From: Nemertoderma westbladi | Taxonomy: Eukaryota; Animalia; Xenacoelomorpha | Direction: 5' to 3' | Length of the DNA stretch: 64,000 nt | Assembly: GCA_032718475.1 (NCBI GenBank) | Contig: JAUCBJ010008402.1 | Location: 62,001-126,000 of the forward strand | In this document: positions 1 through 64,000 of the stretch, piece by piece | Layout of the letters: each line of letters begins with the position of its first letter | How positions within the stretch are numbered: position 1 is the first letter of the stretch | Made by a program: the position numbers and the translations under genes | The notes under the pieces: model-generated | Told to the model about the DNA's origin: nothing | Databases searched by the model: none | Seen by the model: the letters and a program-made list of their open reading frames with translations, nothing else

Positions 1-3000
1 TACATTGGGAGACAAGGTGGGTAGAATACCATGGACAACGATGTCCATACATTGGGAGACAAGGTGGGTAGAATACCATGGACAACGATGTCCATACATT
101 GGGAGACAAGGTGGGTAGAATACCATGGACAACGATGTCCATACATAGAGAGACAAGGTGGGTAGAATACCATGGACAACGATGTCCATACATTGGGAGA
201 CAAGGTGCGTAGAATACCATGGACAACGATGTCCATACACTGGGAGACAAGGTGGGTAGAATACCATGGACAACGATGTCCATACATTGGGAGACAAGGT
301 GGGTAGAATACCATGGACAGCGATGTCCATACATTGGGAGACAAGGTGGATAGAATACCATGGACAACGATGTCCATACATTGGGAGACAAGGTGAGTAG
401 AATACCATGGACAGACAACTATGTCCTTACATTGGGAGACAAGGTGGGTAGAATACCATGGACAACGATGTCTATACATAGAGAGACAAGGTGAGTAGAA
501 TACCATGGACAACGATGTCCATACATTGGGAGACAAGGTGGGTAGAATACCATGGACAACGATGTCCATACATTGGGAGACAAGGTGGGTAGAATACCAT
601 GGACAACGATGTCCATACATTGGGAGACAAGGTGGGTAGAATACCATGGACAACGATGTCCATACATTGGGAGACAAGGTGAGTAGAATACCATGGACAA
701 CGATGTCCATACATTGGGAGACAAAGTGGGTAGAATACCATGGACAACGATGTCCATAAGAATACCATGGACAACGATGTCCATTGGGAGACAAGGTGAG
801 TAGAATACCATGGACAACGATGTCCATAAATTGGGAGACAAGGTGGGTAGAATAAGAATACCATGGACAACGATGTCTATACATAGAGAGACAAGGTGGA
901 TAGAATACCATGGACAACGATGTTCATACATTGGGAGACAAGGTGGATAGAATACCATGGACAACGATGTTCATACATTGGGAGACAAGGTGGGTAGAAT
1001 ACCATGGACAACGATGTCCATACATTGGGAGACAAGGTGAGTAGAATACCATGGAGAACGATGTCCATACATTGGGAGACGAGGTGGGTAGAATACCATG
1101 GACAACGATGTCCATACATTGGGAGACAAGGTGGATAGAATACCATGGACAACGATGTCCATACATTGGGAGACAAGGTGGGTAGAATACCATGGACAAC
1201 GATGTCTATACATAGAGAGACATGGTGAGTAGAATACCATGGACAACGTTGTCCATACATTGGGAGACAAGGTGGGTAGAATACCATGGACAACGATGTT
1301 CATACATTGGGAGACAAGGTGGGTAGAATACCATGGACAACGATGTTCATACATTAGGAGACAAGGTGGGTAGAATACCATGGACAACGATGTCCATACA
1401 TTGGGAGACAAGGTGAGTAGAATACCATGGAGAACGATGTCCATACATTGGGAGACAAGGTGGGTAGAATACCATGGACAACGATGTCCATACATTGGGA
1501 GACAAGGTGGGTAGAATACCATGGACAACGATGTTCATACATTAGGAGACAAGGTGGGTAGAATACCATGGACAACGATGTCCATACATTGGGAGACAAG
1601 GTGAGTAGAATACCATGGAGAACGATGTCCATACATTGGGAGACAAGGTGGGTAGAATACCATGGACAACGATGTCCATACATTGGGAGACAAGGTGAGT
1701 AGAATACCATGGAGAACGATGTCCATACATTGGGAGACGAGGTGGGTAGAATACCATGGACAACGATGTCCATACATTGGGAGACAAGGTGGGTAGAATA
1801 CCATGGACAACGATGTCCATACATTGGGAGACAAGGTGAGTAGAATACCATGGAGAACGATGTCCATACATTGGGAGACGAGGTGGGTAGAATACCATGG
1901 ACAACGATGTCCATACATTGGGAGACAAGGTGGATAGAATACCATGGACAACGATGTCCATACATTGGGAGACAAGGTGGGTAGAATACCATGGACAACG
2001 ATGTCTATACATAGAGAGACATGGTGAGTAGAATACCATGGACAACGTTGTCCATACATTGGGAGACAAGGTGGGTAGAATACCATGGACAACGATGTTC
2101 ATACATTGGGAGACAAGGTGGGTAGAATACCATGGACAACGATGTTCATACATTAGGAGACAAGGTGGGTAGAATACCATGGACAACGATGTCCATACAT
2201 TGGGAGACAAGGTGGGTAGAATACCCTGGACAACGATGTCCATACATTGGGAGACAAGGTGGGTAGAATACCATGGACAACGATGTCTATACATAGAGAG
2301 ACATGGTGAGTAGAATACCATGGACAACGTTGTCCATACATTGGGAGACAAGGTGGGTAGAATACCATGGACAACGATGTTCATACATTGGGAGACAAGG
2401 TGGGTAGAATACCATGGACAACGATGTCCATAAATTGGGAGACAAGGTGGGTAGAATACCATGGACAACGATGTCCATACATTGGGAGACAAGGTGGGTA
2501 GAATACCATGGACAACGATGTCCATACATTGGGAGACAAGGTGGGTAGAATACCATGGACAACGATGTCCATACATTGGGAGACAAGGCGGGTAGAATAC
2601 CATGGACAACGATGTCCATACATTGGGAGACAAGGCGGGTAGAATACCATGGACAACGATGTCCATACATTGGGAGACAAGGCGGGTAGAATACCATGGA
2701 CAACGATGTCCATACATTGGGAGACAAGGTGGGTAGAATACCATGGACAACGATGTCTATACATAGAGAGACAAGGTGGGTAGAATACCATGGACAACGA
2801 TGCCTATACATAGAGAGACAAGGTGAGTAGAATACCATGGACAACGATGTCCATACATTGGGAGGCAAGGTGGGTAGAATACCATGGACAACGATGTCTA
2901 TACATAGAGAGACATGGTGAGTAGAATACCATGGACAACGTTGTCCATACATTGGGAGACAAGGTGGGTAGAATACCATGGACAACGATGTTCATACATT

Positions 3001-6000
3001 GGGAGACAAGGTGGGTAGAATACCATGGACAACGATGTCCATAAATTGGGAGACAAGGTGGGTAGAATACCATGGACAACGATGTCCATACATTGGGAGA
3101 CAAGGTGGGTAGAATACCATGGACAACGATGTCCATACATTGGGAGACAAGGTGGGTAGAATACCATGGACAACGATGTCCATACATTGGGAGACAAGGC
3201 GGGTAGAATACCATGGACAACGATGTCCATACATTGGGAGACAAGGCGGGTAGAATACCATGGACAACGATGTCCATACATTGGGAGACAAGGCGGGTAG
3301 AATACCATGGACAACGATGTCCATACATTGGGAGACAAGGTGGGTAGAATACCATGGACAACGATGTCTATACATAGAGATACAAGGTGAGTAGAATACC
3401 ATGGACAACGATGTCCATACATTGGTAGACAAGGTGGGTAGAATACCATGGACAACGATGTCCATACATTGGGAGACAAGGTGGGTAGAATACCATGGAC
3501 AACGATATCCATACATTGGGAGACAAGGTAGGTAGAATACCATGGACAACGATGTCTATACATAGAGAGACAAGGTGAGTAGAATACCATGGACAACGAT
3601 GTCCATACATTGGGAGACAAGGTGGGTAGAATACCATGGACAACGATGTCCATTGGGAGACAAGGTGAGTAGAATACCATGGACAACGATATCCATACAT
3701 TGGTAGACAAGGTGGGTAGAATACCATGGAGAACGATGTCCATACATTGGGAGACAAGGTGGGTAGAATACCATGGACAACGATGTCTATACATTGGTAG
3801 ACAAGGTGAGTAGAATACCATGGACAACGATATCCATACATTGGGAGACAAGGTGGGTAGAATACCATGGACAACGATGTCTATACATAGAGAGACAAGG
3901 TGAGTAGAATACCATGGACAACGATGTCCATACATTGGGAGACAAGGTGGGTAGAATACCATGGTCAACGGTGTCCATACATTGGGAGACAAGGTGGGTA
4001 GAATACCATGGAGAACGATGTCCATACATTGGGAGACAAGGTGGGTAGAATACCATGGACAACGATGTCCATACATTGGTAGACAAGGTGAGTAGAATAC
4101 CATGGACAACGATATCCATACATTGGGAGACAAGGTGGGTAGAATACCATGGACAACGATGTCTATACATAGAGAGACAAGGTGAGTAGAATACCATGGA
4201 CAACGATGTCCATACATTGGGAGACAAGGTGGGTAGAATACCATGGTCAACGGTGTCCATACATTGGGAGACAAGGTGGGTAGAATACCATGGACAACGA
4301 TATCCATACATTGGGAGACAAGGTGGGTAGAATACCATGGACAACGATATCCATACATTGGGAGACAAGGTGGGTAGAATACCATGGAGAACGATGTCCA
4401 TACATTGGGAGACAAGGTGGGTAGAATACCATGGACAACGATGTCCATACATTGGTAGACAAGGTGAGTAGAATACCATGGACAACGATATCCATACATT
4501 GGGAGACAAGGTGGGTAGAATACCATGGACAACGATGTCTATACATAGAGAGACAAGGTGAGTAGAATACCATGGACAACGATGTCCATACATTGGGAGA
4601 CAAGGTGGGTAGAATACCATGGTCAACGGTGTCCATACATTGGGAGACAAGGTGGGTAGAATACCATGGACAACGATATCCATACATTGGGAGACAAGGT
4701 GGGTAGAATACCATGGAGAACGATATCCATACATTGGGAGACAAGGTGGGTAGAATACCATGGACAACGATGTCTATACATAGAGAGACAAGGTGAGTAG
4801 AATACCATGGACAACGATGTCCATACATTGGGAGACAAGGTGGGTAGAATACCATGGACAACGATGTCCATACATTGGGAGACAAGGTGGGTAGAATACC
4901 ATGGACAACGATGTCCATACATTGGGAGACAAGGTGGGTAGAATACCATGGACAACGATGTCCATACATTGGGAGACAAGGTGGGTAGAATACCATGGAC
5001 AACGATGTCCATACATTGGGAGACAAGGTGGGTAGAATACCATGGACAACGATGTCCATACATAGAGAGACAAGGTGGGTAGAATACCATGGACAACGAT
5101 GTCCATACATTGGGAGACAAGGTGCGTAGAATACCATGGACAACGATGTCCATACACTGGGAGACAAGGTGGGTAGAATACCATGGACAACGATGTCCAT
5201 ACATTGGGAGACAAGGTGGGTAGAATACCATGGACAGCGATGTCCATACATTGGGAGACAAGGTGGATAGAATACCATGGACAACGATGTCCATACATTG
5301 GGAGACAAGGTGAGTAGAATACCATGGACAGACAACTATGTCCTTACATTGGGAGACAAGGTGGGTAGAATACCATGGACAACGATGTCTATACATAGAG
5401 AGACAAGGTGAGTAGAATACCATGGACAACGATGTCCATACATTGGGAGACAAGGTGGGTAGAATACCATGGACAACGATGTCCATACATTGGGAGACAA
5501 GGTGGGTAGAATACCATGGACAACGATGTCCATACATTGGGAGACAAGGTGGGTAGAATACCATGGACAACGATGTCCATACATTGGGAGACAAGGTGAG
5601 TAGAATACCATGGACAACGATGTCCATACATTGGGAGACAAAGTGGGTAGAATACCATGGACAACGATGTCCATAAGAATACCATGGACAACGATGTCCA
5701 TTGGGAGACAAGGTGAGTAGAATACCATGGACAACGATGTCCATAAATTGGGAGACAAGGTGGGTAGAATAAGAATACCATGGACAACGATGTCTATACA
5801 TAGAGAGACAAGGTGGATAGAATACCATGGACAACGATGTTCATACATTGGGAGACAAGGTGGATAGAATACCATGGACAACGATGTTCATACATTGGGA
5901 GACAAGGTGGGTAGAATACCATGGACAACGATGTCCATACATTGGGAGACAAGGTGGGTAGAATACCATGGACAACGATGTCCATACATTGGGAGACAAG

Positions 6001-7798
6001 GTGGGTAGAATACCATGGACAACGGTGTCCATACATTGGGAGGCAAGGTGGGTAGAATACCATGGACAACGATATCCATACATTGGGAGACAAGGTGGGT
6101 AGAATACCATGGACAACGATGTCCATACATTGGGAGACAAGGTGGGTAGAATACCATGGACAACGATGTCCATACATTGGGAGACAAGGTGGGTAGAATA
6201 CCATGGACAACGATGTTCATACATTGGGAGACAAGGTGAGTAGAATACCATGGACAACGATGTCCATTGGGAGACAAGGCGGGTAGAATACCATGGACAA
6301 CGATGTCCATACATTGGGAGACAAGGTGGGTAGAATACCATGGACAACGATGTCTATACATAGAGAGACAAGGTGAGTAGAATACCATGGACAACGATGT
6401 CCATACATTGGGAGACAAGGTGGGTAGAATACCATGGACAACGATGTCCATACATTGGGAGACAAGGTGAGTAGAATACCATGGACAACGATGTCCATAC
6501 ATTGGGAGACAAGGTGGGTAGAATACCATGGACAACGATGTCCATACATTGGGAGACAAGGTGAGTAGAATACCATGGACAACGATGTCCTTACATTGGG
6601 AGACAAGGTGGGTAGAATACCATGGACAACGATGTCTATACATAGAGAGACAAGGTGAGTAGAATACCATGGACAACGATGTTCATACATTGGGAGACAA
6701 GGTGGGTAGAATACCATGGACAACGATGTCCATACATTGGGAGACAAGGTGGGTAGAATACCATGGACAACGATGTCCATACATTGGGAGACAAGGTGGG
6801 TAGAATACCATGGACAACGATGTCCATACATTGGGAGACAAGGTGGGTAGAATACCATGGACAACGATGTCTATACATAGAGAGACAAGGTGAGTAGAAT
6901 ACCATGGACAACGATGTCCATACATTGGGAGACAAGGTGAGTAGAATACCATGGACAACGATGTCCATAAATTGGGAGACAAGGTGGGTAGAATAAGAAT
7001 ACCATGGACAACGATGTCCATACATTGGGAGACAAGGTGGGTAGAATACCATGGACAACGATGTCCATACATTGGGAGACAAGGTGGGTAGAATACCATG
7101 GACAACGATGTCCATACATCGGGAGACAAGGTGGGTAGAATACCATGGACAACGATGTCCATACATTGGGAGACAAGGTGAGTAGAATACCATGGACAAC
7201 GATATCCATACATTGGGAGACAAGGTGAGTAGAATACCATGGACAACGATGTCCATAAATTGGGAGACAAGGTGGGTAGAATAAGAATACCATGGACAAC
7301 GATGTCCATACATTGGGAGACAAGGTGGGTAGAATACCATGGACAACGATGTCCATACATTGGGAGACAAGGTGGGTAGAATAAGAATACCATGGACAAC
7401 GATGTCCATACATTGGGAGACAAGGTGGGTAGAATAAGAATACCATGGACAACGATGTCCATACATTGGGAGACAAGGTGGGTAGAATACCATGGACAAC
7501 GATGTCCATACATTGGGAGACAAGGTGGGTAGAATACCATGGACAACGATGTCCATACATCGGGAGACAAGGTGAGTAGAATACCATGGACAACGATGTC
7601 CATACATCGGGAGACAAGGTGGGTAGAATACCATGGAGAACGATGTCCATACATAGGGAGACAAGGTGGGTAGAATACCATGGACAACGATGTCCATACA
7701 TTGGGAGACAAGGTGGGTAGAATACCATGGACAACGATGTCTATACATAGAGAGACAAGGTGAGTAGAATACCATGGACAACGATGTCCATACATTGG
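1..7798. repeat. 47-bp tandem satellite (TACATTGGGAGACAAGGTGGGTAGAATACCATGGACAACGATGTCCA), ~165 units, continues off the left edge
   Basis: 47-bp periodicity read directly, with recurrent variants (TAGAGAGAC, GGTGAGT, TGTTCAT, +6 AGAATA insertion). Explains all minus-strand ORFs at 419-7819. Confidence 0.98.
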
Positions 7799-7840
7799 TA
7801 GATAATAATTACTTACCACTATGGTTTTATCGTTTTTTAG

Positions 7841-8035
7841 GTTTCAGTTTTAGAGAAGCGACTAGCTGATGTTCTAGATGATCAGATCACCAGTAACGGC
7901 AAACATCACAAACTGAGAAGCGAAAATGAGCTACTTATACACAGAATACGTCAACTGGAGGAAGAAATACATGACTCTAGACACAAAACTGAGAAAGATT
8001 TGGAGGAAACACAAAAGAAATATCGCGATTTATTT
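7841..8035 (+). CDS. RAB11FIP3/4: Internal coding exon (195 bp, phase 0/0) of a Rab11-family-interacting protein 3/4 (Nuf-like) gene, coiled-coil region
   Basis: Acceptor cgttttttag at 7831-7840, branch-like CTTAC at 7812-7816, donor GTAAGT at 8036. Translation VSVLEKRLADVLDDQITSNGKHHKLRSENELLIHRIRQLEEEIHDSRHKTEKDLEETQKKYRDLF aligns without gaps to the RAB11FIP3 segment as I recall it (VVFLERRVLELEKD...QHSRLRQENLQLVHRANALEEQLKE...EETRRQKELL). Confidence 0.85.
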
Positions 8036-8054
8036 GTAAGTGATTTATGTAATA

Positions 8055-8118
8055 ATAGAGCATAGAGAATAGAGTATAGAGCATAGATTCTAGAGAATAG
8101 AGTATAGAGCAGAGTATA
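8055..8118. repeat. Degenerate ~7-bp microsatellite (ATAGAGN)n at the intron start
   Basis: atagagc atagaga atagagt atagagc ... seen directly. Confidence 0.7.
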
Positions 8119-8344
8119 TGTTGATGTTGTGTATTAAAACCTATTATCCTAATTGCGTACCGCCTACTGCTGTATGAACTGCCAGACTGCTTGGCGCCAC
8201 TACCCTGGAATAATCCTTGTCGCTCCAATTTTTGCTCAAATTAAAAGTCGCAGCTGAGCTACCGCTTCCGATTCCTTGTCAACCCAATCAAGCTGAGCAT
8301 AGGCCTCGACCATACACTAGGAGCCGTGGGCCAATCGCTAAAGC

Positions 8345-10340
8345 AACGATCACGAATTTATCTGGACCCGAGGCGACGGTTTCGAGTTTATCGGGGTCTG
8401 GGGCGACGATCACGAAATTATCTGGACCCGAGCCAAAGGTTTCGAGTTTACCTGGTTCTGTGGACATGATCTCGAGTTTATCGGGACTGGAGGCGACGGT
8501 TTCGAGTTTACCTGGATCTGGGGACATGATCTCGAGTTTATCGGGACTGGAGGCGACGGTTTCGAGTTTACCTGGATCTGGGGACATGATCGCGAGTTTA
8601 TCGGGACTGGAGGCGACGGTTTCGAGTTTACCTGGATCTGGGGACATGATATCGAGTTTATCGGGACCGAAGGCGACGGTTTCGAGTTTACCTGGTTCTG
8701 GAGCCATGATCTCGAGTTTATCGGGACCGAAGGCGACGGTTTCGAGTTTACCTGGTTCTGGAGCCATGATCTCGAGTTTATCGGGACCGAAGGCGACGGT
8801 TTCGAGTTTACCTAGTTCTGGGGCCATGATCTCGAGTTTATCGGGACTGGAGGCGACGGTTTCGAGTTTACCTGGATCTGGGGACATGATATCGAGTTTA
8901 TCGGGACCGAAGGCGACGGTTTCGAGTTTACCTGGTTCTGGGGCCATGATCTCGAGTTTATCGGGACCGAAGGCGACGGTTTCGAGTTTACCTGGTTCTG
9001 GAGCCATGATCTCGAGTTTATCGGGACCGAAGGCGACGGTTTCGAGTTTACCTAGTTCTGGGGCCATGATCTCGAGTTTATCGGGACTGGAGGCGACGGT
9101 TTCGAGTTTACCTGGATCTGGGGACATGATATCGAGTTTATCGGGACCGAAGGCGACGGTTTCGAGTTTACCTGGTTCTGGGGCCATGATCTCGAGTTTA
9201 TCGGGACCGAAGGCGACGGTTTCGAGTTTACCTAGTTCTGGGGCCATGATCTCGAGTTTATCGGGACTGGAGGCGACAGTTTCGAGTTTAGCTGGATCTG
9301 GGGACATGATATCGAGTTTATCGGGACCGAAGGCGACGGTTTCGAGTTTACCTGGTTCTGGGGCCATGATCTCGAGTTTATCGGGACCGAAGGCGACGGT
9401 TTCGAGTTTACCTAGTTCTGGGGCCATGATCTCGAGTTTATCGGGACTGGAGGCGACGGTTTCGAATTTACCTGGATCTGGGGACATGATCTCGAGTTTA
9501 TCGGGACCAAAGGCGACGGTTTCGAGTTTACCTAGATCAGGGGACATGATCTCGAGTTTATCGGGACCGAAGGTGACGGTTTCGAGTTTACCTAGATCAG
9601 GGGACATGATCTCGAGTTTATCGGGACCGAAGGTGACGGTTTCGAGTTTACCTAGATCAGGGGACATGATCTCGAGTTTATCGGGACCGAAGGCGACGGT
9701 TTCGAGTCTACCTGGTTCTGGGGCCATGATCTCGAGTTTATCAGAACCGAAGGCGACGGTTTCGAGTTTACCTGGTTCTTTGGCAATGATCTCGAGTTTA
9801 TCAGAACCGAAGGCGACGGTTTCGAGTTTACCTGGTTCTGGGGCAATGATCTCGAGTTTATCGGGACCGAAGGCGACGGTTTCGAGTTTACCTGGTTCTG
9901 GGGCAATGATCTCGAGTTTATCGGGACTGGAGCAGACGGTTTCGAGTTTACCTGGATCTGGGGCCATGATCTCAAGTTTATCGGGGCAGAAGGTGATGGT
10001 TACGAGTTCACATGGATCTGGGGCCATGATTACGAATTTACTTGGATCTGGGACCACAATCTCGAGCTTATCTGGATCTGGGACTATGATCACGAGCTTA
10101 CCTGGATCTGGGTCCACGATCTCGATCTTAGCTGGATCTGGGGCGACGATCTCGAGCTCACCTGGGTCTGGGGCAACGATCTCGAGTTTATCGGGACTAG
10201 AGGTGACGGTTTCGAGATCTCCTGGATCTGGGGCGACAGTTTCGAGTTTACTTGGATCTGGGGCGTCGATCTCGAAATTACCTGGATCTGGGGCGACGAT
10301 CTCGAGCTCACCTGGGTCTGGGGCAACGAACTCAGATTTA
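8345..10340. repeat. 60-bp (2 x 30-bp) CpG-rich minisatellite, open on both strands
   Basis: Unit GATCTCGAGTTTATCGGGACCGAAGGCGACGGTTTCGAGTTTACCTGGTTCTGGGGCCAT; ORFs 8217-10481 (+) and 8288-10447 (-). Confidence 0.95.
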
Positions 10341-11589
10341 TCTGCATCCGGACCAATGATAATTTCGAGTTGGAATTTAATAGGCAAGACCAGTACACCC
10401 CAATACATAAGGGAGTGTGGGGGGGCTGATAACAACCCTGTGTGCATGACTCAATGCACCACAATCGGATTTGGGGTTTGAAGATATTCACAGTTCAATT
10501 TGTAAATCATATGATATAAGTAAGGCAGATATTCAAGTGCCAATTTGTGTTAATGACAATGTACCAGTCTCACATACAATGTTTCACAATTCTACAGTAC
10601 ACACAAATACTTGTACTTACCTCACTGCAGGACTGTGTTCCAACCCCCCTTCCCACCCCATATATGTTACCACATCTGACCCAAAAACTATTATAAATTA
10701 TGTTCCAGTGTAGTGTGTCTTGTTAATACCTCACAACCTACTGATCCACGATTTCAAAACACAGTCTATAACGTCCCCATCCCATGCGGTGATACTATCA
10801 TGCACACAACCAGTAGATCTCACCATTGTCAATCAACATATACTCCCCCCCCCCACACTCACTCTACTGTTAATAATGTCACCGACATACGACCAACCCA
10901 ATCAACCGCTACCCCACCTAATAAGTACAACAATACGCTGGTAACTAACAGGCCTGCTAGCACAGTGGACCCACCAGAGGGGAGTATTGACGAAGTGTTG
11001 CCCGAGCTGCAAACCACAGACAGGCCCATAAACAAAGTCTTGGTAGAAGACCTTACATCTGACGGTCGCTGGATAGTTAGAGATAAACCCACAATTGGAG
11101 AGCTCACGTACCCTGTAAACAAGACCTTAAAACCCATTGATACTGTGACTCCTGCTATGAATTCTAGGAAATGTCCCACAAAAGAGGCACCATTAAAAAG
11201 AAAGGGAGGGAAAAATAATAACAAAGTCCCAGTTAATAAGGAAGCCCTCAATAAGGGACTGATCAGACACTACAGTAAGGGAAAACCTGCCTCCACAACT
11301 CCAACACCTGTCATAACAATGCAGACTCTACTAGCGACATAGAAATTATCGAATCACCAATTCCACTAACCAATGCAACAGATGTCTCCCATCTTCCCCA
11401 GTCAATTGGCACACCATGTCTCACCCAACCCTCATCAACTGTTCGAGAGGTACCGGATTCTGAAATTGTCGAGTGGCTGGACGAATTTATTAATGTTTTT
11501 CCAGACTCCCACAATAGCTATAATGAACAGGATATAATCAATGCTGCAACACGTAAGCCAAGAACAACAACTGGCCTTACACTACTTAA

Positions 11590-12202
11590 ACCCTATGACC
11601 CTGACTGGGCATACTTTGAGCCTGGTGTAAACCTCAGCACCACAATCATCGACTCTTTTTTATCTATTCTCTCGCTAAATTTTGCCAACATGTCCTGCAT
11701 AGACTCAGCCTTATGCTTAAAACTCCGACAGGACAAGTACGACATTGCCAGTGCAATTTCATATATCACTATAAGATGAGATATTGCAACCAAACCCATA
11801 ATAGTGTTTCCAGACTGCCATTCTTCCCATTTTCTTCTACATGTAGCGAATCTTAATGAACGATCAGTATACACCCTCTGCAGCATTAGCCCCATACAGA
11901 AAGTTAGTGAAATCTCTGTTAAAATATGTAACCTGCTCAATACTATTGACAGAATCTTGGGAAGGGAGGACCACCCATGGACTGCCAGAAAGAACACTTC
12001 TCCCTTCCCCAGCCAAAGCAACAACCATGACTGCGGAGGATTTTTATGTCTTTATGCACTTGCCTTAGCCACTGGTAACCTAACATTGAGACCTGAACAC
12101 ACCTGCAGTTCTCGTCTTCGTTCGTGGCTTAAAAAATGCATAACTGACATCAAAATACCAGATTTAACACTCAACACCAACTCCATTAATTATCCAAAGT
12201 GA
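11590..12202 (+). pseudogene. Ulp1/SENP-like (peptidase C48) cysteine protease domain with one in-frame stop
   Basis: One frame reads DWAYFEPGVNLSTTIIDSFLSIL...TIR*DIATKPIIVFPDCHSSHFLLHVANLNERSVYTLCSI...FPSQSNNHDCGGFLCLYA, matching the C48 pattern P-x(4-5)-H-W/F...Q-x-N-x-x-D-C-G-x-F. His, Gln and Cys are present; the Asp position (His+17) reads Cys. Confidence 0.8.
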
Positions 12203-12361
12203 ATACACCTCAACAAAACAAAGGCTGTGGACAGGAAAGTCTCCCTTTGACCCAAAGAATATGGCACATATTACCGAACTCTCTCAAATACCCAGGAAAG
12301 AAGCAATTCGCATAATATCTCAATCTACTCAGGAAGTCAGCATGTTAACTCGGACAATCTC

Positions 12362-13943
12362 ATGCAAGATGCAAGGAAACTTATGTCACCTGTCCAATGT
12401 GTAACACTACAGCTTAAACCACGTACATCCCTTTATGAGTTAGCCGTTGACATTCTAGAACTGCTGAGATGCATACATGAACAAATTCTTACAGAACCTT
12501 GTCGTAAACGGCTGCGCAAAGCCACACCATCAGGTGAAGGGGATATCACTCTGGCAGGACTCAGTAATGATATGAACTCAGCCGTAGCTGCAATACAGAC
12601 CAGACTATGTCTTCTTGAGAATGACATTGACGCACTCAAGCAGCAGAACTCTAACCTGCAAGAAGAGCTTAATCTTGAACGCAACACCAGGACAGTTATA
12701 GAGCACCATTTAAATGCTCTTACTGGGAAAATAAACAACTCACATCACCAACCAACAACAACTAACAGCACTGCCATAGTATGCAATAGCAAAGACCAAA
12801 ACAACACTGACTCAGGGAGAATAATTTCCAGCATTGTGAACCCTACACAGGTGCAGGACAATCAGGATACAGCACCAACGAAATTGCAAACCAAAGAAGA
12901 AGTTCAACAGGATTTGGTTGTAATAGATCATTGGCCCACTCCCACTTGCAAAGAAATTGACCAACCCCCTGTAACTTTACACACAGATAAATCACAATGG
13001 AACAGGGTTGTGGAGAAACCTGTCAATCAACCCAGGAATAGAATTAGACACCATACACAACTCCATACCAACCACCCTAAGTAACAAATTTGCTCCCTTG
13101 AGAGAAAATTGTGGTCCTCTTTATAATACTCATCTCCAACAGCACCCAACCAAGAAGCTTCCATCCAATTATCAACCCCAAATGTTGCCTTCTCACAACT
13201 CCATGAACAGAGTCCAGAAGCAACTAACCCAAAAGCACCAAGTGCATTATGGACCGAATAACCAATCTGTTCCCCACACACCCTCTTATTAAGACAACAG
13301 AGCAAATGATCTGTATCCACCAACTACAAACTATACAAAGCATAATCTCACCAACCACCATACAAAGGAAGCTCCCAGAGACAGAAGTTACGTAGAAAGG
13401 TTCCAATTGAAGGCCAACTACTTCAATGACCATTCCTTCAAACAAACTTCTAATACACACCCTTCGCCAGTACCCTTTAAGCTTAAATATCAAAGCAACA
13501 ATGAAACCTGTAATTACACCAGAGCCCCCAACCATATTCATACCTCAAACATCAAAACCTGTAACAGTACATCCATTTTTCTTACTAACATTAACCCAAT
13601 TATGTTTGAAGAGGATGTAGAAGCTTTCCTGCTTGAAAAACACATAAATGTATATCAAATCACAACAAAACGCAACCAGTTCACCCATTCTAAGATCATG
13701 CGCATCACAGTTGATAGTAAGGATGTAAACAAACTAACACATAACTTATTTTGGCCTCAAGACAACCATTGTTATACATGGACACAGGACAGACAGAACT
13801 ACTGGGAGAGGAACAATGCTTACCTTATAGGTAGAGAAGTAAACAACTGGAGACACAAACTAGAACGTCAACAGTGGGACCGAATTCTGAACAATCGCAC
13901 CCATTACTCTTGCCCCATACAGAGATCTAATCATTATCTTTAG
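12362..13943 (+). pseudogene. LINE ORF1-like remnant: coiled coil, low-complexity linker, RRM-like domain
   Basis: IQTRLCLLENDIDALKQQNSNLQEELNLER heptads; SIFLTNINP...EDVEAFL...MRITVDSKDVNKL...FWPQ is typical of CR1/L2-group ORF1 C-termini. Frameshifted. Confidence 0.7.
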
Positions 13944-14049
13944 CAGTGAGTTGTATACTAGCACACAACCAACGACGAAACAGGCTGGATGGAACATGGG
14001 CCAAAAGGAAGCTGTGACAGTAAAATCTGACATCGATGGAGGAACCACT

Positions 14050-15404
14050 AGCTGTAACCCCCCTTCCATCATAATAGGGTCACTTAACACTCATGGCTTC
14101 TTATCGAACTCTACCTACATCGCTAACCTGCTCAAGTCATGTAATGTGTTGGGAATACAGGAGCACTGGCTCGATGAATTAGAATGTCGAACCATCCTTC
14201 AGAATCTAGATGACCATTTTCACTGTGTTTTCTCAATCAGCAATCTAATGCAGAATCCATACTGCAAACGAGGAGCTGGGGGTACTGCAGGAAAAAATTG
14301 TTTTCAAGTTGGAATGAATTAGGGTCTGGGGATGACATCTGTGGAATACAGGCACAACTACAGAATGCAGAATCGCCACTCATACTCCTATCATGTTATG
14401 CACCAGATGCAAGCAAGGATAGAACTATTTACCACGATTTCCTTGGCAGACTCGAATCAATCCTAAGCCAACATCCTCTATCCTCCCCAATTATAATGTC
14501 GGATACAAATGCTGACCTTGGTAGACTCCAGGGAGAGAGATTTAATCATGATGTAGCTAATGAAAGAGGAAAATTTCTTAATGACTTCCTTAACAAAAAC
14601 AATTTGACAGCAGTGGATACACTCAGCAATTTCACAGGACCCTGTATAACGTATAGGGGTCATGGAGAATCTTATATCGACCATATTCTAATGGCAACTC
14701 GGGACACCAACTTAATTACCAGTGGTCAAGTCTTTCATGAGGACCCAGTAAACAACTATTCGGATCATACACCCCTTGGTACTACCGCTACAGGTCTACG
14801 CGAAATGACTGAAGTACTACATAAAAAGGCAAACTCGGTCTCCCTATTAATCGAACACAGCAAAACAAATTGGATTTGGATTGGCAAACAATTCAGGAAA
14901 AGTAAAACACATGAACCATCTGTCATCAACATCAATGGAACTCCGATCAAAAGAAGCTCCCACCTCACCTTTCTTGGCTACAAACTGTATGGATCTATAA
15001 CATCTAGTCAGATCCTCAATGAAACTACACAATCAATAGCGATTTTGTCCCAAACATTCCACTCTAAAGGATGGACTACACGTTGGATTTGCAGTAAGAC
15101 TGTCTTTAAGATTTGGTCAACAATGTCAGTCCCTGTAATCACTTATCAACTAAAAATGAACATTGGTGCTCTCAACGATACAGATCTCGGAAAACTGGAC
15201 GCCTACTACAGGAAAACTCTACTACGCGGTTTGCTCCATCTGGGATCATACATTAGCAACACAACTCTCTACTGTTTATCTCGGAGCCTCCCTATCTCTA
15301 CCGAGGCGGAACGCCTCGGTAGTCCAGTGTCTTGGCAACTTGATGCGGGTTTTCAGTTGTCCAAATCCCACTCTGCAACTCGGATTCCGGTTGGCCTTAC
15401 ATAG
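14050..15404 (+). pseudogene. LINE ORF2 remnant: APE endonuclease fused in frame to the post-catalytic part of RT
   Basis: APE motifs GSLNTHG, LGIQEHWL, SCYAP, IMSDTNAD, YIDHI, SDHTPL, followed directly by TTATGLREM...LLIEHSKT...PIKRSSHLTFLGY. No YADD-type motif. Frameshift near 14300. Confidence 0.85.
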
Positions 15405-16504
15405 TAATGCCCACCCTAACAGTTCACACAGGGGCATCTCTTGTGGTTATGTAAAAGCAGCTATGACTTTTCCAATACCACGTCTTTTTTCGCTAGCCTC
15501 GTTCAAGTATGATACTAAACATATAATTGACCGAATCAATAATGGGTGCCCTACCAATAAAGACAGGTTAACCTCGAACTTCGTAGAGAATTGCTTCCAA
15601 CTGAAATCAACATCCCTGGACAAAAAGAGATCGATAATAATAGATTACTTGTGTGCTATTATATAACGACTCGTACATACGACTTACATTTCCTAACACT
15701 GACTTCCTTTTCTGACAACACAACGACATCAATGCCAATGTACCATCATTCCCATCCTTGTACAGTACTACCTTGTATATATGTAACGTTTAGTTTACCT
15801 GCACTGAATACGCTACCTATTATCTGTAATTCTGGAACAACCTGTGACTACAAACTATTATATGGATCCTATTTCTGAATGTTTTAATGTTTATTGTTTT
15901 TACTGATTAATTTTATTGTGCAGTGCCATAAATTTCATTTAACATAATATGCAACATGTTTTTATTTGTTAATATAATTGTCGGCTCGACTGACATACCC
16001 GATGAAATGAAATGAAATGAAATGTATCGTTGACTTGCGTGTAAGGATTTGATTACTAATTGTATCGTTGAGTGCGTGTAAGTAAGCAGTACCCGCCATG
16101 ATTGGGTTAATTTATCTACATCGGTTGAGCATTTTCCTGTACTTATGAACATTGAACTTAATAATCAAATACAATAGGATTATAAATCACCATCTTATTA
16201 CAGTTGTTGTAGATTTGCCCATTGTTTTAGTATTACATAATATAATTAAAAAAATTGCAACTATTTATATCTTAAAAACAAAACCACTTATATAATCCTA
16301 CCGGTATACTGTATTTACAGAATAGCTAGCCAAGTTTTCAGTTCAAAGCAATTAATTTATTTTAATTAACATTCGCTTTCGGGTAGATACGATATTGACT
16401 AAAAGTTATTTCCACACCAATTATCGTAAATCCCATTCCCATAACCCTTTACTTTATGCATTGTGTTTATTAGTTCGTATTATTGAATGTGAATTCCAAT
16501 GACC

Positions 16505-19500
16505 AACCAATGTAAACTGTAAGATAACCTCAGCTACCAACCTTCCTTCCAGCTGCCCACTGTAAACTGTAAGATAACCTCAGCTACCACCCACCCAGCT
16601 GCCCACTGTAAACTGTAAGATAACCTCAGCTACCAACCATCCAGCAACCCACTGTAAACTGCAAGATAACCTCAGCTACCAACCTTCCAGCTGCCCACTG
16701 TAAACTGTAAGATAACCTCAGCTACCACCCACCCAGCTGCCCACTGTAAACTGTAAGATAACCTCGGCTACCAACCATCCAGCAACCCACTGTAAACTGC
16801 AAGATAACCTCAGCTACCAACCACCCAGCTGCCCACTGTAAACTGTAAGATAACCTCAGCTACCAACCATCCAGCAACCCACTGTAAACTGCAAGATAAC
16901 CTCAGCTACCAACCACCCAGCTGCCCACTGTAAACTGTAACATATACTCAGCTAGCAACCACCCAGCTGCGCACTGTAAGCTGTAACATATACTCAGCTA
17001 GCAACCTCCCAGCAGCCCATTGTAAGCTGTAAATTATACTCAGCTAGCAACCACCAAGCTGCCCACTGTAAGCTTTAACATATACGCAGCTAGCAACCTC
17101 CCAGCAGCCCACTGTAAGCTTTAACATATACTCAGCTAGCAACCACCCAGCTGCCCACTGTAAACTGTAACATATACTCAGCTACCAGCCTTCCAGCTGC
17201 CCACTGTAAACTGTAACATATACTCAGCTAGCAACCACCCAGCTGCCCACTGTAAACTGTAACATATACTCAGCTACCAGCCTTCCAGCTGCCCACTGTA
17301 AACTGTAAGATAACCTCGGCTACCAACCATCCAGCAACCCACTGTAAACTGCAAGATAACCTCAGCTACCAACCACCCAGCTGCCCACTGTAAACTGTAA
17401 CATATACTCAGCTACCAACCACCCAGCTGCCCACTGTAAACTGTAAGATAACCTCAGCTACCAACCATCCAGCAACCCACTGTAAACTGCAAGATAACCT
17501 CAGCTACCAACCACCCAGCTGCCCACTGTAAACTGTAACATATACTCAGCTAGCAACCACCCAGCTGCGCACTGTAAGCTGTAACATATACTCAGCTAGC
17601 AACCTCCCAGCAGCCCATTGTAAGCTGTAAATTATACTCAGCTAGCAACCACCAAGCTGCCCACTGTAAGCTTTAACATATACGCAGCTAGCAACCTCCC
17701 AGCAGCCCACTGTAAGCTTTAACATATACTCAACTAGCAACCACCAAGCTGCCCACTGTAAGCTGTAACATATACTCAGCTACCAACCTTCCAGCTGCCC
17801 ACTGTAAACTGTAACATATACTCAGCTAGCAACCACCCAGCTGCCCACTGTAAACTGTAACATATACTCAGCTACCAGCCTTCCAGCTGCCCACTGTAAA
17901 CTGTAAGATAACCTCAGCTACCAACCTCCCAGCTGCCCACTGTAAACTGTAAGATAACCTCAGCTACCAGCCTTCCTTCCAGCTGCCCACTGTAAACTGT
18001 AAGATAACCCCAGCTACCAACCTCCCAGCTGCCCACTGTAAGCTGTAAGATAACCTCAGCTACCAACCTTCCAGCTGCCCACTGTAAACTGTAAGATAAC
18101 CTCAGCTACCAACCATCCAGCTGCCCACTGTAAACTGTAAGATAACCTCAGCTACCAACCTCCCAGCTGCCCACTGTAAACTGTAAGATAACCTCAGCTA
18201 CCAACCACCCAGCTGCCACTGTAAACTGTAAGATAACCTCAGCTACCAACCTTCCTTCCAGCTGCCCACTGTAAACTGTAAGATAACCTCAGCTACCAAC
18301 CATCCAGCAACCCACTGTAAACTGTAAGATAACCTCAGCTACCAACCTTCCAGCTGCCCAAGGTAAACTGTAAGATAACCTCAGCTACCAGCCTTCCTTC
18401 CAGCTGCCCACTGTAAACTGTAAGATAACCTCAGCTACCAACCTTCCAGCTGCCCAAGGTAAACTGTAAGATAACCTCAGCTACCAGCCTTCCTTCCAGC
18501 TGCCCACTGTAAACTGTAAGATAACCTCAGCTACCAACCTTCCAGCTGCCCACTGTAAACTGTAAGATAACCTCAGCTACCAACCTTCCAGCTGCCCAAG
18601 GTAAACTGTAAGATAACCTCAGCTACCAGCCTTCCTTCCAGCTGCCCACTGTAAACTGTAAGATAACCTCAGCTACCAACCATCCAGCTGCCCACTGTAA
18701 ACTGTAAGATAACCTCGGCTACCAACCATCCTTCCAGCTGCCCACTGTAAACTGTAAGATAACCTCAGCTACCAACCTTCCTTCCAGCTGCCCACTGTAA
18801 ACTGTAAGATAACCTCAGCTACCAACCTTCCAGCTGCCCACTGTAAACTGTAAGATAACCTCAGCTACCAACCTTCCAGCTGCCCACTGTAAACTGTAAG
18901 ATAACCTCAGCTACCAACCTTCCAGCTGCCCACTGTAAACTGTAAGATAACCTCGGCTACCAACCATCCTTCCAGCTGCCCACTGTAAACTGTAAGATAA
19001 CCTCAGCTACCAACCTTCCTTCCAGCTGCCCACTGTAAACTGTAAGATAACCTCAGCTACCAACCTTCCAGCTGCCCACTGTAAACTGTAAGATAACCTC
19101 AGCTACCAACCATCCAGCTGCCCAAGGTAAACTGTAAGATAACTTCAGCTACCAGCCTTCCAGCTGCCCAAGGTAAACTGTAAGATAACCTCAGCTACCA
19201 GCCTTCCTTCCAGCTGCCCACTGTAAACTGTAAGATAACCTCAGCTACCAACCTTCCAGCTGCCCACTGTAAACTGTAAGATAACCTCAGCTACCAACCT
19301 CCCAGCTGCCCACTGTAAACTGTAAGATAACCTCAGCTACCAACCATCCAGCTGCCCAAGGTAAACTGTAAGATAACTTCAGCTACCAGCCTTCCAGCTG
19401 CCCACTGTAAACTGTAAGATAACCTCAGCTACCAACCATCCAGCAACCCACTGTAAACTGTAAGATAACCTCAGCTACCAACCTTCCAGCTGCCCACTGT

Positions 19501-22500
19501 AAACTGTAAGATAACCTCAGCTACCAACCTCCCAGCTGCCCACTGTAAACTGTAAGATAACCTCAGCTACCAACCTTCCAGCTGCCCAAGGTAAACTGTA
19601 AGATAACCTCAGCTACCAGCCTTCCTTCCAGCTGCCCACTGTAAACTGTAAGATAACCTCAGCTACCAACCTTCCAGCTGCCCAAGGTAAACTGTAAGAT
19701 AACCTCAGCTACCAGCCTTCCTTCCAGCTGCCCACTGTAAACTGTAAGATAACCTCAGCTACCAACCTTCCAGCTACCCAAGGTAAACTGTAAGATAACC
19801 TCAGCTACCAGCCTTCCTTCCAGCTGCCCACTGTAAACTGTAAGATAACCTCAGCTACCAACCTTCCAGCTGCCCAAGGTAAACTGTAAGATAACCTCAG
19901 CTACCAGCCTTCCTTCCAGCTGCCCACTGTAAACTGTAAGATAACCTCAGCTACCAACCTTCCAGCTGCCCAAAGTAAACTGTAAGATAACCTCAGCTAC
20001 CAGCCTTCCTTCCAGCTGCCCACTGTAAACTGTAAGATAACCTCAGCTACCAACCTTCCAGCTGCCCAAGGTAAACTGTAAGATAACCTCAGCTACCAAC
20101 CTTCCAGCTGCCCAAGGTAAACTGTAAGATAACCTTAGCTACCAACCTTCCAGCTGCCCACTGTAAACTGTAAGATAACCTCAGCTACCAACCTTCCAGC
20201 TGCCCAAGGTAAACTGTAAGATAACCTCAGCTACCAGCCTTCCTTCCAGCTGCCCACTGTAAACTGTAAGATAACCTCGGCTACCAACCATCCTTCCAGC
20301 TGCCCACTGTAAACTGTAAGATAACCTCAGCTACCAACCTTCCTTCCAGCTGCCCACTGTAAACTGTAAGATAACCTCAGCTACCAACCTTCCAGCTGCC
20401 CACTGTAAACTGTAAGATAACCTCAGCTACCAACCTCCCAGCTGCCCACTGTAAACTGTAAGATAACCTCAGCTACCAACCTTCCAGCTGCCCAAGGTAA
20501 ACTGTAAGATAACCTCAGCTACCAGCCTTCCTTCCAGCTGCCCACTGTAAACTGTAAGATAACCTCAGCTACCAACCTTCCAGCTGCCCAAGGTAAACTG
20601 TAAGATAACCTCAGCTACCAGCCTTCCTTCCAGCTGCCCACTGTAAACTGTAAGATAACCTCAGCTACCAACCTTCCAGCTACCCAAGGTAAACTGTAAG
20701 ATAACCTCAGCTACCAGCCTTCCTTCCAGCTGCCCACTGTAAACTGTAAGATAACCTCAGCTACCAACCTTCCAGCTGCCCAAGGTAAACTGTAAGATAA
20801 CCTCAGCTACCAGCCTTCCTTCCAGCTGCCCACTGTAAACTGTAAGATAACCTCAGCTACCAACCTTCCAGCTGCCCAAAGTAAACTGTAAGATAACCTC
20901 AGCTACCAGCCTTCCTTCCAGCTGCCCACTGTAAACTGTAAGATAACCTCAGCTACCAACCTTCCAGCTGCCCAAGGTAAACTGTAAGATAACCTCAGCT
21001 ACCAACCTTCCAGCTGCCCAAGGTAAACTGTAAGATAACCTTAGCTACCAACCTTCCAGCTGCCCACTGTAAACTGTAAGATAACCTCAGCTACCAACCT
21101 TCCAGCTGCCCAAGGTAAACTGTAAGATAACCTCAGCTACCAGCCTTCCTTCCAGCTGCCCACTGTAAACTGTAAGATAACCTCAGCTACCAACCTCCCA
21201 GCTGCCCACTGTAAACTGTAAGATAACCTCAGCTACCAACCACCCAGCTGCCACTGTAAACTGTAAGATAACCTCATCTACCAGCCTTTCTTCCAACTGC
21301 CCACTGTAAACTGTAAGATAACCTCAGCTACCAACCTCCCAGCTGCCCAAGGTAAACTGTAAGATAACCTCAGCTACCAACCTTCCAGCTGCCCAAGGTA
21401 AACTGTAAGATAACCTCAGCTATCAGCCTTCCTTCCAGCTGCCCACTGTAAACTGTAAGATAACCTCGGCTACCAACCTTCCAGCTGCCCACTGTAAGCT
21501 GTAACATATACTCTGCTAGCAACCACCCAGCTGCCACTGTAAACTGTAAGATAACCTCGGCTACCAACCTTCCAGCTGCCCACTGTAAGCTGTAACATAT
21601 ACTCTGATAGCAACCACCCAGCTGCCACTGTAAACTGTAAGATAACCTCAGCTACCAACCTTCCAGCTGCCCACTGTAAACTGCAAGATAACCTCAGCTA
21701 CCAACCTTCCAGCTGCCCACTGTAAACTGTAAAATAACCTCAGCTACCAACCTTCCGGCTGCCCACTGTAAGCTGTAACATATACTCTGCTAGCAACCAC
21801 CCAGCTGCCACTGTAAACTGTAAGATAACCTCAGCTACCAACCTTCCGGCTGCCCACTGTAAACTGTAAGATAACCTCAGCTACCAACCTTCCGGCTGCC
21901 CACTGTAAGCTGTAACATATACTCTGCTAGCAACCACCCAGCTGCCACTGTAAACTGTAAGATAACCTCAGCTACCAACCTTCCAGCTGCCCACTGTAAA
22001 CTGTAAGATAACCTCAGCTACCAACCTTCCGGCTGCCCACTGTAAGCTGTAACATATACTCTGCTAGCAACCACCCAGCTGCCACTGTAAACTGTAAGAT
22101 AACCTCGGCTACCAACCTTCCAGCTGCCCACTGTAAGCTGTAACATATACTCTGCTAGCAACCACCCAGCTGCCACTGTAAACTGTAAGATAACCTCAGC
22201 TACCAACCTTCCAGCTGCCCACTGTAAACTGCAAGATAACCTCAGCTACCAACCTTCCAGCTGCCCACTGTAAACTGTAAGATAACCTCAGCTACCAACC
22301 TTCCGGCTGCCCACTGTAAGCTGTAACATATACTCTGCTAGCAACCACCCAGCTGCCACTGTAAACTGTAAGATAACCTCAGCTACCAACCTTCCAGCTG
22401 CCCACTGTAAACTGCAAGATAAGCTCAGCTACCAACCTTCCAGCTGCCCACTGTAAACTGTAAGATAACCTCAGCTACCAACCTTCCAGCTGCCCACTGT

Positions 22501-25500
22501 AAACTGTAAGATAACCTCAGCTACCAACCACCCAGCTGCCCACTGTAAACTGTAAGATAACCTCAGCTACCAACCTTCCAGCTACCCACTGTAAACTGTA
22601 AGATAACCTCGGCTAACAACCATCCTTCCAGCTGCCAACTGTAAACTGTAAGATAACCTCAGCTACCAACCTTCCAGCTGCCCACTGTAAACTGTAAGAT
22701 AACCTCAGCTACCAACCTTCCAGCTGCCCACTGTAAACTGTAAGATAACCTCAGCTACCAACCTTCCAGCTGCCCACTGTAAACTGTAAGATAACCTCAG
22801 CTACCAACCTTCCAGCTGCCCACTGTAAACTGTAAGATAACCTCAGTTACCAACCACCCAGCTGCCACTGTAAACTGTAAGATAACCTCAGCTACCAACA
22901 ACCCAGCTGCCCACTGTAAACTGTAAGATAACCTCAGCTACCAACCTTCCAGCTGCCCACTGTAAACTGTAAGATAACCTCAGCTACCAACCTCCTAGCT
23001 GCCCACTGTAAACTTAAGATAACCTCAGCTACCAACCTTCCTTCCAGCTGCCAACTGTAAACTGTAAGATAACCTCAGCTACCAACCTCCCAGCTGCCCA
23101 CTGTAAACTGTAAGATAACCTCAGCTACCAACCACCCAGCTGCCCACTGTAAACTGTAAGATAACCTCAGCTACCAACCTTCCTTCAAGCTGCCAACTGT
23201 AAACTGTAAGATAACCTCAGCTACCAACCTCCTAGCTGCCCACTGTAAACTGTAAGATAACCTCAGCTACCAACCTTCCTTCCAGCTGCCAACTGTAAAC
23301 TGTAAGATAACCTCAGCTACCAACCATCCTTCCAGCTGCCCACTGTAAACTGTAAGATAACCTCGGCTACCAACCTCCCAGCTGCCCACTGTAAACTGTA
23401 AGATAACCTCAGCTAACAACCTCCTAGCTGCCCACTGTAAACTGTAAGATAACCTCAGCTACCAACTACCCAGCTGCCCACTGTAAACTGTAAGATAACC
23501 TCAGTTACCAACCACCCAGCTGCCCACTGTAAGCTGTAACATATACTCTGCTAGCAACCACCCAGCTGCCACTGTAAACTGTAAGATAACCTCAGCTACC
23601 AACAACCCAGCTGCCCACTGTAAACTGTAAGATAACCTCAGCTACCAACCACCAAGCTGCCCACTGTAAACTGTAAGATAACCTCAGCTACCAACCTTCC
23701 AGCTGCCCACTGTAAACTGTAAGATAACCTCAGCTACCAGCCTTCCTTCCAGCTGCCCACTGTAAACTGTAAGATAACCTCAGCTAACAACCTTCCAGCT
23801 GCCCACTGTAAACTGTAAGATAACCTCAGCTACCAACCTTCCAGCTGCCCACTGTAAACTGTAAGATAACCTCAGCTACCAGCCTTCCTTCCAGCTGCCC
23901 ACTGTAAACTGTAAGATAACCCCAGCTACCAACCTCCCAGCTGCCCACTGTAAACTGTAAGATAACCTCAGCTACCAACCTTCCTTCCAGCTACCAACTG
24001 TAAACTGTAAGATAACCTCAGCTACCAACCTCCCAGCTGCCCACTGTAAACTGTAAGATAACCTCAGCTACCAACCACCCAGCTGCCCACTGTAAACTGT
24101 AAGATAACCTCAGCTACCAACCTCCCAGCTGCCCACTGTAAACTGTAAGATAACCTCAGCTACCAACCTCCTAGCTGCCCACTGTAAACTGTAAGATAAC
24201 CTCAGCTACCAACCTTCCTTCCAGCTGCCAACTGTAAACTGTAAGATAACCTCAGCTACCAACCTCCCAGCTGCCACTGTAAACTGTAAGATAACCTCAG
24301 CTACCAACAACCCAGCTGCCCACTGTAAACTGTAAGATAACCTCAGCTACCAACCTTCCAGCTGCCCACTGTAAACTGTAAGATAACCTCAGCTACCAAC
24401 CTCCCAGCTGCCCACTGTAAACTGTAAGATAACCTCAGCTACCAACCTTCCAGCTGCCCAAGGTAAACTGTAAGATAACCTCAGCTACCAACCTCCCAGC
24501 TGCCCACTGTAAACTGTAAGATAACCTCAGCTACCAACCTTCCTTCCAGCTGCCAACTGTAAACTGTAAGATAACCTCAGCTACCAACCTTCCAGCAACC
24601 CACTGTAAACTGTAAGATAACCTCAGCTACCAACCTTCCTTCCAGCTGCCAACTGTAAACTGTAAGATAACCTCAGCTACCAACCTCCCAGCTGCCCACT
24701 GTAAACTGTAAGATAACCTCAGCTACCAACCTTCCAGCTGCCCACTGTAAACTGTAAGATAACCTCAGCTACCAACCTCCTAGCTGCCCACTGTAAACTG
24801 TAAGATAACCTCAGCTACCAACCTCCCAGCTGCCCACTGTAAACTGTAAGATAACCTCAGCTACCTTCCTTCCAGCTGCCAACTGTAAACTGTAAGATAA
24901 CCTCAGCTACCAACCTTCCAGCTGCCCAAGGTAAACTGTAAGATAACCTCAGCTACCAACCACCCAGCTGCCCACTGTAAGCTGTAACATATACTCTGCT
25001 AGCAACCACCCAGCTGCCCACTGTAAGCTGTAACATATACTCTGCTAGCAACCACCTAGCTGCCCACTGTAAACTGTAAGATAACCTCAGCTACAACCTT
25101 CCTTCCAGCTGCCCACTGTAAACTGTAAGATAACCTCAGCTACCAACCTTCCTTCCAGCTGCCCACTGTAAACTGTAAGATAACCTCAGCTACCAACCTT
25201 CCTTCCAGCTGCCCACTGTAAACTGTAAGATAACCTCAGCTACCAACCTTCCAGCAACCCACTGTAAACTGTAAGATAACCTCAGCTACCAACCTTCCTT
25301 CCAGCTGCCAACTGTAAACTGTAAGATAACCTCAGCTACCAACCTTCCTTCCAGCTGCCAACTGTAAACTGTAAGATAACCTCAGCTACCAACCTCCCAG
25401 CTGCCCACTGTAAACTGTAAGATAACCTCTGCTACCAACCACCCAGCTGCCCACTGTAAACTGTAAGATAACCTCAGCTACCAACCTCCCAGCTGCCCAC

Positions 25501-28500
25501 TGTAAACTGTAAGATAACCTCAGCTACCAACCTTCCAGCTGCCCACTGTAAACTGTAAGATAACCTCAGCTTCCAACCTTCCAGCTGCCCACTGTAAACT
25601 GTAAGATAACCTCAGCTACCAACCACCCAGCTGCCCACTGTAAACTGTAAGATAACCTCAGCTACCAACCTTCCAGCTGCCAACTGTAAACTGTAAGATA
25701 ACCTCAGCTACCAACAACCCAGCTGCCCACTGTAAACTGTAAGATAACCTCAGCTACCAACCTCCCAGCTGCCCACTGTAAACTGTAAGATAACCTCAGC
25801 TACCAACCTTCCAGCTGCCCACTGTAAACTGTAAGATAACCTCAGCTACCAACCTTCCAGCTGCCCACTGTAAACTGTAAGATAACCTCAGCTACCAACC
25901 ACCCAGCTGCCCACTGTAAACTGTAAAATAACCTCAGCTACCAACCTTCCAGGTGCCCACTGTAAACTGCAAGATAACCTCAGCTACCAACCACCCAGCT
26001 GCCCACTGTAAACTGCAAGATAACCTCAGCTACCAAACTTCCTTCCAGCTGCCCACTGTAAACTGTAAAATAACCTCAGCTACCAACCTTCCAGGTGCCC
26101 ACTGTAAACTGTAAGATAACCTCATCTACCAACCTTCCTTCCAGCTGCTCACTGTAAACTGTAAGATAACCTCAGCTACCAACCTTCCAGCTGCCCACTG
26201 TAAACTGTAAGATAACCTCAGCTACCAACCTTCCGGCTGCCCACTGTAAGCTGTAACATATACTCTGCTAGCAACCACCCAGCTGCCACTGTAAACTGTA
26301 AGATAACCTCAGCTACCAACCTTCCAGCTGCCCACTGTAAACTGTAAGATAACCTCAGCTACCAACCTTCCAGCTGCCCACTGTAAACTGTAAGATAACC
26401 TCAGCTACCAACCTTCCAGCTGCCCACTGTAAACTGTAAGATAACCTCAGCTACCAACCATCCAGCTGCCCACTGTAAACTGTAAGATAACCTCAGCTAC
26501 CAACCACCCAGCTGCCCACTGTAAACTGTAAGATAACCTCAGCTACCAACCTTCCAGCTGCCCACTGTAAACTGTAAGATAACCTCAGCTACCAACCTCC
26601 TAGCTGCCCACTGTAAACTGTAAGATAACCTCAGCTACCAACCTTCCTTCCAGCTGCCCACTGTAAACTGTAAGATAACCTCAGCTACCAACCTCCCAGC
26701 TGCCCACTGTAAACTGTAAGATAACCTCAGCTACCAACCCCTTCCAGCTGCCCACTGTAAACTGTAAGATAACCTCAGCTACCAACCTTCCTTCAGCTGC
26801 CCACTGTAAACTGTAAGATAACCTCAGCTACCAACCTTCCAGCTGCCCACTGTAAACTGTAAGATAACCTCAGCTACCAACCTTCCTTCCAGCTGCCCAC
26901 TGTAAACTGTAAGATAACCTCAGCTACCAACCTTCCTTCCAGCTGCCCACTGTAAACTGTAAGATAACCTCAGCTACCAACCTCTCCAGCTGCCCACTGT
27001 AAACTGTAAGATAACCTCAGCTACCAACCTTCCAGCTGCCCACTGTAAACTGTAAGATAACCTCAGCTACCAACCTTCCAGCTGCCCACTGTAAACTGTA
27101 AGATAACCTCAGCTACCAACCTCCCAGCTGCCCACTGTAAACTGTAAGATAACCTCAGCTACCAACCTCCCAGCTGCCCACTGTAACTGTAACATAACCT
27201 GCTACAACCCCCAGCTGCCACTGTAAACTGTAAGATAACCTCAGCTACCAACCTTCCAGCTGCCCACTGTAAACTGTAAGATAACCTCAGCTACCAACCA
27301 CCCAGCTGCCCACTGTAAACTGTAAGATAACCTCAGCTACCAACCTTCCAGCTGCCCACTGTAAACTGTAAGATAACCTCAGCTACCAACCTCTCCAGCT
27401 GCCCACTGTAAACTGTAAGATAACCTCAGCTACCAACCTTCCAGCTGCCCACTGTAAACTGTAAGATAACCTCAGCTACCAACCTTCCAGCTGCCCACTG
27501 TAAACTGTAAGATAACCTCAGCTACCAGCCTTCCTTCCAGCTGCCCACTGTAAACTGTAAGATAACCTCAGCTACCAACCTTCCAGCTGCCCACTGTAAA
27601 CTGTAAGATAACCTCAGCTACCAACCTTCCTTCCAGCTACCCACTGTAAACTGTAAGATAACCTCAGCTACCAACCTTCCAGCTGCCCACTGTAAACTGT
27701 AAGATAACCTCAGCTACCAACCATCCAGCTGCCCACTGTAAACTGTAAGATAACCTCAGCTACCAACCTTCCAGCTGCCCACTGTAAACTGTAAGATAAC
27801 CTCAGCTACCAACCTCCCAGCTGCCCACTGTAAACTGTAAGATAACCTCAGCTACCAACCTCTCCAGCTGCCCACTGTAAACTGTAAGATAACCTCAGCT
27901 ACCAACCTCCCAGCTGCCACTGTAAACTGTAAGATAACCTCAGCTACCAACCACCCAGCTGCCCACTGTAAACTGTAAGATAACCTCAGCTACCAACCTT
28001 CCAGCTGCCCACTGTAAACTGTAAGATAACCTCAGCTACCAACCTCCCAGCTGCCCACTGTAAACTGTAAGATAACCTCAGCTACCAACCTTCCAGCTGC
28101 CCACTGTAAACTGTAAGATAACCTCAGCTACCAACCTTCCAGCTGCCCACTGTAAACTGTAAGATAACCTCAGCTACCAACCTTCCTTCCAGCTGCCCAC
28201 TGTAAACTGTAAGATAACCTCAGCTACCAACCTTCCAGCTGCCCACTGTAAACTGTAAGATAACCTCAGCTACCAACCTTCCTTCCAGCTGCCCACTGTA
28301 AACTGTAAGATAACCTCAGCTACCAACCTCCCAGCTGCCCACTGTAAACTGTAAGATAACCTCAGCTACCAACCTTCCAGCTGCCCACTGTAAACTGTAA
28401 GATAACCTCAGCTACCAACCTTCCAGCTGCCCACTGTAAACTGTAAGATAACCTCAGCTACCAACCTTCCAGCTGCCCACTGTAAACTGTAAGATAACCT

Positions 28501-31500
28501 CAGCTACCATCCTTCCAGCTGCCCACTGTAAACTGTAAGATAACCTCAGCTACCAACCTTCCAGCTGCCCAAGGTAAACTGTAAGATAACCTCAGCTACC
28601 AACCACCCAGCTGCCCACTGTAAGCTGTAACATATACTCTGCTAGCAACCACCCAGCTGCCCACTGTAAGCTGTAACATATACTCTGCTAGCAACCACCT
28701 AGCTGCCCACTGTAAACTGTAAGATAACCTCAGCTACCAACCTTCCTTCCAGCTGCCCACTGTAAACTGTAAGATAACCTCAGCTACCAACCTCCTCCAG
28801 CTGCCCACTGTAAACTGTAAGATAACCTCAGCTACCAACCTTCCTTCCAGCTGCCCACTGTAAACTGTAAGATAACCTCAGCTACCAACCTTCCAGCTGC
28901 CCACTGTAAACTGTAAGATAACCTCAGCTACCAACCTCTCCAGCTGCCCAACTGTAAACTGTAAGATAACCTCAGCTACCAACCTTCCTTCCAGCTGCCC
29001 ACTGTAAACTGTAAGATAACCTCAGCTACCAACCTCCCAGCTGCCCACTGTAAACTGTAAGATAACCTCTGCTACCAACCACCCAGCTGCCCACTGTAAA
29101 CTGTAAGATAACCTCAGCTACCAACCTCCCAGCTGCCCACTGTAAACTGTAAGATAACCTCAGCTACCAACCTTCCAGCTGCCCACTGTAAACTGTAAGA
29201 TAACCTCAGCTTCCAACCTTCCAGCTGCCCACTGTAAACTGTAAGATAACCTCAGCTACCAACCACCCAGCTGCCCACTGTAAACTGTAAGATAACCTCA
29301 GCTACCAACCTTCCAGCTGCCAACTGTAAACTGTAAGATAACCTCAGCTACCAACAACCCAGCTGCCCACTGTAAACTGTAAGATAACCTCAGCTACCAA
29401 CCTTCCAGCTGCCCACTGTAAACTGTAAGATAACCTCAGCTACCAACCTTCCGGCTGCCCACTGTAAGCTGTAACATATACTCTGCTAGCAACCACCCAG
29501 CTGCCACTGTAAACTGTAAGATAACCTCAGCTACCAACCTTCCGGCTGCCCACTGTAAACTGTAAGATAACCTCAGCTACCAACCTTCCGGCTGCCCACT
29601 GTAAGCTGTAACATATACTCTGCTAGCAACCACCCAGCTGCCACTGTAAACTGTAAGATAACCTCAGCTACCAACCTTCCAGCTGCCCACTGTAAACTGT
29701 AAGATAACCTCAGCTACCAACCTTCCGGCTGCCCACTGTAAGCTGTAACATATACTCTGCTAGCAACCACCCAGCTGCCACTGTAAACTGTAAGATAACC
29801 TCGGCTACCAACCTTCCAGCTGCCCACTGTAAGCTGTAACATATACTCTGCTAGCAACCACCCAGCTGCCACTGTAAACTGTAAGATAACCTCAGCTACC
29901 AACCTTCCAGCTGCCCACTGTAAACTGCAAGATAACCTCAGCTACCAACCTTCCAGCTGCCCACTGTAAACTGTAAGATAACCTCAGCTACCAACCTTCC
30001 GGCTGCCCACTGTAAGCTGTAACATATACTCTGCTAGCAACCACCCAGCTGCCACTGTAAACTGTAAGATAACCTCAGCTACCAACCTTCCAGCTGCCCA
30101 CTGTAAACTGCAAGATAAGCTCAGCTACCAACCTTCCAGCTGCCCACTGTAAACTGTAAGATAACCTCAGCTACCAACCTTCCAGCTGCCCACTGTAAAC
30201 TGTAAGATAACCTCAGCTACCAACCACCCAGCTGCCCACTGTAAACTGTAAGATAACCTCAGCTACCAACCTTCCAGCTACCCACTGTAAACTGTAAGAT
30301 AACCTCGGCTAACAACCATCCTTCCAGCTGCCAACTGTAAACTGTAAGATAACCTCAGCTACCAACCTTCCAGCTGCCCACTGTAAACTGTAAGATAACC
30401 TCAGCTACCAACCTTCCAGCTGCCCACTGTAAACTGTAAGATAACCTCAGCTACCAACCTTCCAGCTGCCCACTGTAAACTGTAAGATAACCTCAGCTAC
30501 CAACCTTCCAGCTGCCCACTGTAAACTGTAAGATAACCTCAGTTACCAACCACCCAGCTGCCACTGTAAACTGTAAGATAACCTCAGCTACCAACAACCC
30601 AGCTGCCCACTGTAAACTGTAAGATAACCTCAGCTACCAACCTTCCAGCTGCCCACTGTAAACTGTAAGATAACCTCAGCTACCAACCTCCTAGCTGCCC
30701 ACTGTAAACTTAAGATAACCTCAGCTACCAACCTTCCTTCCAGCTGCCAACTGTAAACTGTAAGATAACCTCAGCTACCAACCTCCCAGCTGCCCACTGT
30801 AAACTGTAAGATAACCTCAGCTACCAACCACCCAGCTGCCCACTGTAAACTGTAAGATAACCTCAGCTACCAACCTTCCTTCAAGCTGCCAACTGTAAAC
30901 TGTAAGATAACCTCAGCTACCAACCTCCTAGCTGCCCACTGTAAACTGTAAGATAACCTCAGCTACCAACCTTCCTTCCAGCTGCCAACTGTAAACTGTA
31001 AGATAACCTCAGCTACCAACCATCCTTCCAGCTGCCCACTGTAAACTGTAAGATAACCTCGGCTACCAACCTCCCAGCTGCCCACTGTAAACTGTAAGAT
31101 AACCTCGGCTACCAACCTCCCAGCTGCCCACTGTAAACTGTAAGATAACCTCAGCTAACAACCTCCTAGCTGCCCACTGTAAACTGTAAGATAACCTCAG
31201 CTACCAACTACCCAGCTGCCCACTGTAAACTGTAAGATAACCTCAGTTACCAACCACCCAGCTGCCCACTGTAAGCTGTAACATATACTCTGCTAGCAAC
31301 CACCCAGCTGCCACTGTAAACTGTAAGATAACCTCAGCTACCAACAACCCAGCTGCCCACTGTAAACTGTAAGATAACCTCAGCTACCAACCACCAAGCT
31401 GCCCACTGTAAACTGTAAGATAACCTCAGCTACCAACCTTCCAGCTGCCCACTGTAAACTGTAAGATAACCTCAGCTACCAGCCTTCCTTCCAGCTGCCC

Positions 31501-34500
31501 ACTGTAAACTGTAAGATAACCTCAGCTAACAACCTTCCAGCTGCCCACTGTAAACTGTAAGATAACCTCAGCTACCAACCTTCCAGCTGCCCACTGTAAA
31601 CTGTAAGATAACCTCAGCTACCAGCCTTCCTTCCAGCTGCCCACTGTAAACTGTAAGATAACCCCAGCTACCAACCTCCCAGCTGCCCACTGTAAACTGT
31701 AAGATAACCTCAGCTACCAACCTTCCTTCCAGCTACCAACTGTAAACTGTAAGATAACCTCAGCTACCAACCTCCCAGCTGCCCACTGTAAACTGTAAGA
31801 TAACCTCAGCTACCAACCACCCAGCTGCCCACTGTAAACTGTAAGATAACCTCAGCTACCAACCTCCCAGCTGCCCACTGTAAACTGTAAGATAACCTCA
31901 GCTACCAACCTCCTAGCTGCCCACTGTAAACTGTAAGATAACCTCAGCTACCAACCTTCCTTCCAGCTGCCAACTGTAAACTGTAAGATAACCTCAGCTA
32001 CCAACCTCCCAGCTGCCACTGTAAACTGTAAGATAACCTCAGCTACCAACAACCCAGCTGCCCACTGTAAACTGTAAGATAACCTCAGCTACCAACCTTC
32101 CAGCTGCCCACTGTAAACTGTAAGATAACCTCAGCTACCAACCTCCCAGCTGCCCACTGTAAACTGTAAGATAACCTCAGCTACCAACCTTCCAGCTGCC
32201 CAAGGTAAACTGTAAGATAACCTCAGCTACCAACCTCCCAGCTGCCCACTGTAAACTGTAAGATAACCTCAGCTACCAACCTTCCTTCCAGCTGCCAACT
32301 GTAAACTGTAAGATAACCTCAGCTACCAACCTTCCAGCAACCCACTGTAAACTGTAAGATAACCTCAGCTACCAACCTTCCTTCCAGCTGCCAACTGTAA
32401 ACTGTAAGATAACCTCAGCTACCAACCTCCCAGCTGCCCACTGTAAACTGTAAGATAACCTCAGCTACCAACCTTCCAGCTGCCCACTGTAAACTGTAAG
32501 ATAACCTCAGCTACCAACCTCCTAGCTGCCCACTGTAAACTGTAAGATAACCTCAGCTACCAACCTCCCAGCTGCCCACTGTAAACTGTAAGATAACCTC
32601 AGCTACCTTCCTTCCAGCTGCCAACTGTAAACTGTAAGATAACCTCAGCTACCAACCTTCCAGCTGCCCAAGGTAAACTGTAAGATAACCTCAGCTACCA
32701 ACCACCCAGCTGCCCACTGTAAGCTGTAACATATACTCTGCTAGCAACCACCCAGCTGCCCACTGTAAGCTGTAACATATACTCTGCTAGCAACCACCTA
32801 GCTGCCCACTGTAAACTGTAAGATAACCTCAGCTACAACCTTCCTTCCAGCTGCCCACTGTAAACTGTAAGATAACCTCAGCTACCAACCTTCCTTCCAG
32901 CTGCCCACTGTAAACTGTAAGATAACCTCAGCTACCAACCTTCCTTCCAGCTGCCCACTGTAAACTGTAAGATAACCTCAGCTACCAACCTTCCAGCAAC
33001 CCACTGTAAACTGTAAGATAACCTCAGCTACCAACCTTCCTTCCAGCTGCCAACTGTAAACTGTAAGATAACCTCAGCTACCAACCTTCCTTCCAGCTGC
33101 CAACTGTAAACTGTAAGATAACCTCAGCTACCAACCTCCCAGCTGCCCACTGTAAACTGTAAGATAACCTCTGCTACCAACCACCCAGCTGCCCACTGTA
33201 AACTGTAAGATAACCTCAGCTACCAACCTCCCAGCTGCCCACTGTAAACTGTAAGATAACCTCAGCTACCAACCTTCCAGCTGCCCACTGTAAACTGTAA
33301 GATAACCTCAGCTTCCAACCTTCCAGCTGCCCACTGTAAACTGTAAGATAACCTCAGCTACCAACCACCCAGCTGCCCACTGTAAACTGTAAGATAACCT
33401 CAGCTACCAACCTTCCAGCTGCCAACTGTAAACTGTAAGATAACCTCAGCTACCAACAACCCAGCTGCCCACTGTAAACTGTAAGATAACCTCAGCTACC
33501 AACCTCCCAGCTGCCCACTGTAAACTGTAAGATAACCTCAGCTACCAACCTTCCAGCTGCCCACTGTAAACTGTAAGATAACCTCAGCTACCAACCTTCC
33601 AGCTGCCCACTGTAAACTGTAAGATAACCTCAGCTACCAACCACCCAGCTGCCCACTGTAAACTGTAAAATAACCTCAGCTACCAACCTTCCAGGTGCCC
33701 ACTGTAAACTGCAAGATAACCTCAGCTACCAACCACCCAGCTGCCCACTGTAAACTGCAAGATAACCTCAGCTACCAAACTTCCTTCCAGCTGCCCACTG
33801 TAAACTGTAAAATAACCTCAGCTACCAACCTTCCAGGTGCCCACTGTAAACTGTAAGATAACCTCATCTACCAACCTTCCTTCCAGCTGCTCACTGTAAA
33901 CTGTAAGATAACCTCAGCTACCAACCTTCCAGCTGCCCACTGTAAACTGTAAGATAACCTCAGCTACCAACCTTCCAGCTGCCCACTGTAAACTGTAAGA
34001 TAACCTCAGCTACCAACCATCCAGCAACCCACTGTAAACTGTAAGATAACCTCAGCTACCAACCTCCCAGCTGCCCACTGTAAACTGTAAGATAACCTCG
34101 GCTACCAACCTTCCAGCTGCCCACTGTAAACTGTAAGATAACCTCAGCTACCAACCATCCAGCTGCCCAAGGTAAACTGTAAGATAACCTCAGCTACCAG
34201 CCTTCCAGCTGCCCACTGTAAACTGTAAGATAACCTCAGCTACCAACCACCCAGCTGCCCACTGTAAACTGTAAGATAACCTCAGCTACCAACCATCCAG
34301 CTGCCCACTGTAAACTGTAAGATAACCTCGGCTACCAACCTTCCTTCCAGCTGCCCACTGTAAACTGTAAGATAACCTCAGCTACCAACCATCCAGCTGC
34401 CCAAGGTAAACTGTAAGATAACCTCAGCTACCAACCTTCCTTCCAGCTGCCCACTGTAAACTGTAAGATAACCTCAGCTACCAACCTTCCTTCCAGCTGC

Positions 34501-37500
34501 CCACTGTAAACTGTAAGATAACCTCAGCTACCAACCTTCCAGCTGCCCACTGTAAACTGTAAGATAACCTCAGCTACCAACCATCCAGCTGCCCAAGGTA
34601 AACTGTAAGATAACCTCAGCTACCAACCTTCCTTCCAGCTGCCCACTGTAAACTGTAAGATAACCTCAGCTACCAACCTTCCTTCCAGCTGCCCACTGTA
34701 AACTGTAAGATAACCTCAGCTACCAACCTTCCAGCTGCCCACTGTAAACTGTAAGATAACCTCAGCTACCAACCTTCCAGCTGCCCACTGTAAACTGTAA
34801 GATAACCTCAGCTACCAACCATCCAGCTGCCCAAGGTAAACTGTAAGATAACCTCAGCTACCAACCTTCCTTCCAGCTGCCCACTGTAAACTGTAAGATA
34901 ACCTCAGCTACCAGCCTTCCAGCTGCCCACTGTAAACTGTAAGATAACCTCAGCTACCAACCACCCAGCTGCCCACTGTAAACTGTAAGATAACCTCAGC
35001 TACCAACCTTCCAGCTGCCCACTGTAAACTGTAAGATAACCTCAGCTACCAACCACCCAGCTGCCCACTGTAAACTGTAAGATAACCTCAGCTACCAACC
35101 TTCAGCTGCCCACTGTAAACTGTAAGATAACCTCAGCTACCAACCTCCCAGCTGCCACTGTAAACTGTAAGATAACCTCAGCTACCAACCACCCAGCTGC
35201 CACTGTAAACTGTAAGATAACCTCAGCTACCAACCTTCCAGCTGCCCACTGTAAACTGTAAGATAACCTCAGCTACCAACCATCCAGCTGCCCACTGTAA
35301 ACTGTAAGATAACCTCAGCTACCAGCCTCTCCAGCTGCCCACTGTAAACTGTAAGATAACCTCAGCTACCAACCTCCCAGCTGCCCACTGTAAACTGTAA
35401 GATAACCTCAGCTACCAACCTTCCAGCTGCCCACTGTAAACTGTAAGATAACCTCAGCTACCAACCTCCCAGCTGCCCACTGTAAACTGTAAGATAACCT
35501 CAGCTACCAACCACCCAGCTGCCACTGTAAACTGTAAGATAACCTCAGCTACCAACCTTCCAGCTGCCCACTGTAAACTGTAAGATAACCTCAGCTACCA
35601 ACCTCCCAGCTGCCCACTGTAAACTGTAAGATAACCTCAGCTACCAACCTCTCCAGCTGCCACTGTAAACTGTAAGATAACCTCAGCTACCAACCTTCCA
35701 GCTGCCCACTGTAAACTGTAAGATAACCTCAGCTACCAACCATCCAGCTGCCCACTGTAAACTGTAAGATAACCTCAGCTACCAACCTTCCAGCTGCCCA
35801 CTGTAAACTGTAAGATAACCTCAGCTACCAACCTCCAGCTGCCCACTGTAAACTGTAAGATAACCTCAGCTACCAACCTCCCAGCTGCCCACGTGTAAAC
35901 TGTAAGATAACCTCAGCTACCAACCTTCCTTCCAGCTGCCCACTGTAAACTGTAAGATAACCTCAGCTACCAACCTTCCAGCTGCCCACTGTAAACTGTA
36001 AGATAACCTCAGCTACCAACCTTCCAGCTGCCCACTGTAAACTGTAAGATAACCTCAGCTACCAACCTTCCAGCTGCCCACTGTAAACTGTAAGATAACC
36101 TCAGCTACCAACCTCCCAGCTGCCCACTGTAAACTGTAAGATAACCTCAGCTACCAACCTTCCTTCCAGCTGCCCACTGTAAACTGTAAGATAACCTCAG
36201 CTACCAACCTTCCTAGCTGCCCACTGTAAACTGTAAGATAACCTCAGCTACCAACCTCCCAGCTGCCCACTGTAAACTGTAAGATAACCTCAGCTACCAA
36301 CCTTCCAGCTGCCCACTGTAAACTGTAAGATAACCTCAGCTACCAACCACCCAGCTGCCCACTGTAAACTGTAAGATAACCTCAGCTACCAACCTACCCA
36401 GCTGCCCACTGTAAACTGTAAGATAACCTCAGCTACCAACCTTCCAGCTGCCCACTGTAAACTGTAAGATAACCTCAGCTACCAACCACCCAGCTGCCCA
36501 CTGTAAACTGTAAGATAACCTCAGCTACCAACCTTCCTTCCAGCTGCCCACTGTAAACTGTAAGATAACCTCAGCTACCAACCTCTTCCAGCTGCCCACT
36601 GTAAACTGTAAGATAACCTCAGCTACCAACCTTCCTTCCAGCTGCCCACTGTAAACTGTAAGATAACCTCAGCTACCAACCTTCCTTCCAGCTGCCCACT
36701 GTAAACTGTAAGATAACCTCAGCTACCAACCTCCCAGCTGCCCACTGTAAACTGTAAGATAACCTCAGCTACCAACCACCCAGCTGCCCACTGTAAACTG
36801 TAAGATAACCTCAGCTACCAACCTCCCAGCTGCCCACTGTAAACTGTAAGATAACCTCAGCTACCAACCACCCAGCTGCCCACTGTAAACTGTAAGATAA
36901 CCTCAGCTACCAACCTCCAGCTGCCCACTGTAAACTGTAAGATAACCTCAGCCACCAACCTTCCAGCTGCCACTGTAAACTGTAAGATAACCTCATCTAC
37001 CAGCCACCCAGCTGCCCACTGTAAACTGTAAGATAACCTCAGCTACCAACCTTCCAGCTGCCCACTGTAAACTGTAAGATAACCTCAGCTACCAACCTTC
37101 CAGCTGCCCACTGTAAACTGTAAGATAACCTCAGCTACCAACCATCCAGCTGCCCACTGTAAACTGTAAGATAACCTCAGCTACCAACCTTCCAGCTGCC
37201 AACTGTAAACTGTAAGATAACCTCAGCTACCAACAACCCAGCTGCCCACTGTAAACTGTAAGATAACCTCAGCTACCAACCTCCCAGCTGCCCACTGTAA
37301 ACTGTAAGATAACCTCAGCTACCAACCTTCCAGCTGCCCACTGTAAACTGTAAGATAACCTCAGCTACCAACCTTCCAGCTGCCCACTGTAAACTGTAAG
37401 ATAACCTCAGCTACCAACCACCCAGCTGCCCACTGTAAACTGTAAAATAACCTCAGCTACCAACCTTCCAGGTGCCCACTGTAAACTGCAAGATAACCTC

Positions 37501-40500
37501 AGCTACCAACCACCCAGCTGCCCACTGTAAACTGCAAGATAACCTCAGCTACCAAACTTCCTTCCAGCTGCCCACTGTAAACTGTAAAATAACCTCAGCT
37601 ACCAACCTTCCAGGTGCCCACTGTAAACTGTAAGATAACCTCATCTACCAACCTTCCTTCCAGCTGCTCACTGTAAACTGTAAGATAACCTCAGCTACCA
37701 ACCTTCCAGCTGCCCACTGTAAACTGTAAGATAACCTCAGCTACCAACCTTCCAGCTGCCCACTGTAAACTGTAAGATAACCTCAGCTACCAACCATCCA
37801 GCAACCCACTGTAAACTGTAAGATAACCTCAGCTACCAACCTCCCAGCTGCCCACTGTAAACTGTAAGATAACCTCGGCTACCAACCTTCCAGCTGCCCA
37901 CTGTAAACTGTAAGATAACCTCAGCTACCAACCATCCAGCTGCCCAAGGTAAACTGTAAGATAACCTCAGCTACCAGCCTTCCAGCTGCCCACTGTAAAC
38001 TGTAAGATAACCTCAGCTACCAACCACCCAGCTGCCCACTGTAAACTGTAAGATAACCTCAGCTACCAACCATCCAGCTGCCCACTGTAAACTGTAAGAT
38101 AACCTCGGCTACCAACCTTCCTTCCAGCTGCCCACTGTAAACTGTAAGATAACCTCAGCTACCAACCATCCAGCTGCCCAAGGTAAACTGTAAGATAACC
38201 TCAGCTACCAACCTTCCTTCCAGCTGCCCACTGTAAACTGTAAGATAACCTCAGCTACCAACCTTCCTTCCAGCTGCCCACTGTAAACTGTAAGATAACC
38301 TCAGCTACCAACCTTCCAGCTGCCCACTGTAAACTGTAAGATAACCTCAGCTACCAACCATCCAGCTGCCCAAGGTAAACTGTAAGATAACCTCAGCTAC
38401 CAACCTTCCTTCCAGCTGCCCACTGTAAACTGTAAGATAACCTCAGCTACCAACCTTCCTTCCAGCTGCCCACTGTAAACTGTAAGATAACCTCAGCTAC
38501 CAACCTTCCAGCTGCCCACTGTAAACTGTAAGATAACCTCAGCTACCAACCTTCCAGCTGCCCACTGTAAACTGTAAGATAACCTCAGCTACCAACCATC
38601 CAGCTGCCCAAGGTAAACTGTAAGATAACCTCAGCTACCAACCTTCCTTCCAGCTGCCCACTGTAAACTGTAAGATAACCTCAGCTACCAGCCTTCCAGC
38701 TGCCCACTGTAAACTGTAAGATAACCTCAGCTACCAACCACCCAGCTGCCCACTGTAAACTGTAAGATAACCTCAGCTACCAACCTTCCAGCTGCCCACT
38801 GTAAACTGTAAGATAACCTCAGCTACCAACCACCCAGCTGCCCACTGTAAACTGTAAGATAACCTCAGCTACCAACCTTCAGCTGCCCACTGTAAACTGT
38901 AAGATAACCTCAGCTACCAACCTCCCAGCTGCCACTGTAAACTGTAAGATAACCTCAGCTACCAACCACCCAGCTGCCACTGTAAACTGTAAGATAACCT
39001 CAGCTACCAACCTTCCAGCTGCCCACTGTAAACTGTAAGATAACCTCAGCTACCAACCATCCAGCAACCCACTGTAAACTGTAAGATAACCTCAGCTACC
39101 AACCATCCATCTGCCCACTGTAAACTGTAAGATAACCTCAGCTACCAACCATCCAGCTGCCTAAGGTAAACTGTAAGATAACCTCAGCTACCAGCCTTCC
39201 AGCTGCCCACTGTAAACTGTAAGATAACCTCAGCTACCAACCTCCCAGCTGCCACTGTAAACTGTAAGATAACCTCAGCTACCAACCTTCCAGCTGCCCA
39301 CTGTAAACTGTAAGATAACCTCAGCTACCAACCTCCCAGCTGCCACTGTAAACTGTAAGATAACCTCAGCTACCAACCACCCAGCTGCCACTGTAAACTG
39401 TAAGATAACCTCAGCTACCAACCTTCCAGCTGCCCACTGTAAACTGTAAGATAACCTCAGCTACCAACCATCCAGCTGCCCACTGTAAACTGTAAGATAA
39501 CCTCAGCTACCAACCTTCCAGCTGCCACTGTAAACTGTAAGATAACCTCAGCTACCAACCTTCCAGCTGCCCACTGTAAACTGTAAGATAACCTCAGCTA
39601 CCAACCATCCAGCTGCCCACTGTAAACTGTAAGATAACCTCAGCTACCAACCTTCCAGCTGCCCACTGTAAACTGTAAGATAACCTCAGCTACCAACCAT
39701 CCAGCTGCCCACTGTAAACTGTAAGATAACCTCAGCTACCAACCTCCCAGCTGCCCACTGTAAATGTAAGCTGTAAGATAACCTCAGCTACCAACCTTCC
39801 TTCCAGCTGCCCACTGTAAACTGTAAGATAACCTCAGCTACCAACCTTCCAGCTGCCCACTGTAAACTGTAAGATAACCTCAGCTACCAACCTTCCAGCT
39901 GCCCACTGTAAACTGTAAGATAACCTCAGCTACCAACCTTCCAGCTGCCCACTGTAAACTGTAAGATAACCTCAGCTACCAACCTTCCAGCTGCCCACTG
40001 TAAACTGTAAGATAACCTCAGCTACCAACCTTCCTTCCAGCTGCCCACTGTAAACTGTAAGATAACCTCAGCTACCAACCTTCCTTCCAGCTGCCCACTG
40101 TAAACTGTAAGATAACCTCAGCTACCAACCTTCCAGCTGCCCACTGTAAACTGTAAGATAACCTCAGCTACCAACCTTCCAGCTGCCCACTGTAAACTGT
40201 AAGATAACCTCAGCTACCAACCATCCAGCTGCCCAAGGTAAACTGTAAGATAACCTCAGCTACCAACCTTCCTTCCAGCTGCCCACTGTAAACTGTAAGA
40301 TAACCTCAGCTACCAGCCTTCCAGCTGCCCACTGTAAACTGTAAGATAACCTCAGCTACCAACCACCCAGCTGCCCACTGTAAACTGTAAGATAACCTCA
40401 GCTACCAACCTTCCAGCTGCCCACTGTAAACTGTAAGATAACCTCAGCTACCAACCACCCAGCTGCCCACTGTAAACTGTAAGATAACCTCAGCTACCAA

Positions 40501-43500
40501 CCTTCAGCTGCCCACTGTAAACTGTAAGATAACCTCAGCTACCAACCTCCCAGCTGCCACTGTAAACTGTAAGATAACCTCAGCTACCAACCACCCAGCT
40601 GCCACTGTAAACTGTAAGATAACCTCAGCTACCAACCTTCCAGCTGCCCACTGTAAACTGTAAGATAACCTCAGCTACCAACCATCCAGCAACCCACTGT
40701 AAACTGTAAGATAACCTCAGCTACCAACCATCCATCTGCCCACTGTAAACTGTAAGATAACCTCAGCTACCAACCATCCAGCTGCCTAAGGTAAACTGTA
40801 AGATAACCTCAGCTACCAGCCTTCCAGCTGCCCACTGTAAACTGTAAGATAACCTCAGCTACCAACCTCCCAGCTGCCACTGTAAACTGTAAGATAACCT
40901 CAGCTACCAACCTTCCAGCTGCCCACTGTAAACTGTAAGATAACCTCAGCTACCAACCTCCCAGCTGCCACTGTAAACTGTAAGATAACCTCAGCTACCA
41001 ACCACCCAGCTGCCACTGTAAACTGTAAGATAACCTCAGCTACCAACCTTCCAGCTGCCCACTGTAAACTGTAAGATAACCTCAGCTACCAACCATCCAG
41101 CTGCCCACTGTAAACTGTAAGATAACCTCAGCTACCAACCTTCCAGCTGCCACTGTAAACTGTAAGATAACCTCAGCTACCAACCTTCCAGCTGCCCACT
41201 GTAAACTGTAAGATAACCTCAGCTACCAACCATCCAGCTGCCCACTGTAAACTGTAAGATAACCTCAGCTACCAACCTTCCAGCTGCCCACTGTAAACTG
41301 TAAGATAACCTCAGCTACCAACCATCCAGCTGCCCACTGTAAACTGTAAGATAACCTCAGCTACCAACCTCCCAGCTGCCCACTGTAAATGTAAACTGTA
41401 AGATAACCTCAGCTACCAACCTTCCTTCCAGCTGCCCACTGTAAACTGTAAGATAACCTCAGCTACCAACCTTCCAGCTGCCCACTGTAAACTGTAAGAT
41501 AACCTCAGCTACCAACCTTCCAGCTGCCCACTGTAAACTGTAAGATAACCTCAGCTACCAACCTTCCAGCTGCCCACTGTAAACTGTAAGATAACCTCAG
41601 CTACCAACCTTCCAGCTGCCCACTGTAAACTGTAAGATAACCTCAGCTACCAACCTTCCTTCCAGCTGCCCACTGTAAACTGTAAGATAACCTCGGCTAC
41701 CAACCTCCTAGCTGCCCACTGTAAACTGTAAGATAACCTCAGCTACCAACCACCCAGCTGCCCACTGTAAACTGTAAGATAACCTCAGCTACCAACCTTC
41801 CAGCTGCCCACTGTAAACTGTAAGATAACCTCAGCTACCAACCACCCAGCTGCCCACTGTAAACTGTAAGATAACCTCAGCTACCAACCACCCAGCTGCC
41901 CACTGTAAACTGTAAGATAACCTCAGCTACCAACCTTCCAGCTGCCCACTGTAAACTGTAAGATAACCTCAGCTACCAACCACCCAGCTGCCCACTGTAA
42001 ACTGTAAGATAACCTCAGCTACCAACCTTCCTTCCAGCTGCCAACTGTAAACTGTAAGATAACCTCGGCTACCAACCTCTTAGCTGCCCACTGTAAACTG
42101 TAAGATAACCTCAGTTACCAACCTTCCTTCCAGCTGCCCACTGTAAACTGTAAGATAACCTCAGCTACCAACCTTCCTTCCAGCTGCCCACTGTAAACTG
42201 TAAGATAACCTCAGCTACCAACCTCCCAGCTGCCACTGTAAACTGTAAGATAACCTCAGCTACCAACCACCCAGCTGCCCACTGTAAACTGTAAGATAAC
42301 CTCAGCTACCAACCTCCCAGCTGCCACTGTAAACTGTAAGATAACCTCAGCTACCAACCACCCAGCTGCCCACTGTAAACTGTAAGATAACCTCAGCTAC
42401 CAACCTCCCAGCTGCCAACTGTAAACTGTAAGATAACCTCAGCCACCAACCTTCCAGCTGCCCACTGTAAACTGTAAGATAACCTCATCTACCAGCCACC
42501 CAGCTGCCCACTGTAAACTGTAAGATAACCTCAGCTACCAACCTTCCAGCTGCCCACTGTAAACTGTAACATATACTCAGCTAACAACCACCCAGCTGCC
42601 CACTGTAAGCTGTAACATATACTCAGCTAGCAACCACCAAGCTAGCTGCCCACTGTAAGCTGTAACATATACTCAGCTAACAACCACCCAGCTGCCCACT
42701 GTAAGCTGTAACATATACTCAGCTAGCAACCACCCAGCTGCGCACTGTAAGCTGTAACATATACTCAGCTAGCAACCACCCAGCTGCGCACTGTAAGCTG
42801 TAACATATACTCAGCTAGCAACCTCCCAGCAGCCCATTGTAAGCTGTAAATTATACTCAGCTAGCAACCACCAAGCTGCCCACTGTAAGCTTTAACATAT
42901 ACGCAGCTAGCAACCTCCCAGCAGCCCACTGTAAGCTTTAACATATACTCAGCTAGCAACCACCAAGCTGCCCACTGTAAGCTGTAACATATACTCAGCT
43001 ACCAACCTTCCAGCTGCCCACTGTAAACTGTAACAATACTCAGCTAGCAACCACCCAGCTGCCCACTGTAAACTGTAACATATACTCAGCTACCAACCTT
43101 CCAGCTGCCCACTGTAAACTGTAACATATACTCAGCTAGCAACCTCCCAGCAGCCCATTGTAAGCTGTAAATTATACTCAGCTAGCAATCACCAAGCTGC
43201 CCACTGTAAGCTGTAACATATACTCAGCTAGCAACCTCCCAGCAGCCCATTGTAAGCTGTAAATTATACTCAGCTAGCAACCACCCAGCTGCCCACTACT
43301 GTAAGCTGTAAATTATACTGAGCTAGCAACCACCAAGCTGCCCACTGTAAGCTGTAACATATACTCAGCTGGAAACCTCCCAGCAGCCCATTGTAAGCTG
43401 TAAATTATACTCAGCTAGCAACCACCAAGCTGCCCATTGTAAGCTGTAAATTATACTCAGCTAGCAACCACCAAGCTGCCCACTGTAAGCTGTAATATAT

Positions 43501-46500
43501 ACTCAGCTAGCAACCACCCAGCTGCCCACTACTGTAAGCTGTAAATTATACTCAGCTAGCAACCACCAAGCTGCCCACTGTAAGCTGTAACATATACTCA
43601 GCTGGAAACCTCCCAGCAGCCCATTGTAAGCTGTAAATTATACTCAGCTAGCAACCACCAAGCTTCCCATTGTAAGCTGTAAATTATACTCAGCTAGTAA
43701 CCACCAAGCTGCCCACTGTAAGCTGTAACATATACTCAGCTAGCAACCTCCCAGCAGCCCATTGTAAGCTGTAAATTATACTCAGCTAGCAACCACCCAG
43801 CTGCCCACTACTGTAAGCTGTAAATTATACTCAGCTAGCAACCACCAAGCTGCCCACTGTAAGCTGTAACATATACTCAGCTGGAAACTTCCCAGCAGCC
43901 CATTGTAAGCTGTAAATTATACTCAGCTAGCAACCACCAAGCTGCCCATTGTAAGCTGTAAATTATACTGAGCTAGCAACCACCAAGCTGCCCACTGTAA
44001 GCTGTAACATATACTCAGCTAGCAACCACCCAGCTGCCCACTGTAAACTGTAACATATACTCAGCTACCAACCATCCAGCTGCCCACTATAAGCTGTTAC
44101 ATATACTCAGCTAGCAGCCACCCAGCTGCCCACTGTAAGCTGTATCATATACTCAGCTAGCAACCACGAAGCTGCCCACTGTAAGCTGTAACATATACTC
44201 AGCTAGCAGCCACCCAGCTGCTCAATGTAAGCTGTAACATATACTCAGTTACCAACTACCCAGCTGCCCACTGTAAGCTGTAACATATACTCAGCTACCA
44301 ACCACCCAGCTGCCCACTGTAAGCTGTAACATATACTCAGCTAGCAACCACCCAGCTGCGCACTGTAAGCTGTAACATATACTCAGCTAGCAACCACCCA
44401 GCTGCGCACTGTAAGCTGTAACATATACTCAGCTAGCAACCTCCCAGCAGCCCATTGTAAGCTGTAAGATAACCTCGGCTACCAACCATCCTTCCAGCTG
44501 CCCACTGTAAACTGTAAGATAACCTCAGCTACCAACCTTCCTTCCAGCTGCCAACTGTAAACTGTAAGATAACTTCAGCTACCAACCTCCCAGCTGGCCA
44601 CTGTAAACTGTAAGATAACCTCAGCTACCAACCTTCCAGCTGCCCACTGTAAACTGTAAGATAACCTCATCTACCAACCTTCCTTCCAGCTGCCCACTGT
44701 AAACTGTAAGATAACCTCGGCTACCAACCTTCCAGCTGCTCACTGTAAACTGTAAGATAACCTCAGCTACCAACCTTCCTTCCAGCTGCCAACTGTAAAC
44801 TGTAAGATAACCTCGGCTACCAACCATCCTTCCAGCTGCCAACTGTAAACTGTAAGATAACCTCAGCTACCAACCTTCCAGCTGCCCACTGTAAACTGTA
44901 AGATAACCTCGGCTACCAACCATCCAGCTGCCCACTGTAAACTGTAAGATAACCTCAGCTACCAACCTTCCAGCTGCCCACTGTAAACTGTAAGATAACC
45001 TCAGCTACCAACCTTCCAGCTGCCCACTGTAAACTGTAAGATAACCTCGGCTACCAACCATCCAGCAACCCACTGTAAACTGTAAGATAACCTCAGCTAC
45101 CAACCTTCCAGCTGCCCACTGTAAACTGTAAGATAACCTCGGCTACCAACCATCCAGCAACCCACTGTAAACTGTAAGATAACCTCAGCTACCAACCTTC
45201 CAGCTGCACACTGTAAACTGTAAGATAACCTCAGCTACCAACCTTCCTTCCAGCTGCCCACTGTAAACTGTAAGATAACCTCGGCTACCAACCTTCCAGC
45301 TGCCCACTGTAAACTGTAAGATAACCTCAGTTACCAACCTTCCTTCCAGCTGCCAACTGTAAACTGTAAGATAACCTCAGCTACCAACCTTCCAGCTGCC
45401 CACTGTAAACTGTAAGATAACCTCGGCTACCAACCATCCAGCAACCCACTGTAAACTGTAAGATAACCTCAGCTACCAACCTTCCAGCTGCACACTGTAA
45501 ACTGTAAGATAACCTCAGCTACCAACCTTCCAGCTGCCCACTGTAAACTGTAAGATAACCTCAGCTACCAACCTTCCAGCTGCCCACTGTAAACTGTAAG
45601 ATAACCTCAACTACCAACCACCAAGCTGTCCACTGTAAGCTGTAACATATAATCAGCTACCAACCACCCAGCTGCCCACTGTAAACTGTAACATATACTC
45701 AGCTAGCAACCACCAAGCTGCCCACTGTAAGCTGTAACATGGGTGCCCACTGTAAGCTGTAACATATACTCAACTAGCAACCACCCAGCTGCGCACTGTA
45801 AGCTGTAACATATACTCAGCTAGCAGCCACTCAGCTGCCCAATGTAAGCTGTAACATATACTCAGCTAGCAGCCACCCAGCTGCCCACTGTAAGCTGTAA
45901 CATATACTCAGCTAGCAACCACCAAGCAGCCCACTGTAAGCTGTAACATATACTCAGCTACCAACCTTCCAGCTGCCCACTGTAAGCTGTTACATATACT
46001 CAGCTAGCAACCACCAAGCTGCCCAATGTAAGCTGTAACATATACTCAGCTAGCAACCACCAAGCTGCCCACTGTAAGCTGTAACATATACTCAGCTAGC
46101 AACCACCCAGCTGCCCAATGTAAGCTGTAACATATAATCTGCTCGAAACAACCCAGCTGCCCACTGTAAGCTGTAACATATACTCAGCTAGCAACCACCC
46201 AGCTGCCCAATGTAAGCTGTAACATATACTCTGCTAGCAACCACCCAGCTGCCCACTGTAAGCTGTAACATATACTCTGCTACCAACCACCCAGCTGCCC
46301 ACTGTAAGCTGTAACATATACTCAGCTACCAACCACCCAGCTGCCCACTGTAAACTGTAACATATACTCAGCTACCAACTACCCAGCTGCACACTGTAAG
46401 CTGTAACATATACTCAGCTAGCAACCACCCAGCTGCCCACTGTAAGCTGTAACATATACTCAGCTACCAACCACCCAGCTGCCACTGTAAACTGTAACAT

Positions 46501-49500
46501 ATACTCAGCTACCAACTACTCAGCTGCCCACTGTAAGCTGTAACATATACTCAGCTAGCAACCACCCAGCTGCCCACTGTAAGCTGTAACATATACTCAG
46601 CTACCAACCACCAAGCTGCCCACTGTAAGCTGTAACATATACTCAGCTACCAACCACCCAGCTGCCCACTGTAAGCTGTAACATATACTCAGCTACCAAC
46701 CACCCAGCTGCCACTGTAAACTGTAACATATACTCAGCTACCAACTACCCAGCTGCCCACTGTAAGCTGTAACATATACTCAGCTAGCAACCACCCAGCT
46801 GCCCACTGTAAGCTGTAACATATACTCAGCTACCAACCACCAACCTGAACAATGTAAGCTGTAACATATACTCAGCTACCAACCACCCAGCTGCCCACTG
46901 TAAGCTGTAACATATACTCAGCTACCAACCACCAAGTTGCCAACTGTAAACTGTAACATATACTCAGCTACCAACTACCCAGCTGCCCACTGTAAGCTGT
47001 AACATATGCTCAGCTAGCAACCACCAAGCAGCCCACTGTAAGCTGTAACATATACTCAGCTACCAACCTTCCAGCTGCCCACTGTAAGCTGTTACATATA
47101 CTCAGCTAGCAACCACCAAGCTGCCCAATGTAAGCTGTAACATATACTCAGCTAGCAACCACCAAGCTGCCCACTGTAAGCTGTAACATATACTCAGCTA
47201 GCAACCACCCAGCTGCCCACTGTAAGCTTTAACATATACTCAGCTAGCAACCACCCAGCTGCCCAATGTAAGCTGTAACATATAATCTGCTAGCAACAAC
47301 CCAGCTGCCCACTGTAAGCTGTAACATATACTCAGCTAGCAACCTCCCAGCTGCCCAATGTAAGCTGTAACATATACTCTGCTAGCAACCACCCAGCTGC
47401 CCACTGTAAGCTGTAACATATACTCTGCTACCAACCACCCAGCTGCCCACTGTAAGCTGTAAATTATACTCAGCTAGCAACCACCAAGCTGCCCACTGTA
47501 AGCTGTAACATATACTCAGCTGGAAACCTCCCAGCAGCCCATTGTAAGCTGTAAATTATACTCAGCTAGCAACCACCAAGCTGCCCATTGTAAGCTGTAA
47601 ATTATACTCAGCTAGCAACCACCAAGCTGCCCACTGTAAGCTGTAACATATACTCAGCTAGCAACCTCCCAGCAGCCCATTGTAAGCTGTAAATTATACT
47701 CAGCTAGCAACCACCCAGCTGCCCACTACTGTAAGCTGTAAATTATACTCAGCTAGCAACCACCAAGCTGCCCACTGTAGGCTGTAACATATACTCAGCT
47801 GGAAACCTCCCAGCAGCCCATTGTAAGCTGTAAATTATACTCAGCTAGCAACCACCAAGCTGCCCATTGTAAGCTGTAAATTATACTCAGCTAGCAACCA
47901 CCAAGCTGCCCACTGTAAGCTGTAACATATACTCAGCTACCAACCACCCAGCTGCCCACTGTAAACTGTAACATATACTCAGCTACCAACCTTTCAGCTG
48001 CCCACTGTAAGCTGTAACATATACTCAGCTAGCAACCTCCCAGCAGCCCACTGTAAGCTGTATATTATACTCAGCTAGCAACCACCAAGCTGCCCACTGT
48101 AAGCTGTAACATATACTCAGCTACCAACCACCCAGCTGCCCACTGTAAGCTGTAACATATACTCAGCTACCAACCACCAAGTTGCCCACTGTAAACTGTA
48201 ACATATACTCAGCTACCAACTACCCAGCTGCCCACTGTAAGCTGTAACATATACTCAGCTAGCAACCTCCCAGCAGCCCACTGTAAGCTGTAACATATAC
48301 TCAGCTACCAACCACCCAGCTGCCCACTGTAAGCTGTAACATATACTCAGGTAGCAACCTCCCAGCAGCCCACTGTAAGCTGTAACATATACTCAGCTTC
48401 CAACCACCCAGCTGCGCACTGTAAGCTGTAACATATACTCAGCTAGCAGCCACCCAGCTGCGCACTGTAAGCTGTAACATATACTCAGCTACCAACCACC
48501 CAGCTGCCCACTGTAAACTGTAACATATACTCAGCTACTAACTACCCAGCTGCCCACTGTAAGCTGTAACATATACTCAGCTAGCAACCACCCAGCTGCC
48601 CACTGTAAGCTGTAACATATACTCAGCTACCAACCACCCAGCTGCCCACTGTAAACTGTAACATATACTCAGCTAGCTACCTCCCAGCAGCCCACTGTAA
48701 GCTGTAACATATAATCTGCTCGAAACAACCCAGCTGCCCACTGTAAGCTGTAACATATACTCAGCTAGCAACCACCCAGCTGCCCAATGTAAGCTGTAAC
48801 ATATACTCTGCTAGCAACCACCCAGCTGCCCACTGTAAGCTGTAACATATACTCTGCTACCAACCACCCAGCTGCCCACTGTAAGCTGTAACATATACTC
48901 AGCTACCAACCACCCAGCTGCCCACTGTAAACTGTAACATATACTCAGCTACCAACTACCCAGCTGCACACTGTAAGCTGTAACATATACTCAGCTAGCA
49001 ACCACCCAGCTGCCCACTGTAAGCTGTAACATATACTCAGCTACCAACCACCCAGCTGCCACTGTAAACTGTAACATATACTCAGCTACCAACTACTCAG
49101 CTGCCCACTGTAAGCTGTAACATATACTCAGCTAGCAACCACCCAGCTGCCCACTGTAAGCTGTAACATATACTCAGCTACCAACCACCAAGCTGCCCAC
49201 TGTAAGCTGTAACATATACTCAGCTACCAACCACCCAGCTGCCCACTGTAAGCTGTAACATATACTCAGCTACCAACCACCCAGCTGCCACTGTAAACTG
49301 TAACATATACTCAGCTACCAACTACCCAGCTGCCCACTGTAAGCTGTAACATATACTCAGCTAGCAACCACCCAGCTGCCCACTGTAAGCTGTAACATAT
49401 ACTCAGCTACCAACCACCAACCTGAACAATGTAAGCTGTAACATATACTCAGCTACCAACCACCCAGCTGCCCACTGTAAGCTGTAACATATACTCAGCT

Positions 49501-52500
49501 ACCAACCACCAAGTTGCCAACTGTAAACTGTAACATATACTCAGCTACCAACTACCCAGCTGCCCACTGTAAGCTGTAACATATGCTCAGCTAGCAACCA
49601 CCAAGCAGCCCACTGTAAGCTGTAACATATACTCAGCTACCAACCTTCCAGCTGCCCACTGTAAGCTGTTACATATACTCAGCTAGCAACCACCAAGCTG
49701 CCCAATGTAAGCTGTAACATATACTCAGCTAGCAACCACCAAGCTGCCCACTGTAAGCTGTAACATATACTCAGCTAGCAACCACCCAGCTGCCCACTGT
49801 AAGCTTTAACATATACTCAGCTAGCAACCACCCAGCTGCCCAATGTAAGCTGTAACATATAATCTGCTAGCAACAACCCAGCTGCCCACTGTAAGCTGTA
49901 ACATATACTCAGCTAGCAACCTCCCAGCTGCCCAATGTAAGCTGTAACATATACTCTGCTAGCAACCACCCAGCTGCCCACTGTAAGCTGTAACATATAC
50001 TCTGCTACCAACCACCCAGCTGCCCACTGTAAGCTGTAAATTATACTCAGCTAGCAACCACCAAGCTGCCCACTGTAAGCTGTAACATATACTCAGCTGG
50101 AAACCTCCCAGCAGCCCATTGTAAGCTGTAAATTATACTCAGCTAGCAACCACCAAGCTGCCCATTGTAAGCTGTAAATTATACTCAGCTAGCAACCACC
50201 AAGCTGCCCACTGTAAGCTGTAACATATACTCAGCTAGCAACCTCCCAGCAGCCCATTGTAAGCTGTAAATTATACTCAGCTAGCAACCACCCAGCTGCC
50301 CACTACTGTAAGCTGTAAATTATACTCAGCTAGCAACCACCAAGCTGCCCACTGTAGGCTGTAACATATACTCAGCTGGAAACCTCCCAGCAGCCCATTG
50401 TAAGCTGTAAATTATACTCAGCTAGCAACCACCAAGCTGCCCATTGTAAGCTGTAAATTATACTCAGCTAGCAACCACCAAGCTGCCCACTGTAAGCTGT
50501 AACATATACTCAGCTACCAACCACCCAGCTGCCCACTGTAAACTGTAACATATACTCAGCTACCAACCTTTCAGCTGCCCACTGTAAGCTGTAACATATA
50601 CTCAGCTAGCAACCTCCCAGCAGCCCACTGTAAGCTGTATATTATACTCAGCTAGCAACCACCAAGCTGCCCACTGTAAGCTGTAACATATACTCAGCTA
50701 CCAACCACCCAGCTGCCCACTGTAAGCTGTAACATATACTCAGCTACCAACCACCAAGTTGCCCACTGTAAACTGTAACATATACTCAGCTACCAACTAC
50801 CCAGCTGCCCACTGTAAGCTGTAACATATACTCAGCTAGCAACCTCCCAGCAGCCCACTGTAAGCTGTAACATATACTCAGCTACCAACCACCCAGCTGC
50901 CCACTGTAAGCTGTAACATATACTCAGGTAGCAACCTCCCAGCAGCCCACTGTAAGCTGTAACATATACTCAGCTTCCAACCACCCAGCTGCGCACTGTA
51001 AGCTGTAACATATACTCAGCTAGCAGCCACCCAGCTGCGCACTGTAAGCTGTAACATATACTCAGCTACCAACCACCCAGCTGCCCACTGTAAACTGTAA
51101 CATATACTCAGCTACTAACTACCCAGCTGCCCACTGTAAGCTGTAACATATACTCAGCTAGCAACCACCCAGCTGCCCACTGTAAGCTGTAACATATACT
51201 CAGCTACCAACCACCCAGCTGCCCACTGTAAACTGTAACATATACTCAGCTAGCTACCTCCCAGCAGCCCACTGTAATCTGTAACATATACTCAGCTACC
51301 AACCACCCAGCTGCCCACTGTAAGCTGTAACATATACTCTGCTACCAACCACCCAGCTGCCCACTGTAAGCTGTAACATATATTCAGCTACCAACCACCT
51401 AGCTGCCCACTGTAAACTGTAACATTACTCAGCTACCAACTACCCAGCTGCCCACTGTAAACTGTAATATATACTCAGCTACCAACTACCCAGCTGCCCA
51501 CTGTAAGCTGTAACATATACTCAGCTACCAACTACCCAGCTGCCCACTGTAAGCTGTAACATATACTCAGCTAGCAACCACCCAGCTGCCCACTGTAAGC
51601 TGTAACATATACTCAGCTACCAACCACCAAGTTGCCCACTGTAAGCTGTAACATATGCTCAGCTAGCAACCACCAAGCTGCCCACTGTAAGCTGTAACAT
51701 ATACTCAGCTACCAACCACCAAGTTGCCCACTGTAAGCTGTAACATATGCTCAGCTAGCAACCACCAAGCTGCCCACTGTAAGCTGTGACATATACTCAG
51801 CTACCAACCACCAAGCTGCCCACTGTAAGCTGTAACATATGCTCAGCTAGCAACCACCAAGCTGCCCACTGTAAGCTGTAACATATACTCAGCTACCAAC
51901 CACCCAGCTGCCCACTGTAAACTGTAACATATGCTCAGCTAGCAACCACCAAGCTGCCCACTGTAAGCTGTAACATATACTCAGCTACCAACCACCAAGT
52001 TGCCCACTGTAAGCTGTAACATATGCTCAGCTAGCAACCACCAAGCTGCCCACTGTAAGCTGTAACATATACTCAGCTACCAACCACCCAGCTGCCCACT
52101 GTAAACTGTAACATATGCTCAGCTAGCAACCACCAAGCTGCCCACTGTAAGCTGTAACATATACTCAGCTACCAACCACCAAGTTGCCCACTGTAAGCTG
52201 TAACATATGCTCAGCTAGCAACCACCAAGCTGCCCACTGTAAGCTATGACATATACTCAGCTACCAACCACCAAGCTGCCCACTGTAAGCTGTAACATAT
52301 GCTCAGCTAGCAACCACCAAGCTGCCCACTGTAAGCTGTAACATATACTCAGCTACCAACCACCCAGCTGCCCACTGTAAACTGTAACATATGCTCAGCT
52401 AGCAACCACCAAGCTGCCCACTGTAAGCTGTAACATATACTCAGCTACCAACCACCAAGTTGCCCACTGTAAGCTGTAACATATGCTCAGCTAGCAACCA

Positions 52501-52727
52501 CCAAGCTGCCCACTGTAAGCTGTAACATATACTCAGCTACCAACCACCCAGCTGCCCACTGTAAACTGTAACATATGCTCAGCTAGCAACCACCAAGCTG
52601 CCCACTGTAAGCTGTAACATATACTCAGCTACCAACCACCAAGTTGCCCACTGTAAGCTGTAACATATGCTCAGCTAGCAACCACCAAGTTGCCCACTAT
52701 AAGCTGTAACATATGCTCAGCTAGCAA
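16505..52727. repeat. 46-bp tandem satellite, ~36 kb (~780 units), two subfamilies
   Basis: A: CCCACTGTAAACTGTAAGATAACCTCAGCTACCAACCTTCCAGCTG (with 45- and 50-bp variants); B: CCCACTGTAAGCTGTAACATATACTCAGCTAGCAACCACCCAGCTG. Confidence 0.98.
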
Positions 52728-53459
52728 TCAGAATCTCCCAGCATCCCCTACTGTGTTTTCCTGGACTCTGGGATTCCAAATATTCCCTAACAACGGATTC
52801 CTTCCATGAGATTATCGATTTATCCTCTTTATATAAAATATTATTAGTAGTAGTAGTAGCTCGTAGTGTCTCATCTCACAATAATTTGGTACCAACATAT
52901 TGTCCTTTGGAAGGGAGTACGGTATTTTTCGTAGAATATTTATTCCGCTTTCACGAAATAATATTTTCATATCGTAAATATATTACCGGTATACAGTTTT
53001 TTTAGGACGACTGGTGCAATTTTATTCATTCCTAATGTACAGCAGTTATGGCTGATATTTTTTTATTAACCCTAATATAATTTTTATAAAGTATTTGTTA
53101 TAAATTCTTTACTCTCTGTATTTTGTAATTTACTTTTATCCAAATTCATCAACTTTTAACAGATTTCCCCAATTTAATAGTTAAAATAATTGTAACGTAA
53201 TGTAAACAACAGATATGTACACCTTCAACAGTGTTATATTACCGGTGAGTGGAAACAATATCAAAACTTGGTCCTTTCCTACTGCTATATCAGTTTTTAT
53301 TTTCATGCCTCTTGTGAAGCTGTCCGAAGCGGTAAGCATTAATTATCAAACAACTTTATTTATGTAATACAATTTGTTTTATCGTAGTTGTTTGCAGTAA
53401 TTGTTTTAATGTTTTTGGTTGTTTTTCGAATAACTTGATGTACCGCTTTGACTTTTACA

Positions 53460-53610
53460 GGTACCGGTTAACTATATGTTAATTGTTAATATGTCAGTAC
53501 CGGTTAAATATGTGTTAACCTATGTTAACCAGTACAGTACCGATTAAATATATGTTAACATGTACAGTACCGATTAAATATGTTAACATGTATGTATAGT
53601 ACCGGTTACT
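53460..53610. repeat. Short degenerate minisatellite (GTACCG(G/A)TTAAATAT...GTTAAC), about 5 copies
   Basis: Repeated GTACCG...TTAA...ATGTTAAC units seen directly. Confidence 0.65.
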
Positions 53611-53639
53611 ACTACAATCGTCATGCTGCATTGCAGCTG

Positions 53640-54295
53640 CGTTATATATATATATTACATATATAAGAATTGGATATATATTATTCACAACTCCCTATCA
53701 CTCATGACATTTGCTAGATCATTCGCATCTTCAAGGCCAGTGTCCTTTAAGATGCGTCTCAAGAAAGTCATGGGCTGTCCACCATGCTTATTCACTCCAT
53801 GAGGCTGCCAAAGTACAAGATTATGCACTGGCTAGTCCTCACGGCGAAAGCAATGACCTGCAAAGCGGAGATGATTTTGTTTTAGTGTCAAGCTTGGGGG
53901 AACCAATGAGACACCTCCAATGTTATATAGTGTCTGGTTGGAGATGTGTGCATTGTACTTGACACAATGAACCCGGCGTAGCATTCTTGTGAATGTGCCA
54001 TCCAGAGATTTGGTGTCTTCAGCAGTTAGAGCCCAGCATGGACTCCCGTAGAGGGGTACTGGAACTACTGCTGCTCTAAATAATCGGACCTTAAGTTTCC
54101 GATTAATTCTCGGTGACTTCCAAATCCTGGAAAGCCTATTCAAGGCTGCCCATGCCTTTCCCTTACGTATTCGAAGGTCCTCACCTGACTTCCGGATCCA
54201 TGATCCCAGGTAACAGAAGTCGTCCACATGCTCAAGCATACCATCCTTTGAGCTTATGCTCATCCGATCAGAGACTTGCTCGAGGACTTTCAAAG
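53640..54295 (-). mobile_element. RTE/RTEX-like LINE 3' fragment
   Basis: LEHVDDFCYLGSWI...RKGKAWAALNRLSRIWKS...LYGSPCW...LRFAGHCFR, then WQPHG...KDTGL...MSDRELW in a shifted frame; (TA)n-like tail near 53645. Confidence 0.9.
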
Positions 54296-54484
54296 ATAAC
54301 TGTCAAAATTTTGGAGCGGAGGCGACTTTGTTCTAGTGTCAAGCTTGGGGAACCAATGAGACACCTCCAATGTTATATAGTGTCTGGTTGGAGATGTGTG
54401 CATTGTGCTTCACATAATGAACCGGGCGCAGCAGGGGTACCGATATGACATAATATGTCAACCTGTACAGTACCAGATTAATTA

Positions 54485-54849
54485 GCTCTAAGGATGGTGT
54501 TGTTGAGCATGTGGACGACTTCTGTTACCACCTGGGATCATGGATCCGGAAGTCAGGTGAGGACCTTCGAATACGTAAGGGAAAGGCATGGGCAGCCTTG
54601 AATAGGCTTTCCCGGATTTGGAAGTCACCGAGAATTAATCGGAAACTTAAGGTCCGATTATTTAGAGCAGCAGTAGTTCCAGTACTCCTCTATGGGAGTC
54701 CATGCTGGGCTCTAACTGCTGAGGACAACAAATCTCTGGATGACACATTTACAAGAATGCTACGCCGGGTTCACTTTATCAAGTACAATGAACACATCTC
54801 CAACCAAACACGATATACCATTGGAGGTGTCTCAATGGTTCCCTCAAGA
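54485..54849 (+). mobile_element. Second, inverted copy of the same RTE-like fragment
   Basis: Near-identical reverse complement of ~53890-54253; ORF 54511-54993. Confidence 0.9.
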
Positions 54850-54889
54850 TTGGGACTTAATGGGGGAGAGGGGGGGGGGGGGGGGGGGG

Positions 54890-55495
54890 GGGAGTTGACT
54901 ATTAAACTAAAAATGTTTGTTCCCTTATTTAGAAGACTTCGTTTTATCCAAATTTATTGGCATTTGGCACACATGTATAGAATAGGTGGATAAAAAATTT
55001 CAAAAAAAATTTTCGAAATTTTTAATTTTTGCCAAATTTACATACTTTCTGCAAAAAAAATTTTAAATGCAAAGGCTCTTAGAGGGATGGCCATCAAGTG
55101 CTCAAAATTTCATCATTTCTGCAGAATGGCTAAATCGACCTTATGAACAGAATTTTGATAAATGCTTATGTTCAAAAATTATTTAAAAAAAATAAACGAT
55201 TTTCTTGCCATATTTCAGCTATAACAATGAAAATAAAAAAAAGTGGTCATAGGAGGTGTTAAGCATCAATCACCCAGTCTTCATTCGAGCCAAATTTCAC
55301 ACAAATTGGTTCATTTTTAGAAGTTGCATTTTGAAATTTAAAATTTGCATTCTTCAGAAAACGCATTTAAAGTTTATGCTTAGGGTAATTCTGTCCTATG
55401 AAATGTTAGAATGCACTCAACCGCGCTTAAAATATTGTTGCAAGGGTTTTCCTTGTGATTGTGATCCTTGCAAGGTGATTTCATTTCTAAAGTCA
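54890..55495. mobile_element. Possible non-autonomous DNA transposon remnant
   Basis: AT-rich with AAAAAAATTTT quasi-palindromes and GCCAAATTT(C/A)CA motifs typical of invertebrate MITE-like elements; no TIR pair or TSD identified. Confidence 0.3.
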
Positions 55496-55786
55496 GTTTA
55501 CTCGTCTGACAAAGTCATATCTGTCTGTCATTGCTGTCTGTCTGTCCGTCACAACATAACCGACTACTGGAAATGAGATCCTTCCAGGCTTCCCGATTCT
55601 CCATAGTGGTCGCAATTTCGTTTCTCCCAAGTTCAGTATCCCTTTCAAGTTAATCTATATATGTTATGGCCGGTCGTCCACGACTACGCTTTCCATGAGT
55701 TGGTTGCCAGAGAAGTAGATCTGGTATGACCTTGTCTTTACTTCGCCAGCAGTGCCCACTGATTCTTAATTGCGTTCACGGAGGGT

Positions 55787-56588
55787 ATATAATTATATGA
55801 TGTTAGATAACCACGACTTTAGAGGGATTGTGATATTAATATGAAAACAATAAAATAGGACATGGGGTCTTATTCCCTCAAATACTACCTAGCATTTAGG
55901 GCCACTTGGGCCACTGTTAGTACTCAGGCACTAAGGCCCATCAAAAAACAAAATACCAAATCGATTTTAGTGCTACATAAACCAACCCAACTACCACATG
56001 AAAAATTACACCAAACCATACATTAACTACAGGTTCCGGTAAGTATTGCACGAAATAGGCTATCCCATAAATTACGAAAAATATAGGACATTTTGTCCGC
56101 CGAAAAGGTAAGTCTATGTAATAAATTTTATAAAAATAAAAGGGTTTCGGAGATTTAAACACTGAACCCTGGGATTCGTGGTTCTCCTCATCAGCAGTGT
56201 GCCACGAACCCCACCCCTACCCTAACAAAACTGCACCACTAAAATAAGACAATGACCAATAAATTAAAAATCCTACCGTACCACCAAACAGAGTTGAAAC
56301 CACCCACCCCCAATGTATGTTACCATCAGCCCCAAATGCATAAACATGATTCCCCACTGAAGGCAACCTACCCCAATTAGCACCTACCGGTATGATCAGA
56401 TAAATGATCAGATTTTTAAACAAAATTGCGCGATGTCAGAAAATGCCCCTGTAAATATATAATTATATGATGTTAGACAACCACGACTTTAGAGACTGAG
56501 AGAGACTTTAGAGACCAAGTGGCCCTAAATGCTAGGTAGTATCTGAGGGAATAAAATCCCATGTCCTATTTTATTGTTTTCATATTAA
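55787..56588 (-). mobile_element. Non-coding ribozyme-bearing insertion (Penelope pLTR-derived or retrozyme-like)
   Basis: TSD TTCACG(G/A)AGGGT at 55775-55786 and 56589-56600; 38-bp direct repeat at 55787-55824 and 56457-56494; 75-bp inverted copy at 55835-55909 and 56515-56589; hammerhead core inside. Confidence 0.8.
56141..56212 (-). ncRNA. Hammerhead ribozyme, non-circularly permuted
   Basis: Minus strand: GGGGUUCGUGG C ACACUG CUGAUGA GGAGA A CCACGAAUCCC AGGG UU CAGUGU UUAAA UCUCC GAAA CCCU. Full core, stems I (6 bp), II (5 bp), III (A-U plus 4 bp), GUU cleavage triplet, extra 11-bp helix. Confidence 0.85.
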
Positions 56589-57249
56589 TTCACGAAGGGT
56601 GGTTGATACAGGTGGTATTGTACCATAAAGCTGGGCGTTTGTGATGTGTTGTCTCCAGCTGATGTTTAGGGCTGCCCTTAGTAGTCTTGTGTAGCAACCA
56701 TCAATTCGTTGTTCAAGTGATTTAGTCAGTGTCCAGGTCTCACCCCCGTATAAAAATACACTTTCCACTGTGGCTCGAAAGAACTTAGTCTTCAGGTGCC
56801 TGGAGAGATCTGATTTCCAGATGGTATCCATTTTTGATAGAGCTACCCAAGCCTTTTCTTTCCTAACTTCTATGTCCTTTTTGCTACTCTCTGTCCATGA
56901 TCCTAAGTACTGGAAGTCGTCGACCTTCCTTAGTTGATTATTATCAATGGTTGTCAAGTTTCCATCAACATTAAAGCAAAGGTCATGAATTCGGTCTTGG
57001 TAGCATTTATATGCAAGCCAACCTCCTTAGCAGCCCTCTCCACTTTATTTAGTAGAAGCTGTGCATCTGCTAGCGTATTAGAGAGGAGGGCGATGTCATC
57101 CACAAAGTCTGTGACTGTAGTTGCCAGATATCTACTACTTCTGCGTTCTTGAAGTGTGAATCCCAGATCTTCACCCTTTGTGGCCATCCTCATTGCGTAA
57201 TCCAGCACAATTACAAATAGTAATATGTATGAGCATATGTATGTGAGCA

Positions 57250-57480
57250 TAGATAGATAGATAGATTTATTTATACATTATATGAAAACAATAACAAATA
57301 CACCAAACAATGTACCGGTATAAAGGTATTGTCCAACATAACATATAGGATTACCCCTAAAGCTTTGCAGCTTATTTCCAAGGGGGTCCTTTATGTTACT
57401 TGGTTACAAATACAATATTACACTACGCTAACCTAAAACCAATATAAAACATAATTACACTATGTACATGTACAACTTTA
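57250..57480 (-). mobile_element. 3' end of a Crack/L2-type LINE
   Basis: Minus-strand stem-loop AGGACCCCCTTGGAAATAAGCTGCAAAGCTTTAGGGGTAATCCT (57347-57390), AATAAA, then a (TCTA)n tail at 57250-57266. Confidence 0.6.
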
Positions 57481-57518
57481 CCGAGAGCGTGAGTGACAAT
57501 ATCCGACTCAATGATAAA

Positions 57519-58132
57519 TGTAAGCGGATTCAATTCCCTTGCATTATCCACCCGAAAATGGGACCAGTGGCATTTTACCAATATAGTTGGCGATACGATA
57601 TTACCAATAATAATCTCGCCTCATAACCAACTCAGGGGGGGGGGGGGGGGGCAATACAGGCCCTAAAGCCACAGAGAGAGGTCAAACCACCTGACAGGGA
57701 GAACACAGCTAGTCAAGGCTAGCGGCAGGGGGTAACACTTACAGGGAGTGCCAAAGTGACAATTAGTATATAAGCCAATAGCGGGCAGGGGAGCACGTGG
57801 GGAAAGATAGGAAAGCATCCATTGGGTAGCAAAAGGCCGAAGTAGAGTAGAGGTGAAACCAATATCTATGTGTATCAATCATATAGTTATCCTGATTACT
57901 GGTTTACCGGTCAGTTCATTAATCACAGAGTTGCAGACCGGTTATAGTTTTAACCATCACTTTATAACTGCTGTTGTAATTCTGTATTGCAATTTCAATC
58001 ATATACTGTTATACATTCTGTGCTATTATCATTGGAACATTAACATCGAGAGACACAAACTCTGTTATTTTCCCGACGGCCTTTGGCCAAAGATATAAGT
58101 TCAGCAGCCAAGCAGGAAGTGACGCGTATAAC
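57519..58132 (+). mobile_element. Probable 5' LTR of the BEL/Pao element (limits uncertain)
   Basis: Candidate start TGTAAGCG, TATATAA at ~57768, end GACGCGTATAAC(C), located just upstream of gag. The partner LTR is not in the window. Confidence 0.4.
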
Positions 58133-59579
58133 CTAACCCAGTCGGGATCCTTGAACTCAATCCTACTATCCAGCTTACTAAAACTATCCAGCTTACAACA
58201 GACTGTGACCGCAACCAGACTCAAGAAAGATGAATGAAGAACACCGAATGCCCCGAGAATCAGAGGGAGAAAGAACGCCGCTGCGGACCCCGGACTACAC
58301 CAACCAAACGATCCGAGAGGCCGCGAAGAGATGGTACCGGCCAGCCACCCTGGATTCGCCACCAAGGGACGAACCGAATGCCCAAGCGGAGGGCGGCCGA
58401 CAACAACGAGGAGGGAAAGACAACGACGAGTCGACGCGCGACGATGACGGCAGTTGGAGTACCGAAGTTGCCGGCCAGCCACAGGCCGAGGGTGACGGAT
58501 GGCCCACCGGAACGGCGACGGTGGGGCCGCCGGTATGACGCCGGATGAGGAGGGAAGGTAGAGTCAACGAGGAGGACATCGGGACGAGTGATCGCCTACG
58601 ATGGGCGTACAACGCCACAAAGAAACTACTGAAAGATGCTAAGGAGGGGAGAAAGGTAGACAAGCCTAAACTATACCAGAGGCTAGGTGAGTCGAATAAA
58701 CATTTCCGTTACTTAGTCCGTTTTGGACAGGGGGAACTGGTGAGTGAGAGAGCATGGGGGGTCGCCACAGAACTGTTTAAATTGTGGCGGTCCGAGGTAA
58801 TGGAGCCAGATGTAGTGTACATAGGGCCTTACCAAGTGGATGCCAGGGGAATTAAGTTAGTGGGATGGGCGGACCCGCATGACGGCATATCCGAGGTTAA
58901 CCCCGAGGATTCGGTGTCGTCGGTTAGTAAGAACCCCACTAAACGGGGGAAATTAGTAGGACAGAGAGGCGACGGGAGTCCTTCGCGACCGATATGTCCA
59001 CTACATCCTGCGAAAGCAGGAAGGGTATTAGAGATAGATCTGGCGTGTCAACTAGACATTGTGGCGCTGGATCAAAAGGAACTGGAGAAGCAGTTAGATG
59101 AGGGAACTGCACTATTAGAGAGGGAGAGAGAATTAGCGAGAGAGTGTAAAGAGAGGGCCGAGAGGGTGGCGAGAAACTATAGGGAGTGGGAGGAGAGAGA
59201 GATGAGTGAGCATAAAGAGTGCAAGGAGCGGGAGGCAAGAGTAGAAAACGAGCGCAAGATGCGGGAGATTGAGAGAATTGAGCAGGAGGCGAGAGTGGAA
59301 AACGAGTGCAAGATGCGGGAGGTTGAGAGAATTGAAAGGGAAGCGAACAAGCGCAAAGAGCGAGAAGCGAGAGAGGTAGTGAGGGTAGAGAGAGAAGCGA
59401 ACGAGCGTAGAGAGCGGGAGGCGAGGGAGACAGAATTGGCCAACCAAAGTATGAGGGAGGATAGAGAGAGAGTGTGACCGTATGGGCGGGGGGGGGGGGG
59501 GGGTAATAATAATAATACGAGTTAATTAGAGGGAGTTAATATTAATAGTACCGTGATAGACAACCCTAATCAAACCTTT

Positions 59580-61628
59580 TGTTAAACAAGCACGATCACG
59601 AGCTGGTCCTTACTATTGAACAATGCAGCATTTGCAAGCAACAAAAAACACAAAGTTGCTTCTTACCGCTAGATGGCACTAACCAGGCCATCCGCTAATA
59701 TGTTTTACTATTATTTACTATATGGCTCCACTAAATCGCTTGCTCCTTTCTCTGTTGATCGCTCAACAGAGAGCTAACTGTTTGAGCCACGCGGGAATAA
59801 CCAAAACAAAAAACCCGAAATCGGCTCCCTGAGCTACTTAAAACGAGTGTTGGTGGCCTATCACTCGGAGTTCACTTATCGCAAAACACTGGAATTCACT
59901 GGCAGAACACGTTGAATGTGAGAATATTTTAATAATCTATGGGGACAGATCTGTTTAATTTCCTAGATATCGAAACTTGGCCTTCGGCTGGTTTTAGACC
60001 AGCAAACTTACTACTGCTGTACTGTATACTGGACACTGCTGTCAGCCTGTTGCCCCGCTATTTTCAAATAACCGCCTAGCATGAATAGTCTACAGTATTC
60101 TAAACAATCACTTAAAACTACTCTCCGCTATGCTGCGTACAAATTCTTATTTTATTTTATATCGCTAAATTAATTAGTCATAAATACAAATTTGCGTACT
60201 AATTACTAGATATTCCAGAATACGTACTTCTAATTTATTATGTACTGGGTTATACTAGCAACAGCCTAAATACTGTATTATTTTGACCTAACTAACAATT
60301 AATAAGCATAAACTAAGAAATGGAAATCAATCAAGGGAAACAGCGCCTATCTAAGCATTCACATTTAAGAATCAGGCACTCTTTAGCAATACAACACAAA
60401 TAGCATAGCAATAAGCTAATAGTACGGCAGATAGCGCTAACTACACCAGTCAGCTAGTGCACTAAATACCCGTACGTTAGTACATCAGTATAACAGTATT
60501 AGTCATTCAGTCAGTCAGTGTAAGAACCACAGGCCACCCAAAGCCACACATAGGACTCCTGACTAAACCCAAATTCTGCCCCCTAATACTACAAAGTAGA
60601 GACAAAAATCTGAATCATCAGCCACCTAATACTGTAACAGCGGCTGGTCCCCAGTCCTCAACTGACTAGCCCCGACCGCAACGGTGCCCACCGCCAGCGT
60701 CGCCCCGCTTTGGATCCTCTGCACTCCCTTCCGTCGCTTCCCCCCGGTGCGCCCGCCGCACCTACCGTTACTTTAGCCCTCCATGTTAGAACAAATAGCT
60801 ACCGTATCGGCACATGCATTCACAAAACAGTCTGACAATCTAAAGGGAATCCCATAGGATTATTGCATCTCAATTACATAGAAATCAGTAATTAAATGTA
60901 GAAATCATAGTTCAAGATTGTAATTAGCAGTAACCATCATCAAATTTACGTAATTTAAGAAAAAACAGCAAAGAATTTAAATCAGAAATAACACAGAAGC
61001 AGAATAACAGCATTAAGGAATTACACAGAATATTGCAAGAAAAATAAGGACATAAGGTAAAACACATACCGGAACACGGCCAATTTATAGATCATGAAAT
61101 AGGGATGACGCAATAATCGTCTGATTGGTCCAGCAAGCCACGCCACCATTAGACCAACCTGGAACAGCTGGGCCAATAAGTAAGCCGGATTGTGCTCCTT
61201 GTCCCTCTAAATCGCAAATTATTACCATATATGGTAATGAATTGTGTCCCGGTGGGCTTATAGGTTGCTGGCCATAACATTAATTTCGAGATTATTAAAG
61301 TACATTAAGCACAATTCGATATAAAGCCAATTTAAAGGGAAATATAAATGGGAATTAATACAAATACATAATCAATTCGATCAATATTAATAAATGCCAA
61401 GCTTGTATTAAGGTTTTATAGGAACTTGCTACCGTAAATGTTATTTATTAAGGTTTTATTATAAAATTACGTACGCAAAACTACATACTATACAAAATGG
61501 ATGAGATATATGAACTTGGATATTTTATTGTCCCTATCTAATTACGGCTGTACATAATTATGACTTATCTAAATATTTCATACTGTATAATGGGCTGATA
61601 GTAGTACACAGCGTCATATATCGTAACA
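59580..61628 (-). mobile_element. 2049-bp solo LTR nested in the BEL gag
   Basis: Termini TGTTA...TAACA; 5-bp TSD CCTTT at 59575-59579 and 61629-61633. Excision restores the gag frame NPNQTF|LSGNNILPGSNNPNLNVQ. Confidence 0.88.
61084..61128 (-). promoter_or_regulatory. Candidate solo-LTR promoter: CCAAT, CRE-like TGACGCAA, TATAAA
   Basis: Minus-strand CCAAT (61124-61128), TGACGCAA (61106-61113) and TATAAA (61084-61089) in promoter order. Confidence 0.5.
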
Positions 61629-64000
61629 CCTTTCTTTCAGGAAATAATATTTTACCCGGTAGTAATAACCCTAATTTAAATGTGCAAAGTAATCTAAATA
61701 GTAACCCTAATTTAAATGTGCAAAATAATCTAAATAATAACCCTTATTCTGAGAAAAATAATTTAAATAATAATTTAGGTAACAATAATACGTTAAATAA
61801 CCCTGAAGAAATTAACCAAAATAATATCATTAGTAATAGTGTAACGAATCAGGGCAAAATTAATAACGGTGCAATTAATACAAATGCAGGGGGAACAAGC
61901 GAGCCGGCCAACGAGAGCCTGCAAGGCCACGCAGTTGCTCAGGGAGTAGCGGGGGTGAGTCAACCCAACGAGAGCCTGCAACGCCACGCAGTTCCACAGG
62001 GAGAAGCGGGGGTGAATAAACCCAGGGAGGGTAGAGATAATGCGTCGACTAGAGGGGGGCGTAGGGGCGAAGTAAGAGGTGACGGATGGGGGGGGGGGGG
62101 GGGTGGGGGCTACGGGCACCCCACCACGAGAGATTAGTGGCGAGAGGGGGGGGGGGCAGAGAATGTCCCACAATCATCAACAGGAAATGCGCGCGGCGAG
62201 TTAAGTGAGCCATGGCACCCAATGGCGGGCGACAGGGGGGGGGGGGGGGGGGCAGAGAATGTCCCACAAGCGTCGGCGGACAATGCGCGCGGCGAGTTAG
62301 GTGGACCATGCGGCACCCGACGACAGAGAATAGTAGGGGGATTGCGAATATCCCCAGCACCGTCCAACCAGGGCAGAGAGAGAGACGTTGGCGCCGTGAG
62401 CGGGCGAGCGAGAAGACGTCGAGCCCAGTCGGAAGACGGAAGAGGAACAGTGGAGTTTATCCGGGAGGTCGAAGCGAGATCTCACGAGGAGGAACACTGC
62501 ACTGAAGCGAGACGAAGTGAGGAGAATCGAAGGAGCGTTGCTACGAGCAACGGAGAGGAAGGACGGACAGTGAACCGTCAGTAGTCGAGATGGAGTCAGA
62601 GAGCCGGTGGGGTCGTACTCCGGGAGATTGCCGTCGCCCCGGAGAATCACAACCTGGCGAGATATACCACACACCGGGAGAGGGGTACAGGATGTACCGG
62701 TGCGAGGATGAAGACAGGAGAGGGGATCGAAGAGAAACTTCCCGACGGAACGTAGCTGCCGATCGAGAATATGGTAGTCGCGGGGAGGACTTCTTGGAAT
62801 ATTCGAGAAGATTAAACTTCGGTCCGGAAGGACACAGGCAGACTGCAGGACATTCTGTAGGCCTTACTGCACATACTATAGGCCATGCTGGGAGAGATAG
62901 TGTAGGCGATAGGGTAGCGCAGACAACGGGATTAGACCCGGAAGTCGCGGCATACATACCTGTAGGTAGGCAAGAAGTGGATAGGCCTATACCGGTACCT
63001 GCATGCACACCAGTATGACTATAACATGCAGGGATTTAATATATACCCAGGGGAGGGGGGAGCTATTGTCGATAGTGCATGGGCCCTAACATGATAACAT
63101 CAACCCCAGTACCAAATATAACACCGGTGGGGGGGGGGGGGGGGGGGGGGGCAGGGTGACATTCCCCCATTGCAATATCAGCAATACACTCAACCAAGAA
63201 CAAAATCCCCAAACCACTCAGACCCAAATAAGTCGTGTGACACGGAGATATGGAGGGGACCGTTACCCCCAATGATATATCCTACACAAAGAAAGTCGAC
63301 AGGCCCAACGGGCGAACCGCACCCAACAGCAAGGGAGTCTGCACCACAACTATCGAGCGCGCTAGAAGTACAAGCGATGGGAATGGCAACACTCATCGAC
63401 ATGCTAAAGACCAGAATCGAGCTACCACCAGTGGAGCCGTTCAAATTCGATGGTAGTAAGCCGGAGGAATACCTGCAATTCTGGGGTATGTACAGTAACG
63501 AAATATTAACGAAGAACCTGACGCAGGCGGAGTGCCAAAAATACTTACAAGTTTACACAGGGGGGCCAGCATATGACATCGTAAGGCAGTACCAAGGTAT
63601 CGAAGGTGGATTCACGACTGCATGGTGGGCCCTGGACAGGGAATTCGGGCATCCTGCGAAGATCATCCAACAAACCTTAAGGGGAATAACATCAGGCGGA
63701 CTACAGGATAACCCTGTCAGCATCAAGACCTTCGCAAATAAAGTCGAAAAGGCGCTGATAGTGCTAAAGACCCTTGATGCACCTTACGAACTCAACGCAT
63801 CGAATAACATCACTACAATAGCGCAGGCACTACCGATCTGGCTGAGGAACAAGTGGAGAAAGATTGCCTTCTCCACCAGATAGAAGAAGGGTGCGGAGCC
63901 AGGGCTAGAGGAGATGTCAAACTTCCTTAACTATGAGGCGGAGCTGATTACAGACCCACTCTACAGCGAGGATAGTTTGGGGAGGGCACCGAAAGCTGAA

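Follow-up and report, generated by a model that had tools for sequence, protein, structure and literature searches.

A type-CSG hammerhead motif in a multicopy, probably Penelope-like insertion of animal-type genomic DNA

The hammerhead ribozyme can be split into three blocks, C, G and S, and six orders of these blocks have been named (Eckert, Friedrich, Weinberg and Weinberg 2023, PMC10085705). Type CSG is known in print from five sequences, two of them unique (CSG-1 and CSG-2), all from soil DNA contigs, and these two cleave slowly at the expected site (0.004 and 0.026 per min, respectively). Support for the type consists of two similar sequences with modest covariation and no known biological setting, and its authors regarded the evidence for biological relevance as weaker than that for type SGC (PMC10085705). 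A literature search, which covered few subscription papers, turned up no account of type CSG outside Eckert et al. and nothing that links it to retroelements. An earlier note on the DNA studied here had mentioned reports of such ribozymes with Penelope-like elements; this does not fit PMC10085705, which has its CSG examples from soil DNA, names Penelope only in the title of one reference and draws no link between CSG and Penelope-like elements.

Insertions of Penelope-like elements, including Naiads, are marked by an inverted 5'-truncated copy, partial tandems and a tail of 30 to 40 bp (Craig, Yushenova, Rodriguez and Arkhipova 2021, PMC8557442). Naiads are often 5'-truncated and found in partial tandems, and many of them prefer (TA)n sites. 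They are stated to lack canonical hammerheads, and that they thrive without hammerheads was the basis for suggesting that ribozymes may just parasitise Penelope-like elements. Eight Naiad families are labelled 'HHR_half_core', with the halves of the core 35 to 50 nt apart (PMC8557442). In PAc, a Poseidon element of Anolis carolinensis, two nearby internal start sites for reverse transcription bound the tail and both DNA strands are extended; its ribozyme could be mutated without loss of insertion in vitro, and RNA-seq gave no reads with an end at the cut (Frangieh et al. 2024, PMC11167929). An origin from Penelope-like elements has been put forward for the non-LTR retrozymes of metazoans (Cervera and de la Pena 2020, PMC7229834; Li, Clavereau and Pollet 2026, bioRxiv 10.64898/2026.07.22.740005), the 2026 preprint considering type I hammerheads.

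The hammerhead motif described here comprises 72 nt of the minus strand of the window, that is, of the whole 64-kb stretch of DNA that was analysed (Table 1). All the segments proposed in the earlier note were found at their coordinates, with an intact core (CUGAUGA, 56194-56188, and GAAA, 56148-56145) and every stem paired. Pairing in stems I, II and III is Watson-Crick throughout (6/6, 5/5 and 4/4, plus the pair A15.1-U16.1), and the 11 pairs of P4 include one G-U. The conserved core nucleotides of type CSG (CUGAnGA, GAAA, UH and G10.1-C11.1) are all present, as are the pairs G10.1-C11.1 and C1.1-G2.1. The cleavage triplet is GUU (56167-56165); the cut is predicted between 56165 and 56164 from hammerhead numbering and the mapped sites of CSG-1 and CSG-2 (PMC10085705), and this is where the earlier note had placed it. 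Read 5' to 3', the blocks run C, S, G with crossing stems, as in type CSG. Since helices cross (I with II, I with III, II with III, P4 with I and P4 with II), the strand order is not a circular permutation, which bears out what had been claimed. A hammerhead of type I, II or III was ruled out by the crossing stems together with the lack of an Rfam match, and a type II hammerhead with a long insertion was rejected because its stems would have to nest.

Table 1. Features of the motif, the insertion and its flanks (positions are those of the window)
Feature	Position	Strand	Evidence or remark
Type-CSG hammerhead ribozyme motif with P4	56141..56212	-	sequence, descriptor, crossing helices; architecture as in Supplementary Fig. 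10 of PMC10085705
G-rich upstream flank able to pair with block G (possible inactive fold)	56213..56224	-	minimum-energy folds, pseudoknot-free
P4, 5' strand	56202..56212	-	11/11 pairs with 56171-56181; pair probability 1.0
Block C: stem I strand (56200-56195), CUGAUGA (56194-56188), stem II strand (56187-56183)	56183..56200	-	
P4, 3' strand, no linker to stem III	56171..56181	-	
Block S: stem III strand, GUU, predicted cut 56165/56164, stem I strand	56159..56170	-	cut inferred
5-nt linker UUAAA tying distal ends of stems I and II	56154..56158	-	
Block G: stem II strand, GAAA, stem III strand	56141..56153	-	
Multicopy non-coding insertion, 802 bp (670-bp unit plus terminal extras)	55787..56588	-	longest ATG-started frame 54 codons
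Target-site duplication, upstream copy, 12 bp	56589..56600	-	empty-site joints, loose ends of host repeat
Target-site duplication, downstream copy, 12 bp, 1 mismatch	55775..55786	-	
Inverted 75-bp copy of 55835-55909, 5' end of insertion	56515..56589	+	96% complementary
20-bp stutter before 5' tail copy	56495..56514	-	
39-bp terminal repeat ('tail'), 5' copy	56456..56494	-	97% identical to 55786-55824, spacing 670
3' tail: AC-rich 10-bp spacer and terminal repeat, TA-rich ending	55787..55834	-	
Hairpin, 13-bp, interrupted, just upstream of inverted-repeat arm	55910..55940	-	fold only, no control
Host non-LTR retrotransposon (LINE) fragment upstream of insertion; resumes below 55775	56601..57277	-	

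Comparison with published permuted hammerheads, as the earlier note had suggested, gave a layout that agrees with those of CSG-1 and CSG-2. In all three, P4 is followed by 1 nt, a 6-bp stem I, the core, a 5-bp stem II, 1 nt and P4 again, with stem III, UH and a 5-nt linker after P4 (PMC10085705). The linker UUAAA is identical in CSG-2 and has four of its five letters in common with CSG-1. In contrast, P4 is longer in the window (11 bp versus 7 to 8 bp), the joint between P4 and stem III is shorter (0 versus 2 nt) and the cleavage triplet is GUU rather than GUC. A hand count against CSG-1 gave 13 of 22 comparable pairs that differ on both sides (stem I 4/6, stem II 2/5, stem III 3/4, P4 4/7) and no broken pair. 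Covariation of the helices was thus seen in this hand comparison, and also in a by-eye reading of seven Naiad ends (below); both the Naiad and the CSG-1/CSG-2 comparisons are visual readings that use neither an alignment nor a covariance model. The topology of the window motif is therefore type CSG, already published, and the motif is a new member and not a new class. The earlier note had offered 'a new member or topology rather than a new class': the new member stands, while a new topology, like a new ribozyme class, has to be rejected because type CSG is in print, and the 'extra strut' helix is no novelty, P4 being drawn in Supplementary Fig. 10 of PMC10085705.

Both strands of the 64-kb window were searched with a permissive descriptor of the order C-S-G, in which the three stems need at least 4, 3 and 3 pairs, G-U pairs count and P4 is optional; it matched once. 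The same descriptor matched nothing in 20 Mb of random sequence generated by an order-3 Markov model that had been trained on window positions 52728-64000 and 7901-16500. An analytic estimate put chance occurrence of the motif at about 6e-8 per window without P4 and 3e-11 with it. The second CUGAUGA of the window (60615-60621) has no stems around the core. Rfam gave no match at gathering score in the whole window, and in 55700-56700 none of its hammerhead families appeared even when E was allowed to reach 10, so standard models miss the motif, as had been anticipated. The published RNAMotif pattern would miss it as well, because stems II and III are 12 nt apart and the pattern allows at most 10 (PMC10085705).

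It is extremely improbable that the motif is a chance arrangement or an assembly artefact. Folded without pseudoknots, the motif has no more than modest stability (z -2.0; 8 of 200 shuffles equally good), as a chance arrangement might. However, the descriptor found nothing in the control sequence, the layout agrees with validated CSG ribozymes (PMC10085705) and an independent contig (record 28) covers the whole motif with at least 31 letters beyond each side. Chance and artefact are refuted for practical purposes, and the motif is very probably an evolved CSG hammerhead.

In the pseudoknot-free fold of the 72 nt, P4 (probability 1.0) and stem III (0.8 to 1.0) dominate, which leaves stems I and II to form as pseudoknots. 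The pair probability of P4 stayed at 1.0 when 0 to 150 nt of upstream flank were added; the G-rich stretch at about 56213-56224 captured block G in three of six minimum-energy folds with flank, pseudoknots not being modelled. P4 and stem III would form first as nested hairpins. Stems I and II would follow as pseudoknots, when blocks S and G pair with the 20-nt loop that P4 closes. P4 and the 5-nt linker, both present in the sequence, may tie together the distal ends of stems I and II, as the earlier note had it, and replace the usual contact of loop I with loop II. In hammerhead chemistry G12 acts as the base and the 2'-OH of G8 as the acid, and the products carry a 2',3'-cyclic phosphate and a 5'-OH. 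GUU is a weaker hammerhead site than GUC. A short stem III (4 bp), the zero-length linker to P4 and the flank competing for block G also count against cleavage. Judged from its sequence, this copy probably cleaves in cis, and by analogy with CSG-1 and CSG-2 the rate is likely to be slow.

It is a good deal less probable that cleavage takes place chiefly in a dimer, where one RNA contributes the C block closed by P4 and the other contributes blocks S and G, or chiefly with help from a protein. Such cleavage would fit the zero-length joint of P4 and stem III, which bridges positions that lie far apart in the crystal structure according to Eckert et al. (PMC10085705), and the Anolis ribozyme needed protein (PMC11167929). 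On the other hand, no partner had to be added for CSG-1 and CSG-2, in which the joint is 2 nt long, to cleave during transcription (PMC10085705), and the three core stems are of normal length here. Minimal hammerheads of Penelope-like elements reportedly cleave as dimers, which was counted for the dimer.

The ribozyme lies 354 nt before the end of a non-coding insertion in a LINE fragment. On the ribozyme strand the insertion begins with the inverted 75-bp copy, the 20-bp stutter and the 39-bp repeat, followed by the body with the ribozyme and, after the body, the 75-bp segment, the 10-bp AC-rich spacer and the second 39-bp repeat, 670 bp from the first. It is about 1.06 units long and has one copy of the ribozyme. 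The inverted 5' copy, the 39-bp tail with partial tandem and the 12-bp target duplication are hallmarks of Penelope-like elements, in which the target duplication varies in length, and the insertion probably belongs with these. Its non-TA site counts against a Naiad-type mobilisation, given the preference of many Naiads for (TA)n. No coding remnant was found in the 670-bp unit (longest ATG-started frame 54 codons), and a coding role was rejected on the length of this frame. A Pfam scan of 48 window frames (15 + 33, outside satellite and tandem-repeat arrays) gave no GIY-YIG domain, and neither the insertion nor these frames hold an autonomous Naiad ORF (N-terminal GIY-YIG, CxC linker, C-terminal RT). 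The circular 670-nt fold was slightly more stable than shuffled sequences (2 of 40 equally good). The hairpin at 55910-55940 on the minus strand is a candidate binding signal for a partner protein.

The host LINE was recognized by RVT_1 (E 4.9e-9 at 56957-57277) and is 42% identical to a fragment at 53835-54302. LINE endonucleases also make target duplications. The insertion lies within a LINE fragment and has a 12-bp target duplication, so the element might have been mobilised by another retroelement, such as the host LINE, with the CSG hammerhead picked up or evolved independently; hammerheads evolve readily, as discussed in PMC10085705. Such an origin seems improbable, since the 3' end of the insertion carries neither poly(A) nor a tail of short repeats and does not resemble the host LINE. 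The inverted copy, for its part, breaks off 48 nt before the 3' end is reached, in keeping with two internal starts (PMC11167929).

More generally, the window resembles animal genomic DNA in having two long satellites, LINE fragments and other transposon remnants. The satellites occupy 1-7802 (45- to 47-bp unit, higher-order period 141) and 16507-52727 (36 kb, 46-bp unit, about 779 copies, strong strand skew). A 60-bp tandem repeat (8214-10481, about 33 copies) leaves frames open on both strands, over 755 codons (plus) and 720 codons (minus). A LINE 3' fragment at 53881-54860 is folded back, with 331-bp arms that are 94% complementary and an 87-bp direct repeat. Other fragments match Ulp1 protease (PF02902; 11780-12202), a LINE-type endonuclease (PF14529; 14214-15404) and DUF1759 (PF03564; 63122-63883), the last a domain typical of BEL/Pao elements.

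The insertion is multicopy and was found in contigs of four public DNA runs of one organism (three studies), four of the six listed runs containing part of the stretch as DNA. Contig joints in these runs show the host LINE without the insertion, i.e. an empty site. One contig (record 29) bridges the tail-body junction (56287-56489), so this junction is not private to the assembly; in run X2 a deep contig spans about 56409-56475, as inferred from the distances to its ends. The 670-nt unit is probably a natural one. Summed contig depth over the ribozyme bins, which indicates multiple copies but is not a copy number, was about 14,900 to 49,800 in runs X1 to X3 and only some 380 in X4; the depth decreases in the direction of the 5' end. 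In run X4, a cluster of A-to-G differences at 55872-55948 could be due to a subfamily or to inverted-repeat editing.

Among the differences listed (40 of 72), 33 were inside the insertion and none in the 72-nt motif, although its length would predict about 3 (a chance of about 0.05 by hand arithmetic; 12 of 17 gap rows were listed). One contig spanning 55949-56249 has 11 differences and four gaps, and the 10 differences listed are all outside the motif. This sparing of the motif is weak support for conservation. In two contigs from two studies (records 2 and 9) the match breaks off at 56161, a position that lies 3 nt into the predicted 3' product. The stops are a weak sign of what is expected if cut RNA was copied to its 5' end; they probably represent one locus, and could alternatively stem from a diverged family.

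If the ribozyme is real, the insertion might still be the 5'-truncated 3' end of an autonomous Penelope-like element (a Naiad) and not a complete 670-nt non-autonomous unit. We consider this unlikely, yet it is the strongest of the alternatives. Truncation at the 5' end and partial tandems are frequent in Naiads (PMC8557442), the 3' UTRs of Naiads are long and the ribozyme of Naiad_Parc is about 500 nt from the end, compared with 354 nt here. In addition, a deep 1210-nt contig of run X4 (record 27) matches 55842-55978 and has 1067 unmatched letters; this candidate for a longer or autonomous relative implies that longer relatives exist. Against truncation, the unit has no coding remnant, and record 29 and the deep X2 contig suggest a common junction rather than a one-off truncation.

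Consensus 3' ends of Naiads were inspected by eye in the supplement of PMC8557442, and seven of the 12 viewed read as CSG with P4. The set holds 54 Naiads, of which 12 named ends were viewed and the other 42 were covered by 8-letter word searches, blind across line breaks; three further core matches (supplement parts 8, 17 and 19), unnamed or unclear, were left out of this count. Six of the seven are from nematodes and one from a spider. By eye, their helices P4/I/II/III have 10/6/5/11 pairs in Naiad_Parc, at least 11/6/5/10 in 1_Nbra, 12/5/5/5 in 2_Nbra, 9/5/4/5 in 3_Nbra, at least 13/6/5/10 in Hcon, at least 13/5/5/8 in Naiad_Hpol and 10/6/5/11 in Naiad_Smim, where stem III contains a single mismatch and the core is followed by an additional U. 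The seven motifs differ in sequence in every helix. Naiad_Parc has almost exactly the spacing of the window motif, including the 1-nt spacers and the 5-nt linker, Naiad_Hpol has the same GUU site and Naiad_Smim the same zero-length joint of P4 and stem III.

In PMC8557442 four of the seven are labelled HHR_half_core and one HHR_core, and two are unmarked; of the HHR_half_core families viewed, four of seven read as CSG. The core halves are 39 nt apart in the window, within the 35 to 50 nt of that label. The ends of Ppac (last 600 nt), 3_Dst, Obim, Ovul and Esco did not read as CSG. Two of these, from octopus (Naiad_Obim and Naiad_Ovul), have the core in the order S-G-C with the 5' strand of stem II apparently upstream, a wiring unlike that of the window, and Naiads may use more than one non-circular permutation. 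These readings show that predicted CSG hammerheads with P4 occur in Naiads. They do not show descent of the window element from a Naiad. A link of type CSG to Penelope-like elements, which the earlier note had given as published, looks real on the evidence gathered here.

Pattern scans of other data yielded 44 loci (0 in viral contigs, then 15 with a looser pattern; 18 in metagenome contigs; 11 in prokaryote genomes), none of which passed the full descriptor as a complete new CSG member. The metagenome scan missed the two published CSG contigs and so does not cover all such data. A possible truncated CSG hammerhead is located at the end of a 1267-bp metagenome contig (L012, 1219-1267, minus strand): it has the core, a 5-bp stem II, a 5-bp stem III, GUC and the linker of CSG-1, but lacks the 5' strands of stem I and P4. 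The sequence after this motif is rich in GT.

The reading we prefer, with a probability of about 0.62, is that a CSG hammerhead is part of a multicopy, protein-less and likely non-autonomous Penelope-like element with a Naiad-type partner, and that the RNA of this element is predicted to cut itself after the GUU ending at 56165. The cut would trim read-through or tandem transcripts to the 670-nt unit; this copy cannot release unit-length RNA alone because only one ribozyme is present. The reverse transcriptase of the partner would start inside the RNA at two nearby sites, one start giving the long copy with tail and the other the short inverted copy. Two internal starts would thus produce a long copy that ends at 55787 and an inverted copy from the equivalent of 55835, 48 nt upstream. 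As no gene for a Naiad or other Penelope-like protein was seen in the window, the partner is proposed from common architecture alone, and on this analogy a Naiad is on balance favoured. A circular RNA intermediate is rather doubtful. In PAc, however, cleavage is dispensable for insertion in vitro (PMC11167929).

More tentatively, and at a little less than even odds, CSG could be the normal ribozyme of a branch of Naiads in nematodes, spiders and this animal, with the soil CSG sequences coming from such elements in small invertebrates. The 670-nt unit would then be a Naiad-dependent retrozyme, cut by a pseudoknotted hammerhead and copied from circular or tandem RNA in a way that leaves the terminal repeat.

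The window copy and the seven Naiad ends would add eight divergent members to type CSG, with pairing kept in four helices, and would give the type a home in animal retroelements. The presence of CSG in Naiads would overturn the statement that Naiads thrive without hammerheads. A working ribozyme kept through complete rewiring would argue for selection on cleavage, and the differing helix and linker lengths of the members would map the geometry tolerated by the rewired fold.

Among known systems, Naiads resemble the window insertion in the inverted 5' copy, the tail of 30 to 40 bp, the partial tandem layout and the TA-rich end (PMC8557442). However, the insertion has no GIY-YIG/RT gene, and the likeness described is one of architecture. 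The start sites and two-strand extension of PAc account for the ends of the insertion (PMC11167929), whereas PAc itself is autonomous, has a C-terminal endonuclease and carries a minimal hammerhead of canonical order that needs protein and is dispensable for insertion in vitro. Metazoan non-LTR retrozymes (PMC7229834; 10.64898/2026.07.22.740005) have in common with the insertion a non-coding, low-GC, hammerhead-bearing repeat and a target duplication of more than 4 bp. They have type I hammerheads, tandem units of 150 to 450 bp and circular RNAs, compared with CSG, a 670-bp unit and about 1.06 units in the window. The insertion is not a non-LTR retrozyme with a type I hammerhead in each unit, as its ribozyme is type CSG; as to tandems, this copy has one ribozyme and the common tail-body junction is compatible with tandems elsewhere. 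CSG-1 and CSG-2 come from soil DNA contigs without a known host element (PMC10085705), whereas the motif described here is in a multicopy animal-type genomic insertion. What is new is this setting in an animal genome, likely a non-autonomous Penelope-like element, for which matching ribozymes can be read in published Naiads of nematodes and a spider.
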